Shown: positions 1 to 64,000 of the stretch, in pieces | How the letters are laid out: every line of letters begins with the position of its first letter | How positions within the stretch are numbered: position 1 is the stretch's first letter | IMG/VR virus record: IMGVR_UViG_3300036760_001167 | Location: 32,001-96,000 of that record | DNA length: 64,000 nt | Source: a virus | Direction: 5' to 3' (one strand) | Position numbers and translations under genes: made by a program | The notes under the pieces: generated by a model | Database searches by the model: none | Told to the model about the DNA's origin: nothing | Seen by the model: the letters and a program-made list of their open reading frames with translations, nothing else

Positions 1-633
1 GTACTTCTCGACACCGTCCAGCAGGTTGAGCACCGCGGACTCATTCTCGTTGCGGCCCGCCAGGATCGCGTCGAGGTCCTCCATCAGCACGACGACGCGC
101 GCCTCCGGCTGGATCGCGCGGATCTGCCGCAGCGCGATGTGCATGAGGTCCGGGCCGGGCCAGGTGATGACGAACCCGCCCGCCGCGATCACGTCCTGCG
201 CGACGAGGGAGAGCGTGCTGGTCTTGCCGGAGCCGGGCGGGCCGTAGAGCAGGATCCCGCGCTTGTGCGTCATGCCGAACTTCTCGTACAGCTCGCCGCG
301 CTCCCAGAACTGCTGGATCTCCGTCACCACCGCGTCGCCCGCGGTGCCGGGCAGCCGGAGCAGCTTGTCCGTGCCCATCTCGGCCCTGGTGAAGAAGAGC
401 GTGCCGTTGGTGACCTGCACGTCGTAGAGGCCGGCGGGCATGACGTCGACCGTGTCGCTGACCGCGTAGTACATGCCGTTCGCGAAGCCCCACTGCGAGA
501 CCAGCGGCACGTCCCTCCCCTTCCTTGCCCGCTCCGTCACGTTGGTGACGCGGGGAACCCACCCCGCGCCGCGGCCGCTCCCACGACTCCTCGACACCGG
601 CCGCCTTGAACCGTGCCGGTCCGTGGCAGCCAC
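1..633 (-). CDS. AAA+ ATPase (3' end runs off the window)
   Basis: Manual translation: KRGILLYGPPGSGKT (Walker A), VVVLMEDLD (Walker B), LNLLDG; GTG at 633 with AGGGAAGG upstream. Not in the ORF track because it is truncated. Confidence 0.85.
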   Translation of the reverse strand, partial: MAATDRHGSRRPVSRSRGSGRGAGWVPRVTNVTERARKGRDVPLVSQWGFANGMYYAVSDTVDVMPAGLYDVQVTNGTLFFTRAEMGTDKLLRLPGTAGDAVVTEIQQFWERGELYEKFGMTHKRGILLYGPPGSGKTSTLSLVAQDVIAAGGFVITWPGPDLMHIALRQIRAIQPEARVVVLMEDLDAILAGRNENESAVLNLLDGVEKY

Positions 634-648
634 GCGGCCTTCCCTGCG

Positions 649-721
649 TCCCCGGAGAAGGACTCGAACCCTCGGCCGTCGCGTTAGGACCGCGCCGCTC
701 TTTCCTCTGAGCTACCCGGGG
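649..721 (-). tRNA. tRNA-Arg(CCT)
   Basis: Cloverleaf: CCCCGGG/TCCGGGG acceptor, GCTC..GAGC D arm, loop GTCCTAA, GAGGG-TTCGAGT-CCTTC T arm. Confidence 0.85.
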
Positions 722-727
722 CTGAGC

Positions 728-753
728 GGGAGGGCCGCCCTCGCGGCCCTCCC
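728..753 (-). terminator. GC-rich hairpin (terminator or processing site)
   Basis: GGGAGGGCCGC-CCTC-GCGGCCCTCCC inverted repeat between the surface-protein gene and the tRNA. Confidence 0.5.
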
Positions 754-782
754 GTCCTGCTTGGCTCCGATACCTTACCTCG

Positions 783-1802
783 TTACCTGCCTCCCCGCGT
801 CACCGACGCGATGGACCGCTTCCGCGTGAGCGCGAGCGCGCCCAGGCCGAGCAGCGTCAGGAGCCCCATGCCGATCGCGGGCCGCGTGACGTTCGAGCCC
901 GTCATCGCGAGGTCGCCGCCGGACGGCGGGCCACCCGCGAAGGTCGGGATCGGAGGCGCCGGCGTCCAGGTGGACTGCCAGCAGGGGAACTGGTCCGCCG
1001 GGCACGCCTTGGGCGGCGGCGTCGGCGAAGGGGTCTGGCAGCCGGCGTTGTCCACCGTGAGCGTCCGCACGTCGCCGCCGTTGAACGCGGCCGTGACCAC
1101 GGTCCCGTTCGCGAGCTGGCCGAGGTCCACGTCCGTCGGGTTGACGGAGATGGTCACGTCGGTGAAGACGCCGTCGACGCTGTAGTACGCGTTCCCGGTG
1201 CCCTCGAACCTGATGAACGTGTCCGTGCAGCTCGAGAAGATGAACGCCTCGGGCGTCGCGGGCGGTGGCGGCGGGGTCTGCGTGCCGATCGGCACGCACT
1301 GCCCGTCGTTGTTGAGCTCGTACCCCTCCGGGACCGTCGCCTGGTCGCCCTCGATGTTCGGGCAGACGTCGACGGGCGGGGGCGTGGTCGTCAGCGGCAC
1401 GCAGTCGCCGTTGTCGTCGATCACGTCGCCCTCCGGGACCGTCGCCTGGTCGCCCTCGATGTTCGGGCAGACGTCGGTCGGCGTGTCGCCGGACGGGCAG
1501 TCGCTCGCGGACGGGCTCTCCTGGCCGACGTCGAGGGCCAGCACGAAGCTCCGGCCCTGCGCGTCGTTGAAGTACAAGCCCACCACGACCGGGTCCTCGC
1601 CGATCGCGTTGAAGTCCACGTCGATCGGGTTCTGGCCGGTCTGCAGCGTCTCGTTCACGCCGGGCGTCCCGACGTACTTGCAGACGAACGCCTTGTGCGG
1701 CGCGGCCGTCGCGTTCGCGGCCATGATGTTCGCCCCGATCGGCAGGAGCACCACGGCCGTCACGGCAAGCGCCGCGAGCAGCTTGTTCCTTGTCCTCTTC
1801 AT
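783..1802 (-). CDS. Secreted, sortase-anchored (LAxTG) surface protein with acidic Cys repeats
   Basis: Signal peptide MKRTRNKLLAALAVTAVVLL; 2x DVCPNIEGDQATVPEG; Pro-rich linkers; C-terminal LAMTG, hydrophobic helix and RKR tail; RBS GAGGAG. Confidence 0.8.
   Translation of the reverse strand: MKRTRNKLLAALAVTAVVLLPIGANIMAANATAAPHKAFVCKYVGTPGVNETLQTGQNPIDVDFNAIGEDPVVVGLYFNDAQGRSFVLALDVGQESPSASDCPSGDTPTDVCPNIEGDQATVPEGDVIDDNGDCVPLTTTPPPVDVCPNIEGDQATVPEGYELNNDGQCVPIGTQTPPPPPATPEAFIFSSCTDTFIRFEGTGNAYYSVDGVFTDVTISVNPTDVDLGQLANGTVVTAAFNGGDVRTLTVDNAGCQTPSPTPPPKACPADQFPCWQSTWTPAPPIPTFAGGPPSGGDLAMTGSNVTRPAIGMGLLTLLGLGALALTRKRSIASVTRGGR
1324..1476. repeat. 48-bp exact direct repeat (1324-1371 and 1429-1476)
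   Basis: Identical ccctccgggaccgtcgcctggtcgccctcgatgttcgggcagacgtcg, encoding DVCPNIEGDQATVPEG. Confidence 0.95.
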
Positions 1803-1848
1803 CTCCGTCTCCTCTCGCGCAGGCTTGTGACCTGCCTCCATCCGCATC

Positions 1849-2088
1849 TTACCTGGATGCGGCCGCCTTGTACACCCCCACCCGCTCTGCCACTGCGGCG
1901 AAGCCGGCGTGGATCGCGCTGGCCGCGCAGGCCCACGCCTCGGCGGCGCAGCTCTCGCCGTGGAACTCGAAGCGGGCCTCGTGCGGGCGGATGCCCGCGG
2001 CGAGGTCGCCCTTGTCCCGCACCGTCACGACGAAGTAGTCCACGCCTCCATCGTAGTGCCTCGTCGCCGCCTCCCTCGTCGCCCTCAT
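1849..2088 (-). CDS. Hypothetical protein
   Basis: ATGA overlap with the TadG-like stop; MRATREAATRHYDGGVDYF... Confidence 0.6.
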   Translation of the reverse strand: MRATREAATRHYDGGVDYFVVTVRDKGDLAAGIRPHEARFEFHGESCAAEAWACAASAIHAGFAAVAERVGVYKAAASR

Positions 2089-2780
2089 GCCGACAGCCAG
2101 ACGTGCGGGCTCGCGTCGTGCGGGCAGTCGACGGCCGGGTCGATGAAGTAGCTCTGGTTTGACTGCGGCACCGACGCGATCACGAAGGAGTCCTGCGCGT
2201 CGTTGAAACCGGTCGTCCCGTTCCACGGGAGGCCGCTGTGCCAGTCCTTGAGGTCGGAGCTGTTCACGCTCCTCCAGCCGCTCGCTGACACGCTGAGCCT
2301 CTCGGGGTTCCCGACGTACTTGCAGACGTAGACCTGCTTGTCGGCCCCGTTCACGGGGTGGAGCACCGCGGGCGTCAGCCCGTTCAGCCGCCACGAGCCG
2401 GTCGCCGCCACGGTGACGGTCCTCGAGTTGGAGAGGCCCAGGACCGGCGCGAAGTACAGCGGCTGCGTCGACGTGAACGTGACCGAGACGCTGCCGGTCA
2501 CGTTGTTGCACTGGCTGAGGTTCATCGTCCAGGTGAAGCCCGCGGCATGCGGCGCGTTCACCGGGAAGATCGCGAGCGCGTCCGCCTGCGCGGCCGGCGC
2601 GCCCAGCCCCTTCGAGCACTTGAGCGCGGCCGCCAGCGCGGCCGCGTCGGCGCCGTTGACCATCTCTCGCCGCCTGTACAGCATCCCGCCGACGTCGACC
2701 GTCAGCGCGACCGCGCCCATCATCACGACCAGCACGAGCGCCGTGACGACCGCGACGACGCCCTCCTCGCGGCGCCTCAT
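2085..2780 (-). CDS. TadG-like pseudopilin (Tad N-terminal domain)
   Basis: RRREEG|VVAVVTALVLVVMMGAVALTVDVG...MVNGADAAALAAA matches the TadG-type N-terminal signature. Confidence 0.85.
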   Translation of the reverse strand: MRRREEGVVAVVTALVLVVMMGAVALTVDVGGMLYRRREMVNGADAAALAAALKCSKGLGAPAAQADALAIFPVNAPHAAGFTWTMNLSQCNNVTGSVSVTFTSTQPLYFAPVLGLSNSRTVTVAATGSWRLNGLTPAVLHPVNGADKQVYVCKYVGNPERLSVSASGWRSVNSSDLKDWHSGLPWNGTTGFNDAQDSFVIASVPQSNQSYFIDPAVDCPHDASPHVWLSA

Positions 2781-3169
2781 CGCTCGCACCTGAAGGTCGC
2801 CGCGATGTTCGTCGCGATGTGGAAGTCCGGGAGCAGCGGGATCGAGATCACGATGCCCTGGCCCCCGTTCAGCAGGCCCGTGTTGAAGCTCGCGGTCGAG
2901 TCGACGCCGGCGCCGTCGCAGGAGGTCACGAGCACCTGGGCGGCGGGCACGAGCCCTGCCGAGGTGTCCGAGACCTTCTGCTGGACGGTCGCGACGCAGG
3001 TTCCGCCGGGACAAACCGCGCCGGTGCGGGCGCCCTCGCGCACCGCGCCGCGGATGGTCTGGAGCTGCATGAAGCCCAGCCCGAACCCGATGACGCCGAA
3101 GACCAGCATGAACAGCAGCGGCGCGACGAGCGCGAACTCGACCGCCGCCGCCCCGCGCTCGCGCCTCAC
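2777..3169 (-). CDS. tadE: TadE family pseudopilin
   Basis: RERG|AAAVEFALVAPLLFMLVFGVIGFG...AVREGARTGAV: prepilin cleavage motif with Glu+5 and the TadE motif. Confidence 0.9.
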   Translation of the reverse strand: MRRERGAAAVEFALVAPLLFMLVFGVIGFGLGFMQLQTIRGAVREGARTGAVCPGGTCVATVQQKVSDTSAGLVPAAQVLVTSCDGAGVDSTASFNTGLLNGGQGIVISIPLLPDFHIATNIAATFRCER

Positions 3170-3261
3170 TTCGAGACCGCCCGCGCGAAGAGCGAGAACG
3201 CTCCCCACACCATCACGTTCGCGGCCACTCCCACGAGCAGCCACGTCTTGAAGTTCTTCAT
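3166..3261 (-). CDS. 31-aa single-helix membrane protein
   Basis: MKNFKTWLLVGVAANVMVWGAFSLFARAVSK; overlaps both the rtcB stop and the tadE start. Confidence 0.55.
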   Translation of the reverse strand: MKNFKTWLLVGVAANVMVWGAFSLFARAVSK

Positions 3262-4502
3262 CGCGTGCCTCCTGTCTTCCGGCGCCTGTCGTCGACGCCC
3301 TTGTAGTTCGCGATCGCGCGGAGCCTGTAGTCGACCCGCACGAGGTCGGCCTGGTCGGCCATTACCGTCTCGACGTCCTTGTACGCCTGCGGGCTCTCGT
3401 CCAGCAGGCTCGCCGCGTCGCCGTCCTGCCAGGCGACGCCCTCCATCCGCGCCGCGAAGTCCTCGAGCGCGACCTCCTTCCTGGCCCTGCCGCGCGACAT
3501 CACGCGGCCCGCGCCGTGCGAACAGCTCTCGTAGGACTCGGGGTTCCCGAGCCCGCTCACGACGAAGCTCGCCTGGCCCATGGCGCCGGGGATCAGGCCG
3601 CGGCTCGAGACGTGCGCGGCGATCGCGCCCTTGCGCGTGACGTACGCGTGCCGCCCGAGCTCCGCGACGCCCTCGAAGCTCACGTAGTTGTGGTGGCAGT
3701 TCACCTCGTCCTCGATCAGGAGGCGCTTCCCGGCGACCTCCTCGAGGGCGGCGTGGGCGCGGCGCAGGATCTGCCGACGGTTCTCGAGCGCGTACCGCTG
3801 CGCCCAGGAGACGTCCGCCACGTAGGCCGCGAACTCGCTGCCGCCGCGGTCGAGCCAGGCCAGGTCGAGCTCCGGCACCGTCTCGCCGGCCGCCGCGCGC
3901 TCCGCGCTGGGGTGCGGCTTGAGCGGCACGTCGGCGCCGTGGAGCAGCGCTGCGGCGTCGCCGTAGACCCGCGCCAGCTTGTTCCCCGCGCCGCGCGAGC
4001 CGGAGTGCAGCAGGATCCACACCTGCCCGAGCTCGTCGACGCTGAGCTCCACGAAGTGGTTCCCCGCGCCGAGCGTGCCGATCTGCCGGCCCGCGAGCGG
4101 GACGTCGTCGACCCTCGACGGCGCCGGGTCGCAGGCGATGAACTCCGCCGCCTCGTCGGACATCGCCCTGTCCCAGTGCCCCAGCCCCGCCGGGACGAGC
4201 CGCCCCACAGCCTCCACCCAGGCCGCGGCGTCGCCGTCGCCCAAGTCGCCCAAGTCCAGCGCCAGCCTGCGCGCGGCCATGCCGCAGCCGATGTCCACGC
4301 CGACCGCCATCGGGATGACCGCGTCCTCGGTCACGAGGACGCTGCCGATCGTGGCGCCGTGGCCGAGGTGCGCGTCCGGCATCAGCGCGACGGGCAGGCT
4401 CAGGATCGCGAGCTCCGCGGTCCGCTCCGCGGCCTCGCGGGCGTTGTCATCCAGGATGCTGGCCCAGCTCCGGACCCTGCCGTTCGCGAACGTCTCACGC
4501 AT
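3258..4502 (-). CDS. rtcB: RtcB RNA ligase
   Basis: MPDAHLG, VGVDIGCGM, GTLGAGNHFVE, HSGSRG, HHNY, TRKGA, SCSHGAGR, DESPQAYKD motifs. Confidence 0.97.
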   Translation of the reverse strand: MRETFANGRVRSWASILDDNAREAAERTAELAILSLPVALMPDAHLGHGATIGSVLVTEDAVIPMAVGVDIGCGMAARRLALDLGDLGDGDAAAWVEAVGRLVPAGLGHWDRAMSDEAAEFIACDPAPSRVDDVPLAGRQIGTLGAGNHFVELSVDELGQVWILLHSGSRGAGNKLARVYGDAAALLHGADVPLKPHPSAERAAAGETVPELDLAWLDRGGSEFAAYVADVSWAQRYALENRRQILRRAHAALEEVAGKRLLIEDEVNCHHNYVSFEGVAELGRHAYVTRKGAIAAHVSSRGLIPGAMGQASFVVSGLGNPESYESCSHGAGRVMSRGRARKEVALEDFAARMEGVAWQDGDAASLLDESPQAYKDVETVMADQADLVRVDYRLRAIANYKGVDDRRRKTGGTR

Positions 4503-7319
4503 CTACTCCTCCGTCCCTCAGGATTCCCTCGGCGTCGCTCAGCACGCCGCGCAGGGCGGCGACCAGCACCTGCGAGGTCTCATGCTCGGGGTGCAGCCTG
4601 AGCATGTGGGTCGTCCACGCCTCGATGGCGAGGCGCTCCGCGTCCTCGTGGTCTTGCGGGTGCCAGGTCTCGCACACCTCGCAGCGCAGCTCCAGCACCT
4701 CGTCATCCACGGCCCAGCCTCCCCTCGCTCCAGAACTCGAGCTCGCCGCACGTCGCGGGCGGGCTCGCGTCCATCGCGAGCACCAGGCCCGGCACGATCT
4801 CGCGCTCGTACTGCTCCAGCTCGACCTTGTCCGCCGCGTCTTCGGGCATCGTCATCTCACTGCTCCTCCCGCTCGCGGCGCTCCAGCGCCAGGTACCACT
4901 CCTCGTCCAGGTCCGACTCGCGCGCCACCTCGCGGGCGAGCAGCGCGTCGACGCGGTCCTGCGTCGCCTCCATCAGCGCGTCGCCGGCGCGGGCGCCGAG
5001 CTCGAGCGGCGGGAGGAAGACCTCGAGCCTGCAGAAGCCGCGGCCGAGCGGGTCGACGTCGAAGCACCAGGCGAGCACCCTCGTCCCTCATGAGAAGCCG
5101 CCGACCCGGCCCGCTGCGTCCGCGAGCTCGAACGCGACCCAGGCAAGCGCCGCCACGACGGCGAGCACGCAGAAGACCCGCGCCCAGATCATCGTGGGAC
5201 CGCCAGGATCCGGGCCTCGGCCTCGTCGTACTCCTCGCGGTGCCGCTCCGGCAACGAGGAGAACTCGACCGTGTAGCCGTGCCGCTGGCCAGGGACCAGG
5301 CGGTCCGCGAGGGTCTCGCCCTCGGCCTCGGCCGCGTCGCGCAGCCTGGCCCTCAGCGCGTCGCCGAACTTTCCCTGGTTCCTCATGACGCCTCCTCCGT
5401 GTCCGCGATCGCCCGGCCGGTCGCCCTGACCCAGTCCGCGATCTGCTCGATGGTGCCCGCGTCCCACTCCTCGCCGCTCAGGTACTCGGCCATCTGGTCG
5501 AGCGCCCTGCCGTCCGGCAGCGGCGCCCACGGGTTGCCCGTGACCGCCAGCGCGCGGCGCGCGGCGTCGTCGCTCGGGTAGAGCGCGCACAGGTCGCAGC
5601 GGTACGGCTGCTCGACCTCGCCCTGGTCGCCCGGCCGCACCGTGAAGATCCCGGCGTTGGGCTGGGTGCCGCAGGCGTCGCACGCGCTCGGCTGGCTCAT
5701 CCGAGCCTCGTCCCGAGCACGCTGCCCTCCGCCTTGATGACCTCGGCAACGTTGTCCCGCTTCGCGTCCGCGCGCTCGTGGCGGCGCTCCTCGCGCATCC
5801 ACGCGGGCCGCGGCTCGCGGCGCTCCTGGCGCGGTGCCAGCTCGTCCTCGAGGCGCTCCATCTCCGTCGCGTTCACTCTGTGCCTCCTTGGTCGCTCTCG
5901 TGCCTGTGGCCGGACGGTGTTCCGTCCGACTCCGGGACGCAGTCGCCGCGGGCGCAGCCCGCGAAGACCGCGCGCCTCGCCTCGCAGTGGCCGCAGCCCT
6001 CGCGGTGCGACGCCTGGTGGTGCGCGTCGTCCCTGGCCGCGGCCGCCACCTCGCGCAGGACCGGCGCCTCCGATCGGCTCAGCCTGGCCTGGTCGGCCTC
6101 CGCGCTCTCGCCGGTCAGCTGGCGCGCGGCGGCGGCCTCCTCGACCTCCTCGACCGTCTCCTCGTCGACGTGCCCGGCCTCGACCAGCTCGCGCAGCGTC
6201 TCGGCGCGGCCGACCACCCAGTCGAGCTCGGCCATCGTCAGGCAGCCGGTATTCTGCAGCCCCGTCGCGCGCCACTCGGCGTCGACCCTGGCGCGGATGC
6301 TCTCGACGTCCATCATCAGAACCATCCTCCTTCGCGGATCCTCGTCCTCATGTCCTCGATGCTCAGGCGGGCGGCCATGAGCTTGTCGGCCGCGGTCGGG
6401 CGGTGCGCCGCGTGGTCGCGGGTCGCCTCGGCCCTCCGCCAGAACCAGCCGGAGTCCTCGGACCAGCGGCCGAGCTTGCTGCAGAGCCACTCCGCGAGCT
6501 CGCAGTCCGTCAGTCGCGCGGCGTTCGCGGCCTTGACGACCGCAGCGTCGACGCCCGCCTGGGCGCTGCGCATCAGGTGCCGCTCGCCGCCGTACCCGTA
6601 GTCGCTCTGCCGGTCGATGTCGGCGGCCGTGAAGTCGCGGCGGCCGATCGCGTCCGGGTTGTCGCAGGGCGCTCCCACGCCGTGCGTGCAGGTCTCAGGC
6701 ATGGGGCGCCTCCAGTCCGCGCAGCGCGTTGGCGAAGCGCAGCCGGGCGTCGGCGTCGTCGGCGCTCAGGCCCTCGGCGATGAGCGCGACCGCGTCGCGG
6801 CCCTCGAACTCGACGACGGACCAGCCGGCGTCAGTGACCTCGGTGCCGTACCAGCGCGCCCTCATGACTGGGCCTCGCGGGCCAGGTGCCGCTCGACGTC
6901 TAGCTCGGAGAACTTGTAGCGCTTGCTGTCGTCGAGGCACAGGGCGGAGATGCCGTACTTGGTCGAGCGCGGGTTCACGCCCACGATCTTGAAGCGCCGC
7001 ACGCCCACGGTGAACTCGGCGCCGAAGTGCTCGGGCCGCAGGCCGAAGGACGGCGCGTACCGCTCGAACTCGAGCTTGGCCGCGTCGGCCTGCTCGAAGA
7101 CCACCTTGTTGGGGCGGAAGGAGCTGCCGCCGCCGACCTTGACCGTCAAGCCGTGCGCCTGGGCGATCGCTGCGAGCGCTTGCTGCGCCTCTGTCGCGAG
7201 CGTCCTGCAGAGTGCCTTGTCCATCCCGTGCCTTGTCCATCTCGTCCATCCCTTCTGTCGAGCGCGGTCCGTCCGCCTCGCGGTTCCGCGCGTTCTTCGC
7301 CGCGCGGAGCCGTCAAGCG

Positions 7320-7511
7320 TCAGGCGTAGATGCTGGCGGAGAAGCGGCGGGCAACCTCGGCGTTGATGGCGTCGACTGCCTCTTGGTCGACGTACGCGCC
7401 GCCCAGGTTCTCGTGCTCCCAGACGACGGTGCTGCGGACGTCGGCGAGCTTGTCGCTGTTCATGGCCTTGAAGTTCCGGAGTCTTCCTGTGGGTCCGCGT
7501 CCTGAGTTCAT
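7320..7511 (-). CDS. 63-aa protein with GRLRNF motif
   Basis: RBS AAGGAG; first gene after conserved promoter element 1; motif shared with the C-terminus of 59967-60584. Confidence 0.75.
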   Translation of the reverse strand: MNSGRGPTGRLRNFKAMNSDKLADVRSTVVWEHENLGGAYVDQEAVDAINAEVARRFSASIYA

Positions 7512-7554
7512 CCTGCGTCTCCTTCGTTCTCGAGCGGCCGTTCCGCTCTCTAGC

Positions 7555-7654
7555 TCTATTATCGGCAGCGCGCCCGCGGTGAGTACCGGCCGAAAGGGCC
7601 AGAACCGCCCTCCCCGGCAGCCTAGGTCGAAGGTCTGGTATGCGCCATACTAGG
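7555..7654 (-). promoter_or_regulatory. Conserved promoter/operator element, copy 1
   Basis: Minus strand: CTAGTATGGCGCATACCAGACCTTCGACCTAGG...CGGTAC...CCGATAAT. Confidence 0.8.
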
Positions 7655-8502
7655 CCGGGTTCCCGCTGCCCAGGGCCTCGGCGCGGTGCTTCCGGCACAG
7701 GGGCACCTTGCCCGCCCGCTCCGGCTCGATGTCGAGGCCCGCCCGCTCCGCCGCCTCGGGCTCCGCGGTGCCCGCGTAGTAGTGGCCGCAGCCCTTGACG
7801 CAGCAGACCCGGATCGTCCGGCCCTTGCCGCCTCCGACGCGGCTGCCGCTGCCCGCCTGCGCCGCCGATCGCAGCGCCTCCGCCGGGAACGTCGTCGCCG
7901 CGCCCGTCGTCTTGCCGCTGCGCGCCTCGCTCTCGACGCGGTGGACGCGGGCGCCCATGCCGCAGTAGTCGCGCGGCCACGCGTACAGGTTGCTCACGCC
8001 GATCCCCTCGCCCTTCAGGTGCGGCCTGCCGTCCGCCTCCCAGTGGTGGAACTCCCAGCGCTCGCCGGGGTCGGACCAGGGCAGGTCGACGATCAGGACG
8101 TCGCCGGGCCGGAAGTCCGGGCGCTCGAACCCGAGCAGCTCCGGCGCGTGCTCCGCCGCGCAGTGGAGCGGGCAGAAGCCGCACGGGTCGAGCCGCTCCT
8201 CGCGGCAGTCGGCGTGGAAGCAGCGCGGGTAGTGCTCGCGGCAGAAGCCGCGCGGGCTGATCGCCCCGGCCTTGCACTCCTCCTCGACGCACCGCGGCTT
8301 GGCCGTCATGCCTGGCCGCCGATCGCCCGGACCTGGTCGGCGCGGAGCTCGCGCCACTCGCCGCGCTCGTCGATGTGGCGCCAGAACGCGATCGACCGCG
8401 CGGCGGCGGCGCGCGACGGCGCGGCGACGACGTAGTCGGCCTGCACGATCCAGGGCTTCGCCTCGAGCCGCTCCGGCGCCGTGTGGAGCCAGTGCCAGGT
8501 CC

Positions 8503-9018
8503 TCACAGCTCGGCCCTCGCGAAGCGCCAGCCGAAGGAGGCGGCGAGGCTTCCCTCCATCTCGTCGCGGTAGGCGTGGAGGGGCGTGCCCTCCAGCGCGG
8601 TCCTCTTCGCGAGGATCGCGTCCACGGTCCGGCCCAGGATGACCGCGAGCTCGGCGTCGGTGACGCCGCGGTCGGGGTCGCAGGCCAGCAGCGCGTCCTC
8701 GTGCGACCACTCCTCGCCCCGGCGGTCGGCGGTGTCGATGGACGTGGCGTTGAGCCGCTTCTGGGCGATCGCCTTCTTGGCCCTCTGCTCCTCGGGCGTC
8801 CGCATCCGGCCGTCCTTGCGGGGCACCGTCGCGAGCAGGTCGAGCACGTCGTCGACGCAGACCCAGTGCCCGCCCGCGTTGACCTCGGCGCGCACGACCC
8901 CAGCGCTCACCCACTTGTGGACGGTGCTCTCGCACACGGGCAGCGCGCGGGCCGCGCCCGCGGGGTGGAGCCAGCGCGTGCCGTCGGCCTTCCTGCGCTT
9001 GACGTCGGCGGCCCTCAC
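8503..9018 (-). CDS. Helix-turn-helix (Xis/MerR-like) DNA-binding protein
   Basis: WLHPAGAARALPVCESTVHKWVSAGVVRA; a second HTH-like segment ELAVILGRTVDAI. Confidence 0.6.
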   Translation of the reverse strand: MRAADVKRRKADGTRWLHPAGAARALPVCESTVHKWVSAGVVRAEVNAGGHWVCVDDVLDLLATVPRKDGRMRTPEEQRAKKAIAQKRLNATSIDTADRRGEEWSHEDALLACDPDRGVTDAELAVILGRTVDAILAKRTALEGTPLHAYRDEMEGSLAASFGWRFARAEL

Positions 9019-9954
9019 TCGGGCACCTCCCGCCAGCAGGACTTGCAGCACAGGACGTCATCGTGGTAGGTCGTGGCGGCGCCGCAGCAGGGGCTGAGGC
9101 ACTCGCAGCGCGAGCCGTTGGGGTAGGTGCCGAGGCAGACCTCGCAGGTGAGCAGGCCGCCGCGGACGTCGTCGTCCTCGCCGGAGCTCAGCCGCCGCGC
9201 CCACTCGCGCTCGGTCAGGGGCGCGTCGCCGAAGTGGCCCCGCACGCCGTGGGCGTGCTCGCCCTGGATCCCGGACCCGCACCAGCACGCGCTCATGCCG
9301 CGCTCCTGAGTGCTAGCGCCTCGTCGAGGGGCACGTCGACGCCGAGCTCCCACGTGACCTCGCAGAACATCAGGTCGAAGACGGCCGCGGCCTCGTCGTT
9401 GCCGACGGGCCGGCCGATCGCCGCGAGCGCGTCGAGCCGCTCGACGGCCTTGGCCTCGGGCATGCGCCGCATCATGGGGTCGCCGCCTTGCAGCCGTCGC
9501 ACGTGGGCTCGCGGTCGGTAGGCTCGCACAGAGACGCGAACGCCCACTCGCCGCAGCGCCAGTTGAGGAGCTGCTGGGGAGGAGGGCAGCCCGCGGGCGC
9601 CTTCATGCCGGTGGACTCGACGGCGTGGATGACGCCGTCGAGGTGGCGGGCGTTCTTGAGGCGATCGCTCATGAGTTGTCCACCCTGTGCTCGGCCTTGC
9701 AGGCGGGACACGCGTCGCCGTCGCCGCAGTCGTCGCAGCCGCGGCGGTCGTCGCGCTCGTCGTCGCGCTCGTACCAGGGGAGCTCGTAGCGGCAGCCGAC
9801 GACGTGCGTCTCGCCGCTCAGCACGTCCCGGCCGCACAGTGGGCAGGTGGGCACTGGCTCGGCCGCGGGCAGGTAGAGCTCGCTGCGGCCGGTGAAGGTC
9901 CTGATTGCTCCGAACATCTTGCGCTCCTTCTCTCGGGGTCCGCTTGCTGTCTAC

Positions 9955-10054
9955 TTCATTATCGGCAGCGGCGGGCCCCGGGAGCACCGCCCGATCGGGC
10001 CGTTTCCGGCCCTGGGGCGGCCTAGGCGGAAGGTCTAGTGTGGCGCGCACTAGT
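9955..10054 (-). promoter_or_regulatory. Conserved promoter/operator element, copy 2
   Basis: Plus strand attatcggcagc ... cctagg-cggaaggtctagtgtggcgcgcactag, same spacing as copy 1. Confidence 0.8.
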
Positions 10055-10354
10055 GGTCGTGCGCCCGCCGGTCAGGACCTGGGTGATGACGCAGCGCGCG
10101 CGGCCCTGCACCCACGTGACCTCGGCGCGGAGCACCAGCACGCCTCGCCGCCTCGACGGCACCTCGTAGGTCATGCCGGCACCGCCACGTAGGCCGCGTC
10201 CTCGAGCGGGATGCCGCGGGCGTCCATGAACCTGGCGCCGTAGCAGCCCCACACGCCCAGCATCTGGACGCAGTAGATCGCCTCGTGGCGCAGGCCCGCG
10301 AGCCTGCCTGCGGCGGAGCGGATGCTCGCCGGGACTCTCTCCTCCATCATCTTG

Positions 10355-11430
10355 ACCTCCTTCTCTCGGGCCCACCTTACACCGTGTCGGCCGAGAAGGG
10401 AACGGGCGCCTCCCACCGCTGCCGCCGCTCACGCTCGGGATCGTCGGGCCGGCTCGACACCGAGCCACCCATCTCCGGCTCGCTGCGCGATCGCCCGCGC
10501 CTCGTCCGGTCACTCCGTCCACGCATGCTGCTCCGGCCTCACCCTTGCGGGCGGTGGTGCTGCGGCGCCCCGCTGGCGGCGGGCGGGTTGCGGGATCGGC
10601 CCGCCAAGTTGTGCCCGCTGCCAGCGGGGCGCCGCAGGTTCCTAGCGGCGCCTTACTCCGCCAGCCGGGCGGCGGCGGGCGACGTGTCCTCCGGCCCGCC
10701 AGCTCCCCGAAGGTCGCGATTACGCGGGGCGGTCGACTTCGCTGCCACACCGCCCGGATTCGGGCGGAGGTTCTGGCGGGACCGAGGGACGGCGGGCGGG
10801 TGCTACCGTCCGCAGCGGCGTCGGCTCTTGCGACTCTCAGGGTTCGTCTGGGCATCTAGGATCTCGCGTTCCCGCGTCGCCGCGGGGCAGCACGTCCACA
10901 GCGTGCGCCGCTTCACCAAGAGGGGAAACTATTCCGCCCAACCTGGGTCGGGAGTCTATCCGAGGCTTTACGACGACCTCGGTCCCGTTTCGCCGGACTT
11001 CACTTGACCGGCTTCGAGAGCGGCGGAGGTTCCCGGCGTACGGAGAACATCTCCCGCCGAACTACCTCGCGCTCGCTCTCGGAGCCGTTCAGGCTCCGTG
11101 CGGCCGATCGCTTGACCGGCTTCGAGAGCGGACCCGTGTGCCCACGTCCCTGGGGCTGCGCTCTCGCGCTCCCTGGGTTCCGGCTGGCCCAGCGCCTCTC
11201 GGCGCGCTGGCGGTTCGGCCTGGCCTTGCACCTCTGGTCTCGCTCTCGGAGCCGTTCAGGCTCCGTGTCTTGGCGCTCGGCGGGGAGTACGATGCCCCGG
11301 AACTCAGGGGGAATCCGGTCAGGCCCTGAGGGCCGCCGCGTACCTCCTGGAACCGCGGGCCCACTTCGCCCGCCGAGCCGGATCTGCTTCTGCCGCTCTG
11401 GCTTCCACGCTCCGGTCTGTTCGCCTTACA
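10355..11430 (-). ncRNA. Candidate large structured non-coding RNA or leader (~1.07 kb)
   Basis: No convincing coupled ORF; starts just after promoter copy 3; duplicated 29-nt and 21-nt modules; 18-bp perfect inverted repeat; many hairpins. Confidence 0.55.
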
Positions 11431-11432
11431 TC

Positions 11433-11532
11433 ATCATTATCGGCAGCCGTGCCCCCGCAGCGTACCGGCCGAAGGGCCCGAGATCGCCTGGGCGTCGGCC
11501 TAGGCCGGAGGTCTAGTGTGGCGCGTACTAGA
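11433..11532 (-). promoter_or_regulatory. Conserved promoter/operator element, copy 3 (overlaps the terL stop)
   Basis: attatcggcagc ... cctagg-ccggaggtctagtgtggcgcgtactag. Confidence 0.8.
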
Positions 11533-13306
11533 TCCTGATGCGCTGGCCCGGCTTCTTGGGCGCGGGCTTCTTCGCGCGGCGCCGCTCGTCGGCCTCGCGG
11601 CGGAGCCGGCGCGCGTAGGACTCCTGCGGCTCCGCGGGCTTCGGCTTCCGCTCGGGCCGCGGCGGCGCGGGCTGCTCCGCGGGCTCCGGCTGCGCGTCCT
11701 CGCCGGGCTTCGGGTCCGTCTCGCGCGCGTACGCGCTCCTCTTCTTGGGCTTCGCGCCCGCGGCGATCGCGTCGCCGCGCGCCTCCCACGACAGCGCGCC
11801 GGCCGCGGCGGCGTCGATCTTGTTCGGGGACATCGGCGCCTCCTTCGAGATCGTCCAGAGCTGCCGGCCCTCGTCGTCGTACGAGGCGATCGGCTTCCTC
11901 CGCGTGTTCTCGACGTGCCGCGCCATCACCTCGTCGCCGTCGTGCGTGACGTCGCCGGCCTTGATCGACGCGGCGTACTTGCGGACCATGATCGCGGCCT
12001 GCTTCGGCCGGGACATCAGCCACGCGACCACGACCTTGTCGCCGTACTTCCCCTGCCACCTGTCGAGCAGCGCCTCGATGTTCGCGTACTGCGAGCCGGG
12101 GTCGACGTAGACGCGCCAGACCGACCAGGTCTCCATCGCCTCGGAGAGCGTGCCGTCGACCTCGTCGAAGTCGTGCTCGTAGTCGTCGTTCGCGGTCTCC
12201 GGCTTGGTCCAGATCCCGAGCGGCCACTGCCAGCCCGAGTCGACCTCGGTGGCGACCATCGCGAGCGCGTCCTCGTAGCGGGCGCCGTCGACGCCGACCG
12301 TGACCAGCGAGCCGGGCTTCGGCTGCTCCCGCTCCCTCTTGAGCTTGCGCCAGCGCTCCCCGTCGAACGCGCGGTCCTCGCCGGGCACCACGCGGTTGAG
12401 GAAGTAGCGCTCCGCCTGCGCGAGCTCGCCGCGCTTGAGGAGGTCGTCGATCTCGGACGAGATCCGCTCGGTGTCGACCCACCAGCTCGAGCCGTACAGG
12501 TTCCTGAGGACGCGCATGCGCTCGCGCTTGTTCTTGATGGAGCCGCGGCCGCCCTTGCCCATCATCCTGAAGACGCCGACGCCGGACTCGTGGGTCGCCT
12601 GCGCGACGCTCTGCTCGCTCGGGTCCCACGCGTTGCCGGTCTCGAGGAAGCGGCCGCCCATGCCGGCCAGGTTGCGGCGCTGCGTGTCGGCGAGCTTGCG
12701 GCCGCCGTTGCGCTTGGTCCAGTCGTGCGCCTCGTCCTCGACCGCGAACGTGATCCGCTGCCCGAGCCGGCTCCGGGCGCTCGCGGTGACGGGCTCGATC
12801 TTGCCGCCGTTCGGGAGGTTGATCCTGGTCTCCCCGGTGTCCGGGATCTCCGCCTTGAGGTTGCCGAGCTCGATCATCGGCACCAGCGATCGCCAGACGT
12901 TGGCCGTCTGGTCCTCCGAGACCGCCGTGACCTGGATCCACGGCGTCGCCCACGGCCGGCCGACCGGCTCGCCGTCCGCGTCCCACCCGTCGAACAGCAC
13001 GGGGCCGAAGGACTCGACGATGATCATGGCCGCGGCGAAGGGCCCCTTGCCGAGCTTCTGCGGCTCGACGATCTGGCCGCCGCGGTTGTAGCGGAACGCG
13101 CCGCTCGGCTTGGTCAGGTCCTTGACCGCGTCCGGCTTCAGCTCGTAGAAGTTGAGGACGAACTCCTGCTGCCAGTCCGACAGCAGGAACGGCTCGCCCG
13201 CGAACTCGCCGTCGGGGATGACGCACAGGTCCTGGATCGCGTCGAGCACTGCCCACCCGAGCGTCGGCAGCTCGCCCTCCGTGCGCGGCCCGCGCCAGCC
13301 CGTCAC
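11528..13306 (-). CDS. terL: Terminase large subunit (actinophage type)
   Basis: PTLGW N-terminus, PQKLGKGP Walker A, AVSEDQT, EDEAH Walker B, TGNAWDP, GVDGA nuclease motif, KIDAAAA. Confidence 0.95.
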   Translation of the reverse strand: MTGWRGPRTEGELPTLGWAVLDAIQDLCVIPDGEFAGEPFLLSDWQQEFVLNFYELKPDAVKDLTKPSGAFRYNRGGQIVEPQKLGKGPFAAAMIIVESFGPVLFDGWDADGEPVGRPWATPWIQVTAVSEDQTANVWRSLVPMIELGNLKAEIPDTGETRINLPNGGKIEPVTASARSRLGQRITFAVEDEAHDWTKRNGGRKLADTQRRNLAGMGGRFLETGNAWDPSEQSVAQATHESGVGVFRMMGKGGRGSIKNKRERMRVLRNLYGSSWWVDTERISSEIDDLLKRGELAQAERYFLNRVVPGEDRAFDGERWRKLKREREQPKPGSLVTVGVDGARYEDALAMVATEVDSGWQWPLGIWTKPETANDDYEHDFDEVDGTLSEAMETWSVWRVYVDPGSQYANIEALLDRWQGKYGDKVVVAWLMSRPKQAAIMVRKYAASIKAGDVTHDGDEVMARHVENTRRKPIASYDDEGRQLWTISKEAPMSPNKIDAAAAGALSWEARGDAIAAGAKPKKRSAYARETDPKPGEDAQPEPAEQPAPPRPERKPKPAEPQESYARRLRREADERRRAKKPAPKKPGQRIRI

Positions 13307-13746
13307 AGCCGGCCCACCCGCTCGAGCTCGTCCTTGGCGGCGAGCACCCTCTTCGCCTGCTCCTCGGACCCGCCCTCGTGGTCGGGGTGCGCGGCCTTGA
13401 TCGCGGCCCTGAACGCAGCCCGCGCGTCCTCCACCGACGCGTCGGGGCCGATCCCGAGCACCCGGAGGGCCGCCTCGAGCTTCTGGTTGGCGAAGTTGAA
13501 CCCGCTGACCCGCCCGAAGCCCTCCGCGGCGTCGGCCCTGTCCTGCGCCTCCGTCCGCCCGCGCTCGTCGCCGACGAAGACCCGCTCGCCGCGCGCGTAG
13601 GCGTCGCGCTGCTCAGCCCGCATGCGCGTGTGGGGCCCGGGGAAGTGCCAGTCCCGGCAGTCGCCGCACCAGGGGATCTCGGTCTTGGTCCCGTAGCGCT
13701 CGTTGAAGATGTCGGCCGCGCTGCGCTTCGCCGGGCGTCCGCTCAC
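13303..13746 (-). CDS. J-domain (DnaJ-like) protein
   Basis: LRVLGIGPDASVEDARAAFRAAIKAAHPDHEGGS with intact HPD; GTGA overlaps with both terS and terL. Confidence 0.85.
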   Translation of the reverse strand: MSGRPAKRSAADIFNERYGTKTEIPWCGDCRDWHFPGPHTRMRAEQRDAYARGERVFVGDERGRTEAQDRADAAEGFGRVSGFNFANQKLEAALRVLGIGPDASVEDARAAFRAAIKAAHPDHEGGSEEQAKRVLAAKDELERVGRL

Positions 13747-14177
13747 GACTGCACCCTCGGGACGTGGACCCGCGCCGGGCCCTTCGCCCTCGGCGCCGGC
13801 TCCTCCTCCTCCTCGATCGGCTCGTCCGTCTCCCAGCGCAGCTTCATCATCGCCATGGGCGTGAGGCCCAGCCGGTCCTCGAGCTGGCGCGCCTCGGCGC
13901 GGAGCTGCGGGTTCGCGTTCGACTGCTCGGACTCGACCAGGATCCGGACGTAGCGCGCGACCACCCGCACCCAGCCCAGCCGCTCCCACTCGCTCGCCTG
14001 GGGCGTCGCCCAGAGCTCCGACCAGACCGTCGCCTCCTCGATCGCCCCGATCAGTGGCTCGTCCAGCGGGAACGCGGGCGGCGGGCCCTTCCGGCCCTCG
14101 TACGGGAGCTGCCTGAACCCCGCGGTCGCCCTCCGGCGCCGGGTGAGCTCCGGGTCCTTCTTCGGGGGTCCGGGCAT
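13743..14177 (-). CDS. terS: Terminase small subunit
   Basis: MPGPPKKDP..., WSELWATPQASEW, EARQLEDRLGLTPMAMMKLRW (actinophage TerS pattern); upstream of terL. Confidence 0.85.
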   Translation of the reverse strand: MPGPPKKDPELTRRRRATAGFRQLPYEGRKGPPPAFPLDEPLIGAIEEATVWSELWATPQASEWERLGWVRVVARYVRILVESEQSNANPQLRAEARQLEDRLGLTPMAMMKLRWETDEPIEEEEEPAPRAKGPARVHVPRVQS

Positions 14178-14180
14178 CGG

Positions 14181-14480
14181 TCACAGCACCTCCCGGAGCC
14201 GGTCCGCGATGTGCTGCGCCGTCGGGTCGCCCGCCGCCGCCTGCGCCCGCAGGATCGGCTCCGCCATGCGGAGGAGCTCCCTCGCCCGGCGCGCCTTGCG
14301 GACCTCGTCCCAGCGCTTGTGCTGCGTCGCGCTGATCTTGCCGGCGCGGTCGAGCGGCGCCGGCCGATCGCCCGAGCCTGAGCTCGCCGGCGGGTGATCC
14401 TCGGCCTGGCCATCCTGGGCTAGGTCGACCGGCCTAGGCTGCGCGCGGCCGGCCTGGCGCTGCCTGCGGGACCGTCCCAT
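14181..14480 (-). CDS. Basic hypothetical protein, probably leaderless
   Basis: ATG lies a few nt after a GTAAGAT box; Arg-rich. Confidence 0.55.
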   Translation of the reverse strand: MGRSRRQRQAGRAQPRPVDLAQDGQAEDHPPASSGSGDRPAPLDRAGKISATQHKRWDEVRKARRARELLRMAEPILRAQAAAGDPTAQHIADRLREVL

Positions 14481-14489
14481 GTAGCTATC

Positions 14490-15025
14490 TTACACCGAGT
14501 AACTCCCGGCCGGATCCCGTTCACAGGGGCTCGGGCCTACTACGCCGGTCGGTCGGTGAAAGACAGGTCTTTGCCAAGCCCCGCCCTCCATTCGGACGGT
14601 GACCTTCACCCAAGGACCTAGGCCGCGGCCTCAGCGACTACAGACCTAGGTCCTATCAGGCCGCGCATCGGACCTAGAAGACGTAGCTCAACGTGACGCC
14701 CGCCCGATGTGACTAGACCGATATGGCCACGGGCCCTGTGGCCTAGGGCGGCCGATCGGGCCGGCACGATCGGGCAGCCTAGGCCGTGTTGCGATCCGCG
14801 ATCGCCCAAGGGCCTAGGCCGTCGACGCCCTGCGCGACGATCGGGCGGCCTACGCCCGGCGAGATCGAAGGGCCTAGGCCGCTCCCGTCTCTGGCGACTT
14901 TCCGCAGGCTAGGCCTTGCGGTCTTGCGGCGAGATCGAAGGGCCTAGGCCGGCGACTTTCGGGCCGGCGACTTCCGGCCTGTTAGGCCCGGCGACTTTCC
15001 GGCCGATAGCTGGCGACTTTCCGGG
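14490..15025. repeat. CTAG/CCTAGG-rich repeat block; candidate genome terminus or packaging site
   Basis: About ten CTAG sites; gggcctaggccg x3; ggcgagatcgaagggcctaggccg x2; ggcgactt(t)c x5; lies between HNH/Dam and terS. Confidence 0.6.
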
Positions 15026-15534
15026 ACCATGACCTGCCAGCGCCCGGGCAGCGGCTCCGGGTCGCCTGGCCGCATCACGACGATCGCGGGCGCGAACGGC
15101 GCCTGCACACGCCCGCCGTCGAAGCGGATCCGGCCGCGGACCAGCCTCACCTCCGAGCCCGCGCAGCTCGCCTGCCACCACCGCGTCTCGGTGCGCGCGG
15201 GGAGCAGGCAGACGACCACGATCCCGCCGCGCGCCTCGAGCCTCGCGCGCGCGACGAAGTCCGGGGTGTGCTTGGAGTAGGGCGGGTTCAGGAAGGCGGC
15301 CTGCCCGCGCCTGGCCCAGCGGCCCGGCGAGAGCGCGTCGGCCATGAAGCCGCCGGGCCCGATCCACCGGGCGGCCTTGTGGTTGGCCTCGTTCGCGGCC
15401 GCGTCTACGGCGAAGCGGAACTCCCGGTCCAGCTCGTCGTAGAGCTCCCGCGGGGTCCCGTAGTCCGTCTTAGCCGCGGCGGTCGCCGGGTTCGCCCCGC
15501 CGAACGTCGTCGCGCTACCCCGGCCTCCTGCCAC
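14944..15534 (-). CDS. Phage DNA N6-adenine methyltransferase (Dam-like)
   Basis: YGTPRELYDELDREFRFAVDAAA, FLNPPYS, LLPARTETRWW, RGRIRF. Confidence 0.92.
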   Translation of the reverse strand: MAGGRGSATTFGGANPATAAAKTDYGTPRELYDELDREFRFAVDAAANEANHKAARWIGPGGFMADALSPGRWARRGQAAFLNPPYSKHTPDFVARARLEARGGIVVVCLLPARTETRWWQASCAGSEVRLVRGRIRFDGGRVQAPFAPAIVVMRPGDPEPLPGRWQVMVPESRQLSAGKSPGLTGRKSPARKSPA

Positions 15535-15901
15535 CCAGCACCTCCTTGGCCGTCTTCTCGGAGTGCGACCTCTTGCAGCGCCCCTCCACGGACTCGCGCG
15601 CGAACGGGTCGCCGCCCTCGGCGAGGATCTGCCGCAGCGGCGGCGTGTGGTCCAGGTCCGTCCACGGCGACCTGCAGCCGCACAGGCAGAACGGCTGCTC
15701 TCGCCTGACCCTCCGCCGAAGCGCCCGCCAGCGCGGCGAGTCGTAGACCCAGCGCCAGTCCGCGGACCGGCCCTTGTACCGCGAGTCCTGGGCGGCGTTG
15801 CGCTCCGCCTCGTGCTTCGGGCAGCGCTCCGTCCCGCCGGGAACCAGCTCCGGGCACCCGTCCTCGGCGCATACGTGCTGCCTGCGGCTCGCCCGGCTCA
15901 C
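15515..15901 (-). CDS. HNH endonuclease (terminase-associated type)
   Basis: N-terminal CAEDGCPELV..RCPKH zinc finger; YDSPRWRALR; C..DLDHTPP..GGD..RCKRSHSEKT. Confidence 0.85.
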   Translation of the reverse strand: MSRASRRQHVCAEDGCPELVPGGTERCPKHEAERNAAQDSRYKGRSADWRWVYDSPRWRALRRRVRREQPFCLCGCRSPWTDLDHTPPLRQILAEGGDPFARESVEGRCKRSHSEKTAKEVLGGRRPG

Positions 15902-17381
15902 GTGATCATCGCCTTGGCCGCGCACGCGACGCAGAGCTCGCCGAGCCCCGGGTCGTGCTTGAGGTACGTCCCGAGCGGCATCGTGCCCGCGAACGCGGGG
16001 ATCCCCCACCTGCCGCAGAGGGCGAACCAGACCCCGCGCGCGGCGCTCTGCTTGATGTGGCGCGGCCCGCCGTCCTCGATCATGAACGTCACCGCGGGTC
16101 TCCGCTCCGCGGTCACCGGTCGACCCCCGCCCAAGCTGCCCAGATGAGGGCGCACCCGACGGCGAACACCCCGACGCACAGCACCGCGAGGAGCATCATC
16201 GGTCGAGCATCCTGACCAGCCCCTCGCGCGCGAGCCGGCGCGCCTCGTCGACGGGCAGCGCGATCCACAGCGCGCGGTGCCGGCCCAGCTTCCACGAGAC
16301 CGTGACGTACCGGCGGCCGCAGTTCGGGCAGGTCCTCACGCGCGCCCGCAGTCGCAGCAGCCCTGCCGCGCGTGGACCGCGCAGTCGCCGCTCGTCGTGT
16401 GAGGGCCGGAGTTGTGCGCCGCGCAGTAGAGCCGCGACAGGCACGGGCACTCGGCGCAGGCGCAGTCCCCGCCGTCGCTCACGGGCGAAGCACCGCCACG
16501 CACCAGCGGCCCGCGTGGACGTAGACCGTCGCCTTGACGCCGAACTGGCCGCTGTACCGCTCGCTCCAGAGCGGCCGCATCCGCGAGTGGTCGCGCAGCG
16601 CGAGGCCCCAGCCCAGGACGCGGAACCACCCCTCGCGATCGCCCCTGTACCAGCGGCCCGATAGCATCCGTGCAGTCGTCATCCCGGGTAGCTTCCCTCG
16701 CGCGCCGCGCAGCGCCTGCACGTGGCCGGGCTGGTGGTCGGGACGCCGCGGCCTCCGAGCCAGCGGCCCGGGTCGACCTCGCTGGTCCAGAAGGGCACGC
16801 CGCAGAGCGTGACCCACCGCGCGAGCGTCGACTCGCGGCGCACGTGGACCTTCCCCGTCCAGAGCTCTACCCTCACGCCGGCCTCCACTGCCTCGCCGCG
16901 AGCTCGGCCGCGGCCTTGTCGTACGCCTCGTTCAGCGTCGTCCCCCGGCGCTCCACGCCGCGGCCGCCGCACACCCAGCAGCTCCAGACGCCGGCCTCGT
17001 CGGACCACTCCACGCCGCAGGCGGGGCAGCAGAGCGTTGCCACGCGCTCACCTCCACCAGCAGCAGTCGCACCAGCGGGCCCGGCACCCGCACCGCGCGA
17101 GGCCGGCCGCGTGCCGGAGCCTGGACAGCAGGTGCCGCGCGCGCCTCGCGCGCGAGGAGCCGATCGCCCGGACCTCCCGCGCGTCCCGCAGCCCGTGGTA
17201 CCGGCGGCCGGTCACGCGAGCCTCGCCTTCGCCGCGAGGTACTCCAGCGCCCCCGGCGCGTCCTCGCCGTACTCCTCGCGGAACAGCCCGGCGAGCAGGA
17301 CCAGCGAGAACCCGCCCGCTCCCGGCGACTCCCACAGGCGCACGAGCCGGCGGTCGCGGCGGCGGGCTAGCAGGCGGCGGA

Positions 17382-17720
17382 TCACTGGGCACGCGCCGAT
17401 CGCGCGGTTCGGTCGCGGTGGTACGCGTCCATCTTCGCCTGGACCGTCGCCGGGTCGCCGTGAAGGAACTCGGCGAGGCCGACCGGCTCGAGCGCGTCGG
17501 CGCGCAGGCCGCGCGCGAGCTCCGCGAGCTCCTGCGCGTACCGGAACCCGAGCTGCGCGAGCGTCAAGGCGCCGAGCTTCGCGCGGAGCGAGGCGACCTC
17601 GGTCTTCGTCGTCTTGAGCGAGGTCCCGCGGCGGTCCGCGACCTCCCGCATGCGCATCCCCGCGCAGAGCATGCGCGCCACCTCGTGCTCCGAGCGGGAG
17701 ATCGGGCCGAACGTGCTCAC
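17382..17720 (-). CDS. Stand-alone LuxR-type HTH protein
   Basis: ISRSEHEVARMLCAGMRMREVADRRGTSLKTTKTEVASLRAKLG. Confidence 0.75.
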   Translation of the reverse strand: MSTFGPISRSEHEVARMLCAGMRMREVADRRGTSLKTTKTEVASLRAKLGALTLAQLGFRYAQELAELARGLRADALEPVGLAEFLHGDPATVQAKMDAYHRDRTARSARAQ

Positions 17721-18026
17721 CTCTTCCCCCGCCACATCTCGGCGAGCACGCGGAGGAACAGCGCCATGGAGATCAGCACCAGGCCGACCGCGCCGACGTG
17801 CTCCAAGTGCAGGAACTGAAGGACGTCCTGGTGCGTCATCGTCAGACCTCCTCCATGTCCAGCCGGAGCCGCGCGATCGCCGCCTGCTCGTTCGACATCT
17901 CGCTCGCGTCGCGCGCCGCGAGGAAGGACCCGATGTCCGCCTCGAGCTGCAGGACGCGGCGCTCGCACGCGCGGGCCCGGATCCTGCAGAGGACCAGCCT
18001 CTGCACGAGCGCGGCCTTGGGCGAGA

Positions 18027-18680
18027 TCATGCGGACGCCAGCCGCGCGGGCCGGAGCGCGTCGGCCGCGCGCCGCGGCGCCCTGCGGAGCCACGCGCGCA
18101 GCCTGTGCGGCCACGTCCTGAGCCTGACGACCGCGAACGCCTCGGGCCTGTAGACCGAGACGGCCGCCTGCTGCTGGACCCTGATCGCGGTCAGCGGCCT
18201 GGCGAAGAACTCGTCGCCGACCGACTCGCCGACGTCGACCGCGGGCGTGCCCTGGAGCCAGAGCTGGGCGGCCTGCCCGAACGCGCCCACGACCGCCTGG
18301 TCGCCGCGCGTCCTGGCCGTGCCCACCGCGAGCTGGGTCCGGCGCTCGACGCGGCGGGCGCAGCGTCGGATGGCCCGCTCGTTGGTCTCCAGCGGCCGGA
18401 CGCGGCGGCGCTCGGCGCCGGAGTCCTCGATCCTGCGCGCGACGAAGCCGCCCAGCGCGTTCTGGAACAGCGGCAGCGCGCGGGCCTGCACGTACGCCGT
18501 GACCGCCGGCCCGTCACCGGCCATGTCCGCCGTGATCGGCAGGAGCATCGCGACCCGCTCCACGTCCGTGTCCACGACGTCGAAGTCGAACTCGCCGCCG
18601 CGCCTCTTCCGCTCGGCGATGTACCTGACCCTGTTCGACCTGACCTCGCCGACCGCCACCATCTCCTGGATGCCGCTCAT
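18027..18680 (-). CDS. Truncated/degenerate HK97-fold major capsid homologue
   Basis: SNRVRYIAE; FDVVDTDVERVAMLLPITADMAGDGPAVTAYVQAR; AVVGAFGQAAQLW...DEFFARPLTAIRVQQQAAVSVYRPEAFAVVRL resemble conserved HK97 capsid segments; only 217 aa. Confidence 0.7.
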   Translation of the reverse strand: MSGIQEMVAVGEVRSNRVRYIAERKRRGGEFDFDVVDTDVERVAMLLPITADMAGDGPAVTAYVQARALPLFQNALGGFVARRIEDSGAERRRVRPLETNERAIRRCARRVERRTQLAVGTARTRGDQAVVGAFGQAAQLWLQGTPAVDVGESVGDEFFARPLTAIRVQQQAAVSVYRPEAFAVVRLRTWPHRLRAWLRRAPRRAADALRPARLASA

Positions 18681-18843
18681 CGTGCCCCCTTCGCCTCGAG
18701 CTCCGCGATCTCCAGCATGAGCCGCGCGAGCGCGTCCCTGTCCCCGCCGGCCGCCTTGCACGTGTCGCAGCCCGCCTCGTGCTCGGGCGTGCCCTCGCGC
18801 GAGAGCGCGACGGACGCGATCGACTCCATCAGCAGGAACGGGT

Positions 18844-19044
18844 TCACTCGCCCGCCGCCCACGCCGCGGCCAGCTGGGCCAGCGTCCTCGCGCCCGCCTT
18901 GCGCATCGCGCAGCCGGCCTGGTACTTGACGGTCTTGTCCGACGTCCCCCGCTCCTCCGCGATCTCCGCGTACCGCTTGCCGTCGCAGAGCGCGCGGACG
19001 ACCTCCTCCTCCGCCCGCGTCAGGCCCCAGTCCTCGCGGCTCAC
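18844..19044 (-). CDS. Stand-alone LuxR-type HTH protein
   Basis: GLTRAEEEVVRALCDGKRYAEIAEERGTSDKTVKYQ...MRKAGARTLAQL. Confidence 0.8.
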   Translation of the reverse strand: MSREDWGLTRAEEEVVRALCDGKRYAEIAEERGTSDKTVKYQAGCAMRKAGARTLAQLAAAWAAGE

Positions 19045-19553
19045 CGCGGCACCACCCTCAGCCGCAGCCGCGCCCGCCTGGCCGGCTCGCACGGGCCGTC
19101 GCAGTGGTACACGCCGGGCGCGACCACCATCAGCGACCACCTCGAGCGGCACTGCCAGCAGCGGACGCCCCTCTCGGTCCGCCACCCGCCCTCGAACTCG
19201 CTGGCGGCAAGCCCGCCGAACCGCACGGCCCTCACCCCGCCCTCGCCGTCCGGCCCTCGCCGTTCCAGGCGACGGCCATCTCCCTGTGGCCGCAGCCGCA
19301 GCAGACGCGGAACAGCGCGCCGACGGTCAGCCCGAGCAGCGTCCGGCGGAGACACATGCAGTGCTCGTGCCTCACGCGACCCGCTCGAGCTCGACCCAGC
19401 TCCGGGTGTTCATCTCGCCCAGCGCCGGGTGGCTGGTGAAGACGTGCTCGAGCGTCTCGACCGCCGTGTGCGTCGGCACCGCGTGGTCGTAGAACGGCGA
19501 GCGCCGCTCCTGGCCGTTCTCCTTGCGGCACACGTAGACGTTCCACACGTGCC

Positions 19554-20012
19554 TCACGTCACCCGCGGCCACGCGTCCGGCGGCTCGGGCGCGTCCGCGA
19601 AGTCGACGATCACGAGCGCGGCTCGGAGCGGACCCTCGTCGTAGACCTTGGTCCCGTCCGGCTCGGTCCTGCTGGGGTAGGCCTGCCCGACGATCGCCAC
19701 GTCCTCCGGCGTCCGCGCGGGCTCGCCCGCCTCGTCCGCGAGGTACGAGACCCTCACGGTCCCGCCGCCCAGCAGCTCGATGCGCTGGATCAGCCCGCGC
19801 TCCGAGATCCCCGCCGCGAGCGTCCAGCCGTTGAGCTCGTCGTGCTGCTCCGGCGCGAGCCGCTGCCAGTCTCCCTCGTTCGCGTCCAGAGCGCGGACGC
19901 GCTCGCCGCTCGCGGGGTCGGGCACGTGCGTCCCGTCCTCCGCGGTGGTCCAGCCGGCGATCGGCCTCCCCGGGTCCGTCACGTCCGTCACCTCGATGTG
20001 AACCCCGTCCAT
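19554..20012 (-). CDS. Hypothetical protein
   Basis: RBS GGAGG, coding-like composition, downstream of a GTAAGAT box. Confidence 0.65.
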   Translation of the reverse strand: MDGVHIEVTDVTDPGRPIAGWTTAEDGTHVPDPASGERVRALDANEGDWQRLAPEQHDELNGWTLAAGISERGLIQRIELLGGGTVRVSYLADEAGEPARTPEDVAIVGQAYPSRTEPDGTKVYDEGPLRAALVIVDFADAPEPPDAWPRVT

Positions 20013-20462
20013 GGCTGCCTCCCTTGCCCTCGTCCTTCCCTATCTTACGGCGTGCGACCTTGGTCCGGGGCCACCGGCTCGGGCATCGGCGACCTCCACC
20101 ACAGCGTCACCGTCCCCTCCCCGCGGTCGTACGTGGCGAGGACGCGCTGGTCGACGGGCTCCTCGCCGAGCGTCGCGCGCCAGCCCTCCTGCCGGGCCCG
20201 CGCGCGGCCCGCCTCCGTCGCGGCGACGGCGTCGGCCTGCGTGCGCACGCCCTCCATCATCGCCCACGGGACGACCTCGCGCCTCGTCTGCGGGTCGCGG
20301 CGGCGGCCCAGCCCGCGCCTCACCGACACCCCGGATCGGCGGCGGTACCGGCGCGGAGGGGATGGACTTCCGGGCGCGCAGAACTCGCGGCCTTGTGCGC
20401 GTATATAACCATCCTCTTAGAACTGGTACCTTCTGGGGTATCCGCCTTCTCGGGCTGCGGGT

Positions 20463-22952
20463 TCACCGGGTCCGCGCCTGGTCCGCGCCGGTACTTCCGG
20501 TACTTCCGGGGATGCGGACGACGAAGAGCTTCGTCGTGACGAGGCCCCGGCCCTGCACCCAGACCTTCCGCTTCCTGGTGTCGCGACCCCGGTCGTGCGA
20601 CAGCACGCCCTGCTCAGCCCACTTGTCGAGCACGGGCTTCGGGTCGCGCAGCCCCGCGTACTCGCGGAGGATCAGCGCGAGCGTCGACCGGCCGATGATC
20701 CCCACCGTGTCGTCGCCGAACCAGACGCCCCAGCGCTGCTGGCCGATCGGCTCCTCGTTCGCGGGGAAGAACCGGCCGCTGCCGAGCAGCGCCTCCTTCA
20801 CCGCGTTGAGCCCGCGCTCGCCGATGTCGGCGCCCTCGTCCGCGCCGGACCTCTGCAGCTTCTCGAACACCGAGAGCGCCGCCCCCTCGAGCTCGCCGTA
20901 CTCCACGCCGCGGCCGCAGACCCGCGCGAGCTGCGCGAAGCCCGCGACGCACGTCGCGACCTGCCCGGCCTGCGCGAGCTCGACCTGCTGGCCGCTGGCC
21001 TCTGGCGCCATCTCGAGGAAGAGCCGCTTCTGGAGCGCGAGGAACTCGGCCGGCCGCGGGTCGCGCGCCAGCCACCGCAGCGGCCAGCCGTGCGCCCGCT
21101 GCGCCGACGCGAGCATCCGCAGGTGGGCGTCGACGTCGTCGGCGAGCGGCGAGTACAGCTCCATGATCCTGCGGCGCACGCCCGTCAGGCCGGACTGGAT
21201 CGTCAGCCGCGCCTCGCCGGTCGACAGCACGCACGCGCTCCAGGTCGAGGTGCCGGACACGTTCCGGCCCGCGTTCCCCGCGATCTTCCGCTCGCGCCCC
21301 TCCATCAGGTTGAACAGCATCTGGGTGAACTGGTCCGGCTCGAGGCCGAGGTTCGCGGCCTCGTCGAACCAGACGGGCAGGACGCCGACCTGCTTGAGCA
21401 CGTTCCCCGGCGCCTTCGCGGTCTGGTTCCACGAGCGGTAGAGCCGCCCGTCGGGGCGGCGCGCGTCGCCGAGCTGCTGGAACGCCATCTCCGCCGACTC
21501 GGACTTCCCGGTGTGCGACTCGCCGGTCACGTGGACCGTGAAGATCTGCTTGTCCTTCAGCAGCGTGACGTAGAGCGCGCCGAGCGGGAAGCCCAGCAGG
21601 ACCGCGAGCTTCGGCCAGCCCGCGGCCTCGTCGACGACGTTCCTCCACTCGCGGCGCGCGTCGTCCTCCGCGACGTCGGCCGCGTCGCCGTAGACGACGA
21701 GCTCCTCCTTGCCCGGCGACGCCTCGAGCTCGCCCGGCACGCGCAGCTCGCCGCCGCGCCACTCCGCGCGCGTCAGCACTGGCCTCGTGCGGAACAGGCC
21801 CGACGCGCGGACCGCCGACAGGAACTCCGCGACCGCGGCGCACTCGGCGGGCATCAGGTCCGGCCCCTCGAGCTCGGACAGGAGCTGCCCGCGCTTGTCC
21901 GCGGTCATGAACGTCGACGGGACGACCATCCGCTTGGGCGCCGGGCCCGCTCCCTCGAAGGTCACGTCGTAGCCGCGCACCTGGCCGTCCTCGTCGACGA
22001 GCACCTCGTGCGGGACCACGTTGAACTGGGCGCGCGCGATCCACCTCTTGTCGCGCCTCTGCGAGAGCCAGCCGGAGCGGAACGCCCAGCCGAGCGAGTC
22101 GGTGTCGGGCGGGCGATCGGCGGCGGCGCGCCTCCGCGCGGGCCTCGCGCCGTCGGCCTCGAGGACCAGCGCCCTCAGCTCTGCGGCGGTCCCGCCGCGG
22201 TCGAGCCAGTCCGACACGTCCTCGCCGCGCGACTCCCGCTCCTCGAGGCCCGGCAGGTCGACGGCGACCGCGTGCACCCCGCGCGACGCGAGCGCGTCCA
22301 TCGCCGCGGCCCGCGCCCGCTTGCCGTGCGCGTCGTAGTCGCGCAGCACGGCGACCCTGAACCCCTCGAGCTTCCTGGCCAGCTTCGCGGTCAGGTGCCC
22401 CTCCGACGGGGCCGTCGCCTGCAGCCCCTCGGCGCGCAGCCTGTCGACGTCCTTCTCGCCCTCGACGACGAGGACCCAGCGGTCCTTCTCGAGCGGCGGC
22501 ATGTAGAGCAGCGGCCCCGGCTTGCGCGGCCTCCACCGGAAGTCCTTGCGCCAGCCGTCGGGCCACTCGTAGCGGACCTTGGTCGCGCCCTCGTACTCGT
22601 AGCGCGCGACCTCGACCGCGCCCGCGTCCTCGGGCCGCACGCCGCCGCCGGGGTTGCGCGTCCGCCACAGCCGCCCGGCCTCGCGCGGCGGCGGCGCGGA
22701 CCCGAACGCCTCGAAGATCGCGTCGACGTGCTCGCGGTCGCGCTCGCCGCCCGCGTCGAGGCCGCAGCCGCCCTTCCCGCTGAAGCAGTACAGCAGCGCC
22801 TCGCCCTCCCGCGATCGCTTCACCGCGAACGACGGGCTGTTCGAGCCGTCCCCTTCGCACACGGGGCAGAACGTGCGGAAGGAGCCGGCGCCCGACGGGA
22901 ACGTCGGCCAGCCCCGGCCCTCGAGGAGCTCGAGCAGCTCGTCGTACGTCAA
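20463..22952 (-). CDS. DNA primase-helicase (Zn finger + TOPRIM + DUF927-like helicase)
   Basis: CPVC...C zinc finger; VVEGEKDVD and DYD TOPRIM motifs; GESHTGKS Walker A; WFDE Walker B; LSTGE. Confidence 0.85.
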   Translation of the reverse strand: MTYDELLELLEGRGWPTFPSGAGSFRTFCPVCEGDGSNSPSFAVKRSREGEALLYCFSGKGGCGLDAGGERDREHVDAIFEAFGSAPPPREAGRLWRTRNPGGGVRPEDAGAVEVARYEYEGATKVRYEWPDGWRKDFRWRPRKPGPLLYMPPLEKDRWVLVVEGEKDVDRLRAEGLQATAPSEGHLTAKLARKLEGFRVAVLRDYDAHGKRARAAAMDALASRGVHAVAVDLPGLEERESRGEDVSDWLDRGGTAAELRALVLEADGARPARRRAAADRPPDTDSLGWAFRSGWLSQRRDKRWIARAQFNVVPHEVLVDEDGQVRGYDVTFEGAGPAPKRMVVPSTFMTADKRGQLLSELEGPDLMPAECAAVAEFLSAVRASGLFRTRPVLTRAEWRGGELRVPGELEASPGKEELVVYGDAADVAEDDARREWRNVVDEAAGWPKLAVLLGFPLGALYVTLLKDKQIFTVHVTGESHTGKSESAEMAFQQLGDARRPDGRLYRSWNQTAKAPGNVLKQVGVLPVWFDEAANLGLEPDQFTQMLFNLMEGRERKIAGNAGRNVSGTSTWSACVLSTGEARLTIQSGLTGVRRRIMELYSPLADDVDAHLRMLASAQRAHGWPLRWLARDPRPAEFLALQKRLFLEMAPEASGQQVELAQAGQVATCVAGFAQLARVCGRGVEYGELEGAALSVFEKLQRSGADEGADIGERGLNAVKEALLGSGRFFPANEEPIGQQRWGVWFGDDTVGIIGRSTLALILREYAGLRDPKPVLDKWAEQGVLSHDRGRDTRKRKVWVQGRGLVTTKLFVVRIPGSTGSTGADQARTR

Positions 22953-23431
22953 GCCGTGGCCCCGATCGGTCGGAGCAGGTCGAGGAAGAAGTCCGCGTGC
23001 CGGGGAGCGAAGAACTCGCGGCCGTGCGCCGGGAGGATCCCGGCGCGGCGCGCCTCGTCGAGCAGGAACCGCTCGAGGGCGCGTGGGTCAGGCACCCACT
23101 CCGCGTACAGAACCTCCTGGCGCTCGCGCTCCGACGACGAGTACGCGGCGAGCCTGCTCCGCATGGAAATCGTCCTGCCAACCTTCACCCACTCTGCGAA
23201 GTCGACGACGTAGACGAAGCCGCCGCCCTCGTAGGTGGGGCGGAGCCAGACCGAGAACCCGAGTCCAGCCGCGGCCAGCCGCCTGACCTCCGCGACCCCG
23301 AGCCGCTGTACCGCGCCGTAGTGCCCGCCACTCGAGCAGTAGGAGTCGGCCCCCCTCGCAGTTACCGCATCCTGGCAGCCGAGAATGGAGCAGACCCTGT
23401 TGGTCGGCTCTCGCCTCCGCGCTCCGTTCAC
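22949..23431 (-). CDS. GIY-YIG/T5orf172-like endonuclease
   Basis: GFVYVV...VKVGRT...RL, LERFL, GREFF; codon usage less GC-biased than its neighbours. Confidence 0.65.
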   Translation of the reverse strand: MNGARRREPTNRVCSILGCQDAVTARGADSYCSSGGHYGAVQRLGVAEVRRLAAAGLGFSVWLRPTYEGGGFVYVVDFAEWVKVGRTISMRSRLAAYSSSERERQEVLYAEWVPDPRALERFLLDEARRAGILPAHGREFFAPRHADFFLDLLRPIGATA

Positions 23432-24186
23432 CGGGTCGTAGGTGCGACCTGTCGAGGCATGCACCTCCGGCACGGCCGCAGGTTCCTGACCTTGCGCAGC
23501 TTCACGCGCTCCAGGTAGCCCAGCCACCCGCGCCGCGCGGTGAGCGCCGGGCAGAGCGCGTCTCGGTGGAAGACGTCCGTCCCGTCGACCCCGCGGCAGA
23601 CGACCACTAGCGAGTCCAGCGTCCGCGGCATCGCCGCCCGCGCCGTCACGAGCGCAGCGCCGCGAGCTCCGTCGCGGCCTCCAGCAGGTCGACGCGCGCC
23701 TCGAGCTCCGCGTGCGGGCTCGTCGACTGCGCCCACGACATGGCGCGGTAGCACAGGCGCTCCATCAGCTGGTAGTCCGGCGACTCCTCCCGGAGCAGCT
23801 CGACCGCCGCCGCCAGGCTCAGCTCAGCCACTCGTTCCTCCCCTCGACCAGGTCGTCCGCGGTCCGGTCTCGCAGCTCGTGGCGGCGGAGCCACCTCGCG
23901 AGCCTGCGCTCCGCGCGCGCCATCCGGCGCTCGAGCCTGCGCGGCTTGAGCACGCGGTCGTCCAGCCAGACGAGGCGCCAGTGCTCGTTGTCCGCGGAGT
24001 AGAGCACGAGGCACGCGCAGTCGATGCCGCCTGGCGGCGAGAACTCGTAGTGCCGCCTGCGCACCTCGCGCTCCCACTTGAGGCCGAGTCCCCGCGCGGC
24101 CGGGCCCCGGCCGACGATGCCGCCGACCGCGAAGCCGTCCTGCGCGCGGTCCTTCAGGCTCCGGTCCGGGGGCGCGCCGTCGCGGG

Positions 24187-24612
24187 TCACGGGTCGATCC
24201 CCGCGACGCGCGCGATCACGGCGGCGTAGCCCGCCATGTCGACGATGGTGTCGCGCTTGACGCCGCCCGTCGCGAACCGCGAGACCTTGAGCAGGAGGAG
24301 GCAGCACGCCGCGTCCTCCGCGGTCAGGACGACCTCGTGGGGCAGGACGCCCGCGCCGTGCAGGTACGTCGTCCACAGCGCCGCGATGTTCTCGCAGCTC
24401 GGCCGCGGCCCGCCGTAGTCCGCCTCCCGGTCGCCGCCGTAGACCAGCGCCCCGGCCTCCTCGAGCACCGTCGGCGCGGGCGCCAGGTTCAGCGCCCGCG
24501 GCTCCTCGTCGCGCTCCGCGGTCAGCGGCTCCTCCGGCATGCTCTGGTAGTGGCGGCCTCGGTGCCTCTCCCTCCCGCGTGCCGCGCACTCCGGGACGTC
24601 GCATAGCGCCAT
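24187..24612 (-). CDS. DUF6378-like phage protein
   Basis: VLEEAGALVYGGDREADYG..NIAALWTTYL..LLKVSR..DTIVDMAGYA. Confidence 0.75.
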   Translation of the reverse strand: MALCDVPECAARGRERHRGRHYQSMPEEPLTAERDEEPRALNLAPAPTVLEEAGALVYGGDREADYGGPRPSCENIAALWTTYLHGAGVLPHEVVLTAEDAACCLLLLKVSRFATGGVKRDTIVDMAGYAAVIARVAGIDP

Positions 24613-24988
24613 GTCGTTCTCCCTTCGCCTCTCGCCCATCACCATCGACTCGACCCACGCCGCGAGCGCCGCCCTGTCTGCCGCGCTCGCGGCGGCGCCG
24701 TCGCGCCAGCAGCGCAGGATCAGCGCCGCCTCGTCCGGGTGGCGGCGCAGGTACGCCTCGACCTTCGCCAGCCCCGCCGCTCCGGGCCCCTCGTTGCTCA
24801 GTCTCCCCGCCGCCTGACTACGCGCCGGACGTTCGCCGTCGGGACGATGACCTCGTCGCCCTCGGAGCGCATGATCGGGAAGTACGTGATCCGCGTCGGC
24901 CAGATCGTCAGCAGCTCCGGGCGGCGCTCCACCCTGCCGTCCATGTACTCGATGCTGCCGTACGCGTAGACCGGCTGCTCCTCCTCCA

Positions 24989-25390
24989 TCAGTCTCCCTC
25001 CCGGCCCTCCCGCACGCGCTGCGCGAGGCCGCCGCTGAGCCTGCTCGCCGCGGTCTCGCGGTGGCTCTCCGCGGTCGTCGCCCCGCCGGTCGTGACCCTG
25101 CCCGGCGACTCCTCCGACGAGGTCGCGCGGAAGTGCGCGTCCGGGTGGCGCGGGTTCATGAACTCGATCATCGCGAAGTTCGCGACGTCCATCAGCCACT
25201 CCGTGTTCCCGTCATCCCGGTAGAGCGCGAGCCGCTTCTCGAGCGACTTGAGGTGGTCGCTCGTCGAGTCCTTCACCGCGCCGTACTTGTGGTAGCTGAA
25301 CGCCATCCGGTCGGCGCAGCCCTGCAGGAACTCCCGCGACACCTCGTGCGGGATCACCGCGATCTCGTAGGTCGCGTGCTCCGTCGGCAT
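24989..25390 (-). CDS. Conserved phage protein, possibly MazG-like fold
   Basis: RMAFSYHKYG ... GNTEWLMDVANFAMIEF. Confidence 0.55.
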   Translation of the reverse strand: MPTEHATYEIAVIPHEVSREFLQGCADRMAFSYHKYGAVKDSTSDHLKSLEKRLALYRDDGNTEWLMDVANFAMIEFMNPRHPDAHFRATSSEESPGRVTTGGATTAESHRETAASRLSGGLAQRVREGREGD

Positions 25391-25393
25391 ATC

Positions 25394-25951
25394 CTACCTC
25401 CCCTCGTCGACTTCGCGGAACCGGTCCAGGAACTCGGCCTCTGCCTCGGCCGGGCCCAGGGGCCAGATGCGCCCCTCCATCGGCGCGGGCAGCCCGCCCC
25501 ACGTCTCGGGCTCGCCGGGCGCCATCAGGTCGCGCGCCTCCGTCGCGAGCGCCCGCAGGTCCGCCTCCTTGACCCGCGGGTCGTGCGGGTAGCGCGTGCC
25601 GTACCGCCGCGCGATCGCCCTGTGGGCGAGCTCCTCGACGACGTCGTACCCCATGCTCCCGGTCTCGCGGAGCGCCGCCTTGAGCGGCGAGCTCATGTCG
25701 CCGACGTACGCCTCCGACGCGTCGTGCAGCAGCCCGTCCATGGCGAGCTCCGCGGGCACGTCCCGCGAGACGAGGACGCAGTGCTGCGCGACGGAGTAGA
25801 AGCGCTCGAGCTGGCCGCCGAACCGGCAGAGCAGCGACAGCGCGTGGGCGACGTCGCCGATGTCGACCTCCTCCGCCGTCGGGTTGGTCAGGTGGAAGCG
25901 CCCGCCGCGCCTCGTCTGCACGTAGTGCCCGCGCTCGTCGGTGAAGCTCAC
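25394..25951 (-). CDS. HD-domain 5'-deoxynucleotidase (YfbR/YfdR-like)
   Basis: DVAHALSLLCRFGG..FYSVAQH..GLLHDASEAYVGDM..VKEAD. Confidence 0.9.
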   Translation of the reverse strand: MSFTDERGHYVQTRRGGRFHLTNPTAEEVDIGDVAHALSLLCRFGGQLERFYSVAQHCVLVSRDVPAELAMDGLLHDASEAYVGDMSSPLKAALRETGSMGYDVVEELAHRAIARRYGTRYPHDPRVKEADLRALATEARDLMAPGEPETWGGLPAPMEGRIWPLGPAEAEAEFLDRFREVDEGR

Positions 25952-26141
25952 GGCGCGTCTCCCGCCCCGCGCACGGCCGCGTCCATGAGCAGGCTGCGGG
26001 CCTCCTGGTACAGCTGCGACGCCGCGGCGCGCTTCCTGCCGGTGAGCTCCGCGGCGTTCTCCTGGAGCACCTGCAGCTCGGTCAGCTCGCGCAGCTCCCT
26101 GCTGGCGTCGGCGAACGCCGCGGCCGCGGCCTCGAGCGGCG

Positions 26142-26480
26142 TCACCGCGCGTCCTCCGGCGGGCGTCCCGTCTCCGGGTGCGCGACCCAGTCGCGCGTCT
26201 TGACGTCGGCCCAGACCCGCGTGACGATCTCGTCCAGGTCGTAGCCGTTCGTGTTGCAGAAGCCCGCCAGGAAGACCTGGATGTCGCCGATCGCGTCCTC
26301 GATCTCGCTCCGCGACTTCTCGATGTCGTACCCGCGGATCGCCTGCTCGTGCTTGAGCCGCGCGTGCGCGAGCTCGCCCACCTCCTCGACGATCCCGAGC
26401 AGCGGCTGGTGCGGCTCCTGCCCCGGGAAGTTGTGCGCGAGCCACTCGCGCGTCTCGTCCTGCAGCGTCCTCAGGTCCAT
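26142..26480 (-). CDS. MazG-like NTP pyrophosphohydrolase
   Basis: LGIVEEVGELAH ... IEDAIGDI ... VKTRDW. Confidence 0.85.
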   Translation of the reverse strand: MDLRTLQDETREWLAHNFPGQEPHQPLLGIVEEVGELAHARLKHEQAIRGYDIEKSRSEIEDAIGDIQVFLAGFCNTNGYDLDEIVTRVWADVKTRDWVAHPETGRPPEDAR

Positions 26481-26549
26481 TCCCTCGCCTCTCGCTCGGT
26501 CAACGCCCGGCCTCGCGGCCGGGCTGGCGCGGTGGCAACCGCGCGTCCC

Positions 26550-27191
26550 CTAGAAGCCGACCTTGTCGGTGCCGCGCTTCGCGACCGCGCGCGGCTTGCG
26601 CGCCGACTTCTTCTCCGGCTCCGGCTCCGGCTCGTCGTCCGCGCCGGCCTCCTCGGCCTCGGCCTCCTCGGCCTCGCGGCGGAGGCGCTGCGCCTTCGTC
26701 TCGGGCTTCGCCTCCGGCTCGGCCGCGGCCTCGTCGTCGTCGTCGTCGTCGTCGTCGTCCGGGTCCTCGAACGACTCGCCGAGCGGCCGCGTCTCGAGCA
26801 GCTCCTGCGAGCCCTTGTACTGGCCCTTCGCCTGGATGCCGAGGCGCGCCGTCAGCTTGACGCCGTCCATGGCCTCCATGATCGCTTCCATCTCGTCGTC
26901 GCCCTCGAGGTCCTCGTCGACCTCGCGGAGCACGGAGAAGAACCCGCGCGCCTTCTTCTTGAACCAAAACTGCGCCTTCGTGTTCTCCTCCGCCGGGAAG
27001 TTCAGGCTGACGGACGTGACGCTCTTCGCGTCCGGCCCGTCGAGGACCTGCAGGTCCATGAAGACGGTGAACGACCCGTCGTCCTTCATCTCGCCAGCCT
27101 TGCGGACCTCCAGCACCTCGACGTCGTAGACGTCGACCGGCAGCGGCTTCCCGCTCCCGTCGTCCTCGGTCTTGATGTAGCCCCTGGTCAC
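26550..27191 (-). CDS. Probable ssDNA-binding protein (DUF669-like) with acidic tract
   Basis: KPLPVDVYDVEVLEV N-terminus, poly-Asp tract, located downstream of the Sak4-like ATPase. Confidence 0.6.
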   Translation of the reverse strand: MTRGYIKTEDDGSGKPLPVDVYDVEVLEVRKAGEMKDDGSFTVFMDLQVLDGPDAKSVTSVSLNFPAEENTKAQFWFKKKARGFFSVLREVDEDLEGDDEMEAIMEAMDGVKLTARLGIQAKGQYKGSQELLETRPLGESFEDPDDDDDDDDDEAAAEPEAKPETKAQRLRREAEEAEAEEAGADDEPEPEPEKKSARKPRAVAKRGTDKVGF

Positions 27192-27502
27192 TTGTGTCCT
27201 CCTTCTCGCAGCACCTCTGCCGCGCGCGATCGGCGCCGCTGCCCCAGACCGTTCCAGAGCATCGCGACCACCGCCTGCACCTTCTCCAAGCCGTCGGCCT
27301 TCCACTCCCACCGCTGGAAGTTGCCGTGTCCCAGGTACGGTCCGTACGGCCCGTACACCTTGCCGATGCCGACCGCCGCGCAGAACCTTCGAACGACGTC
27401 CTCATCGTTCATGGTCAGGGCGGCGCGCGGAGCGGTTCCGCGCATCAGGGTGAAGCAGCCTTCACCTTCGAACAACCCGCCCGCCCAGCACAGCTCGTTC
27501 AT
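27188..27502 (-). CDS. Single-motif LAGLIDADG homing endonuclease
   Basis: WAGGLFEGEGCF motif; MNDEDVVRRF; GKVYGPY. Confidence 0.8.
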   Translation of the reverse strand: MNELCWAGGLFEGEGCFTLMRGTAPRAALTMNDEDVVRRFCAAVGIGKVYGPYGPYLGHGNFQRWEWKADGLEKVQAVVAMLWNGLGQRRRSRAAEVLREGGHK

Positions 27503-28335
27503 GCCTTGGCCGTCTCCGCGTCGGCCTTCGCGCGCTCGGCGAGCGCGGCAGTGATGTCCTCCATCATCGTCACCAGCGTGTTCCGCCAGCCGATGTCCTC
27601 GTCGTAGGTCACGTCGACCCAGCCGTCGAGGAAGGTGTGCGTCCGGTCCTTCGCCTGCACGTTGTCCACCGGCCGCACGTGCAGCCTGTGCTCGATCGTC
27701 CCGCCCGGACCCTCCGGCGTCTCGAGCCGCAGCATCCCGACGATGTCGACGAAGCCCGCGAGGGTCTTCGCGAGCTGCCCCTGCACGTACGGGACGAGCT
27801 TGACCTCCTCCTGGCCGCGCTCGGCGGTGCCCGCGACGAACGCGACGCACTGGACCGGCTTCACGACGTTGTACTTCAGGTCGCGCATCGACCGGATGAG
27901 CGCCTCGCTCTTCCGGAACAGCACGCCCCAGTCGTCCCACTCCATCTTCTCGGAGCCGGCGACCTCGTCGACGATCCTCTTCTGCACCTCGCTCAGCGAG
28001 TCGACGATCACGGAGGTGAACCCGTGCCTCCCGCGGTTCAGCCACTGCGCCGTCTGCCGCACGTCCTCGAGGCCGCGCACGCGGACGACGCACGTGTCCC
28101 ACGTGCCGTCGGCCTTGGGCGGCGCCTCCTTCGGGTTCTCCCAGATCACCTTGCGGCCGAAGGTGAACTCGCTGCCTCCCTCGGCGTCGAGCACGAGCCG
28201 CGGCGCGGGCGCGGTCTGCGCCAGCCACGACTTCCCAGTTCCCCAGTCGCCGTGGATCAGGATCGTCAGCGGCCGGAGCGCGGGCGCCGCGGCCGCCCTC
28301 CTACGTGCTGGTGCCTCCGTGCCTGTCGAGGCCAT
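27499..28335 (-). CDS. Sak4-like (AAA_24) recombinase ATPase
   Basis: LIHGDWGTGKS, LDAEGG, VIVDSLSEVQ, AKDRT. Confidence 0.85.
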   Translation of the reverse strand: MASTGTEAPARRRAAAAPALRPLTILIHGDWGTGKSWLAQTAPAPRLVLDAEGGSEFTFGRKVIWENPKEAPPKADGTWDTCVVRVRGLEDVRQTAQWLNRGRHGFTSVIVDSLSEVQKRIVDEVAGSEKMEWDDWGVLFRKSEALIRSMRDLKYNVVKPVQCVAFVAGTAERGQEEVKLVPYVQGQLAKTLAGFVDIVGMLRLETPEGPGGTIEHRLHVRPVDNVQAKDRTHTFLDGWVDVTYDEDIGWRNTLVTMMEDITAALAERAKADAETAKA

Positions 28336-29494
28336 CGCCTCCCACCCCCTTCTCGTCCGGCCTGTCGCCGGTCCCCTTCACGTACCCGTACCGCCAGCCC
28401 GTGGCGAGCGTCACGTGGATCGACTCCTCCGCCGCGCCCATCTCGCGCAGCACGCCCGCGACCTCGTCGACCAGCCCCGCGAGCTCCAGGACCCGGCCCT
28501 TCAGCGTGACCGGGTCGACGTCGTGCAGCGCGATCGGCCGCTCGACGTTGCGCGTTACCTCGAGCCTCATCCGCGCAGGTGGTCGTCGTGCGCGTCGAGC
28601 TCGCCGTCGTGCGGCCCGCCCGTCCGCGCGCCGACGGGCGGCAGGACCATCTTGTGCCGCACGCCCGCGTCCACGTGGACCAGGTTCGGCTCGTCGAAGG
28701 TCGACGCCTCCGGCTTGCCGTCCTTGTCGGCGCGCTCCAGCGTCACGCGCCGGCAGCCCTGCATGTACTCGTGGTGAGCGGTGTCGATGCCCTCGAAGCC
28801 CGTCACCACGTCCGCGTAGCGCTCGCCCAGGACCGCGTCGCCGTTGCCGATGGTCTCGTTCCCTCCCATGCCTTGCCTCCCTCGCCTCGGGTGCCCGTTC
28901 TGGCTGCCCACGGCCTCCGTGGGCCCGTTTCGTGCTTCCGGTGCCGGCTCGCCCGCCGGCGGCCTCAGCCGCGCGGCAGCGCCTCCAGGCGGTCCATCGC
29001 GTTCGCCGCCGCGTGCGTCATGTCCGCGTCGCCGCTGTCCAGCGCCTTCTTCAGCGCCGCAAGCGCCGACTGCCGGACCTCGTCCAGCGTCACTCCCTCG
29101 CCCATCCCCGTCACCTCCTCGAAGTAGTCCGGGACCTCCGAGAACAGCCAGTGCACGAGGCAGCCCGCGTGGCAGAAGGCCAGCGCGTCCTCGGCCGCGT
29201 TGCTGCCCGGCGTCATCAGCCAGGCCCAGTCGAAGTCGACGGGGCTGCCGGCGCCGCACCACTCGCAGGCGGTCACGGCCGCGCCTTCAGGATCTCGCCG
29301 AGCGCGATGATCGCGTGGGTCAGCGCGACGCTCGCCAGCGCGGCCGCGCCCTCCGGCGTCTTCACCGAGTGGTCGGCCGACAGGTCGTCCTCGTACCGCT
29401 CGACCTTATCGAGCAGCGCCTCCGCCTTCGCCAGGTGCTCGTTGCCGCTCATGCCGCGACCTTCATCTTGTGGAGCTCAAGCAGTCCATCTCGC

Positions 29495-30442
29495 TCATCG
29501 CTTCTCCAGGAGTTGGTAGCGCTCAAGCGGGTCGGACTCCTCGAACTCCTCAGCCAGCACGTACTCCACGTCGCTGCCGTCGTCGAAGAGCGGGCAGACA
29601 GTAAAGAACTGGCAGTCCCAGCGGCACGTCGTCGTCGGGTTCGGCGGGACCAGCGAGTGGTGGTCCTCGCCGTCCTCCAGCCGCGCCTCCAGCTCCTGCA
29701 TCTCGCGGCCGATCCCGACGAAGTGCTTCCAGTGCGAGCGGAGCTGCTCGCGGTTGTGCTGGACCTCGACGCGCTCGTAGAACGGCGGGTTGGCCCGCGC
29801 GGTGCGCTTCACCTTGCGCAGCATGTTCAGCACCGCGCCCACGACCTTCGGGTTCTTCACGCCCTTCGCGATCTCCTCCAGCAGGAGGATGAGCTCGTAC
29901 GTCAGGAGCTGGCGGTCCATGCGCGCGATCGCCGGCAGGTCGGTGAAGTTGCCCACCGTCTTGTGCTCGAGGATCGCCTTCCACTTGTCGCGCATCACGA
30001 CGAGCCCGTCCATCTTCGCGCGCAGCGTGATCTCCGCGCGCCACAACACGCCCTCGTCGGCGGGCGCGAGCACGACCTCCGCCTCGCGCTCCGGCTCGAC
30101 GGCCGCGAGCTGGTAGTCCTTGCCCGTCTCCTCGAGGTCGGCGAGGTAGCCCTCGACCATGATCGACGCGAGGTCCTCGTCTTTGTAGATCTCCTCCGCG
30201 TGGTCCGGGTGCAGCGCCGCCATCGCCTCCGCGAACTCGCGCACGTGCGCCGCCGGGTCCTCGAGCCGGCCCGCGTACCACTCGGCGAGCGCGTCGTGGA
30301 CCATGTTCCCGACGTCGCTCGGCGAGTTGTACTCCGCGGGCCTGGCGAGGCGGCGGACGTAGCGCAGCCACCACCGGCGCTTGCACCTCTGGTAGTCCTT
30401 CACCGTCGACTGGGTCAGGACGAGCGGCTCGCCGACGGTCAC
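29495..30442 (-). CDS. PD-(D/E)XK exonuclease (RecB/Cas4-like)
   Basis: QSTVKDYQRCKRRW, GNMVHDALA, AKMD, LEHKT, QLLTY, C..C..F..C. Confidence 0.88.
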   Translation of the reverse strand: MTVGEPLVLTQSTVKDYQRCKRRWWLRYVRRLARPAEYNSPSDVGNMVHDALAEWYAGRLEDPAAHVREFAEAMAALHPDHAEEIYKDEDLASIMVEGYLADLEETGKDYQLAAVEPEREAEVVLAPADEGVLWRAEITLRAKMDGLVVMRDKWKAILEHKTVGNFTDLPAIARMDRQLLTYELILLLEEIAKGVKNPKVVGAVLNMLRKVKRTARANPPFYERVEVQHNREQLRSHWKHFVGIGREMQELEARLEDGEDHHSLVPPNPTTTCRWDCQFFTVCPLFDDGSDVEYVLAEEFEESDPLERYQLLEKR

Positions 30443-30761
30443 GCGTCCGCCAGTCCGAGCATGCGGGCGGACGGGTCCTCGATCTCCTCGAGCTGCTCCT
30501 CGTTGGAGCGCGGGTCGTCGAAGTCGAAGTCCTCGCACGGGTTCCGCGGGTACGCGGGCTCGAAGTCCAGCCCGAGCACCGGCCCGCAGTCGAGGATCTC
30601 CAGGTGCGGAAGCGGGGCGGTCGTCGGCCCGACGTCGAACAGCTCGAGCCGCGCGACGCCGTGCTCCGGCAGCAGCGCCAGCTCCTCGGCGTCGGTGACG
30701 TTCGCGGCGGGCGCGTCCTCGCCGTCCCCTCGGCCGTGCCGCCCCGCGTAGATGATCTCGC

Positions 30762-30860
30762 TCATCCCTCGTCCTCGTCCATCGCGTCCACGTCGTCCGG
30801 GATCATCTCGTCGACCGACTCGATGTCCTCGATGTCGACCTCCTCGATGTCGCTGTCCAC
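30762..30860 (-). CDS. 32-aa highly acidic peptide
   Basis: GTG after AGGAGG; MDSDIEEVDIEDIESVDEMIPDDVDAMDEDEG; ATGA overlap with the next gene. Confidence 0.5.
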   Translation of the reverse strand: MDSDIEEVDIEDIESVDEMIPDDVDAMDEDEG

Positions 30861-30947
30861 GCCGATCCTCCTGAGCTCCCGTGCACCACGCGCTCGATCT
30901 CGCCGCGCGTCAGGTCGGTCTTCGGGCCGTTCTCGTCGTCGCCGTCG

Positions 30948-31613
30948 TCAGAACCCCGCCCGCTCGTTGTAGGTCGCCTCCCCGCACGCGCACGTCCAGA
31001 GGATCACGCCGCTCGGCAGCCGCTGGCTCGTCGCGCCGTCCTGGTAGGAGAAGGAGTGCCTGTGCGCGTGGCGCGCGGCCTCGTCCATGTCGTCAAGCGT
31101 CGCGGCGACCGCGCGCGACTCCGCGTCCTTCTCCAGCGCCTCGAACCGCTGCGCGCCCGCGGGCGTCAGGACCGCGCCGCCCTCGGCCATGACGACGAAC
31201 ATGCCCTCCGGCACCGCGTCGTCGGCGGCAACCGCCCGCCGCAGCGCGTCGACGTTCGAGACGAGCTCCGCGTCGAGCCGCTCCTCGAGGTCCATGCCGC
31301 ACATGACGTTCCACACGACGGCGGCGCCGTGGTCCTCCGTGACGTCGCTCCCCTCGCCGTCGAGCTCGCGCTCGCCGGAGAGCCACGCGATCAGGTGCCT
31401 GAACGCGCAGTCCTGGAACTCCAGCAGCTCCCCGCGCGTCTCGGCCTTGCGCCAGTTGTCCGCGCCGTACGCCTCCGCCCCGGCGGTGTAGTGGTCGGCG
31501 ACGCGGCGGAGCGAGGTGCGCGGGATGAGCGTGTACCGCGGCTTGCCCGCCGCGCTGTCCCTGTGGAACCCTGACGGGAACTCTCGCATGCTGCCGGAGC
31601 CCTGGATCGTCAC
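30948..31613 (-). CDS. dATP/dGTP diphosphohydrolase (DUF5664-like)
   Basis: REFPSGFHRDSAAGKPRYTLIP..GAEAYGADNWRK..AFRHL..EDHGAAVVWN. Confidence 0.85.
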   Translation of the reverse strand: MTIQGSGSMREFPSGFHRDSAAGKPRYTLIPRTSLRRVADHYTAGAEAYGADNWRKAETRGELLEFQDCAFRHLIAWLSGERELDGEGSDVTEDHGAAVVWNVMCGMDLEERLDAELVSNVDALRRAVAADDAVPEGMFVVMAEGGAVLTPAGAQRFEALEKDAESRAVAATLDDMDEAARHAHRHSFSYQDGATSQRLPSGVILWTCACGEATYNERAGF

Positions 31614-31691
31614 GCCTTGACCCTCCCTGGTCGCCCTCGCTGCTTATCTTACCCCGGCCGGGCGCGGTCCCGCCTCTTCCGCCGCAGTGTC

Positions 31692-32171
31692 TCAGGGCGG
31701 CGAGGCCCACGGTCCCCAGCCGCCGCGTCGGACCATGAACGCGGCGACCCAGACGTTCAGGTACGGGTCGAAGACGTTGCTCCTCCACCGCGTCGCGAAG
31801 TCGCGCAGGTACGGCGCGATCCAGCTCCTCGGCATGTACTCGCGGAGCCGCCCGAGCCAGTAGTCCATCTGGTGCTGGAAGACGCCCGCGCTCCCGCTCG
31901 GGTTGTACGCGGACGGGCAGTAGTGCGACTCCCGGTCCGCGACGTGCTCCGCGTACGGGACCGACTCTCCGATCCACGCGAACGCGCAGTCCACCAGGTT
32001 CTCCGTGTGCCGCTGCCTGGTCGCGAGCGGCGTCGCGCCGTCGTCGTTCTCCCCGTTGTGCCAGCCGCTGCACGGGCCCCGCCAGGGTCCGCGCTCCGCG
32101 GCGCTCGCTTGGTTCGCCTGGCCCGCGGCGAGAGTCGCCGCGACCAGCACTGCGGTCAGGAACTTCCTCAT
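31692..32171 (-). CDS. Secreted lytic transglycosylase (SLT/Rpf-like)
   Basis: Signal peptide ending ASA; ADRES..P.AYNPSGSAGVFQ..W..DPYLN..GWGPW. Confidence 0.8.
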   Translation of the reverse strand: MRKFLTAVLVAATLAAGQANQASAAERGPWRGPCSGWHNGENDDGATPLATRQRHTENLVDCAFAWIGESVPYAEHVADRESHYCPSAYNPSGSAGVFQHQMDYWLGRLREYMPRSWIAPYLRDFATRWRSNVFDPYLNVWVAAFMVRRGGWGPWASPP

Positions 32172-32801
32172 GGCTTCGCACCTCGCTTCGTCGTTGGCGG
32201 CCCGGCTTGGGCCGTTCGGCTACGCGGTCTGTCTGAGAGGCCTCACCTCCTAGGGTCGGGCGGTCTGGCTTACCTTCGCGACGCGGCGGCGCGCTTGTTC
32301 TTCGCGCGCCTCCTAGAGACGGAGCGCACGCGCGCGGGGACGTTCCGCGCGGGCGTGTCCGGGAACGCGTCGTGGACCTTGCGGCTCAGGCGGCGCGCCT
32401 TCATGGCGCCGCCCTGGGCCTTGAACGTCAGCGTCTTGGGCCACCTCACGCGGCGCTCCTGTGCCTGCGCTCCGCGCGGCGCTGCGCCCTGGCCTCCGAC
32501 TCGGCGCGGCCCTCGGCCTGCCGCACGAGGTGCGTCGTCGACCTGGCCGTCAGCTCGGTCCGGCTCCGCTTGCGGATCTTCCGCGCGCGGCGCGGCAGCA
32601 TCGCGCGCGCCATCTCCCGCGACGCGGCCCGGTTCGGCCGGAGCTCCGCGCGGATCTGCGCGCGCACCTCGTCCGCCCTCTTGCGGCGGAGCTTTCGGGA
32701 CAGGCCCGAGAGCCTGTTCTCCGCGACCTCGTTCCTCGCCTTGTCGCGCTCCTCCTCGGCCCGCTTCGCGAGCCGCCTGGCGTTCTGCTTCCCCGCGCTG
32801 C

Positions 32802-33251
32802 TCATGCCCTCACCTCCAGGTCCAGGTTCCCGTCCACGATCTGCCGGAAGAACTCGGCCGCCAGGTCGCGGTTGTCCGCGTCGTTCCACCAGAGGTTCAC
32901 TCCGCTCGGGTGCGGGCACACCGCCACCCAGCGCTCGCGGTGCCGGCGCCACTCCAGGTACTCGTACCGCGCGCGGGGCAGCCCGAACGCCGCGGCGACG
33001 CGCGTCCCGATCAGGACCAGGTGGACGCGCCGCGGGACTCGCCGGAGCAGCCGCTCCGCGGCGGGCCGCGCGAGCTCGAGCGGGAACGCGGAGCCCTTGC
33101 CGCTCGGGCCAGGCCACTCCTTCAGCAGGTTGGTTCGCGCGATCTCCCGCGCGCCGAGCTGTGCGAGGCGGCCGCCGGTGAACGTCGTGTTGGCGCGCTT
33201 CCCCTGGCCCCGGCGGTTCGGGGCCTCGCCCACGATCAGGAGCTCGGTCAC
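32802..33251 (-). CDS. Uracil-DNA glycosylase superfamily protein
   Basis: LIVGEAP, TNL, LIGTRVA, PHPSGVN.WWN. Confidence 0.75.
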   Translation of the reverse strand: MTELLIVGEAPNRRGQGKRANTTFTGGRLAQLGAREIARTNLLKEWPGPSGKGSAFPLELARPAAERLLRRVPRRVHLVLIGTRVAAAFGLPRARYEYLEWRRHRERWVAVCPHPSGVNLWWNDADNRDLAAEFFRQIVDGNLDLEVRA

Positions 33252-33492
33252 GTCGCTCGGACCTCCAGCGCCTCGCGCTCGCGCCGGTGCGCCGCGGTGT
33301 GCCGCTCGATCGCGCCGGCGCGGCTCAGGAACAGCACGAGCTCGGCGCGGTGGTGTCGGTCCATGTGGTCGTGCTGCTCGATCCTGGTCGCCTCGTCCGC
33401 GAACCACTCCGCATGCGGGAGCGGCGCCCTCGTGCCCATCGGCTTGCCCCTGGCCATCAGTCCTCCTCCGTTGGTCCGGTGAAGCGGCGAGA

Positions 33493-35499
33493 TCACGCCG
33501 GTGCCGGGGCGACCTCGCAGGCGTCGGTGGTGCAGTAGAGCTCCTCGGACTCCGCGCCGTCGTGCCCGCGCAGCGCGCCCCATCGTACCGGCCGGAGCGC
33601 CTCGGTGCGCGCCCTGAAGTCCTCGCGGCTCGACGGCTCGACCGGCATCTGCGCGTAGACGCCCTCGCGGTCTGGCATCAGCGACATCGACTTGACGAGC
33701 GGCGCGAACAGCGAGAGCACGTTCCCCACGTGCTTCGCCTCGTCCGGCTGGAAGGTCAGCGTGTTCGACACGGCGTTGTCCGCCCAGCACCTCTGGAGCA
33801 TCGCGACGATGGCGGCCTGCTCGTACAGCGGGACGCGCTTGACCGACCGCGTGCGGCCGGCGCCGTAGGAGAGCGGGAACGAGAAGACCGCGGTGTCCGG
33901 CGTCGCGACGTCGGGCTCCCACGGCACGCCCGACTCGCGGAGCAGCTCCGCGACCTGCGACTGGTCTCCCATCCGCACGCGGCGGACTACGTACGCGTCC
34001 AGCGGGAAGTGCATCCCCGCCGACACGCCGGCGAGCAGCGACACCGTCCCGGAGGGCTTCACCGTGGTCACGCGCACCGACTCCGCGACGCCCGCCTCCG
34101 CGGCGAGCCGGCGGTTCTCCGCGCGCACGGCGTCGTAGCCGCGGTTCAGCGCGCCGAACACGGTCGAGACCGAGGTCGCGTCCAGCCAGTCCGCGACGCC
34201 CGAGACCGAGACGCCGATCCGCCGGTTCCTGCTCGTCACCGCGTTGGTCGCGGCCGAGTGGGAGCGCAGCAGCGCGACGGTCGACGCGTAGAACGTCGCG
34301 AGCTCGAAGATTCGCGGGAGGTCCTCCGGGCAGTGGGTCGGGAAGACCTCGACCAGGTTGCAGAGCTCCATCGACTCGAGCGGGATCTCGCCGCACGGGT
34401 TGACCGCGACCGCGCGGTCCGGCATGCGGTCGCCGGTCCGGCCGTACTTGCGGATGTTGAGCATGTTGACGATGCCGGGCTCTCCGTTGTCCCGCACGCG
34501 GTCCGCGAGCGCGCCGAGCGCGTCGAAGTCCGCGCTCTCGCGGAGCGCCACGGAGTTGTTGGACAGCCCGCCGATCTCGAGCCGCTCCGGGTACAGGTCG
34601 TAGTTCTTGAGGTTGAGGAACTCCTCGTCGTGCGGCGAGCCGACCGCGAGCTCGGCCGACCTGCGGATGTTGCCGGCGACGACGCAGCGGCCGATCTCGT
34701 TCATCACGTCCGCGATCGTCCGCGTGCTCGACGCCTTCCCGCTCGCCGCGCGCCACAGGTGGGAGCGCAGCCTCTCGTGGAGCTCGACGAGCGGCGCCCT
34801 CCCGGCGGAGATCCCGCCGAACCCCCGGAGCGGCGCGCCGGCCGGCCTGATCGCGGAGTAGTCGAACTCGACGGGCCTGCCACCGCGCTCGTACGTGCGG
34901 ACCAGCAGCCGCACCGACTCGGCCCAGCCCTCGCGCGAGTCCGGGACGCGGAAGACCTCCGGGTCCGACGCCGAGGGCATGGCGAAGCGCAGCGCGGCGG
35001 TGTGCGTGGTGAAGCCGACGCCGACCCCGCACATCAGCGAGTCCATCAGCCAGTGCGCCGCGTCGGCCAGCGAGTCCGTCACCTCGACGGCACCGCAGTT
35101 GTTCAGCGCGTGCGAGCCGCGGTCGTAGACGTAGTCCGTCCCCATCACCCAGAGGCCGCGGCCCGGCGGCAGCAGCTTCATGTCGAACACCGCGCCGGCG
35201 AGCTCCTCCGCGAGCGCGTCCATGCGCGCCGCGTCCCACCTGCGGCCGACCACGTTGACGAGCCAGTCCTTCCTGATCGACAGGACTCCCTCGACGACGC
35301 GGGCCACCGTGTCGGCCCAGCCCTCCTGCCCGCCGCCCTCCATCTGGCGGGAGTAGGTGCGGTAGTAGACGGCCTCCGAGAGACCGCCGAACCCCCACCT
35401 GACCGGCCTCCCCCTGAGCTCCTCGACGACGTGCTTCGGCAGGTGGTAGCGGGCTTCGACGATCACTGGCGCGGCTCCTTCACAGACGGATGTGCCCAT
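33493..35499 (-). CDS. nrdJ: Class II (B12-dependent) ribonucleotide reductase
   Basis: YYRTYSR, PPGRGLWVMGT, LNNC, GVGVGF, VVAGNIRRSAE, NPCGEIPLE..LCNL, TTVKPSGTVS. Confidence 0.95.
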   Translation of the reverse strand: MGTSVCEGAAPVIVEARYHLPKHVVEELRGRPVRWGFGGLSEAVYYRTYSRQMEGGGQEGWADTVARVVEGVLSIRKDWLVNVVGRRWDAARMDALAEELAGAVFDMKLLPPGRGLWVMGTDYVYDRGSHALNNCGAVEVTDSLADAAHWLMDSLMCGVGVGFTTHTAALRFAMPSASDPEVFRVPDSREGWAESVRLLVRTYERGGRPVEFDYSAIRPAGAPLRGFGGISAGRAPLVELHERLRSHLWRAASGKASSTRTIADVMNEIGRCVVAGNIRRSAELAVGSPHDEEFLNLKNYDLYPERLEIGGLSNNSVALRESADFDALGALADRVRDNGEPGIVNMLNIRKYGRTGDRMPDRAVAVNPCGEIPLESMELCNLVEVFPTHCPEDLPRIFELATFYASTVALLRSHSAATNAVTSRNRRIGVSVSGVADWLDATSVSTVFGALNRGYDAVRAENRRLAAEAGVAESVRVTTVKPSGTVSLLAGVSAGMHFPLDAYVVRRVRMGDQSQVAELLRESGVPWEPDVATPDTAVFSFPLSYGAGRTRSVKRVPLYEQAAIVAMLQRCWADNAVSNTLTFQPDEAKHVGNVLSLFAPLVKSMSLMPDREGVYAQMPVEPSSREDFRARTEALRPVRWGALRGHDGAESEELYCTTDACEVAPAPA

Positions 35500-35500
35500 C

Positions 35501-35944
35501 TTACCCCCTGCGGAAATCTTCTCCCGAACGCGCTGCGCCGGTTGCCAGGAGCGGCGACACCACCTCGATTACGCCGACGCCGCCGAGCTGCCCGAGGCAC
35601 TCCTCGCACGGCGCCCGCGTGCAGTACGCCACGGCCCCGCGGGCGCGGGACCCGCGGCGCCTGAGCTGCTCGGCCGCGTTCGCCTCGGCATGCGCCGTCC
35701 GGACGCACTTCCCGCCGACGAGCTCGCAGCCCACGTCGAGGCAGTGCGGCTCGCCCGGCGCCGAGCCGTTGTAGCCGGTCGCCACCACCATCTTGTCCCT
35801 CACGACGACGCAGCCGACCTGCCGCTTCAGGCACGTCGAGCGCGTCGCGGCGGCCCCCGCGAGCAGCATGAAGTACTCGTCCCACGTCGGCCTGACGCGG
35901 CGCTCCAGGAGGATCGCGCGCGGCTCAGCAGGTGCAGGGGGCAT
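35501..35944 (-). CDS. dCMP deaminase
   Basis: RPTWDEYFM, RSTC..QVG, ATGYNG, HAEANA, PCEEC. Confidence 0.93.
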   Translation of the reverse strand: MPPAPAEPRAILLERRVRPTWDEYFMLLAGAAATRSTCLKRQVGCVVVRDKMVVATGYNGSAPGEPHCLDVGCELVGGKCVRTAHAEANAAEQLRRRGSRARGAVAYCTRAPCEECLGQLGGVGVIEVVSPLLATGAARSGEDFRRG

Positions 35945-36151
35945 GCGACTCCTCGCCGCAGGCGCACGTCCACACGTGGTCGAGGTGGCCCTGCTTGAAC
36001 TGCCAGTCGTGGCCGTGGAGGCTGCCCTGCTCGAACTGGACCGTGCCGCGCGCCGGGCGGGCGGACTCCTCGTGCACGCGCTCCTCGAAGCCCCATCTGC
36101 TCTCCTGTCCGTCTAGGCCTGTCGCCAGGAAGTGCACCTGCGCCGTTGCCA

Positions 36152-37882
36152 TCACGCCTCCCCCAGCAGTTCCGCGAGCAGGCTTGCGTCGCGGTTGATC
36201 TCCTCGGCGAGGTCGGCCTTCTCGCCGAGCCTGCCCTGCACCTGCTCCTCGATGGTGTCCTTCGCGATCACGTCGATGATGTGGACCGCCGACTTGTCGG
36301 AGATCCCGCGCGCCTCCGCCTGGCGCTGCTTCTTCCGCGAGTAGGACCGCATCAGGAAGACCTCGGTGTTCGCGCGCGAGAGCGTGACGCCCTCGGCGAT
36401 CGTCGAGAGGATGAGCTGCCCGTCGCCCTGCTGGAACGCGCGCACCGCGTCGTCCTGCCGCTCCGCGTCGTCGCCGACCAGGAACAGGTGGTCGACCTTC
36501 GCCCTGTCCAGCCGCGCGCCGGCGAGCTCGATCAGCTTCCGCGACTCCGAGTAGACGATCGCCGGCTCGCCCGAGAGCTCCTCGACCACGTCCATCAGCG
36601 CGTCGATCTTCGAGCTGGGCTCCGTCATCTGGACCTCGCCGTCCGCGTCGAGCGAGCACGTCGCCGCGGCGAACTGCCGCAGCCTCGTCGTCTGGACCAG
36701 CGGGTTGGCGGCGATGATCCCGTTCGCGATCATCTCCTTGCGCATCGACTCGTAGGCCTTGCGCTGCTTCGGGGCCAGCTCGACGGTCCGCGTCTCGTAC
36801 GTCGGCTCGTCCCAGCCGAGCGACGCGCGCGTGCGGCGCGCGAAGCGCGGGTCTAGGAAGCCGAACAGCTCGTCCTGCGTGTCGGGCCGCACGCCGATCG
36901 GCTCGTTGAACCCGCTGAAGTAGTTCATCGCCATCAGCGCGTACCGGTCCAGGTGCGCGGTCTTCGACGGGTACTCGGCCGGCGCGACGAAGTGGCCGAG
37001 CGCCCAGATGTCCTCGATCGGCACCTCGTCGGCCGGCGTCCCCGTCAGCGCCCAGCGGACCTCCGCGTCCTTGGCCGCGGCCCAGAGCGCGCGGGTCTGC
37101 TTCGACCGCGGCTGCGCCGCGCGGTGCGCCTCGTCCGCGATCACGACGGACCACGGGACCGCGTTGAGCTCCTTCGGGACCTTCTCCTTCGGCTCGACCC
37201 GGACGGAGGACCCGAACGCCTCGAGCCGCGTGTGGTAGCGCAGCGCCTCCCAGTTGATGACCGCGGCGTCGTACTCGCCGGCGCCCGCGGCCTCGATCGC
37301 CCGCGCCCGCCGCGTCGGCGTGCCTGTGACGACGACGGCGCTCATGTCCGCCCACTCCCGGAGGTGGCGCGCCCACTCGAACTTGACGCTGTTCGGGCAG
37401 ACGACGAGCACGGGCCCGACCCCGCGCTCCGCGGCGTGGTCGCGGCGGAGCAGCGCCAGCGCCGCGGACGCGGTCACGGTCTTCCCGAGCCTCATCTCCA
37501 GGCCCAGGATCGCGGAGCCCGCCACCGTCAGGAACATCGCGTCGGCCCGCTGGTCCGGCCGGAGCCTCTCCGACAGGTCGCCGAACCCGCGCGGCAGCCG
37601 CGCGTCGTCCGCGCCGCGGAGCTCGAGCGCCGGCATCACGCGCCCGTCCCGCTCCGCCACCGACCACGCGGCGAGCTCCGGCCCGACCTCGAGCCGGTCC
37701 CCGAACACGCCGCGCAGGCCGAGGCACGCCGCCCAGGTGCAGGGGAACTGGAAGTGGTCGCCGTCGCCGTGCCTGTCGGCGCGCGTGTGGAAGTGCGCGC
37801 CCGGGACCTGCTGGACCAGGTGCAGCTCGCGCGGCCGGATCCGCACGACGATGTCGCCCCCGACAAGCTCCGCCGTCGCCAT
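36152..37882 (-). CDS. SNF2-family helicase
   Basis: EMRLGKT, IADEAHR, LTGTP; C-terminal EGVTL..A..QAEAR. Confidence 0.9.
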   Translation of the reverse strand: MATAELVGGDIVVRIRPRELHLVQQVPGAHFHTRADRHGDGDHFQFPCTWAACLGLRGVFGDRLEVGPELAAWSVAERDGRVMPALELRGADDARLPRGFGDLSERLRPDQRADAMFLTVAGSAILGLEMRLGKTVTASAALALLRRDHAAERGVGPVLVVCPNSVKFEWARHLREWADMSAVVVTGTPTRRARAIEAAGAGEYDAAVINWEALRYHTRLEAFGSSVRVEPKEKVPKELNAVPWSVVIADEAHRAAQPRSKQTRALWAAAKDAEVRWALTGTPADEVPIEDIWALGHFVAPAEYPSKTAHLDRYALMAMNYFSGFNEPIGVRPDTQDELFGFLDPRFARRTRASLGWDEPTYETRTVELAPKQRKAYESMRKEMIANGIIAANPLVQTTRLRQFAAATCSLDADGEVQMTEPSSKIDALMDVVEELSGEPAIVYSESRKLIELAGARLDRAKVDHLFLVGDDAERQDDAVRAFQQGDGQLILSTIAEGVTLSRANTEVFLMRSYSRKKQRQAEARGISDKSAVHIIDVIAKDTIEEQVQGRLGEKADLAEEINRDASLLAELLGEA

Positions 37883-38291
37883 CAGGTCGCCTCCGGGAAC
37901 TCGTGCATCGACGCGGCCTGCGCGGCGCCGTCGACCTCGTGCCAGTAGAAGTCGCAGGGCGCGTACGTCTGCTCCCGGCCGGCAGCGGGGCCGGACCACT
38001 CGTAGCGCGCGGTGAGCAGGCGGACCGCGCGCTCGGTCGACCCGCAGCGGTTGCACTTCAGGCCCCACCACTCCTTCGCCATCGCGGACGCCATGTAGTG
38101 CGCGATGCCGTAGCCGCGGCCCGGGTACGTGTACGTGTGGCTCTCGCCCGCGGTGTTGCCGATGCGGATCCGGAGCCGGCGCTTGCCGCGGTGCGTCTCG
38201 CTGAAGACCTCGACCGAGCTCGTCGGCTCGCCGTCCTCGGAGACGTCGACGCCGAGCACGTCGATGCTGCCGCCGGGTGACGTGAACGACC

Positions 38292-38756
38292 TCACGACTC
38301 GTCCCCGGGCGTGATCGCCTCGAGCTGCGCGGGCGTAAGCATCTCCTCGTCCGACAGGAACTTCAGCATGTGCCGCGCGGCCGCGTTCATGTGCCCGCCC
38401 CTCGACGGCCTGTACCACCCGAGCCTGCGCAGCTTCCAGTCCGTGCCGAACTTCATGTCCGACGGCTGCTGGAGGCGGAACGTCACGTCGTGCTGGAACG
38501 TCGCGAGGTAGCGGAGCGCGCCGATCGACTCGAGCGACCAGTTCTCGCCGCGCGTCAGCCGCAGCGTCCGCGCGGAGATGTTGTACGCCTCGACGACGAG
38601 GTGCGAGATCGACAGCTTGTCCAGCCCGCCCTCGACGATCGAGACGGCCTCCCAGCACGGGCGCTCCCACGACGAGAAGTCCCGGTCGTCCGGGTAGTAG
38701 ACTGCGACCCCGGTGATCTTGCCCGGGTCCACGGCGACGACGGCGAGCCTAGACAC
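38292..38756 (-). CDS. RuvC-like Holliday junction resolvase
   Basis: VVAVDPGKITGVA, LVVE, IGAL, HMNAAARH. Confidence 0.75.
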   Translation of the reverse strand: MSRLAVVAVDPGKITGVAVYYPDDRDFSSWERPCWEAVSIVEGGLDKLSISHLVVEAYNISARTLRLTRGENWSLESIGALRYLATFQHDVTFRLQQPSDMKFGTDWKLRRLGWYRPSRGGHMNAAARHMLKFLSDEEMLTPAQLEAITPGDES

Positions 38757-39264
38757 CGAGCTTCCGCAGCTCCCTCCGCGCCGCGCGCCTCGTCTTCTTG
38801 GAGAGCCCCGGGTCGCCGTAGGCCACGCGGTACAGCAGCGCGGTCCTGCTGGTCTTGAGCTCGTCCAGCACCTCGCGCAGCCCGTCCAGGCCGACGACCT
38901 CGACGCCGACCCTGACCGTCGCGGTCCCGGCCGCGGGGGCCGGCTCCCTCGGGTGGCGCTGCACGTCGCGCCACGCGTCGCGCTTGATCTGCGCGCCGAG
39001 GTCCTTCACCGCGCGGCCGAGCGCCAGCCTGAGTCCCAGGTGCGGGTCCCGCGCGTCGCGCTGGTCGCACACGCTCGCGCCCGCCGCGACGTACTCCCGC
39101 GCCTCCGCGGTGCCGTCCGCGTCGACCGGCCGGTTCACCTGGCAGGAGACCACCACGGTGGTCACCCCGCCGACTCGCGTCGCGTCCTGGATCTGGATCA
39201 GCGCGGGCGGCTCGTTCAGGACCGTCGCCCTGCCAACCGAGTCCGAGTACTCGTTAGTCGCCAT
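38749..39264 (-). CDS. Hypothetical protein with dsRBD-fold (DUF1876-like) segment
   Basis: GASVCDQRDARDPHLGLRLALGRAVKDL pattern. Confidence 0.5.
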   Translation of the reverse strand: MATNEYSDSVGRATVLNEPPALIQIQDATRVGGVTTVVVSCQVNRPVDADGTAEAREYVAAGASVCDQRDARDPHLGLRLALGRAVKDLGAQIKRDAWRDVQRHPREPAPAAGTATVRVGVEVVGLDGLREVLDELKTSRTALLYRVAYGDPGLSKKTRRAARRELRKLGV

Positions 39265-40071
39265 CTCCGTCTCCCTTCTCCGGTCCCGGGTCAGAGACCC
39301 CGGGGTGCGTCCTCATGTAGTTGTGCCCCGCGTCGCACCTGACCCTCTCCATCAGGAACAGCGCGTCGGAGCCGTCGAAGTCGGTCCCGCGTGCGGTGCC
39401 GCTCCACTCGACCCACGCCCTAGCCGGGCAGCTCTCGTCGACGCAGTCCGTCACGCCTCACTCCGTCTCCCGCAGGAACCTGTCCTCGAGCGCAGACCGC
39501 AGGTCTAGCGCCGCGCCCGTCGGCACCCAGTACCTCGCCGCCTGCACCGCGAGGCCCAGCCGCTGCGCGTTCGCGAGCGCCTGGCCGGTGCTCTGCGGGC
39601 TCATCGCCTCCGGGTCGTACAGCATCGCCTCCGCCGCCGTGACGGGCATGTTGAGCTCGCGGCTGGACTCTATCAGCGCGTGGAGTGCGCGGTCCGGCGC
39701 GGCAGCCCGGCGACCTCCTCCTCTCCGCCCATGCTAACCCGTCCAGCTCGCGGCAGGGTCGCCGCGCCCCGGTGCGCGTTCCGGCTCCCCAGGAGGCCCG
39801 TGGGCGGCTTTCGGCTCCCCGGCGGGCGAACCGGCACCGGTGCCCTGCGCGTGCTCTCGGAGCCTCGCGGCCGCCCGGGACATCCTGAGCGTCAGGTCGT
39901 CCACCCGGCGGTCCGTCGCGCGGGCCTGGCCGACGTGCCAGTCCCGGAGCGCGATGGCGTCGACGCGGTCCCGCGCCAGCGCCTCCAGCTCGTCGCGGAG
40001 CGCCTCGCTGCGCGGCCACTCGCCGCGTTCCGTTGCGTCGGTCGCGCTCTCGGCGCGTTCCGTTGCGTCCG

Positions 40072-41979
40072 TCATCGTGCCGCCTCCTCCGCCGCGCGCC
40101 GCTCGATCTCCTCCGGCGTCGCCGCGCGCCCCTGCCGCGGCTGCCGGACCCACGCCTCCTGGGCGCGCTCCGTCTGCTCGGTCGCCTTCGCGCCGAGGCT
40201 CGTCGTCTTCCTCGACTTCTGGATGTTCGCGTCGACCTTGTCCGGGTAGACCGCGCCCCAGTTCTCCACCACCTTCTGCTCCGTCGGCAGCGGCACCGTC
40301 AGGCGGTCCGCCTCCATCACCTCGCGCGCGGTAGCCTGCACCTCCTCGAGGTCCGCGCGCGGCACGTCGAAGACTAGCTCGTCATGGATCGTCAGAACCA
40401 TCAGGTGCCCGACGCCGGCCTTCGTCAGCCCGATCATCGCGTCCTTGGTCACGTCGCCGCAGCCGCCTTGGACGATGTAGTTGACGCCCTTGTACGCCTT
40501 GTCGACCGGCACGACCAGCCGGCGCCCTCCCCACGTCTCGACCCAGCCGAACCCGCTGCCGTCGTCGCGCTCGCGGATCCGGCGCTGGACCTCCGCCTGG
40601 AACCGCACGACCCCGGGGAACGTGCGGTCGTACTTGCGGAGGAAGTCCTTGGCCTGCGGCAGCGTGACGCCGGCGGTCGCGGCGATGCGCGGCGGGCCCG
40701 CGCCGTAGATCTTCGCGAAGCCCGTCCACTTCGCGGTCGTGCGCTGGACCTTCGTCACGTCGTCCTCGGGGACGCCGTAGATCTCGCTCGCCGCGAACCT
40801 GTGGAGGTCGACACCGCGCCGCAGCGCCTCCATCAGCCCGGGGTCCTGCGCGCAGTGGACCATCATGCGCATCTCCTGCGCCTCGTAGTCCGCGAGGAGC
40901 AGGACGTGCTCCTCGTCGCTCGGGATGACCGCGCGCCGGACGACGTTCGTGCGGGGCAGCCCCTGCAGCGCCGGGCGGCCGATGCTCATGCGGCCCGTCT
41001 TCTCCGCGCCGAGCGGGCGGATGTTCGGGTGGAGCCGGCCCTCGACCTGCAGCTCGAGGAACGGCGCGAAGTAGGTCTTGGCGAGCTTCTCCCTGTAGCG
41101 CCACTCCAGCACGTCGGCGGCGAGCGGGTGGTCGATCGACTCGAGCACGACGTCGTCGAGCGACATGTTGCCGCGCTGCGTCCGCGAGGTGATGCGCACG
41201 CCGTCCGCGCGAAGGCGGTCCGCGACCTGCCGCTTCGAGTTCAGGTTCACGTCCGGCCAGCGGGCGCCGATCGAGTCGAGCTCGCGCGACAGCGCCTGGT
41301 ACCGCTCGCGGCAGTAGTCCAGGTCGATCCGCAGGCCCTTAGTCTCCATGTCGAGGATGACGAACGTGACCTCGACCTCCCGCTCGTACGCGTCGCGCCA
41401 CGGCTGGATGAGCGGCCACAGCTCCTGGGCGAGGCGGACGGTGATCACGGGGTCCATCGCCGAGTACCGCCAGTACGACGGCAGCGACGTCGGCACGTCC
41501 TGCCAGCCCCAGCGCCCGCGCCTCATGTCGGCCTTGAGCTCCTGCTGGCCCTGGTTCGTCCAGCCGCCGAGCCGCAGCGCCGCCGCGGGCTTGAGCGCCT
41601 TCGGCCCGCTCGAGTCCTCGAGGTGGAGCATGGTCATCGTGTCGTGCAGCCGCTCGCGCGGGACCTCGATGCCGGCGCGCTCGAGGAAAGACACGTCGAA
41701 CTTCGCGTTGTGCAGCGCCATCGGCCCCTCGTACGACTCGACCGCGTCGCGCGCGAGGCCGCGCCACTCGTCCCACGGGATCGCCCAGCCGGTGCTCTCG
41801 TCGCCGACCTGCACCAGCCGGATCTCGTCGCGGAACGGGTCGAGGCCCGTGGTCTCGATGTCCAGGCCGAGCAGGTCGCGGTCCTCGGACAGCCAGCGCT
41901 TGAACGCGTCGGCCTCCTCCCACGAGTCGACGAGCACGACCTCGATGTCGGAGCGAGTCTCCTCCGCGACCGCGGTCAC
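40072..41979 (-). CDS. Family A DNA polymerase with 3'-5' exonuclease
   Basis: LDIETTGL, HNAKFD, YSAMD; TGRMS; ADYEAQEMR (motif A), RTTAKWTGFAKIYGAG (motif B), TIHDEL (motif C). Confidence 0.97.
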   Translation of the reverse strand: MTAVAEETRSDIEVVLVDSWEEADAFKRWLSEDRDLLGLDIETTGLDPFRDEIRLVQVGDESTGWAIPWDEWRGLARDAVESYEGPMALHNAKFDVSFLERAGIEVPRERLHDTMTMLHLEDSSGPKALKPAAALRLGGWTNQGQQELKADMRRGRWGWQDVPTSLPSYWRYSAMDPVITVRLAQELWPLIQPWRDAYEREVEVTFVILDMETKGLRIDLDYCRERYQALSRELDSIGARWPDVNLNSKRQVADRLRADGVRITSRTQRGNMSLDDVVLESIDHPLAADVLEWRYREKLAKTYFAPFLELQVEGRLHPNIRPLGAEKTGRMSIGRPALQGLPRTNVVRRAVIPSDEEHVLLLADYEAQEMRMMVHCAQDPGLMEALRRGVDLHRFAASEIYGVPEDDVTKVQRTTAKWTGFAKIYGAGPPRIAATAGVTLPQAKDFLRKYDRTFPGVVRFQAEVQRRIRERDDGSGFGWVETWGGRRLVVPVDKAYKGVNYIVQGGCGDVTKDAMIGLTKAGVGHLMVLTIHDELVFDVPRADLEEVQATAREVMEADRLTVPLPTEQKVVENWGAVYPDKVDANIQKSRKTTSLGAKATEQTERAQEAWVRQPRQGRAATPEEIERRAAEEAAR

Positions 41980-42458
41980 AGCAGGCGGCCGCCCTCGCGC
42001 GCGAAGCGCTTCGCGAGGAACTCGACGGCGGGCTCGAAGCTCGTGAACGTAGCGCGCGCCAGGCCGCTCAGGAACGAGTCGACGCGCGGCGCGAGGCAGA
42101 CGAAGATGATCGGGATGTCGAGCGCGCACGCGTAGCCGCACTCGGCCGCCATGCCGTAGACGTACGGGTAGTCGCCCAGGTACGCGAGCACCGCGTCGGC
42201 CGCGCGGATCATCTCGAGGTCGAGGCCGACGTAGCAGCCCGGGATGTGGTGCCGCTCGCCCTTCGCCTCCGGGTCGAGGACCTCGATCCCGCGCGACTCG
42301 AGCCGCGCGACGAGGCTGGGCTTGAACTCCTGGAAGAACCCGCCGGCGAGGTAGACGCCCGGCGCGCGGGACGCGCGCTCCTTCTTGAGCCGCCGGTCCA
42401 TCGCGCGCTCGGCCCAGTCGTGGATCTGCGCCGCCTCGGGCTTGTCTCCGTCGCTCAT
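41976..42458 (-). CDS. Nucleoside 2-deoxyribosyltransferase / N-glycosidase family
   Basis: VYLAGGF..DP..DLEMIRAADAVLA..GMAAECGYA.ALDIP. Confidence 0.8.
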   Translation of the reverse strand: MSDGDKPEAAQIHDWAERAMDRRLKKERASRAPGVYLAGGFFQEFKPSLVARLESRGIEVLDPEAKGERHHIPGCYVGLDLEMIRAADAVLAYLGDYPYVYGMAAECGYACALDIPIIFVCLAPRVDSFLSGLARATFTSFEPAVEFLAKRFAREGGRLL

Positions 42459-42913
42459 GCGTAGTCCTCCCTGGTCGCGTGCCGGTCGTGCGTCTCCTGC
42501 ATCCGCAGGCTCTCCGCGGCGCCGACGCGCGAGAGCGCGTCCGCGCGGATGTTGAGCTCGCGCGGGATCCACTCGTACACGACCCCGCCCGAGAAGCACC
42601 GCGCGACCTCCCAGACCCTGTCGCGCAGGTAGCGCAGCGGCTCCTCGTTGCACTTCCAGCGGTCCTCCTCGCGGAGCTGGCTGACGACCAGCAGCGAGTC
42701 GGTCCGGACGTGGGCGGCCCGCGCGCCCATCTCGACCGCGACCTTCAGGCCGCGCAGGACCGCCTCGTACTCGGCGACGTTGTTCGTCTGCACGCCGAGC
42801 GCGTCGCCGTGCTCCTCGACCGCGTCGCCGAACCAGACGACGTATCCCGCGCCGGCCGGTCCTGGGTTGCTGGGCCGCGCGGCCCCGTCGCAGTGCAGCA
42901 CCGCGCGCCTCAC
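42455..42913 (-). CDS. Ribonuclease HI
   Basis: CDGAARPSNPGPAGAG, TNNVAEYEA, TDSLLVV.Q, WIPRELN.RADAL. Confidence 0.93.
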   Translation of the reverse strand: MRRAVLHCDGAARPSNPGPAGAGYVVWFGDAVEEHGDALGVQTNNVAEYEAVLRGLKVAVEMGARAAHVRTDSLLVVSQLREEDRWKCNEEPLRYLRDRVWEVARCFSGGVVYEWIPRELNIRADALSRVGAAESLRMQETHDRHATREDYA

Positions 42914-43643
42914 GAGAACTCCGTCCCGATCTGCTCCGTGCTGACGCGTCCGGTGCTGATCATGATCTCGAACATCTGGAGCGCGGTCAGCTTGGTCCCG
43001 TACTCGTCCTCGAACCGCATCGTCCCCTCGTCGCAGGAGCAGGTCTCGCAGTGCTTCTCGATCTGGATGCAGAGCTCGCGGAACCTGTCGTCCGGCATCG
43101 CCTGCAGGAACTCGCCGCTCGTGCGCTTGCCCACGTGGTACTCGGGCGCGTCGTCGTGCCGGTGGCCGATCGCGTAGAAGTTGGTGCTCACCGTCGCGCG
43201 CCCCTCGCCACGTCGATGGGCACGCGGGCGCCGGCCAGGTGCAGCTCGGTCCCGCCCGCCTCGATCACCGCGGCCTCCGCCGCGTCGAGCTTCATGTTCG
43301 CGAGGATGCTCTCCGCGTACGCCGTCTGGAACCGGGCGCAGGCGTTCATGATCGCGAGCTCGCGCTCCTGGTCCGCGCTCACGGGGTCTCCAGGTGATGC
43401 GCGTCGGGGCAGAGCGCGGCCGGCTCCGTCGGGGCCGGGGCGTCTGGCATCCCGTAGCAGTAGTGGTCGCAAGGGCGTACGTCGTAGGGCTGGTCGGCGC
43501 AGCCGCAGGTCGGGCAGTGGGTCACGAGGGCTCCACCACCGTCCAGGTCTCGCCGCACTCGCCGCACGCGCGGTTCTTGCCGCCGGGCAGGTCGACGGCC
43601 GCGACCTCGTCGCTGCCGCAGTGCGGGCACGTGTCGCCGGTCC

Positions 43644-44183
43644 TCACGGGCGCCCCGCGGTCCCGAGCATGGAGTCGCGGTCCTGCCCGAAGAATGACCG
43701 CTCCTGAACCCTGAACCCCCAGGACCTGAGCTCCTCGCCGAAGATCGGCCGGACGTGCGTCGCGTCCATGTCGCGCACCGCCTGCATGCCGAGCTCGTTG
43801 GTGTTCGGCGTCGTCACCACGACTCCGCCGTCCGCCGCGCCGATCATCGTCACCGCCAGCGCCCGCGCGTTCTCCAGGTGCTCGAGGAGCTCGACGGCGA
43901 CGAAGAAGTCCGCGCGGAGCGGCGGCCGCCAGATCTCCAGGTCGGTGCCGTCGATCGCCGCGTCGACCGGCAGGTAGCGGCCCTTGTAGCCGCGCTCCGT
44001 GCGGAGGTAGAAGTCCAGGTCGCACGTGCCGGCGCCGACGTCGACGAGCAGGCAGTCGTCGTCCAGGCCCATCGCGTACAGCTCGTCGGCCACGGCCGAG
44101 TACCTGACGAAGCGGTACTCCAGCGTCCCGCGCCGCTGCGCGAGGTAGGCGAGCGCGCCGTCGCGCGCCTCGGCGGCCGTCAC
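43644..44183 (-). CDS. Class I SAM-methyltransferase-like protein
   Basis: LVDVGAG, YLPVD, ELLEHLEN, VTTPN..D.TH. Confidence 0.7.
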   Translation of the reverse strand: MTAAEARDGALAYLAQRRGTLEYRFVRYSAVADELYAMGLDDDCLLVDVGAGTCDLDFYLRTERGYKGRYLPVDAAIDGTDLEIWRPPLRADFFVAVELLEHLENARALAVTMIGAADGGVVVTTPNTNELGMQAVRDMDATHVRPIFGEELRSWGFRVQERSFFGQDRDSMLGTAGRP

Positions 44184-44452
44184 TCGGCGGTCCCGCCGGA
44201 GTAGGAAACCACCGCGGACGGGACGAACTCGACCCCGTAGATTCCATCCTGGAAGCAGTCGAACCTGTCGATCCGCTGAGTGTCCCCGAGCAGGCTGTTC
44301 GACAGGACGATCCTGAGCCCGCTCGGGCAGTCGACCCTCGTGCCGTCGAGCAGCGTCACGCTGCCCGGGTCGAGGTACCTGTGGGCGCAGGCCGGCAGGA
44401 TCAGCGCGGCGCCGATCGCCAGGCCCGCCGCGTACGCCCGCGCGCTCCTCAC
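44180..44452 (-). CDS. Putative lipoprotein
   Basis: Hydrophobic N-terminus with LPAC lipobox-like motif. Confidence 0.45.
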   Translation of the reverse strand: MRSARAYAAGLAIGAALILPACAHRYLDPGSVTLLDGTRVDCPSGLRIVLSNSLLGDTQRIDRFDCFQDGIYGVEFVPSAVVSYSGGTAE

Positions 44453-45321
44453 AGCTCCCACCCCATTACCTCCGCGTGCTTCTGGATGTACCACTGCTCG
44501 CTCCCGGCGCTCTTCCGGAGCATGCCGTCGCCGATGTCGCGGGCGCGCTGCGCCGCCTCGGCGAACGGGCGGCCGGCCTTGCCGATGCCGTCGGCGAGCG
44601 GGTCCGGCGTGTCGCCGTCCGGCCGCGCGAGTCTCCCGGTCAGCTCCCAGTGCTCCTCGTACACGTGCAGCGACGACGCGTGGTGGAAGTACGTGCCGAC
44701 CGGCGCGCCGAGCGCGCGGGCGAGCGAGTGCTGGAGCTGGTTGAAGAAGAACGCGTCGTATGGGAACCCGTGCCAGGCGTCGTTCGACCGCATCGTCACG
44801 TGGAGGTCGAGCGCGTTGAAGAGGTGGCCCAGCTCCGGGTTGGACGGCCGCAGCATGAACTGGAGCTCCGTCGTGCACGGGTAGTTCTTGACGCCCTCGA
44901 TCGCGTCGCGCGCCGGGTCCCAGATCGTCACCACCGCGCGGCGCGAGAACGGGTCCTCGCGCAGGCGGCGCTCGACCATCTCCATCTGGCCCCGGACGCG
45001 CGGGCCGTACGCGCCGTGGAACGCGCCCTGGTCGGCGAAGTTCCGCATGTTCGCGCTCGCATGGAACAGCGCCTCGGCGTCGGAGTACCCGCCGATCAGC
45101 TGGAGGGCCTCCTCGGCCGCCATCTTCGGGCTGACGCCGCGGCCGGTCCCGACCGGCAGCATCGGCGCGTCCGCCGGGATCACGATGGTCGCGGCCAGCA
45201 CCTCGCGCGTGACGGTGCCGCGCGGCTCCGCGCGCCGGCCCTCCGCCATCACGGCCTCGACCACGTCGACGTAGCCGCCCACGAGGTCGTCCAGCCTGAG
45301 GAGCATCCCCTCGTTCGTCAC
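44449..45321 (-). CDS. Thymidylate synthase-family enzyme, dCMP-modifying type (Asp at the specificity site)
   Basis: GAYGPR, DPFSRRAV..IW, YPCT..LQF, MRSNDAWHGFPYD, SLHVYE. Confidence 0.85.
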   Translation of the reverse strand: MTNEGMLLRLDDLVGGYVDVVEAVMAEGRRAEPRGTVTREVLAATIVIPADAPMLPVGTGRGVSPKMAAEEALQLIGGYSDAEALFHASANMRNFADQGAFHGAYGPRVRGQMEMVERRLREDPFSRRAVVTIWDPARDAIEGVKNYPCTTELQFMLRPSNPELGHLFNALDLHVTMRSNDAWHGFPYDAFFFNQLQHSLARALGAPVGTYFHHASSLHVYEEHWELTGRLARPDGDTPDPLADGIGKAGRPFAEAAQRARDIGDGMLRKSAGSEQWYIQKHAEVMGWEL

Positions 45322-45610
45322 GGCCGCACCGGCTGGACGACGTAGCCCAGCGCGCTCAGGCGGCGCTTCGTCTTCGCGAGCATCTCCGCGCGGACGCGCT
45401 CCGCCTTGGCCTCGTCGACGCCGTCCCCGAAGTAGATCCCCTCGGGGTCGTCGCGGTAGTCCCACACGCCGCCGAGCCGCTCGGTGCCGTCGTCGTTCCG
45501 CACGACTTCCATCGCGAGGCCGACGGGGTGCAGCACGAGGCGGTTGACCTCCTGCAGGTAGCCACCCTCGCGGAACTCCCGCGCGTCCAGGTACTTGATC
45601 TCTCCGGCCA

Positions 45611-46456
45611 TCAGAGGTGCTCCCTCCTGTCGATCGTCCAGCGCATGAAGATCAGCTCCTCCCAGTCGAACGGCGGGCAGCGCGTGTGGAGCACCTCGCG
45701 CTCCACCTCCAGGCCGGGCCGGTCCAGGTAGTTCGCGAGCGTCTCCGCGTTGAGCTGCAGGCCCGGCGGGTCGCCGGGCTTCTCGACGCGCGCGGCGCCG
45801 GGCAGGTCCGCGTCGCGGTCGCCGGGCGGGATGAACAGCACGAGGACTGCGCGGTCGGTGAAGCTGTCGGTCATGTTCGCGAGGATCCTCCCCCACTCCC
45901 AGTTATGCTCGAGGACGTGGCGCATCAGGATCTTCGGAACGCGCGGCCGCGAGACGTACTCGCGCAGGTCCGCGCGCGCCGCGCCCCAGCGCTCGACGCC
46001 CTCGGCGCCGTCGACGCCGCGGTACGGCGCGCCGACGAAGCGGCTGCCCCAGGTCGTCGCGCAGCCCCACTCCTCGACGAGGCCCGGCCCGCTCAGGAAC
46101 GCGCCCGCGCGCTGGTAGCTCACCGCGTCGTCGTCGTACGGGCTGGGGGCTCCGACGTTCTGGTAGAGCTCGCGCCACTGCTCGCCCCAGTCCGTCGCCG
46201 GGTGCGGGATGCGCAGCCCGCCCGACTCGTTGCCGCCGATCGCGGGCGGCGTCGCGTCGTTCCCGCCCGGCTCCGGCAGGGTGAAGGTCTCGCCCCTGAC
46301 CGTGTAGTCTCCCGGCAGGAAGACCCTGTCGCACTCGCAGCCCGGCTCCGCGCAGCCGGCCGCGTGCTTCGACTTCAGGTGGCTGCAACCGCCGCGGTCC
46401 GAGCACGTCGCCGCCCACGCCCGCGCCATCGCCGTCTCCTGCCCCTCGTCTGCCAT
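45611..46456 (-). CDS. Class I SAM-methyltransferase-like protein with Cys/His N-terminus
   Basis: VEEWGCA, YRGVDG, ADLREY, MRHVLEHN..W..IL.N. Confidence 0.65.
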   Translation of the reverse strand: MADEGQETAMARAWAATCSDRGGCSHLKSKHAAGCAEPGCECDRVFLPGDYTVRGETFTLPEPGGNDATPPAIGGNESGGLRIPHPATDWGEQWRELYQNVGAPSPYDDDAVSYQRAGAFLSGPGLVEEWGCATTWGSRFVGAPYRGVDGAEGVERWGAARADLREYVSRPRVPKILMRHVLEHNWEWGRILANMTDSFTDRAVLVLFIPPGDRDADLPGAARVEKPGDPPGLQLNAETLANYLDRPGLEVEREVLHTRCPPFDWEELIFMRWTIDRREHL

Positions 46457-46767
46457 CAGTCCCTCCTGTTCCTGGGCGTCGGCGCCGTGACGGTCGACCC
46501 GCAGAGCGGGCACGGCTTCGCCGCGTTCGAGCACTTCACCAGGAACTGGATCACGCGAGGTTCCTCGCGCGGCCCGGCGTCGTGCGCGACGCCGCCTTGC
46601 CGGTGATGAAGTCCACGCCGTTGTGCTCGAGGAGCGCGATCCCGCGGTCCAGCTCAGACGACACGCGGTCGTACGCCTGCTCGAGCCGGCGCGTCCGCCA
46701 AGGGTTCAGCAGCCGCAGCCAGGTCTGGTTGTGCTTGACCTTCCCCATTCTTCTTCCTCCGGTGTAA

Positions 46768-46811
46768 GTCGGGCCGGGCGGGCCGTCGCAACGGCCCGCC
46801 CCCGGCCCGAC
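46768..46811 (-). terminator. GC-rich hairpin
   Basis: gtcgggccgggcgggccg-tcgcaa-cggcccgcccccggcccgac downstream of the lipoprotein gene. Confidence 0.55.
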
Positions 46812-46822
46812 GCTTCAGTGCT

Positions 46823-47221
46823 TCAGGGAATGGTGATGTCGGGGATGATCGTCGACGGCTTGAAGACCACCAGGTAGTGGTACGCGCTCACGTTAGCGCT
46901 CTCGAGCTGCTCGACGAAGTACGTCACGTTGTCCGACAGCCCGAGGAAGGACTTCTTGTACTCGTCCGGGCCGGTCTTGCACACCACCGTCAGCTCGTGC
47001 GGCGGGTCGTTGTTCCCGAGCGCGCAGTAGCCCTCGATCTCCAGCATGTACTGGCCCGTGATGCCGTTGTAGAACACGACGCGCCGCAGGATCTTGAACT
47101 GGTCCGCCTCGGTGGACAGGTTCTTCGACACCACGTCCGAGTTGTGCTTCGTGCATGACGCGGCCGTGCCGAGCGCGATCGCCGCGAGCAGCGCCAGCGC
47201 CACTACCTTCTTCTTCCTCAT
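46823..47221 (-). CDS. Conserved phage lipoprotein
   Basis: Lipobox AASC; VSKNLSTEADQF..RRVVFYNGITG..GLSDNVTYFVEQ..KPSTIIPDI. Confidence 0.8.
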   Translation of the reverse strand: MRKKKVVALALLAAIALGTAASCTKHNSDVVSKNLSTEADQFKILRRVVFYNGITGQYMLEIEGYCALGNNDPPHELTVVCKTGPDEYKKSFLGLSDNVTYFVEQLESANVSAYHYLVVFKPSTIIPDITIP

Positions 47222-47259
47222 CGTTGACCTCCGTCCTTCGGCCGGCGCGGGCGCCGGGC

Positions 47260-47496
47260 TTACTTCGACGACTTGCTGCCGCCGAAGATGGAGCCGCTGT
47301 GGAACGCGCCGCCGAACGACGCGGTGACGAAGAGGGCGCCCAGCGTCTGCCAGAAGCCTAGCGCCGGCACCGCGGTCAGCCCGCTCTTGTTGAGGCCGCC
47401 GAGCACGAGCATCGTCGGGCCCGCGGTGATCAGCAGGAGCGCCACCACGAGCAGCACGAGCAGCACGAGCAGCACGAGCGCCTTCAGGATCTTCAT
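47260..47496 (-). CDS. Small membrane protein
   Basis: Very hydrophobic; PALGFWQTL motif; RBS GGAGG. Confidence 0.7.
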   Translation of the reverse strand: MKILKALVLLVLLVLLVVALLLITAGPTMLVLGGLNKSGLTAVPALGFWQTLGALFVTASFGGAFHSGSIFGGSKSSK

Positions 47497-48022
47497 TGCC
47501 CACCTCCATGGGTCCGGGAAGTTGGGGCGTCGCCACCGGCGGAGGTGGCGAGAGGGAGGTGGGGTGCGGCACCGAACGTAGCCGGGCCGCTTGCACCTCG
47601 CGTCGCGATGGCGACGCCTCCGAACTCCTAGGTCTCTGTCCAGTATCTTACACCCGCGCGGCGGCCTCCGCATCCTCCGGCGACGCGGTCGAGTACGCGT
47701 GCCAGACCAGCCCGAGCTGGTCGAACACCGTGGCGAGGTACTCGCCTGGCGGCACGTCCGCGCCGGTGGGCACCATCACGTACTCGCCGAACTCCCACTC
47801 CTCCGCGCGGCGCGGCGCCGGCGCGGTGAACTCGGCCTCGGTCGGCTCCGCGTCCGGGTCGACCTCGGCCCAGACCATCACTCCGTCGCCGAAGGCCGAT
47901 CGCTGCCGCCGCACCGCGCGGACGACCGCGCCCCGCGGCAGCGTCATGGTGAAGCTGTCGCCAGGCGCCGGCGCGTCGCCGGCCAGCGGGTACTTGAACA
48001 TCTTCATGGTGCCTCCCTCTCG

Positions 48023-48967
48023 TCAGGCTGCCAGCGCCAGGAGCATCTTGTCCCTGGCCTTGGCGGCGGCGCCGCCGGGCAGCGTGCCCAGCACGCGGCT
48101 CTCCTCGGTGCGCGGGTTGCGCGCCCAGTCGTAGTACTCCCCGACCGCGTTCAGCGCCGCGTACTTGGTGTCGCGGAACGCCTCGAGGTTCGGCGAGTGC
48201 AGGTACAGGTCCACGACCTGCGCCCTCGCCGAGTCGGCCTGCGGCCTGTCGCCGATCACCTTCTCGAGCGCGGTCCGCAGGCGGCGCTCCGTGTACGGCG
48301 CCGCGAGCAGCCGCTCGAGCTCCGCCTGCATCGCGTCGCGGTACTGGAACGTCAGGCCCAGCGCCTCGCGCGCCTCGTGCAGCCGGCCGGCGATCGTCCC
48401 GACGTGCCGCGCGCTCCACCTGTTCGTCGCGCCGCGGACCGCCATGTTCAGGGTGTTCATGCAGACGACGCGGATGGACGTCGGGAGGCACGTGACCGCC
48501 TTCATCCCGTCGTGCGACGTCGTCAGCAGGAGGTACATAGCGTGCTCGTCGCCGCCGACCTCGAAGCCCTCGGTCCGCATCGCCAGGAAGACGGTGCGCC
48601 CGCCGCGGAGCGAGCCCGCGGTCTCGTACTTGCCGTCGCTCGAGTCGACGAGGTTGTCCGCGAACTCGAACGCCTCGCGGTTCTGGAAGGGCGAGTAGTC
48701 GGTGCCGACCACGCCGAAGGGCCGGCCGTCGGCCTTCCTGACCACCGCGCGCCGGCTCGGGATGTCGATCAGCTCGTACTCCTCGCCCGTCGTCATCGCG
48801 TCCGCGCGGCTGACCGTGAACACGGGGCGCAGCTCCACGTCCCAGTCCAGGCCGCCGAGCTTCAGCGCCTGCTTCGCCGTCATCGCGCCGTCCGCGGCGG
48901 TGCCGAGCCCGTGCCAAGGGACCCCGCGCTCCGCCGTGTAGGCGAGGCTCTCAACCTCTGCTGGCAT
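48023..48967 (-). CDS. DUF932 family protein
   Basis: PWHGLG, LDWDV, QNREAF, YETAGSLRGG, SHDG, RVVCMNTL. Confidence 0.9.
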   Translation of the reverse strand: MPAEVESLAYTAERGVPWHGLGTAADGAMTAKQALKLGGLDWDVELRPVFTVSRADAMTTGEEYELIDIPSRRAVVRKADGRPFGVVGTDYSPFQNREAFEFADNLVDSSDGKYETAGSLRGGRTVFLAMRTEGFEVGGDEHAMYLLLTTSHDGMKAVTCLPTSIRVVCMNTLNMAVRGATNRWSARHVGTIAGRLHEAREALGLTFQYRDAMQAELERLLAAPYTERRLRTALEKVIGDRPQADSARAQVVDLYLHSPNLEAFRDTKYAALNAVGEYYDWARNPRTEESRVLGTLPGGAAAKARDKMLLALAA

Positions 48968-50265
48968 GTCAGTCCTCCGTCCTGCCGGCGTTGCCGGCGT
49001 CGTGCGGCGCGCTCGTCGCGCCGTCCGGTACCTTGTCGTGAAACTCGTGCAGGCAGCGCTCGCGATGCGGGCCGCCGCCGCTCGGCCACCGCGGGTTGAC
49101 GACCTTCCACGGGTCGTCCCGCCCGTTGCCGCAGTCCGGGCAGCGATCGCGCGTCACGACAGCACGTCCGAGTCGAGGCGCAGCCAGTCCTCCAGGTCGC
49201 CGTCCGACGGCGCGCCGCCCGGCCCGTCGTCGTCCGGCGGGGCCGGCGGCTCGGGCAGCGCCGAGATCACCATCACCGCGGCCATCGCGCCAGCGAGCAC
49301 CGCGATCAGCGTCCACACCGCGCCCAGCCAGAAGTCGACCGTCCAGGTCGGCCACATCACGCGCGCCCCAGGTTGATCAGGTGCGCCATGTCGGTGACGT
49401 CCTTCTCCCTCGTCGACGCGAAGAGGACGTCCTTCTTCCACCACAGCTCCCAGACCGGAACGCCGGTCTTGGTCACGCGAACCTCTGCCCTCGTCAGCTT
49501 CATGCGGCCCTCCTGTCCCGCTCGGCGACGACGCGCCTGTACAGCGGCGTCGACTCGAGCCACTCGACCGAGTCCATCTCGATGACGCTCGCGCTCCACT
49601 CTTCCCAGGAGCGCCAGGCGATGTCGTACGCGTGCGACGCCTCGTCGAAGATCGCCGGGCACGGCATGCTCCACCAGTACGCGAAGCGCAGCCGCGACGC
49701 GTGCCGCACCATCCAGCGCTCGAGGTTGCGGACGTGGTCCGTCCCGAGGCTCGACACCTGCCGGCCGTTCCACGCGAGCCGCTGCTCGAACACGTCGTAC
49801 GCGCTCGGCCCGTAGTGCGGCATCGGCGGGCGCTCCGCGACGCCGACCGCGCCGCGGCACGGGCAGCCCTCGACCTTGCAGCGGCCCAGGATCGTGACGG
49901 CCCAGTCCTCGTTCCCCGCGAGCTCCACCGGCTCGTGGTCGAGGAGCGCGTGCCCGCACGCGTGGTCGTCCGTGTCGATCATCAGTCTCCCCTTCCCATG
50001 CCCATGTCGACGGGCGGCTCGTCGGTGATGTCGACGGCCTCCTCGACCGTGATCGGCTTCTTGCGGCCCGGCACCGCCACGCGGCGGCGGCGCTGCTCGT
50101 ACGCGCTCGTCTCCAGCGCCTCGTCCGGCGGCGGCGGCTCCTGGTCCAGCAGCGCCTCGAGCGCGACCTCGAACCGCGGCGCCGCGCGCGCGATCATGTC
50201 CATCTCGTCGGGCCGCAGCGGCCGCCCGAGCCGCTCGCGCCCCTCGTCCATCGCCTCCGCCAGGT

Positions 50266-52569
50266 TCACGACGCGCTCCCCATGATGCTGCCGTCGGCGG
50301 GCGGGTCGGCGACGCGGAAGGCGAGGTTGGCCTCCGCCAGGAACGCGGCGCGGTCGCCCTGGAGCAAGTAGCGGTACGCGTCCGCCTGGTCTCCCGCAGC
50401 GGCCGCGGCCGGCGCGTGGCTGCGGCAGTACGCGAGGCCTCCGGCGGGGTCGCGCGCGGCGCGCGTGCAGCCGGGCGCCCGGCACAGCGGGAGCGGGCTC
50501 GCGGCGCGGTACGCGCGGACCGCCTCGACGCCGTCGGCGACCTCGTCCCAGTCGGCGAAGGGGTCGTTGTCCACGGTGTCGCCGCGCTGGACCACGACTG
50601 GCTCGCCGCACTGCGGGCAGCACTGGTCACCGACCGCGGCGTTGGCGTGGGCGCAGCGGTCCGGCCCCCGCCGCAGGAAGCTCTCGGGGATGCCGTATAC
50701 CTGCGCGATCTGCGCGGCCGTCAGGCGCCTGGTCCCGCCTGGCAGGAGGACCGACACGCCCGCGCGGGACGCCTCGGTGATCGCCTGCTCGTGGGCCAGG
50801 TTCACGTCGAATCGCCGCGAGTAGGGGTCGAGCGGCGTGTTGTACTCCGCGGCCGATCGCCAGCGCCCGTCGATGTACCGGCCGGGCTCGCCCGCGTGCG
50901 GGTCCGGGATGCCCGCCGCCACGAACCAGGGCTCGACCCGCTCGACCCGCGTGGGCCGAGGCCACGGCGTCTCGTTCAGGCCGTCTACCCGCGGCAGGCC
51001 GGCCTGCGTCGGGCACGAGAGCCGGTGCAGCGTCGACTCCGCCGCGCCGCAGCTCGCGCAGGCGGCGGACAGCGCGGCCCGCAGTGCCGTCGGGTCGCTC
51101 GTCCACTCCGTCTGCCCCGGGACGCGAGCCTCGAGCGGGCCCGGCGTCACGAGGCGGCGGAGCGGCGCGTGGCTCTGCCAGGTCGTGATCTCCTGCGCGT
51201 CGCTCTCCTGCCGGAACTCCATCCGCCGCAGGTCGGGCTCGTCGAACTCGACGCCGCGCCAGCGCAGCGCCTGGCGGCCGTCCTCGCCGACGGTCAGCGT
51301 GTAGTCCGGCCCGTCCGGCCGCGCGACCTCGGCCGCCGCCGTCGTGAAGGCGATGTCCGCGGCCGAGTAGTCCGGTACCAAGGGCGCGCCGAGCCCGCGC
51401 AGCAGCCGGCCGAAGCTCTCGTCGTGGATCTGCGCCGTGACGCGCAGCCCGTCCGCGTCGGCCTCGGCGCCGGTCACGCGGCCGACCGCGCGGCTCCTCC
51501 GGAGTCGCTCGTCCGCCTGCACCCGGTAACGCGGCTCGACGCTGTACCTGCGCGGGTCCGGGCGCCAGTCGTTGAGCATCTCGTCCGAGACAGGGACCAT
51601 CGTCGCGAGGCGCCGCACGTCGTCCTCGGACGGCTCGCGCGCGAGCGCGCCGATCTGCTCCGTCAGCCGCTCCTGGTCCTCGAGCGCGCGGATCCGGTCG
51701 CGCAGCGCGTCGGCCTCGCGGATCACGTCGTCGACGTCGCCGGTCTCCTCGGGGCTGAGCGCGCCGGGGCGGGAGGAGACGTAGTCGTTCAGCGAGGAGA
51801 CGCGCCCCTCGAGCTCGTACCGCAGGTACGCGAGCGGGCTCGCCGAGCGGCCGCGGCCGGCTGCGCCGAGCGGCTCGAAGGTCATGCCGTCCCCGAGCAG
51901 CGCGGTCCGCCCGCGGCCCGGCTCGCCGTAGCTCATGAAGCTGAGGCGCATCTGCCGGTCGATCGCCTCGTCCTCGCGGCGCCGCGTCCGGCGGGCCAGG
52001 GCCCGCGCGCGGCGGTCGCGCAGCCTCCGCACGAGGCCGCGGGACTCCGCGGCCGCAGGGAGCGGCGGGACCGCCGCCGGTAGCGGCGGGACCAGGAGCT
52101 CGTCCGACTCCGGGTAGTAGACCGGCGGGACGACTGCCCGCGCGTCCTGGAGCATGGCGCGGGCCTGGTCGCGCGTGAGCAGCCCGTGGTCCGTCATGAG
52201 GCTCCGCCTGAACGCGTCGCCGTCGACGGAGTACCGCGCGATGAAGTCGGCGTGGCGCCGCGCGGCTCCGAGCTCCGCCGCCGTCTGGACCGCGTCGGCA
52301 CGCTCGTCCTCCGCGATCTGCGCCAGGACCTCGTCGCTCGGGCGGGCCTCGCAGGTCATGATGACCTCGACGCCAGCCGCGTTGCCCCACTCGTCGAGCC
52401 GGCCGATCGTCTGCACGTGCTTCCGGCCCTCGAGCTGGAGGCCCTCCGCCAGCTCCGCGCCGATCTTCTCGTTGAGCTCCATCATGACCGCGCGCGTCAG
52501 CACCTCGCCGCGCCGCGCCTCGTCGAGCGTGCGGTCGGGGATGACGACGGAGACCTTGATCTCGCTCAC
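50266..52569 (-). CDS. 767-aa mosaic protein built from short phage structural-protein-like segments
   Basis: Long coupled ORF with coding-like codon use; segments resemble portal, capsid, prohead protease, tail tube and TerL (see findings). Confidence 0.75.
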   Translation of the reverse strand: MSEIKVSVVIPDRTLDEARRGEVLTRAVMMELNEKIGAELAEGLQLEGRKHVQTIGRLDEWGNAAGVEVIMTCEARPSDEVLAQIAEDERADAVQTAAELGAARRHADFIARYSVDGDAFRRSLMTDHGLLTRDQARAMLQDARAVVPPVYYPESDELLVPPLPAAVPPLPAAAESRGLVRRLRDRRARALARRTRRREDEAIDRQMRLSFMSYGEPGRGRTALLGDGMTFEPLGAAGRGRSASPLAYLRYELEGRVSSLNDYVSSRPGALSPEETGDVDDVIREADALRDRIRALEDQERLTEQIGALAREPSEDDVRRLATMVPVSDEMLNDWRPDPRRYSVEPRYRVQADERLRRSRAVGRVTGAEADADGLRVTAQIHDESFGRLLRGLGAPLVPDYSAADIAFTTAAAEVARPDGPDYTLTVGEDGRQALRWRGVEFDEPDLRRMEFRQESDAQEITTWQSHAPLRRLVTPGPLEARVPGQTEWTSDPTALRAALSAACASCGAAESTLHRLSCPTQAGLPRVDGLNETPWPRPTRVERVEPWFVAAGIPDPHAGEPGRYIDGRWRSAAEYNTPLDPYSRRFDVNLAHEQAITEASRAGVSVLLPGGTRRLTAAQIAQVYGIPESFLRRGPDRCAHANAAVGDQCCPQCGEPVVVQRGDTVDNDPFADWDEVADGVEAVRAYRAASPLPLCRAPGCTRAARDPAGGLAYCRSHAPAAAAAGDQADAYRYLLQGDRAAFLAEANLAFRVADPPADGSIMGSAS

Positions 52570-53684
52570 CGCCCGCCTCCCCCGCCCCCGCGGATCCTCC
52601 AGGCGGCGATCGCGAGCCAGCCCTCGGCCTTGCGCATGGCGCGGTCGGGGTCCTCCCCGTTCGCCGCGCGCTCGAGCTCGCGGCTGCCCGCGGCGATGAC
52701 CCGGCTCGTGAGGCGCTCGCGGCGCCAGGCACGCAGGCGCGCCGTCACTGGCGCGCCTCCCACGCCTCGGCCATCTCGCGGATCGGCGGCAGCTCGTTGA
52801 CGCACGCGCTCCCGCCGTTGAACTTGTTCATGGACTCGTCCCAGTCCCACTGCAACTGGCGGCCGTTCGGCGCGACGACGACGAGCACGCGGCCCTCGTC
52901 GTCCCAGGGCGTGGTCACCTTGACGTACCCGAAGCCCAGGTAGTCCGCGCGGTGCTGGCGCTCCTCCTCGATCGCCGCGGGCATCGCGGCGTCGTCGAGG
53001 ATTACGGACAGCGTCGCGCGGCACTCCTCGAGGTAGACGTGCTGCATCAGCGACAGGTCGGCGTCCCCGCGGAACGTGCGCAGCTTGTCGCGCAGCTCGC
53101 GGAGCGCCTGCTGGGTGTAGCCGTTGTGGAGCTGCGAGGCGGCGGCGCGGTTGAGCGCCATCGACTCGCGCGTGATCCGCGGCTGGTCGTTGTCGACCAT
53201 CTGCTCGACCATCTCGTACTGCTCCTCCGTCAGCGCCACGATCCTCACGTCGTCCTCCTCTCGTTCGCGATGTTCCCGTCCCACGGCTTGCTCGACAGGT
53301 GCCAGCCACCGCACTCCGGGCACTCGTAGCAGCCCGTCTCGATGTGGCTGCGCCGGCGCTCGCCGTCCATCGCTCTCTTGATGATCCGCGCGAGCTCGCC
53401 CAGCGCGCCCTCCCTCGACTCGAAGCGGATCTTCCGCGCGCACGGGTCGTCGCCGAAGGTGCCGCGCCGCGCGGCGCTAGCGAGCGGCGCGACCGGCTCG
53501 TCCGGGTCGATCGTCAGCTGGATCGCCCGGCCGCCGTCCACCACCTCCGCGCCCGTGATGCTCGCGCCGACGCGCGAGCCCTTCCACGCGACGACGGTCC
53601 GCGTGCCGACGAGGCGCGCGGCGGAGCCGGGGAGGAAGAGGGTCGCCTCCCCGGCTGGGCACGTCATCTTGAAGGCGCGCTCGC

Positions 53685-54248
53685 TCACGCGTCGGCGCCG
53701 TCCTCGGGCACTGGCGGCAGCGCGTCGGTGGCCTCGGCGGCCAGGCGCTCTTGCGTGTCCGGCCACTCGCCGACGATCTCGGCGAAGGCCTGCGACTCGG
53801 CATCCGTCAGGTTCACGGGCTCCGGCTCCGGCCGCAGGAACGCGAGCCGGCCCTCCGCGCGCATGCGGCGGAACCGCCGCGGCGCGGCCAGGCGGAACAG
53901 GCTCAGCGACCATGCCCGCGCGTCCTCCTCGCCGCCGATCGCGCCGGCCACGCCCGCCAGGTGCATCGCGTGGCGGTACTCGTGGAGCAGCGTCACGACG
54001 GAGAAGTGGTCCATGACGATCATGCCGCCCGGCCCCTGCGCCGGGACGAACGCGCCCAGAACGCTCAGCGGCGCGAACCGCACGAGCGGCTCCGGCATGC
54101 CGTACGCGGCGGACACGGTGGCAATCCACTTCTCGATGGCGCGGCCTTGCTCGTCCATGGTGCTGCGCCAGAGCTTCGCCCTGACGAGCTCGCGCGTGGC
54201 CATGACGACCTCGACGCGGATGTGCGGGTACTTCCGGCTGTAGCTCAC
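53685..54248 (-). CDS. Putative zincin metallopeptidase
   Basis: TLLHEYRHAM (HExxH) with downstream EEDARAWS. Confidence 0.6.
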   Translation of the reverse strand: MSYSRKYPHIRVEVVMATRELVRAKLWRSTMDEQGRAIEKWIATVSAAYGMPEPLVRFAPLSVLGAFVPAQGPGGMIVMDHFSVVTLLHEYRHAMHLAGVAGAIGGEEDARAWSLSLFRLAAPRRFRRMRAEGRLAFLRPEPEPVNLTDAESQAFAEIVGEWPDTQERLAAEATDALPPVPEDGADA

Positions 54249-54460
54249 GTCAGATCCACTCCTTCTCTCTTCAGGGCCGCGCGCAGGTTGCGCCACGCCC
54301 TCGGGTCGGTGCGCCCCAGCGGGAACCGCTGGAGTATTCTGCCGTCGGGCCCGCGGAGCACGCCGTGCCCGCCGCCCGTCGGGTCTGGCTCGACGGTGCA
54401 GCCGTGCCGCACCGCCTCCAGTATCACGCGGCGGACGCCGTCGTCGCGCGGCCGCCTCAC
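54245..54460 (-). CDS. HicA-like small protein
   Basis: G.TVE..GGGHGVLRGPDG...TDPRAWRNLRAALKREG; no HicB adjacent. Confidence 0.55.
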   Translation of the reverse strand: MRRPRDDGVRRVILEAVRHGCTVEPDPTGGGHGVLRGPDGRILQRFPLGRTDPRAWRNLRAALKREGVDLT

Positions 54461-54692
54461 AGGTCCCTCCACTCTTCCATCTCGAGCCAGTCCGCGAGGC
54501 CCTCCATGCCCGCGCGGTCCATGGCCATCGCGGCCTCGCGCACCGCGTCGACGAGCCGGCCGTGCTGCTCGTCCAGGCTGTCGTCCTTCGGGTCCTGCCC
54601 GCTCGCGCGGCAGAGGCGGATCCACACGGCCTCGCCGACGGCGGTGCCTCGCGACCAGCGCTCCTCGACGTCGAGGTCGACCGTGTCGGGCA

Positions 54693-55685
54693 TCACTCGA
54701 CTCCCTCCCACATGTCCGCCTCGACCAGCTCGTCCAGCGCCGGGTCCTCGTCCTTCGCGCGGCCGTAGACGTCGACGCCGTGCAGCATCCACATGTGGTC
54801 CACGTGGTCCTGGCGCTCGTCGAACGTGATGCCGCACCTGAAGCACTTCCAGCTCGTCAGGACCGGCGAGCCCCACGTCTGCGGGTCGCGGCGGGTGCGC
54901 GCCTTCGCGCGGGCCGCGGTTGCGTCGTGCGACGGCAGGACCAGCGTGGTCCGCGGCGCCGCGTAGACGATCGGCTCCGCGACGGGCGCGGGGTGGCCCG
55001 CGTGCTTCGCGGCCGCCGCGACCAGCGCGTCGAACAGCTCCTGCGAGCCGGGCTTCCCGCTCATCTCGGGGTGGAACTGGACGCCCACCATCCAGCCCTC
55101 GACCGACTCGATGCACTCGACGACGCCGTCCGGCGACCAGCCCGTGGCGACGAACCCGGGCGCGACCTTCGCGACGGCCTGGTGGTGGATGCTGACGACG
55201 CTGCGCGTCACCTGGCCGAACGCCTTGCGGAGCCGCGAGCCCTTCGCCGATCGCACGGCGTGGTCGTGGCCCAGGTGGTAGCGGCCCGTCTCCGGGTCGC
55301 CCTGGATGTGCTGGTTGAGCGTGCCGCCCATGGTCGCGTTCAGGATCTGCGCGCCGCGGCAGATTCCCAGGATCGGCAGGCCCTTCTCGACGGCGGCCTC
55401 GATGCAGAGCGTCTCGACGAGGTCGCGCAGCTCGTTCGGGTGCTGCGCCTGCTTGTGCGGCTCGGCGCCGTAGAGCGAGGGGCTGATGTCGCTGCCGCCC
55501 GTCAGGAGGAGCGCGTGGTAGCGGCCGCTCCTCAGCGCGGCGATCGCCTTCTCGTCAGCGTAGGCCATGCACTTCGGGTCGCCGCCCGCGCGCCGCACCT
55601 TGTGGTCGGCGTGGCCCAGGACAAGTACCCGCGTCCGCGGCCTCGCGGCCGCCTTCGCCTTCTTCGTCGCCTTCGCGCTGGTCAT
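54693..55685 (-). CDS. Class I glutamine amidotransferase / peptidase C26 (PuuD-like)
   Basis: LLLTGGSDISP.LYG, RDLVE, LGICRGAQ.LN..GGTL.Q, SIHHQAV, GVQFHPE. Confidence 0.93.
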   Translation of the reverse strand: MTSAKATKKAKAAARPRTRVLVLGHADHKVRRAGGDPKCMAYADEKAIAALRSGRYHALLLTGGSDISPSLYGAEPHKQAQHPNELRDLVETLCIEAAVEKGLPILGICRGAQILNATMGGTLNQHIQGDPETGRYHLGHDHAVRSAKGSRLRKAFGQVTRSVVSIHHQAVAKVAPGFVATGWSPDGVVECIESVEGWMVGVQFHPEMSGKPGSQELFDALVAAAAKHAGHPAPVAEPIVYAAPRTTLVLPSHDATAARAKARTRRDPQTWGSPVLTSWKCFRCGITFDERQDHVDHMWMLHGVDVYGRAKDEDPALDELVEADMWEGVE

Positions 55686-55941
55686 GCTCCCACTCCTTCT
55701 TCGTTGACGATGGTGCACAGGCCGCCCTCTTCCAGCTCGCGGAAGAAGCGGTAGGACGAGGCGTCCTCGTGCATCGCGTGCTCGCTCCAGTTCCATGCTC
55801 GCTGCGCCATCTCCCGGCGGAACGAGCCCTTGTCGCTCTCGTTCCACGACTCCTCGCGGAGCGCGAGCTCCATCTCGCGCCACGTCTCGCCGGTGAGGAT
55901 GCTGCCGTCGGCGAAGATAACCGTCTTGGTCGCGGTCATGT

Positions 55942-56943
55942 TCACTCGACCTCCTCGAGCACCGAGCGGGTCGCGTCGAGCTGCGCCTGCAGCGTCGCCA
56001 CGCGCGCCTCGACGGTGCCGCGCGTCTCGCCGCTCGTCTCGAACCTGAGCAGCCAGGACGCGTCCTCGGTGGTGAGGCCGAAGGGGATGAGGTCGGTGAG
56101 CATCTGGGTGACGTCGGTGCCGCTGACGACGGCGCCTGCGAGCGCGCTCGCGAAGAGCGCCTGGCCGAAGCGGACCCACGCCGAGATCTTCTTGAAGTTG
56201 GTGGTGCCCGCGTGCGCCCTGACCTCGACGCTGCCGTGGCGCGGGTAGGCGTGCAGGTTGATGGAGCCGCGCGGGCCGACGGCGCCGATCGCGCGGAGGT
56301 CGCGGGCCCTCAGCAGCGCCGCGGTGCTCTCGCTCGTCCAGGCGGCGCAGTAGCTGTTGTTCCTACGGCTCGGCGCGACCATGCGGAAGATGAGGTCCTG
56401 GCGCTCGACGAACGCGATGACCTGCGCGCGGATCTCGTCGACGCCCTGCGCCCTCATGTCGTGGTGGACGTGCAGGCCGCACGAGCGGTTGACGGTCGCG
56501 CCGCAGTCGACGAGGGCCTGGCAGACAAGCTGGAGCTGGGCGAAGCCGCTCTCGCCGCGGAGCTTGGGGCTGACCAGCTCGAGGCCGGCGCCGTTGACGC
56601 TGCAGTCGGTCTTGAGCTCCCAGTGCGAGCCGTTCGACGCGCGGTAGCCGTACACGTCGGCGTTGATCCCGACGCGCGCCAGCGCCGCGAGGATCTCGCT
56701 GCGCCCTGGGCCCGTCAGCTCAAGCTCCACGCCGAAGGCGCGGCCCTGGTTGGAGCGCCGCGCACTAGTGGTCGTGGTGCCGCGCTGCGTGCCGTTCGTC
56801 CTGTTGTAGCGGGCGCGGTAGCAGGGCTTGCAGTAGTTGACGAAGCGGCCGCTGGACATGTAGAAGTTCGCGCGCGTCGCTGGAAGCGAGCGCTGGCAGC
56901 CGCGGCAGGTCTTCGTCTCGGTGCTCTCGGTGAAGTCAGGCAC
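55942..56943 (-). CDS. Amidoligase (COOH-NH2 ligase) family protein with N-terminal Zn ribbon
   Basis: FGVELE, WELKTDCS, ELVSPKL, NRSCGLHVH, SRRNNSYC, HGSVEVRAH.GT. Confidence 0.9.
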   Translation of the reverse strand: MPDFTESTETKTCRGCQRSLPATRANFYMSSGRFVNYCKPCYRARYNRTNGTQRGTTTTSARRSNQGRAFGVELELTGPGRSEILAALARVGINADVYGYRASNGSHWELKTDCSVNGAGLELVSPKLRGESGFAQLQLVCQALVDCGATVNRSCGLHVHHDMRAQGVDEIRAQVIAFVERQDLIFRMVAPSRRNNSYCAAWTSESTAALLRARDLRAIGAVGPRGSINLHAYPRHGSVEVRAHAGTTNFKKISAWVRFGQALFASALAGAVVSGTDVTQMLTDLIPFGLTTEDASWLLRFETSGETRGTVEARVATLQAQLDATRSVLEEVE

Positions 56944-56989
56944 TCTCTCGCCTCTCGCCTTGGAGCGCCCCCACGGCGCTCTCTATGCT

Positions 56990-57089
56990 TCTATTATCGG
57001 CCCCGGCGGCCGATCGCCGCACCGGACCAAGGGCCGGAGTCGGCCCGCGGGCCGCCCTAGGCCGCAGGTCTAGTGTGGCGCATACTAGT
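56990..57089 (-). promoter_or_regulatory. Conserved promoter/operator element, copy 4
   Basis: ctattatcgg ... cctagg-ccgcaggtctagtgtggcgcatactag, same spacing. Confidence 0.8.
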
Positions 57090-57209
57090 CCGCCGGGCCT
57101 CGGGCGGCCGCCCACTCACCCGTGGGGCCGCCTTGTTCCGCTGCGCTGGCGGGGTCGGTCCCATCATCTCGGTGAACGGCCGCCCGACGCCTGCCGGGCT
57201 GCGCGGATC

Positions 57210-57587
57210 CTATCGTCTCGGCGGAGGCTTGTACACCCCTCCCACCAGGCGCGGCGCGTACTCCTCCGTCTGCCGCCAGTAGAGCGCCTCGCGCCCGTCG
57301 CTCAGGAGCAGCGTCGCGCGCTCGTAGAAGCCCGCGTTGACGCCCTCGAAGTAGTCGACCGCGGTGAGCTCGCTGCCCTCCAGCTCGATCAGCAGGCCCT
57401 CGGCCAGGCCGCCCTCGAGCGGCATCACGGTCAGGTAGCCGTTCGTCCCCTCGACGACGACGTGGTCCTCCACCGTCGCGGAGCCGACGTAGCGGTTGGC
57501 CATCGCCGTGTCGCTGAACCCGCGGCCCATCAGGTGCGCGAGCCTCGCGGGGTCGCGCAGCGTGCCGTAGGCGAAGACCAGGGTCAC
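57210..57587 (-). CDS. Gamma-glutamylcyclotransferase (GGCT/AIG2-like)
   Basis: VFAYGTLR ... ELTAVDYFEG ... YER. Confidence 0.85.
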   Translation of the reverse strand: MTLVFAYGTLRDPARLAHLMGRGFSDTAMANRYVGSATVEDHVVVEGTNGYLTVMPLEGGLAEGLLIELEGSELTAVDYFEGVNAGFYERATLLLSDGREALYWRQTEEYAPRLVGGVYKPPPRR

Positions 57588-59408
57588 AGCGCCCGCCGCC
57601 CCTCGAGGTACTCGAGCAGGACGCCCAGGTTGACCGTGACCTCCGTCGACGAGTAGTGCTGCATGCCGCCGCGCATGACGGGCTGCGGGTGCAGGACCTC
57701 GGGGACGCGCGAGAAGGCGACGCGGGCCGCCTCGCGGTCGCTCGCCGCCTGGCTCGCGATCGCCCGGCGGCGGGCCTGCTCGACCTCCTCCGCGACGGCC
57801 TCGGCCCACGGCTTGTCCAGCTGGCCGAGCATCATCACTTCCGGGGCCCACTCCCCGGTCCGCCCGTTCTGCGTGGCGACCGCGACGCCGGACTTGTTCG
57901 GCGAGTACCCGCGGCCGGGCCCGTCGCTGACGGGGAAGAACCTGCCGGTGTGCGCCGTGCCGAACCGCCCCATGTACTCGCGGCTCTCGTCCCACGGCTC
58001 GGTCGCGACGACGACCGCGCGGTACCCGCGCTTGGTGGCAACCTCGAGCCCGACCTCCAGGTCGCGGCGCTTCACGACGCCCGCCTCTCGTCGCGCGCCT
58101 GCGCCGCTGCCGGCTCGACGCAGTCCCAGTGGACGGGCATGCCCTCGACGCGGGGAGTCTGCGGGAGCACTGTGATCCCGCGCTCGCAGTACCCGCACGT
58201 CTCGGACTCGGCCGCCTTCTGCACGTAGTGCGCCTGAACCAGGTCGGCGAACACCGTCCGCCAGCCGATGCCGGAGGCGGGGTCGGTCACGACGCGGTTG
58301 CAGCCGGGGCACGCGTCGGGGAACAGGCGCGTGTCGTGGTGCTCCGGCAGGCTCGCGACGCGGCGGAGGATCCCGGCCAGGTCGACCTTCCCCTCGAGCG
58401 GGCCGACGCCGTCGGTCTCGAGCCAGGAGTTCAGGGCGGCGATCGCCGCGGCTGCCTCGTCGAAGTCCCTCATCGCGCGCCTCCTTCCCAGTCGTGCTCC
58501 TCGCAGAGCTCGTGCAGCATCTCAAGCGCCTCGACGCGCGCGTCCTGCTCGTCTCGCTGCTCCTCGTCCATCTCAGCTCTCCTTCGTCTCGGGCCGCGGG
58601 TCCGCGGCGGTCTCGGTGCGGTTGGTGGCGTCCCAGGCCTCGACGCGCTGGCGCGCGAGCGAGCCGGTGCGGGTGCCCGCCAGGTCGGAGGCGGTGCGCT
58701 CGTCCTCACAGACTTCGCAGCCGTCCTCGTACTCGTCGGCGTGGCCCAGGTGCTCGCGCCTCGCCAGGTCGCGCCGGAACGCCTCGCGGGATCTCGCGCT
58801 CGTCGCGCTCGTCTGTCATCGGAGGGCCTCGCGCATCTCAGCCTCGGTGCAGCGGCACGCGTCCGCGGCGATGAGGAAGCCGAGCGCGTCGCGCCGGTCA
58901 GCCTCGATGCAGTGGAAGTCGTCGCCGAGCCCGGTGCGCGCCCCAGCGGTGGCCGCAGCAGCCGAGCACGCGATCGCTCCGCGCGTCGCTGGCCTGGGCC
59001 TTGCGGAAGTCGTAGCCGCTGCGCATCAGCTGACCGCCTTCGCGTCTTCCCCGAGGTCCTCGAGGTGGTGGCCGCGGCAGGGTGCTGGCGTTCCAGGTCA
59101 CGATCTCGTTGCAGCATGCGGAGTAGCCCTGGTCGCCGGTGTTCAGGTCCTCGTAGTCCGTCGAGCCGCAGTTCTCGCAGTGCGTCTCGTTGATGGTGCA
59201 GCCGCTCGCGGTCACTTGAGGTCGCCCGCCTTCGCGACGAACTCCATGGCCGGGCGGTGCGGGCGGAAGACGTCGGCGCCGTCCGGGATCTGGACCGTGT
59301 CGCCGCAGTAGACCGAGGTCAGGACGAGCGGCGCGTAGCCGCGGACGATGCCGGAGACGACGTTGTCGCCGCGCTCGTCCGTCCACTTCGCGATCAGGTG
59401 GCGGTTCA

Positions 59409-59693
59409 TCAGGAGTCCAGTCCGTGGAAGGGGTCTGCTTCGATCTTGGCCTGGAGGGCGGCGGCGGCGGCGGTGCGCTTCGCGTCCTGCGTGCGCTGCC
59501 AGTCCGCGGAGGCCGCTGCCTCGATGCGCGCGACGTGGCCGCTGTTGGTGACGACGCTGCCGTCCTCGCGGAGGAGCTCCCACATAGTGTCGCCCGCGCC
59601 CGCCGCGCGCTCGGTGGGCCGGATGGTGGCAACGCTCTTCGCGGTGTACCCCTTCGGCAACCTCATTCCCGTCTCCTTCTTCGTCGTGGTCAT
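59409..59693 (-). CDS. Hypothetical protein, likely leaderless
   Basis: ATG follows GATAAT of element copy 5 after a 6-nt gap; no Shine-Dalgarno. Confidence 0.65.
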   Translation of the reverse strand: MTTTKKETGMRLPKGYTAKSVATIRPTERAAGAGDTMWELLREDGSVVTNSGHVARIEAAASADWQRTQDAKRTAAAAALQAKIEADPFHGLDS

Positions 59694-59696
59694 GCT

Positions 59697-59775
59697 TCTA
59701 TTATCGGCTGCGCGGGCCCTCCGGCGTACCGCCCGGAAGGCTGGTGTCTCGCAGGGGGCGGCCTAGGTCGAAGGG
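59697..59775 (-). promoter_or_regulatory. Conserved promoter/operator element, copy 5
   Basis: ctattatcggc..gtaccgcccggaagg..cctaggtcgaagg (spacing 1 nt shorter). Confidence 0.75.
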
Positions 59776-59966
59776 CCCGGGGAAGGTAAGGTTTCCTTAC
59801 CTTCTCGCGCGAGGGTCTACGCTGCCGGGCCTGACCGCGGCGGAGCGCGGCGCGTGCGGGCCGACGCCCGCGCCTCTGTCGCTCGGCCTGTGCCAGTGCG
59901 GCGCGCCGCGCTGCCCGCAGCGCGGGTCGGAGCACTGGTCGCCGAGCGCCTCGCGCGGCGCACCGC

Positions 59967-60584
59967 TCATCCGCGCGCCTCGAGCTCGGCCTCGATGGCG
60001 GCGATCGCCTCCGCGTCGTCGTTCTCGCGGAGCACGTCGGCCAGCGTGCGGCGGAGCTTCTCGTCGCCCATCGACCCGAAGTTGCGGAGCCTCCCGCTCG
60101 GGCCGCGGCCGACGCCGGTCTTGATCTCGGGCTCGGCGTCCTCGTCCGTGCCGATCGGCTCGCTGTCCAGGCCCGTCGCGTCGCGCGCCTCGGGCGCCGC
60201 CGCGGCGGCGAGCATCCCGTCGAGCATGCGGCCCAGCTCCTCGTCCTTCTCGTCGCTCGGGTCCTCGCCGATGAAGACGACGCGGAGCTCTGCGACGCGG
60301 CCCTCGTCGTTGCGCCGGACGAAGACGGGGTACTGCCCGTCGCCGTACCCGCTCGAGACCACGATGCCGACGCCGCTCCCGCCGATCGCCTGCGCCACGT
60401 CGCTCATGGCGGTGTGCGGGCCGTGCTCCGCTGCCGCGCCGAAGCTCTCGGGCCAGGTGCGCTCGAGGAACTCCTGCCAGGTCTCGACGGCGCTGGTCGC
60501 GTCGCGCCCCTGCGTGTAGCACGGGTCGCCGACCATCACGCAGCCGGCGTCCACGCTGATCGTTCCTGCGCTCTCCCAAGTCAT
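59967..60584 (-). CDS. DUF4241-like protein fused to a GRLRNF module
   Basis: ISVDAGCVMVGDPCY ... SSGYGDGQYPV; C-terminal GRGPSGRLRNF. Confidence 0.7.
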   Translation of the reverse strand: MTWESAGTISVDAGCVMVGDPCYTQGRDATSAVETWQEFLERTWPESFGAAAEHGPHTAMSDVAQAIGGSGVGIVVSSGYGDGQYPVFVRRNDEGRVAELRVVFIGEDPSDEKDEELGRMLDGMLAAAAAPEARDATGLDSEPIGTDEDAEPEIKTGVGRGPSGRLRNFGSMGDEKLRRTLADVLRENDDAEAIAAIEAELEARG

Positions 60585-61295
60585 CTCGCTGCCTCCTGTT
60601 CCGCGCGCCTCCGCGCCTCCCACTCCTCGATGGTGCTGACCCGGACGGGATGCACCTCGCTGTCCTTGACGCGCCACGGGACGACGCGCCGGCCCTTCGG
60701 CCCTTCGCACCGCACAAGCGACTCGCCCATGCCGCGCTTCGCCTCCGACCACTTCGCCTTGGCCGCGGGCATCAGGCACCTAGCGCCTTCGCCGCCGCCT
60801 CACCCGCGTCGTCGACGTACACGATCACGGCCCTGGTGGCGCCCGCCGATCGGGCGACGGACTCTAGCGCGCCGGACAAGCCCGGCGCGAGCTCCTCACC
60901 CGCGGGCAGCTCCAGCGCCAGCATGACGCATGACCTCGAGCCGCGTGAGCTCGAGGGCCCTATCTCCCCGCGGCGCGGACCCTGTCGCGCGCGTACAGCG
61001 AGGCCGAGCTGGCCGAGTACCGAGCAGGACTGACCGCGCGGTACGCGCGGCTCAGCGGCAAGAGAGGAGCGCAGCATGAAGACGGAGGCAGAGGAGCGGG
61101 AGCAGCGGCACGCGCGCTGGGACCGCGAGCACCACGCGGCGATGGCGGCTGTGAGCCGTTGCTTCCGCTCGACGAGCGAGTCGAACCACGCCTGCCTTAC
61201 GCTCTTACGCTCGTGGCCGCGGGCGCACGTCGCCAGGTCGGAGTTCATGCGGTCCAGCTCGCGGCAGATCCTGCAGTCGCGCTGCTCGGTCGCCA

Positions 61296-62321
61296 TTAGA
61301 TGGTCGCCGCCTGGTCGGCCACTGTGCAGTCGGCCGCGGCCTTGTCGGTGCGGACCCGCTTGAACTGCGGGTGCCGCAGCCCGCCGGTCGGCATGAGCCC
61401 CATGTGGGCGATCTCGACGACTTGCCCCTTGAGGCTGCCGCCGCGCCACGCGGCGGTGAAGCTCGCGCGCTCCGCGTCGTCCATGCCGCTGCACTGGCCT
61501 TGCTCGACGAGGACGCCGTCGGCGTCGAACTGGCCGAAGACCAGCGCGCCGACCTGGTTGAGGAACTTGCCCTTGCCCTCGGTCGCACCCATCAGCACGA
61601 CGTCCGCGGTCCACGTCGCCTTGACCTTGAACCAGCCCGCGCCCCGCTTGCCGCTCGCGTACCGCGCGCCCGGGTCCTTGACGATGGCGCCCTCGAAGCC
61701 CTGCGCGATGAGCTCGGCGACGCGCGCCTCGCTGTTCTCCCACTGCGGCGCGATCTGGATGCAGGCCGCGAAGTCGTAGGCGGAGAGGGCCGCGTCGAGG
61801 AACGCGCGGCGGTCGCGGAGCGGCAGCGCCCGCGTGTCCTTGGAGTCGAACTCCAGGACGTCGAAGACGACGTACGTGATGCGCGCCTCGAGCGGGCGGT
61901 AGGAGTCGCTGCCGAGCACCTGCTGCGCGATGCCCCAGTCGTTCGTGCAGTCGTCCTTGAAGCTGCACGCCTCGCCGTCGAGCCAGGTGCCGACGGGCAG
62001 CGCCATGAGCTCGGCCTCGACCGATCGCAGGAGGCCGCTCTTCTCGGCGCCGCTGCGCGCGAAGATCCGCACGCGGTCCGTGTCGCGGTAGGCGTAGATC
62101 CGGTGTCCGTCGTACTTGATCTCGAGGAGCGTGCAGCGCGCGAGGTCTGCGGGCTTCGGCTTCCCGGCCAGCTGGCCGAGCGCGTTGACGCGCGTCTCTT
62201 CGGGCCTCACGACTTCGTCGCCTTGTTCGTCGCTGCTCCGCAGGTTGGGCAAACGTTCTTCGGCATCTCTGCCGCGAGCCACTCCATGCCCTTGGCGGGC
62301 GCGAGCGGCTTGTGCGTGCAC
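61296..62321 (-). CDS. ATP-dependent DNA ligase
   Basis: EIKYDGHR, LDGE, VFDVL, EGAIVK, WFKVK, LRHPQF..RTDK; start codon uncertain. Confidence 0.93.
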   Translation of the reverse strand: MHAQAARARQGHGVARGRDAEERLPNLRSSDEQGDEVVRPEETRVNALGQLAGKPKPADLARCTLLEIKYDGHRIYAYRDTDRVRIFARSGAEKSGLLRSVEAELMALPVGTWLDGEACSFKDDCTNDWGIAQQVLGSDSYRPLEARITYVVFDVLEFDSKDTRALPLRDRRAFLDAALSAYDFAACIQIAPQWENSEARVAELIAQGFEGAIVKDPGARYASGKRGAGWFKVKATWTADVVLMGATEGKGKFLNQVGALVFGQFDADGVLVEQGQCSGMDDAERASFTAAWRGGSLKGQVVEIAHMGLMPTGGLRHPQFKRVRTDKAAADCTVADQAATI

Positions 62322-62338
62322 TTGTTCACGGTGCGCTC

Positions 62339-62491
62339 CTAACGGTAGGCGCGGCGGAGGCCGCGCGCGAGTGCTGCGGTTATCTGGTCGGAGGAGAGCG
62401 CGCCGCGCGCGGGCTTCGCGGCGGGGCGCTGCGCGGCCGCGCGGCGGAGCCCTCTCACGATTGCCTGGCGGGTCTGCTCGTTCGTCCTCAT
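62339..62491 (-). CDS. Small basic protein, likely leaderless
   Basis: ATG follows GATAAT after a 6-nt gap; internal repeat RGLRRA x2. Confidence 0.55.
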   Translation of the reverse strand: MRTNEQTRQAIVRGLRRAAAQRPAAKPARGALSSDQITAALARGLRRAYR

Positions 62492-62494
62492 GCC

Positions 62495-62585
62495 TTCATT
62501 ATCGGCTCTTCGGGCCGTGCGGAGGATGGGCCTATCGGGCCGTCTTCTGGCGGCCGGCGGCCTAGACCCTTGGTCCAGTATAATC
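62495..62585 (-). promoter_or_regulatory. Conserved element copy 6, with a possible divergent TATAAT on the plus strand
   Basis: ttcattatcggc ... cctag with the same spacing; TATAAT at 62579-62584. Confidence 0.65.
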
Positions 62586-62636
62586 ACGGCCGAGTGATTC
62601 CAAGCCAGATGGCCGTCGCTTTCAAGGGATAGCAAC

Positions 62637-63029
62637 ATGCCAGCATGCTACCATAGTTGGGTAAGGGAGGGAAGCGCCGCCCGTCAGCCGGCCGCCCGGA
62701 TCGTCACCCCGGCTGATCTCCGCGCGACGCTGCTCGAGGTGGGGCCGGTCTGCGTCGGCGTCGACTGGTTCACGTCGATGGACTCGCCCGTCCAGGAGCA
62801 CGACAACTCCTACCTCCCCGTCGACTTCGCGTCCGCGGTCCGCGGAGGCCACGAGTTCGTGCTCAACGCGATCGACCTCGAGCCCGCGGCCGGCCCGCCG
62901 TTCTACCGCATGAAGAACAGCTGGGGCAAGGGCTGGGCGCACGGCGGCACCGCGCGGATCGCCTGCGCGAAGATGGAGGCGCTCCTGTTCGGGTACGGCG
63001 GCGACGCGGTCCTGATCGACGAGGTATGA
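62637..63029 (+). pseudogene. C-terminal half of a papain-like (C1) peptidase
   Basis: GPVCVGVDW, GGHEF, KNSWGKGW; the Q..CW nucleophile region is absent. Confidence 0.6.
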
Positions 63030-63041
63030 CAAGGAGGCACC

Positions 63042-63416
63042 GTGAGCACCATCCAGAGGACCGTGACCGTGACCGCCGGGGCCGAGGGAGCGGCGAGACC
63101 GTCGCCGACCTGAGGCACGTGCGGAAGATCGTCAAGACGCTCATCGCGGGCCACCGCCGCAGACAAGGGTGTCGCGGCGCTCGAGCTCGTGTCGGACCCC
63201 GACGGCCCGGCCGAGGAGCAGCACTTCCTCGTGACCGGCGCCGCGGGCGACTACACCTTCGGGACGCCCATCGAGAAGGACGACGGCAGCGGCCAGACGA
63301 CGGGCGGGGACTTCGCGTACTCCGACAACATCGAGGTCGGCCCCAGGATCGGGCTCCGCATCAGCGGCGCCAGCGAGGGCGACGCGTACGACGTGACCTT
63401 CACGTTCGAGATCTGA
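63042..63416 (+). pseudogene. Hypothetical gene with two apparent frameshifts
   Basis: RBS AAGGAGG and GTG at 63042; the coding-like frame shifts near 63088 and returns near 63150. Confidence 0.45.
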
Positions 63417-63420
63417 CGCG

Positions 63421-63493
63421 TAGGCACCGAGGGACTCGAACCCTCGACCCGCTCCGTGTGAAAGAGCCGCTCTGGCCGCTGAGCTAGGCGCCT
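63421..63493 (-). tRNA. tRNA-Val(CAC)
   Basis: Cloverleaf; anticodon loop TTCACAC; GGTTCGAGTCC T arm. Confidence 0.9.
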
Positions 63494-63494
63494 G

Positions 63495-63570
63495 TAACGG
63501 TGGCCGGATTCGGACCGGCGATCTCGGGATTATGAGCCCCGCGGGGACGGCCAGACTCCCCTACACCGCA
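63495..63570 (-). tRNA. tRNA-Met(CAT), initiator-like
   Basis: Loop CTCATAA; G-rich anticodon stem CGGGG/TCCCG; 1:72 mismatch. Confidence 0.85.
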
Positions 63571-63571
63571 G

Positions 63572-63642
63572 TAGTCCCAGCGGGGGTCGAACCCGCGCCG
63601 ACGGCTTGAGGGGCCGGCGTCCTTCCACTAGACCATGGGACC
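63572..63642 (-). tRNA. tRNA-Glu(CTC)
   Basis: GGTCCCA acceptor, GTCTAGTGG D arm, loop CCCTCAA. Confidence 0.85.
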
Positions 63643-63652
63643 GCGCACTTCG

Positions 63653-63725
63653 TGGACCGCCACGGACTCGAACCGTGACCTCACCGATGAAGAGTCGGGT
63701 GTGCTGCCTCTAACACCTGCAGTCC
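63653..63725 (-). tRNA. tRNA-Lys(CTT), atypical
   Basis: Cloverleaf with loop CTCTTCA; A8 and C37 deviate from consensus. Confidence 0.7.
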
Positions 63726-63726
63726 G

Positions 63727-63800
63727 TAGGAACGGGCGGTCTCGAACCGCCGACCTCCGCCTTATCAGGGCGGCGCTCTAACCTGCTGAGCTACGTTCCA
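63727..63800 (-). tRNA. tRNA-Ile(GAT)
   Basis: Loop CTGATAA; canonical D and T arms. Confidence 0.9.
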
Positions 63801-63801
63801 G

Positions 63802-63873
63802 AGCCGGCTCCAGGACTCGAACCCGGACTGCCACCTTACGACGGGGGCGTGCTGCCATTGACACTAAGTCGGC
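63802..63873 (-). tRNA. tRNA-Thr(CGT)
   Basis: GCCGACT acceptor; loop GTCGTAA; GGTTCGAGTCC T arm. Confidence 0.8.
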
Positions 63874-63950
63874 ATGCGACCGGCGGCCCCGCTACCGCGT
63901 TCCCCCGGACGTTGTCCGGGTTGCCGCGGGCCACGAGCTGCCTGTCAGCG

Positions 63951-64000
63951 AGCGGTGCACGGGGCTCGAACCCGCAACCTCCACCTTGGCAAGGTGGCGT
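63951..64000 (-). tRNA. tRNA-Gly(GCC), 5' part beyond the window
   Basis: CCACC-TTGCCAA-GGTGG anticodon arm and T arm visible. Confidence 0.85.

Follow-up and report, generated by a model that had tools for sequence, protein, structure and literature searches.

It is well known that phages alter the surfaces of their hosts: they do so through lipoproteins and glycosyltransferases and, in a few cases, through proteins anchored to the wall, such as SasX of Staphylococcus aureus, a prophage-borne LPXTG protein. Tad "Tip" complexes of TadE-, TadF-, and TadG-type pilins are interchangeable, and for some of them the genes lie outside the tad locus; their large TadG-like pilin presents a C-terminal module that varies (Herrou et al. 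2025, PMC12075869). The PilA1 and PilA2 pilins of the archaeal provirus SNJ2 commandeer the PilB-PilC of the host (Xiang et al. 2025, PMC12426801), and huge gut phages encode sortase B together with substrates (bioRxiv 10.64898/2026.10.24.761521). Our reading of the literature turned up no report of Tad minor pilins from a bacteriophage; the nearest precedent is the pilin-encoding archaeal provirus.

Here we describe a block of genes, from an integrase-bearing phage of uncultured soil actinobacteria, that encodes a TadE, a TadG-like protein, and a predicted sortase-anchored wall protein. Like the KilLMN Tip sets of Myxococcus xanthus, it combines a small TadE-like pilin with a large TadG-like pilin that has a variable C-terminal module, and like Tip sets of the M. 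xanthus type it lies away from a main tad locus and would rely on a prepilin peptidase and pilus machinery encoded elsewhere (PMC12075869). Unlike those sets, it has two members rather than three, belongs to Actinomycetota, carries a small module (the VCKYVG domain, described below), and is encoded by a phage. As in SNJ2, a (here probably) temperate virus encodes pilins without the assembly machinery; the SNJ2 filament is host-built and the cell surface is altered (PMC12426801). However, SNJ2 is a pleolipovirus that supplies an archaeal type IV pilus with its major pilins, whereas the phage described here is tailed and encodes minor (tip) Tad/Flp pilins plus a sortase substrate. The wall protein shares with other phage-encoded sortase substrates a signal peptide, a cell-wall sorting signal, and a proposed display on the host wall. 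In contrast to the huge gut phages (bioRxiv 10.64898/2026.10.24.761521), this phage encodes no sortase, and the motif is of the actinobacterial LAxTG type. In contrast to other phage sortase substrates, its domain family is common to a putative pilus-tip pilin encoded in the same operon.

Gene content and setting of the block

The window (64,000 nucleotides, positions 32,001 to 96,000 of IMG/VR record IMGVR_UViG_3300036760_001167) is part of a 106,510-bp (~106-kb) record that is a complete phage genome, based on direct terminal repeats and a CheckV estimate of 100%. The terminase, portal, capsid, and tail genes, along with these repeats, bear out the view that the element is a phage; a tyrosine integrase gene is also present, and the phage is probably temperate. 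Its nearest cultured matches share 43% identity in TerL and 40% in the portal, and a scan with RtcB found no close relatives. The features of the block, in window coordinates, are as follows.

648..721, minus strand: tRNA-Arg (CCT), found by ARAGORN; downstream border of the block
727..754, minus strand: GC-rich hairpin of 12 bp, immediately downstream of the wall-protein gene (-40.6 kcal/mol, z -2.84)
783..1802, minus strand: sortase-substrate surface protein (the wall protein), 339 aa, with a signal peptide and LAMTG sorting signal read from the sequence
897-911, minus strand: LAMTG of the wall protein (residues 298-302), then a hydrophobic segment and a basic RKRS tail to 786
1035-1250, minus strand: beta-rich domain of the wall protein, then a Pro-rich stalk
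1293-1475, minus strand: two DVCPNIEGDQATVPEG repeats of the wall protein
1467-1703, minus strand: VCKYVG domain of the wall protein, Cys41-Cys102
1704-1802, minus strand: signal peptide of the wall protein, MKRTRNKLLAALAVTAVVLLPIGANIMAANATA, as read from the sequence, which aligns with the signal peptides of 24 homologs
1849..2088, minus strand: orf79, 79 aa, no signal peptide; start overlaps the TadG stop (ATGA); GC3 0.93
2085..2780, minus strand: TadG-like large minor pilin, 231 aa (PF13400)
2777..3169, minus strand: TadE minor pilin, 130 aa (PF07811); start overlaps the orf31 stop (GTGA)
3166..3261, minus strand: orf31, 31 aa (MKNFKTWLLVGVAANVMVWGAFSLFARAVSK), single-helix membrane peptide; GC3 0.91
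3258..4502, minus strand: RtcB RNA ligase (PF01139, E 7e-91; phrog_1075); stop overlaps the orf31 start (ATGA)

The TadE, TadG-like, and LAMTG protein genes lie exactly where the sequence-only reading had placed them. The end that it gave for the block, 3261, coincides with the start of orf31; the two ORFs orf31 and orf79 had been missed. The block is part of a long co-directional gene array, between TerL (window 11528-13306) and the portal gene (genome 29167-30945), so that its expression may fall late in the lytic cycle rather than in lysogens. Its neighbors (RtcB, a tRNA, and an AAA ATPase) are not structural genes. Considered as a moron, which should have its own promoter and terminator, the block has a hairpin after its last gene, no sigma-70-like promoter, and genes coupled to the upstream RtcB, with start/stop overlaps (ATGA/GTGA) running from RtcB through orf79. 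The promoter/terminator scan, which actinobacterial and phage promoters may escape, found no sigma-70-like promoter and did not call the hairpin; nonetheless, the hairpin is likely the transcript end, though it lacks a U-tract.

TadE matches PF07811 at 56.7 bits (E 2.5e-15; cut-off 22.9) and at 58.6 bits when the whole genome is scanned. Its leader, MRRERG, is followed by a prepilin-type G/xxxxEF site, G/AAAVEF, and a hydrophobic helix (MRRERG/AAAVEFALVAPLLFMLVFGVIGF); the G, E, and F of the site are invariant in an alignment of TadE homologs. A prepilin peptidase site (G/xxxxE[FY] plus hydrophobic helix) is thus predicted from the sequence. The TadE and TadG-like genes overlap by ATGA. They are not inside a tad locus, given that tadA, tadB/C, flp, and tadV are all missing from the complete genome. 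The machinery had been reported absent from the window; the same holds for the whole 106,510-bp genome, where T2SSE, T2SSF (TadB/C), Peptidase_A24, Flp, and sortase were not found and no tad operon lies elsewhere. In canonical tad loci, the slot occupied by orf31 belongs to flp, which is upstream of tadE in L011 and L012. We rejected orf31 as a Flp pilin because it lacks the G/xxxxEY motif and a PF04964 match; indeed, it has no Pfam match at all. There is also no Pfam match for orf79, nor a counterpart in any related locus retrieved.

The TadG-like protein matches PF13400 (E 1.1e-9, 38.9 bits, cut-off 22.3). It retains the family motif DxGxxxxRRxxxxNxADAAALA, and there are 33 invariant columns in the alignment of homologs, including RRREMVNGAD. 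Residues 1-135 appear to form a pilin-like helix and sheet; the C-terminal VCKYVG domain comprises residues 146-227 (window 2100-2345), and the protein ends in PHVWLSA. The AF2 model has a helix (2-56) and three long strands (pLDDT 75-92 for residues 1-130), and is poor for the C-terminal domain (pLDDT below 50). A structure search against the PDB gave Z-scores of at most 5.2, with the minor pilins PilV and GspK at 3.9 amid unrelated folds. Glu at +5 is missing, so the protein may not be processed.

The wall protein has ten cysteines, consistent with five disulfides. It is well established that LAxTG is the class E sortase signal of actinobacteria, and wall-protein homologs end in LAFTG, LPNTG, LPYTG, or LAYTG motifs. 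The NCBIfam sorting-signal models score only 16 bits on the wall protein, under their cut-offs. No sortase is encoded anywhere in the phage genome; one sortase, which may be the cognate enzyme, occurs in each of five MAGs of the candidate host lineage.

The VCKYVG domain family

The sequence-only reading had proposed that the TadG C-terminus matches the N-terminal domain of the wall protein, and this is upheld. In a BLASTP comparison, wall-protein residues 34-115 align with TadG residues 146-227 (86 columns, 33% identical, E 3e-5). An HMM trained on 91 N-terminal domains from homologs of the wall protein matches the C-termini of TadG homologs with E-values of 1e-31 to 1e-14 (Z = 1e6), and the phage TadG at 23 bits. 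Thus, the homology is real: weak in the pairwise comparison, it is clear through intermediate sequences. The two phage copies are, however, divergent (26-33% identity). Each copy arrived with its own protein family rather than through duplication by the phage: bacteria already have TadG proteins with this domain, and the N-terminal version is widespread. Thus, "same domain" means same family and not same surface. Accordingly, the proposal that the phage displays one domain by two host routes survives in part: the routes fit the tad loci and sortase of the candidate host lineage, but what the copies share is a family and not a surface.

The domain is ~70 residues long, with an invariant Cys in the VCKYVG strand, the motifs ExLQTGxNP and FxDAQGRS, and a second invariant Cys that precedes a Pro-rich linker. 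Against the family profile, the wall protein reaches 119.6 bits; the phage TadG domain retains the two Cys as well as KYVG and FNDAQ. The VCKYVG domain has no match among the families of Pfam, NCBIfam, PHROG, or the PDB, and neither the PDB sequence profile nor the ESM Atlas gave anything useful. The AF2 model (pLDDT 77) had Foldseek matches to the PDB only at E-values above 0.7, and Z-scores from VIA-align of at most 4.4 (Tudor/FKBP-like small barrels). The family is abundant (about 1,000 cluster representatives), its N-terminal version is common in other proteins, and 42 IMG/VR viral contigs encode secreted proteins that contain it. VCKYVG is an uncharacterized, disulfide-bounded domain that is frequent in phage-encoded secreted proteins. 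Its proposed place, farthest out on both the pilus tip and the wall protein, would suit a new kind of adhesin or a module that masks receptors, and it is a good candidate for either.

Relatives and host lineage

The nearest kin of the pilin genes are orphan TadE-TadG pairs in MAGs of uncultured Actinomycetes. TadE is 63-68% identical over its full length (L004, L006, and L008) and the TadG N-terminus is 55-57% identical. The pairs (L004-L010) consist of the same two genes with the same overlap, with neither Flp nor TadA in the surrounding 4-8 kb; one of them, L009, also has a VCKYVG domain on its TadG. Unlike the phage genes, these pairs are chromosomal, have lower GC3, and lack an adjoining wall protein with the same domain, and at the TadG C-terminus most bear a module of another kind, which is longer (331-337 aa). 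Other relatives (e.g., L112) likewise have other modules on the same N-terminus. The phage pair and the orphan clade, whose genomes also have canonical tad loci, fit the picture of interchangeable Tad Tip complexes.

The genomes with the closest homologs encode canonical tad loci and one sortase (five of five), and an A24 prepilin peptidase (four of five), which makes display by two host routes the natural reading. The VCKYVG domain itself was found in only one of the five MAGs, there on TadG only, and in only one of 401 sampled genomes of their phylum; N-terminal VCKYVG wall proteins are lacking in all five. Among 118 related loci, TadG has a VCKYVG C-terminus in five (L009, L094, L098, L115, and L129), with TadE directly upstream in all four whose contig reaches far enough; none has a second VCKYVG protein near TadG. 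A two-route design in a phage-like relative (L112/L114) was not supported (BLASTP E 0.27; no match with an HMM of 117 homologs). The likeness there is at motif level only, between the TadG C-terminus (HIDFCH...DVIPPY) and a secreted protein encoded nearby, at its N-terminus (KVTICH...DIIPPF).

Proposed surface display and competing readings

We think it slightly better than an even bet (a probability of about 0.55) that the block is a surface-display cassette of a probably temperate actinophage, working only through host machinery. In broader terms, the phage probably alters the host cell surface via the host's own export machinery. The events that we infer, from pilus-tip assembly and wall anchoring to a ligand and a benefit to the phage, would be these. 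The host prepilin peptidase would cut TadE, and TadE and the TadG-like protein would form an alternative tip (priming) complex on the host Flp/Tad pilus (a dimer, as TadF is missing), thereby placing the TadG VCKYVG domain at the distal pilus end. The LAMTG protein would leave the cell through Sec, and a host class E-type sortase would attach it to peptidoglycan, with its N-terminal VCKYVG domain held outward on the Pro-rich stalk. An infected or lysogenic cell would then carry, at the two sites farthest out on its surface, ligand-binding domains specified by the phage, changing its adhesion or what can reach its surface. If this is correct, a tailed phage supplies a bacterial Tad pilus tip, the idea of exchangeable Tad tips extends to mobile elements, and pilus specificity is horizontally transferable and changeable by infection.

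In favor of display are the TadE and TadG scores above the curated cut-offs, the legible processing and sorting signals, the complete phage genome devoid of machinery that the genomes with the closest pairs do have, the kinship with the orphan pairs (including TadG proteins with a VCKYVG C-terminus), the precedents of the Tad Tip complexes and of the SNJ2 pilins, the intact ORFs with phage-like GC3, and the integrase. In several other viral contigs, moreover, genes for secreted VCKYVG proteins adjoin phage replication or head genes. Several observations count against display. These are the lack of N-terminal VCKYVG wall proteins in the MAGs with the closest pairs, the TadG without Glu at +5, the missing TadF, the poor AF2 C-terminal model of TadG, the lack of a confident pilin structure match or of a promoter, and possible late lytic expression in place of expression in lysogens.

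Pili are common phage receptors, the host prepilin peptidase processes Tad pseudopilins, and small proteins of Pseudomonas phages (Tip, Aqs1) block type IV pili. It is conceivable, but rather unlikely, that the products remove receptors: the minor pilins, as poison subunits, would stall or cap the Tad pilus and the wall protein would mask a wall receptor, giving superinfection exclusion. In that case, further phages or released progeny could not adsorb to the occupied cell. The gene identities and host dependence suit this reading as well as they suit display, and an incomplete blocking set would fit a block with no TadF-like third pilin, no Flp, and a non-Flp peptide (orf31) in the flp slot. 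However, the nearest bacterial orphan pairs are likewise two-gene sets without Flp or TadF, so the missing parts are normal for the clade and not a phage-specific defect. There is also no sign that the phage or its competitors use Tad pili, and, to our knowledge, the phage proteins that block pili act on the ATPase or platform rather than by mimicking pilins.

It is more doubtful still that the block is passenger DNA, a host fragment with surface-protein genes and no selected function for the phage. Both protein families are abundant among cellular metagenome proteins, and other phages offer little by way of relatives. For all three proteins, tblastn against 50,697 GenBank phages gave no match; three pattern sets found the TadG clade in IMG/VR only in the phage's own record, and a pattern-based TadE scan of IMG/VR found one distant, lone gene (L085), although distant relatives may escape such patterns. 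As no other IMG/VR or GenBank phage has the pair, conservation within phages cannot be used as support for display. On the other hand, the ORFs are all intact and tightly coupled, and the GC3 of the cassette (0.91-0.98) is that of the phage (mean 0.954), well above that of the homologous ORFs in the MAGs (0.76-0.83), which indicates that the genes are resident in the phage and not freshly captured. Identity to the nearest bacterial homologs is at most 68%. Moreover, the pilin pair and wall protein are adjacent in none of the 118 bacterial or metagenome loci, suggesting that they were brought together in the phage.

A virion or lysis role (head- or tail-associated proteins, or membrane proteins of a lysis system) is suggested by the position between TerL and the portal gene and by the single hydrophobic helix in several of the proteins, but is very improbable, given that the Sec signal peptide, sortase sorting signal, and prepilin motif all direct export through the host membrane, that TadE, TadG, and the wall protein have no PHROG family match, and that the neighboring RtcB, tRNA, and AAA ATPase are non-structural.

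Returning to surface display, a speculative and quite unlikely extension is that the two VCKYVG domains are a matched pair that bind each other or one common ligand. Were this so, phage-carrying cells would tether to each other or to uninfected hosts via pilus tip and wall partner, the host Tad pilus would become a device for phage spread or lysogen aggregation, and the secreted VCKYVG proteins of >40 viral contigs would serve phages generally as a means of remodeling Gram-positive surfaces.

The phage genome and its pilin and wall-protein genes

The record is a single IMG/VR virus of 106,510 bp with direct terminal repeats and an estimated completeness of 100%, of which the window covers positions 32001-96000. 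It has ~72% G+C, and nearly all genes lie on the minus strand. Phage hallmarks within the window are a large terminase, primase/helicase, ribonucleotide reductase (RNR), helicase, DNA polymerase, ligase, and RtcB, and just beyond it are portal, MuF/ADP-ribosyltransferase-like protein, protease, major capsid protein, adaptor, and major tail protein genes. Among cultured phages, actinophages come closest, yet their TerL is only 43% and their portal protein only 40% identical. A tyrosine integrase makes a temperate lifestyle probable for this 106-kb phage, whose genes also specify a polymerase, an RNR, and a ligase of its own.

Features (window coordinates, except the last)
2777-3169: TadE (PF07811, 56.7 bits, above the curated cut-off)
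2085-2780: TadG-like protein (PF13400, 38.9 bits, above the curated cut-off)
783-1802: wall protein; after a signal peptide come LAMTG (residues 298-302), a hydrophobic stretch, and an RKRS tail
63420-63873: six-tRNA array (Val, Met, Glu, Lys, Ile, Thr)
99609-100121 of the genome, outside the window: tyrosine integrase (PF00589, E 3e-40)

The sequence-only reading described a TadE gene, a TadG-like gene, and a sortase-anchored wall protein, and all three are present as described. It also noted the lack of Tad machinery, which stands: we found no Tad ATPase, TadB/C, Flp, A24 peptidase, or sortase in the whole phage genome, and no tad operon elsewhere on the contig. TadE begins MRRERG/AAAVEF, a G/xxxxEF site of the type that Tad prepilin peptidases use.

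Read from the sequence, stop and start codons overlap as ATGA (RtcB to orf31), GTGA (orf31 to TadE), ATGA (TadE to TadG), and ATGA (TadG to orf79). A gap of 46 nt, including a GGAGA ribosome-binding site, separates orf79 from the wall-protein gene, which is followed 3' by a 12-bp GC hairpin and then tRNA-Arg(CCT). This separate tRNA (648-721) adjoins the cassette, and the RtcB RNA ligase gene is the first of the same operon. The peptide encoded by orf31 (31 aa, one helix) occupies the position of the flp genes in two canonical tad loci (L011, L012) and lacks the Flp motif. The orf79 product lacks a signal peptide, and none of the loci retrieved contains a relative of it. The cassette falls between the genes for the terminase and the portal.

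A small domain shared by the pilin and the wall protein

The proposal that the TadG C-terminus and the wall-protein N-terminus share one Cys-bounded domain (here VCKYVG) was borne out by a significant alignment (33% identity over 86 columns, E 3e-5). Although the copies in the phage have diverged widely, their homology is solid, because an HMM of 91 N-terminal domains from other proteins matches TadG homologues at their C-termini (E 1e-31 to 1e-14, Z = 1e6) and scores the phage TadG at 23 bits. A profile of 42 sequences recovered 1,047 cluster representatives at E <=1e-3 among 1.84 billion proteins. The domain has no sequence match in Pfam, NCBIfam, PHROG, or PDB, and its AF2 model (pLDDT 77; roughly four strands plus a short helix) gave no convincing match in a fold search. 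Both cysteines are invariant.

In most cases the domain is N-terminal and comes after a signal peptide, in proteins with DUF11 repeats, CPNxxG repeats, Pro/Thr stalks, and LPxTG/LAxTG anchors. We found it in 42 IMG/VR contigs (44-69% G+C), in several of them beside genes for a phage polymerase, helicase, terminase, portal, or capsid protein, and in only one of 401 sampled genomes from the phylum of the nearest MAG. Its placement at the C-terminus of the pilin and the N-terminus of the wall protein, the distal end in both, suggests that it binds a ligand.

Two sets of domain-bearing proteins each share a C-terminal ending. One is a large subfamily of phage-encoded secreted proteins of 545-830 aa on IMG/VR contigs (L051-L075, e.g., L063:7599-9236), ending at the very C-terminus in ...YPPESSACANPDGPFPP...LPPT[RALV] and not followed by a hydrophobic anchor; possibly this ending serves as an unusual signal for sorting or processing. 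The other, viral and metagenomic (L042:4233-5267, L047:2222-3211, L048:7923-8735), has the extreme C-terminus ...KHxCKP...W(V)...GC...PEPxxLTG, again without a membrane anchor.

Origin and possible role of the cassette

The nearest relatives of the pilin pair are TadE-TadG pairs, with the gene overlap arranged alike, in MAGs of uncultured Actinomycetes/Actinomycetota (TadE 63-68% identical, TadG N-terminus 55-57%). Where a locus extends 4 kb or more to each side, close-relative pairs have no Flp or TadA nearby; more distant relatives sit within canonical flp-tadE-tadG-tadA loci. All five MAGs with the closest pairs have canonical tad loci at other sites as well as a single sortase, and four of the five have an A24 peptidase. 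A TadG with a VCKYVG C-terminus and a PHVWLS[NK] end was found in 5 of 118 related loci, as well as in a set of metagenome proteins of roughly 220-270 aa; most TadG proteins of orphan pairs (those lacking tad machinery nearby) bear a different, longer C-terminal module. A common long form (331-337 aa; L005/L006/L007:7965-8978, L008:7998-8993) has a conserved, Cys-rich, unannotated module (...NGNGDFGFLNL.QWNWPSD.GC...CDL.Y...C).

In Myxococcus, sets of TadE/F/G-type minor pilins serve as exchangeable tips. Some of them are encoded outside the pilus locus, and the large TadG-like member displays a variable module; the same has been proposed for other bacteria (PMC12075869). Orphan TadE-TadG pairs with varying TadG modules follow this pattern, and the phage pair is best interpreted as an exchangeable tip set carried on a phage. 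We recovered no relative of the pair from GenBank phages, PHROGs, or pattern-based scans of IMG/VR except one distant lone TadE (L085, below), and we found no phage-encoded Tad pilins in the literature; the closest precedents are the archaeal provirus SNJ2, with its pilins (PMC12426801), and phage-encoded sortase substrates.

The most likely reading, at a probability of about 0.55, is host-dependent display: host machinery would place the phage-specified tip set on a Tad pilus and the phage-specified wall protein on the cell, which could alter adhesion or aggregation, or occlude receptors. A serious rival, albeit an improbable one, is that the products are poison pilins that block the pilus and exclude superinfection; against this, Flp and TadF are absent from bacterial orphan pairs too. 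That the cassette is passenger DNA is more doubtful still, because its ORFs are intact and coupled, its composition is fully phage-like (GC3 0.91-0.98 across all cassette genes, matching the 0.954 mean of the phage), and none of 118 other loci has the wall protein next to the pilin pair. That the products act in the virion or in lysis is very unlikely.

Other candidate viral Tad genes

A lone TadE-like protein (RRG/AAAVEFALV...; L085:7914-8426) lies among unannotated neighbours on a 146-kb IMG/VR contig of 51% G+C. TadE-TadG pairs also occur on phage-like metagenome contigs of 56% G+C (L112:7567-8807, L113, L114), whose TadG has another tip module yet keeps the PHVWLSN end. Their RNR and exonuclease are 60% and 64% identical to those of the phage, and no structural genes were seen in the stretch covered; the contigs are a candidate second phage lineage carrying genes for Tad tips. 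One of them encodes a secreted protein (L114:8063-8728) with the N-terminal motif KVTICHRTHSATNPYV...GDIIPPF. Its 170 homologues (114-364 aa) lack a Pfam domain, and this N-terminus may be another unnamed surface domain, possibly VCKYVG-like at a distance.

Follow-up and report, generated by a model that had tools for sequence, protein, structure and literature searches.

We examined a 64,000-nucleotide stretch of viral DNA (the window). It was taken from a 106,510-bp IMG/VR virus record that has terminal repeats, of which it spans bases 32001-96000; coordinates are those of the window unless given as genome positions. GC content is 72% throughout the window, and the minus strand holds nearly all of the genes, including those for the small terminase (13743-14177) and the 592-aa large terminase (terL, 11528-13306; PHROG terL matches at E 3e-79; GC3 of ~1.0). 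The best isolated relative by terL among the matches listed was the Streptomyces phage Kromp (43% identity) and all of the listed matches were actinophages, which points to an actinobacterium as the host. In the 90% protein cluster of terL, a copy identical to that of the record comes from a separate Logan contig of 13 kb, and the first protein encoded past terL (59 aa) was recovered in identical form from the Logan source. Thus, the record is probably not an assembly artifact. Elsewhere in the genome, we noted a tyrosine integrase (genome 99609-100121, within a 434-aa open frame) adjoining a large tRNA cluster (genome 95356-97740), an arrangement that suggests that the phage is probably temperate and integrating.

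The stop codon of terL (11528-11530) overlaps the start of a promoter-like cassette (c2, 11434-11531, minus strand), so that the stretch described here (10355-11430) lies directly 3' of terL. The first gene past the gap (10171-10350, minus strand) has a GGAGG ribosome binding site (RBS) and a GC3 of 0.90-0.92, and its 59-aa product was called identically in the JGI/IMG and Logan sources. The protein had no match in Pfam or PHROG and belongs to no known family, and IMG/VR contained no relatives of it or of the neighboring 182-aa protein. The stretch between the two genes is non-coding by every available test. Its phase-specific GC3 does not exceed 0.83, compared to 0.95-1.0 in the flanking genes, and a codon model trained on this genome scored all of the ORFs in the gap at -0.4 to -1.3 bits per codon (terL, +0.48; 59-aa gene, +0.19). 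Pfam and PHROG searches of the stretch returned no matches, a plus-strand ORF of 170 aa had no homologue among 5.8 billion proteins, and the other ORFs of the gap were absent from the protein collection. A six-frame comparison of the stretch with the rest of the genome and with related loci revealed no similarity except to a diverged cassette copy near 62497-62574. An arginine-rich small ORF of 49 aa (10526-10377, minus strand) is doubtful, with -0.38 bits per codon over its stop-to-stop frame (10377-10538). ARAGORN and Rfam identified no tRNA or tmRNA in 10355-11430 and seven tRNAs elsewhere in the window. An earlier, sequence-only reading of the locus had described the stretch as the longest gap without a credible gene. 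The gap is indeed free of genes, and among the stretches of the 106.5-kb genome that lack codon periodicity it ranks second in length, after the tRNA cluster.

By its position, the stretch opens an accessory island of 12.5 kb (window 11527 to about -1050; genome 30951-43527) that separates terL from portal, two genes that usually form a pair. In L003, the nearest relative in IMG/VR (terL 71% identical), terL is followed by the portal gene within about 115 nt, and in phage Kromp terL runs directly into portal. Given this adjacency in both relatives, and a portal homologue located 12.5 kb downstream of terL in this genome, the stretch can be regarded as the leading edge of a lineage-specific island. 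Further, the inspected relatives, with terL identities of 72% or less, are without the non-coding stretch. In addition to the latter, the island contains small Cys-rich ORFs, an HTH_17 protein, an RtcB ligase (3258-4502), a tRNA-Arg gene (648-721) and, immediately upstream of portal, a WhiB-like ORF (genome ~31030-31290). Some island genes are presumably Tad-like, encoding Tad pseudopilins, as assigned in the sequence-only reading. Past the portal, the homologue of the next L003 gene matches in two pieces (genome 29154-28981 and 27693-26989); the extra ~1.3 kb between them (within genome 26989-29154) may represent an inserted domain, an intein or a fusion.

Cassette c2 is one of at least five clear paralogous cassettes of ~98 nt (7558-7653, 9956-10053, 11434-11531, 57018-57088 and 59700-59774); the diverged copy near 62497-62574 is a weaker sixth. 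The cassettes carry a CTAGT-N9-ACTAG palindrome and a CCTAGG site, together with a GC hairpin and a GCCGATAAT box that is invariant among them, and c2 retains every motif common to its paralogues. The four clear copies other than c2 are each positioned ~40-55 nt before a start codon. An Amidoligase_2 gene (55945-56943) is among the genes preceded by a cassette. A generic sigma-70 scan found no promoter at c2, and the phage genome had no sigma-70 r2 domain or identifiable phage sigma factor. The "conserved promoter (copy 3)" attributed to the stretch is a real cassette with at least five clear paralogues, albeit only a putative promoter. The opposite end of the stretch is an unstructured tail (10351-10530, minus strand) that appears to combine the remnant of a decayed cassette with a 5' UTR and RBS region, the latter homologous, by alignment, to the UTR of cassette c1. 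The tail shares a 23-nt match with 9915-9937, and GACACGG replaces GATAAT in its -10 box. Because the cassette immediately upstream of the 59-aa gene has decayed, c2 is the nearest intact copy, which suggests that the gene now depends on c2.

A striking feature of the stretch is a module present in two tandem copies. An exact 29-mer occurs at 11072-11100 and 11239-11267, with the copies spaced 167 nt apart, and a 21-mer occurs at 11003-11023 and 11111-11131, extending to 24 nt with a single mismatch (23/24). The repeats were significant in blastn-short searches (E of 5e-12 for the 29-mer and 3e-7 for the 21-mer), and all of the coordinates given for them in the sequence-only reading were confirmed. 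In the minus strand, each unit is predicted to begin with a hairpin, H1, whose 6 bp close a 5-nt loop; a 7-bp stem (P2) closed around an insert, a GAA and a further hairpin (H3) follow. Module B (11103-11267) places H1 at 11264-11248, P2 at 11247-11241/11130-11124 and, after the GAA, H3 at 11120-11103, and its P2 encloses a branched insert of ~110 nt. Module A (10992-11100) has H1 at 11097-11081, P2 at 11080-11074/11022-11016, GAA and H3 at 11012-10992, and a hairpin insert of ~51 nt within P2. The arms match at 29/29 and 23/24 positions and the two inserts share no similarity, so the module is indeed duplicated, with a constant scaffold of arms and inserts that differ.

Compared more closely, the 24-mer and 29-mer arms turned out to be the same 19-bp site in opposite orientations (16/19 identical). 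As a result, each unit can fold either as three helices or as one long hairpin, with P2 extending to a 19-bp helix at the cost of H1 and H3. No more than 1.5 kcal/mol separates the three-helix from the extended fold on the minus strand, and the minimum free energy (MFE) structure mixes both. On the plus strand, the long hairpin is favored by 12 kcal/mol because two positions that are A.C on the minus strand are G.U there. Arms 1 and 3 are the same, as are arms 2 and 4, which also allows a central pairing of arms 2 and 3 that is 6-7 kcal/mol less favorable. Even with up to 8 mismatches allowed, the genome contained only the two tandem units, and the sites occurred nowhere else. A 19-mer with 3 mismatches upstream of portal was rejected as a chance match located inside the coding motif of the WhiB-like ORF.

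The whole stretch folds 56-60 kcal/mol better than its dinucleotide shuffles (z -6.4 minus, -6.0 plus). The excess is concentrated in ~400 nt comprising the twin modules (10990-11275; z -4.4 minus, -5.7 plus) and the segment of a 25-bp hairpin (10530-10645; z -5.8 minus, -5.7 plus). Folding is moderate at 10640-10990 (z -2.8 minus, -1.7 plus), weak at 11268-11430 (z -1.9 minus, -1.8 plus) and at the level of the shuffles in the tail (10355-10530; z about 0). For reference, flanking coding windows had z values of -1.4 to +1.9 and other intergenic regions were mostly between about -3 and +1, the exception being 14306-15115 (-4.6). The proposal of a 1.07-kb structured RNA is thus supported in that the excess folding is significant, but the structure is patchy, covering ~400 nt, and is absent from 10355-10530.

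Outside the modules, the minus-strand prediction includes a 5'-proximal hairpin domain of ~100 nt (11276-11377) with a 9-bp closing helix (11377-11369/11284-11276; pairing probability 1.00) and two long irregular hairpins within 10695-10893, one at 10893-10800 (16 bp at the base) and the other at 10780-10695 (helix probability 0.96-0.99). Closer to the 59-aa gene is the GC-rich hairpin at 10560-10637. The 18-bp perfect stem noted previously (10560-10577 with 10620-10637) is real and extends to 25 bp (18 perfect pairs plus 6), with a small apical hairpin and without a U-tract. It could be a terminator lacking the U-tract or an RNase III-type duplex. GNRA tetraloops, which correspond to the GCAA/GAAA-type loops of the sequence-only reading, are present four times in the minus-strand MFE structure, compared to a mean of 0.65 in shuffles (0/60 shuffles reached 4); the plus-strand MFE structure has none.

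The clues to the strand conflict, some favoring the minus strand and others the plus strand or single-stranded DNA (ssDNA). The orientation of the genes and of the cassette points to the minus strand, as do the GNRA tetraloops, enriched on that strand and missing from the other, and H3 of module B, which stays paired on that strand by a G.U that is an A.C mismatch on the plus strand. Conversely, the G.U pairs of the extended module helices and of the 25-bp stem exist on the plus strand only, a single position of the stem being G.U there but A.C on the minus strand.

Searches for relatives returned none for the stretch. Rfam 15 had no match in it at the gathering threshold (GOLLD, ROOL, HEARO, OLE, raiA, riboswitches, introns, self-cleaving ribozymes and Y RNA-like families included) and, at E up to 10, yielded only sub-threshold miRNA and sRNA matches on the big hairpin, in agreement with the initial failure to place the RNA in a known class. 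Similarly, blastn of the region and of the modules against INPHARED (50,697 phage records) and PLSDB (72,556 plasmids) found nothing beyond chance. Exact and degenerate scans of IMG/VR retrieved no matches to the arm motifs or to the cassette motifs; a P2-plus-gap pattern had 2 matches, both in coding DNA and dismissed as chance. The arm 20-mer matched once in each of 4 unrelated genomes among 185,579 species genomes (GTDB), with no similarity in the flanks, as expected by chance. Exact matching of the same 20-mer in this set identified no CRISPR array with the repeat and no genome in which it occurred repeatedly. Loci anchored on terL were drawn from IMG/VR, JGI metagenomes and GTDB and had terL identities of 72% or less; a closer relative (91% identical terL, 593 aa) is on a 2.4-kb Logan contig. 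Without a homologue there is neither covariation evidence nor evidence of a class, and a new large RNA class is, for the same reason, unproven. Candidate partner genes (TROVE/Ro60, reverse transcriptase, ParB, serine recombinase, Y1 transposase and zinc-ribbon TnpB) were absent from the genome. Integron attC sites were rejected, as the GTTCAGG and CTTGACC of the arms misfit the RYYYAAC/GTTRRRY cores and no integrase is nearby, and hammerhead-like and tRNA-like readings were rejected by inspection or test.

Several named systems resemble the stretch in part. Like the large phage RNAs GOLLD and ROOL, it is long, ORF-free and strongly structured by prediction, and it is carried in a genome with tRNA genes. 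However, it consists of local hairpins in series, not of a single ornate multi-domain fold, and it produced no cmscan match to them even at E up to 10. Furthermore, GOLLD and ROOL are defined as Rfam families, whereas no family can be defined for a stretch with no homologues. Constant inverted-repeat arms around a variable interior, in units of 101 and 160 bp placed side by side, are also reminiscent of MITE, BOX and PATE elements. Yet the stretch has two copies only, no transposase and no target-site duplication; we rejected a MITE/PATE/REP-like mobile element for lack of dispersed copies and because Y1_Tnp and TnpB zinc-ribbon domains are absent.

Phages also carry leader RNAs that act in cis, such as the nut and put antiterminators of lambda and HK022, respectively, and the sites for RNase III in the early transcripts of T7 and lambda. 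The hairpin modules of the stretch are located 160-430 nt past the cassette and upstream of long hairpins, and each has a pentaloop hairpin beside a short conserved single-stranded or stem motif, as in nut and put; this is a resemblance only. Duplexes of at least 20 bp, such as those of the T7 and lambda RNase III sites, are present as well. In contrast to nut and put, the modules are in tandem rather than one per operon, match no consensus and have no N-like factor identified in this phage. A different precedent for ORF-free regions comes from non-RepA cluster A mycobacteriophages, which have RNA-based origins that are transcribed, ORF-free over ~400-670 bp and devoid of recognizable conserved motifs (Wetzel et al., 2020; PMC7157519). 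These origins adjoin parABS in extrachromosomal prophages (PMC7157519). The stretch is likewise an ORF-free actinophage region, one for which transcription is predicted. It differs in following terL, in belonging to a phage with a tyrosine integrase and without a ParB_N domain, and in having no sequence similarity to any INPHARED phage.

Taken together, the data lead us to favor, tentatively and at less than even odds, a promoter-driven structured leader on the minus strand that acts in cis on the 12.5-kb accessory island. Transcription would start from cassette c2 on the minus strand and provide the 59-aa gene, the first of the island, with a leader of ~1.08 kb that is rich in hairpins and free of ORFs. 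The functional core would be the two near-identical modules, followed by the long GC-rich duplexes, and each module could alternate between three stacked helices and one 19-bp extended hairpin. These elements may act in cis as sites of processing or stability, with the duplexes of at least 20 bp serving as RNase III-type substrates. Alternatively, the cis role could be to control read-through into the island, conformationally or by an antitermination-type mechanism, and the twin modules may offer the same platform twice to one factor. We infer the transcription, strand and cis role of the leader, and any binding partner, from the non-coding character of the stretch, the intact c2 on the strand of the genes, the excess folding, the exact arms around unrelated inserts and the nearly isoenergetic minus-strand folds. 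Evidence against such a leader includes the lack of homologues in searchable collections, the absence of the region from the inspected terL relatives, the silent sigma-70 scan, the patchiness of the structure and the 12 kcal/mol by which the plus strand folds better in the long-hairpin form. Moreover, the decayed cassette indicates that dead sequence is tolerated within the stretch, and sequestration of the RBS by the last hairpin is weak (z about 0).

The stretch could instead be a non-functional spacer, the relic of one or more lost genes once driven by c2 plus a decayed cassette, with hairpins that arose by local duplication, inverted or direct, and are not selected. The 3' 176 nt are indeed a degenerate cassette and UTR without structure, the proximal 160 nt are weakly structured, and the region is lineage-specific, absent from the inspected relatives and situated in an accessory island, where turnover is expected. 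However, neither leftover codon periodicity nor protein similarity was detected in any frame; neutral decay would not easily yield a z of -6 or exact arms beside inserts that are unrelated, and GNRA loops are enriched on the putative transcribed strand. We consider a relic rather doubtful, albeit the strongest rival of the leader. The inverted arms could alternatively operate in DNA. Their four ~19-bp sites (16/19), which alternate in orientation over 260 bp, and a 78-bp palindrome would then be bound by a replication initiator, a regulator or a recombinase, as in an origin, an operator array or a recombination site, or would form ssDNA hairpins. That the 24-mer and 29-mer are inverted copies of one site found nowhere else in the genome is consistent with this, as are the long-hairpin folds favored on the plus strand or in ssDNA and the ORF-free origins of ~600 bp documented in actinophages (PMC7157519). 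Binding sites in double-stranded DNA do not, on the other hand, require inserts as strongly self-complementary as these, and at 72% GC there is no AT-rich region for unwinding. Nor are there replication genes nearby or a ParB, Rep-like gene or recombinase adjacent, the only integrase being 57 kb away, and a role at the DNA level is in our view unlikely.

The interpretation originally proposed, a stand-alone non-coding RNA of ~0.8-0.9 kb that runs from c2 to the 25-bp hairpin and sequesters or scaffolds a host or phage protein through the twin modules, draws on the same structural data as the cis-acting leader. The 25-bp hairpin could end such a transcript ~200 nt before the 59-aa gene, and two identical platforms would suit a dimeric ligand. 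Yet the hairpin lacks the U-tract of a terminator, the structure is patchy rather than one ornate fold, and no family, homologue or partner gene (TROVE, RT, TnpB and Y1 transposase absent) accompanies it, which makes an RNA acting in trans distinctly unlikely. What stands of the original claim of a new large RNA is that the stretch is non-coding, folded, preceded by a cassette and unmatched in Rfam; what does not is the implied single structure, as the folding is patchy and the arms are inverted repeats that make a long-hairpin or DNA reading equally possible. The stretch is the orphan of a single genome; a new large structured non-coding RNA is plausible but unproven, 1.07 kb overstates its structured part, and the sponge, scaffold or packaging roles suggested for it are pure speculation. 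Most improbable of the readings that we entertained is a new class of phage RNA element in which a bistable platform is presented twice on a ~0.9-kb transcript, either targeting a host or phage protein in trans or being cut at both 29-mers to free a unit-length RNA that the phage RtcB (3258-4502) could join or circularize.

Should the cis-acting leader or a related RNA be real, the locus would provide an actinophage-encoded structured RNA element without a family, placed at the entry to an accessory island, and could show how islands that split terL from portal get switched on. Although a single-genome observation, the stretch is a concrete and well-mapped target. Other parts of the window also fold above chance. 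A palindrome-rich region of 810 nt between genes upstream of the small terminase gene (14306-15115) has weak codon periodicity and z values of -4.6 and -4.3; the sequence-only reading took it for a packaging site. The junction of two small genes at 9526-9675 (150 nt) shows excess folding as well (z -3.6 minus, -4.8 plus). Lastly, a second, short match to the major-capsid-like protein of relative L003 was identified at 18135-18293 (43% over 53 aa), far from the structural genes and in agreement with the shrunken capsid homologue noted in the sequence-only reading.

Follow-up and report, generated by a model that had tools for sequence, protein, structure and literature searches.

Bacterial immunity can detect the greater part of the conserved core of phage particles (PMC13581612). 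DSAD1, the anti-DSR2 protein of SPbeta-like phages, competes with the tail-tube protein (TTP) for the same sensor cavity (PMC11263360). As a phage accessory protein that neutralizes a virion-protein sensor by competition, it represents the mechanism that we propose, by analogy, for the protein described here (P0001). DSAD1, however, addresses one sensor, whereas a single P0001 chain combines copied pieces of three putative triggers. The tube protein is not known to have contributed any part of DSAD1, and we are aware of almost nothing on how phages answer the sensing of their virion core.

CpmB, an alternative scaffold of SaPI1, is said to bind capsid protein in place of the genuine morphogenetic protein, which it mimics through a copied interface element; Dearborn et al. 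reportedly found in 2017 that a short motif for capsid binding is common to CpmB and the scaffold of the helper. In contrast to P0001, which is phage-encoded and has head and tail pieces, CpmB is satellite-borne, carries one motif for one target and acts in assembly. The CMS ORFs of plant mitochondria combine recombined fragments of essential-subunit genes with unknown sequence, and are said often to interfere with the source complexes (PMC11312923). They belong to another kingdom and genome type and are recent and usually deleterious, whereas P0001 is ancient and conserved. The polyvalent proteins of phages and conjugative elements, reportedly defined by Iyer et al. in 2017 through several enzymatic or anti-restriction domains, resemble P0001: they are large and modular conflict proteins that evolve fast and combine zinc ribbons with many unrelated modules. 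They differ in that no enzymatic or anti-restriction domain was detected in P0001 with Pfam, NCBIfam or PADLOC, the latter two giving no match of any kind. At the level of protein families, P0001 has islands homologous to the most conserved stretches of the portal (PF04860), major capsid protein (MCP; PF05065) and tube (PF25681) families. What is new is that three virion sources are fused in one polypeptide.

Genomic context of the gene

The source is an uncultured, actinophage-like phage from soil or sediment, with a 106.5-kb genome of 72% GC and direct terminal repeats. Within the window, the 64-kb stretch of DNA analysed here, the gene is located away from the particle-building genes, in agreement with an earlier note on this DNA that had placed it outside any structural operon (Table 1). 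A second sediment run contains pieces of the same stretch, with 0 differences over the covered parts.

P0001 is a real gene. Codon-position GC values of 0.77 (GC1), 0.54 (GC2) and 0.97 (GC3) mark a coding frame, and the GC3 phase is uniform across the entire ORF. A Shine-Dalgarno sequence is present, and GTGA overlaps couple the gene to both neighbours. The relative P0003 begins at the same residue and so confirms the start. P0001 is evidently an accessory protein that looks expressed and is under selection.

The operon is preceded by a class A promoter-like cassette, of which the genome has six copies, each of them on the minus strand in an intergenic gap, while a class B motif precedes portal, protease and the TerL operon. 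By motif, with classes inferred solely from a k-mer search of intergenic gaps, the promoter is of a non-late class. A generic scan for sigma-70 promoters and terminators between 46.5 and 59.5 kb returned nothing.

Elsewhere in the window lies a separate gene with the same theme, encoding a shrunken MCP paralogue (E 1.5e-14; PF05065, E 2.4e-4). The phage also already packages a MuF-ART-kinase polyvalent protein.

Table 1. Positions of the described features in the window; aa, residues of P0001 unless stated otherwise; "own", encoded by the same phage.
Feature	Position	Strand	Remarks
ORF P0001, 767 aa	50266..52569	-	GTG start; GGGGGAGG 7 nt upstream; GTGA overlaps with both neighbours
N-terminal domain, aa 1-95	52285..52569	-	65% identity to P0003; predicted beta-alpha-beta-beta-alpha
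Arg-rich helix, aa 170-206 (RRLRDRRARALARRTRRRED...)	51952..52062	-	helix 178-212; runs into portal-like piece
Portal-like piece 1, aa 212-235 (YGEPGRGRTALLGDGMTFEPLG)	51865..51936	-	similar to own portal 247-268, portal-family HMM 234-255
Capsid delta-domain-like coiled coil, aa 247-311	51637..51831	-	similar to own MCP 10-77; AF2 pLDDT ~80
Capsid strand/spine-helix-start piece, aa 313-335 (..RRLATMVPVSDEMLND)	51565..51633	-	similar to own MCP about 205-229
Conserved island, aa 360-381	51427..51492	-	64% identical to P0003; termed protease-like in the earlier note
Tail-tube piece, aa 425-497	51079..51297	-	similar to TTP residues about 24-98
CCHC zinc knuckle, aa 504-522 (CxxC..H...C)	51004..51060	-	74% identical to P0003
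Linker/insert, aa 523-612	50734..51003	-	nearly missing from P0003
Portal-like piece 2, aa 613-634 (TRRLTAAQIAQVYGIPESFL)	50668..50733	-	similar to own portal 279-300, portal-HMM 268-286; helix-turn-helix-like pattern
C-terminal Cys/His modules	50416..50655	-	zinc ribbon 639-657, acidic conserved island 663-690, CCCH finger 696-718
12-gene gapless operon with P0001	49500..56943	-	amidoligase, GATase-like, eight small/unknown, P0001, 95 aa and 160 aa genes
Class A promoter-like cassette (GGCCCnnnnGGnCGGTnC, 17-19 nt, CCGATAAT)	56993..57044	-	49 nt ahead of the operon's first gene
Shrunken MCP paralogue, 217 aa, separate gene	18027..18680	-	MCP 190-241 and 339-401; non-structural region

Pieces of three virion proteins

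The earlier note had read the ORF as a string of portal, capsid, prohead-protease, tail-tube and terminase motifs. All ten of its peptide strings are present at the residues given, save one that starts at aa 271 instead of 268. Set against shuffled and natural nulls, five of the ten motif claims hold, while those for the protease, the TerL nuclease, Walker A and two portal segments are not supported; portal, major capsid and tail tube thus stand as sources, and protease and terminase do not. It was also right that no segment is long enough for its parent fold: each piece spans 20–75 residues and scores below every family cut-off, whereas other genes of this genome code for the genuine portal, MCP and TTP.

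The tail-tube piece, of which the note had picked out aa 448–477, covers about 70 residues and corresponds to a long β-hairpin (strands 42–64 and 71–87, with W-Q-S at the turn) and the following helix. A TTP-family HMM scores 7.4 bits on P0001 and 14.0 bits on P0003 at the same site (0/1000 shuffles each), hhalign gives E 2.3e-5 over 48 columns, and P0003 aligns with a real TTP in BLASTP at 36% identity over 69 residues (E 1e-7). A confident TTP model (pLDDT 84.7) adopts the canonical tube fold, with the copied piece as its long β-hairpin. The near-invariant W66, Q67, S68, T77 and W90 of the family are retained. Like most relatives, the piece carries WQS-xx-P-x-RR-x-VT, whereas the lineage of the phage's own TTP has WQSLFVIARRIT; in Smith-Waterman alignments it scores 68/88 with P0015 but 42/60 with the own TTP. 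Both this piece and the portal pieces are closer to the family consensus than to the phage's own TTP and portal. PF25681 (Phage_TTP_17) describes a β-sandwich of ~190 residues, of which P0001 has only the hairpin and helix (TTP 24–98). In TTP, this hairpin forms the inter-ring interface and is the contact of the Avs16 sensor (PMC13581612).

Two portal pieces are supported. The first, which contains the proposed segment aa 220–235, is matched by PF04860 at profile positions 173–215 only (P0003, E 0.0016, 18.2 bits; P0001, E 0.064, 12.9 bits), against a gathering score of 39.1 bits for the ~320-position domain and 238 bits for the genuine portal; the family HMM (0/1000 shuffles) and hhalign (E 4.3e-4) agree. 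The second, with the proposed segment aa 615–632, matches the next block of the portal HMM, with 0/1000 and 1/1000 shuffles scoring as well. The own portal scores under the family median. Among 721 six-frame ORFs of the genome, P0001 is the best non-member match of the TTP and portal HMMs alike. Weak structural matches of other ORFs (e.g. portal at 5873–6325 and protease at 47648–48007 of the window) are at noise level, as shuffled queries give 6–15 of them. Two further proposed portal segments, aa 128–140 (p 0.02–0.06) and aa 238–250 (shuffles against the portal HMM), found no support. The note had also described the portal pieces as out of native order; the two supported ones are in native order, ~380 residues apart, and their counterparts (~247–268 and 279–300) adjoin in real portals. 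An intein or homing-endonuclease insertion splitting a portal was considered and rejected, as Pfam and PHROG searches found no domain of the Hint, LAGLIDADG or HNH type from aa 236 to aa 612. A weak HNH-finger match at aa 690–735 (phrog_144, E 0.04) was the sole signal.

The capsid strand piece, proposed as capsid-like at aa 318–334, represents a P-domain strand and the beginning of the spine helix and corresponds to about 176–200 of HK97 gp5 as well as to the own MCP, to which it is nearly identical (PVSDEM). When an HMM of P0001 and P0003 was searched against the phage's 189 other ORFs, the own MCP came out on top (E 3.8e-5, 15.3 bits), and column-shuffled HMMs reached at most 10.4 bits proteome-wide (0/120). 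The major head protein family phrog_10 matches aa 317–334 (E 0.025, 18 residues). The segment called scaffold-like in the note (aa 268–302) turned out to be the N-terminal delta coil of MCP: aa 244–312 align with own MCP 1–100 at a Smith-Waterman score of 62, equalled by 1 of 2000 shuffles, and MCP tops the proteome. An AF2 model built without an alignment (pLDDT 45 overall) is unusable save for this coil (245–311). Whereas an HK97-fold MCP has contiguous N-arm, E-loop, P-domain and A-domain, only the two parts listed in Table 1 are represented, and there is no Pfam match to PF05065. The island at aa 360–381 may be a continuation of the MCP piece; the alignment of aa 318–400 with 209–294 of a related MCP is not significant (E 0.18).

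For a protease origin of that island, no similarity to the own protease exceeds that of shuffles, PF04586 (S78) and PHROG give no match even at E 10, and S78/prohead clusters in the ESM Atlas search with the whole protein lie at 0.79, under the noise bar. As for the terminase, 534 of 1000 shuffles align as well with the own TerL as the Walker-A-like region (aa 200–235), and 199 of 1000 as well as the nuclease-like region (aa 715–767). Neither region has a Pfam or PHROG match, and the P-loop and RNase-H-like nuclease of a large terminase were not found in P0001.

Judged from these alignments, at least five islands evidently derive from three virion proteins, as old in-frame copies of discrete elements in them. 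We put at about 0.85 the probability that selection maintains a genuine patchwork of portal, capsid and tube pieces. Recent gene conversion from the structural genes was considered and rejected, the longest common nucleotide run being 15 nt.

Conserved islands, linkers and other modules

P0003 is the one relative of P0001 among 15 billion proteins, and an exhaustive HMMER search brought up no other. None was found in IMG/VR, JGI metagenomes, GTDB genomes or INPHARED phages, and a PDB sequence search gave only chance SEC14 matches. The two proteins, which are all that is known of the family, are collinear and ~55% identical over aligned, ungapped columns. Identity is 42–74% in the islands and 3–22% in the linkers, which change fast and are rich in indels; this difference indicates that selection acts on the pieces. 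The supported virion-derived pieces are located in islands of 42–64% identity. On this comparison, P0001 is built as beads on a string, with conserved islands between rapidly diverging linkers.

The N-terminal domain is among the best-conserved parts of the protein. It has no family match in Pfam, PHROG or NCBIfam, and an ESM Atlas search with the first 150 residues gave nothing usable. Matches of the C-terminal modules lie below cut-offs, with Zn_ribbon_3 at E 0.014 besides the HNH-finger match. This domain, like the Arg-rich helix, the helix-turn-helix-like motif and the zinc knuckles, would have no explanation in a pure decoy; together they suggest nucleic-acid binding.

Discussion

The copied elements are conserved and interface-forming and keep near-invariant residues of their parents, from which we infer that P0001 may work by molecular mimicry, at odds that we place slightly short of even. 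The non-late promoter class, the hairpin contacted by Avs16 and the conserved islands between fast linkers are compatible with a decoy or with interference in assembly. It also counts for mimicry that the non-structural region contains a further gene derived from MCP, which stands on its own. Since head and tail parts assemble separately, the fused pieces have no obvious assembly logic, yet they would follow an "all triggers in one" logic.

The reading that we prefer, by analogy and only tentatively since it is itself unlikely, is that of a decoy directed at the sensors with which a host detects virion proteins. Driven by its non-late promoter, P0001 would be produced earlier than the virion proteins or without regard to them; its islands would be presented to the usual binders of the parent elements and compete with the genuine proteins, filling the recognition sites of Avs-, DSR2- or CapRel-type sensors without a complete activating fold. 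The route would be akin to the blocking of the DSR2 tail-tube site by DSAD1, but with several trigger pieces copied and joined in one chain. The fuller version, a multi-epitope immune decoy that joins sensor-contacted elements, is made ahead of their parents and blunts several defences at once, is more doubtful still. Sensors recognize extended interfaces on folded cores, and their contact on MCP is the A-domain (PMC13581612), which is not copied in P0001; both count against a decoy. Moreover, sensor binding normally activates, so a decoy would need to bind without triggering.

That the tube and portal pieces are nearer the family consensus suits two other readings, a weapon against competing phages or a capture long ago, no less than it suits a decoy. 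In the former, the pieces would dock on the virion proteins of co-infecting relatives and poison head and tail assembly, as a dominant-negative jammer or superinfection exclusion factor, while the phage's own diverged proteins are spared. The pieces are indeed subunit-interface elements (tube hairpin, delta coil and strand, portal stem region), the tube piece is a better match to typical members of its family than to the own TTP, the portal of the phage falls below its family median, the motif-inferred promoter is of an early type, and CpmB would be a precedent; but the near identity of the MCP strand to the own MCP brings a risk of self-poisoning, and pieces of 20–70 residues may not fold or dock alone. 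We regard such a jammer as distinctly improbable. Accessory regions of phages often contain mosaic genes, and P0001 could instead be a nucleic-acid-binding regulator or accessory factor in which late-gene bits from old illegitimate recombination now serve as generic secondary structure, with no mimicry. The weak zinc-ribbon, HNH-finger and regulator matches and the Arg-rich helix speak for this, as does the lack of long nucleotide identity to the parent genes, which makes the capture old. A new fold, however, would not need the near-invariant residues of the parent families that the islands conserve, and it is also awkward here that three different virion proteins contribute, that every junction is in frame and that a second MCP-derived gene is kept in the same genome. 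We consider this origin unlikely, though one to be taken seriously.

The gene might also be what deletions have left of a structural module, either duplicated or foreign, and be open only because stops are rare at 72% GC. Shadow ORFs of 500–700 residues do exist in this genome, and the order portal, capsid, tube in P0001 is the gene order. This reading is already disfavoured and appears very improbable: the GC3 phase is 0.95–0.99 throughout, with a Shine-Dalgarno sequence and coupled starts, P0003 retains start, order and islands at ~55% identity while linkers decay, and simple collapse would not put the second portal piece after the tube piece. Finally, the delta-like coil and portal-like pieces could load a nucleic-acid-binding P0001 into procapsids for injection. 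The significant similarity of the coil to the delta region of MCP and the packaging of the MuF-ART-kinase protein are in favour of such a cargo, but the gene lies far from the structural module, without the late class B promoter, and a tail-tube hairpin has no part in head loading; we give this very little credence.

Even if P0001 is neither a decoy nor a jammer, it clearly exemplifies a new gene put together from parts of three essential genes that are unrelated to one another. If it is one of the two, it would reveal a new route of origin for counter-defence or inter-phage weapons, namely the exaptation of late-gene fragments from the phage itself, and its pieces would be natural minimal "epitopes" that map what sensors or assembly partners recognize. 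Should the multi-epitope decoy hold, P0001 and the mini-capsid gene would together point to a general, undescribed counter-defence strategy in which a phage copies its own molecular patterns.

P0001 is a coding sequence with one collinear relative

The 767-aa accessory ORF P0001 is read in the true coding frame. The genome has a GC content of 72%, with practically all genes on the minus strand, and GC at codon positions 1, 2 and 3 of P0001 is 0.77, 0.54 and 0.97, with a high-GC phase that is unchanging along the whole ORF. GGGGGAGG lies upstream of the GTG start, and a GTGA overlap is present at both gene boundaries. Long ORFs that overlap P0001 in other frames gave no family matches; they are shadow ORFs of the kind commonly seen at high GC. 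The IMG/VR virus record (106,510 bp, its bases 32001-96000 forming the window) has direct terminal repeats, and the phage is distant from every isolate, with a portal that shares no more than 40% identity with Arthrobacter phage portals.

Word-indexed and exhaustive HMMER searches (5.8 and 1.8 billion sequences) recovered a single relative, P0003, a 777-aa protein from a Logan assembly; INPHARED, IMG/VR, JGI metagenomes and GTDB genomes contained none. The two proteins are collinear from the first through the last residue, apart from aa 523-612 of P0001 (90 aa), which are absent from P0003. Identity is 55% over ungapped columns and very uneven, at 42-74% in conserved islands and 3-22% in the linkers between them, where nearly all indels are located. 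Besides the probable source sample, a second sediment metagenome, from another study, contains pieces of window positions 50000-52800 with zero differences over the covered parts.

Capsid, tube and portal pieces within P0001

All ten peptide strings that an earlier note had likened to motifs of phage proteins are present where it placed them. We tested these motif claims at three levels, using curated libraries, the phage's own proteins and purpose-built family profiles. At the library level, Pfam Phage_portal was the best match of both P0001 (aa 201-236, E 0.064) and P0003 (E 0.0016), at the homologous site. Querying PHROGs with 150-aa segments returned phrog_10 (major head protein; P0001 aa 317-334, E 0.025), phrog_476 (major tail protein; P0001 aa 451-482, E 0.2) and, for P0003, phrog_12 (portal), which are the PHROGs of the phage's own major capsid protein (MCP), tail tube protein (TTP) and portal.

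Against the 189 other ORFs, a profile of P0001 and P0003 ranked the phage's own MCP top (E 3.8e-5, 15.3 bits), matching its stretches 32-73 and 203-241, with the TTP third. Among 120 column-shuffled profiles, shuffled globally and inside 30-column blocks, no proteome protein exceeded 10.4 bits, and the real score of the TTP was never attained. The coil at aa 244-312 matched MCP 1-100 with a score of 62, attained by 1 of 2000 shuffles, and the MCP was the best protein of the proteome for this segment, as it was for P0003.

Family profiles were built from 21 TTP and 120 portal homologues. The former matched P0001 aa 451-476 (7.4 bits) and P0003 aa 471-519 (14.0 bits), with 0 of 1000 shuffles for each protein; portal-profile positions 234-255 matched P0001 aa 212-233 (0/1000), and aa 600-645 alone matched the directly following block, 268-286 (0/1000; 1/1000 for P0003). 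As a natural null we used 721 six-frame genome ORFs of at least 80 aa (161,716 residues, shadow ORFs included), among which P0001 was the top non-member match of both profiles, by a clear margin for the TTP (7.3 vs 2.6 bits) and a narrow one for the portal (4.4 vs 3.9). Profile-profile comparison with the TTP family gave E 2.3e-5 across 48 columns and with the portal family E 4.3e-4 across 22, and BLASTP aligned 69 residues of P0003 with a genuine TTP at 36% identity (E 1e-7).

The earlier assignments of aa 318-334 as capsid-like, aa 268-302 as capsid scaffold-like, aa 448-477 as tail-tube-like, and aa 220-235 and 615-632 as portal-like are thus borne out, and we consider a patchwork of three virion proteins, real and under selection, to be highly probable (roughly 0.85). 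Others did not hold: the proposed prohead-protease, TerL-nuclease and Walker-A motifs scored the same as shuffles and found no library support, and the supposed portal segments at aa 128-140 and 238-250 were not significant. The island at aa 360-381, formerly read as protease-like, is conserved (64% identity) and may perhaps continue the capsid piece, for which a database-wide BLASTP table gave a non-significant E of 0.18. Other weak resemblances of accessory ORFs to structural proteins were at noise level. The second-best proteome match of the P0001/P0003 profile was a 94-aa ORF (E 0.024, not significant), which also has a weak, non-significant tail-tube profile match (..EDG..T.S..V..I.A....WQ, 3.4 bits); it might be another hairpin-like mini-gene.

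Identity of the copied elements

Aligned via the phage's own MCP, the capsid strand piece corresponds to HK97 gp5 residues ~176-200, which comprise the P-domain strand after the E-loop and the start of the spine helix; this helix is more retained in P0003 than in P0001. The coil preceding the strand matches the N-terminal delta (scaffold-like) region of the MCP. The phage's TTP, modelled with AlphaFold2 (pLDDT 84.7), has the canonical tube fold, as in mycobacteriophage, SPR and lambda tube proteins, with one long beta-hairpin (strands 42-64 and 71-87), W66-Q67-S68 at its turn, and then a helix. The tube piece of P0001 spans this hairpin and helix and retains the near-invariant W, Q, S, T and W of the TTP family. 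The two portal pieces form the most conserved stretch of the portal family, presumably the stem/clip region; neighbours in real portals, they lie ~380 residues apart in P0001, with the capsid and tube pieces in between. The stretches between and after the pieces carry an Arg-rich helix, CCHC knuckle, zinc ribbon and CCCH finger, for which every library match stayed below threshold.

Nucleotide identity runs between P0001 and the parent genes do not exceed 15 nt, and the copies are therefore old. The capsid strand is almost identical to that of the phage's own MCP. The tube and portal pieces resemble typical members of their families more closely than they resemble the TTP and portal of this phage, and the hairpin tip of the own-lineage TTP is altered.

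Genomic setting and promoter-like motifs

The genuine virion genes are all sited away from P0001, which is gene 10 of 12 in a gapless operon. At the operon head, the amidoligase has an endonuclease-VII-like N-terminus and, together with the glutamine-amidotransferase-like gene, may form a peptide or metabolite modification cassette. The TerL gene lies ~12 kb upstream of the portal gene, with an RtcB ligase and other non-structural genes in between. The protein after the portal, which combines a MuF/portal-extension N-terminus with ADP-ribosyltransferase and PI3/4-kinase/HipA-like domains, is polyvalent and probably injected. A truncated T5orf172/GIY-YIG-like ORF of 79 aa adjoins the primase-helicase gene and is a possible homing-endonuclease remnant.

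The phage also encodes a shrunken, 217-aa MCP paralogue (phmmer E 1.5e-14 to its own MCP) that retains MCP 190-241 and 339-401 and is without the delta domain, the E-loop and most of the A-domain. It is free-standing amid non-structural genes and had no INPHARED match.

A promoter-like cassette of ~50 nt, composed of GGCCCnnnnGGnCGGTnC, 17-19 nt and CCGATAAT, occurs in six copies in the genome, all intergenic. One copy is located 49 nt upstream of the operon, and two of the six lie 6 nt ahead of an ATG, a spacing that points to leaderless transcripts. A second motif, GGTGTAAGAT, is a candidate late promoter, found ahead of the portal gene, the protease gene and the TerL operon and in two other places. 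Because the cassette upstream of the operon differs from GGTGTAAGAT, these motifs alone make it probable that the operon and the virion genes are regulated separately.

Coordinates of P0001 and associated features
Feature	Position	Strand	Match
P0001	window 50266-52569	minus
P0001 operon	window 49500-56943	minus
Amidoligase and glutamine-amidotransferase-like gene, operon head	window 54693-56943	minus	phrog_2443, 1e-39; phrog_7218, 3e-25
DUF932 protein, just downstream of operon	window 48023-48967	minus	DUF932, 6e-49; phrog_1221
MCP paralogue, 217 aa	window 18027-18680	minus
T5orf172/GIY-YIG-like ORF, 79 aa	window 22949-23188	minus	E 0.0015
ORF of 94 aa	window 59409-59693	minus
TerL, large terminase gene	window 11528-13306	minus	phrog_19179, 3e-79
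Portal	genome 16-31 kb		PF04860, 1.5e-70
MuF-ADP-ribosyltransferase-kinase protein	genome 16-31 kb; L003:8980-11163, outside window	minus
S78 protease	genome 16-31 kb
HK97-type MCP	genome 16-31 kb
Tail tube protein	genome 16-31 kb
Promoter-like cassette copies	window 56993-57044, 59700-59750, 62498-62550, 7558-7610, 9958-10010, 11436-11490	minus
GGTGTAAGAT motif	window 47654, 14496, 10383	minus
GGTGTAAGAT motif	genome 30991, 26607

Possible roles of P0001

We favour competitive mimicry as the mode of action, because what has been copied is a set of discrete interface elements, because the residues retained are the parents' invariant ones, and because the joining of head and tail pieces fits only a protein that handles virion proteins in general. 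A regulator in which captured pieces are simply re-used would account for the nucleic-acid-binding-like modules but fails to account for the retained invariant residues, and we regard it as doubtful. The consensus-like character of the tube and portal pieces would suit a jammer of rival phages well, although we judge this role unlikely. Since the patchwork appears to be real and selected, a simple relic is improbable, and a role as capsid cargo seems more improbable still.

In bacteria, STAND sensors detect MCP, portal and tube proteins, and one of them, Avs16, touches the conserved hairpin of the tube protein (PMC13581612); a phage inhibitor can work as a competitor of the tube protein at the sensor (PMC11263360). 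With such sensing and such an inhibitor both published, the most attractive reading, put forward tentatively, is that P0001 may be a multi-target decoy for virion-protein sensors. Our literature searches found no published description of accessory proteins made of virion pieces in this way. The particular feature of P0001 is that pieces from three sources are concatenated in one conserved polypeptide.
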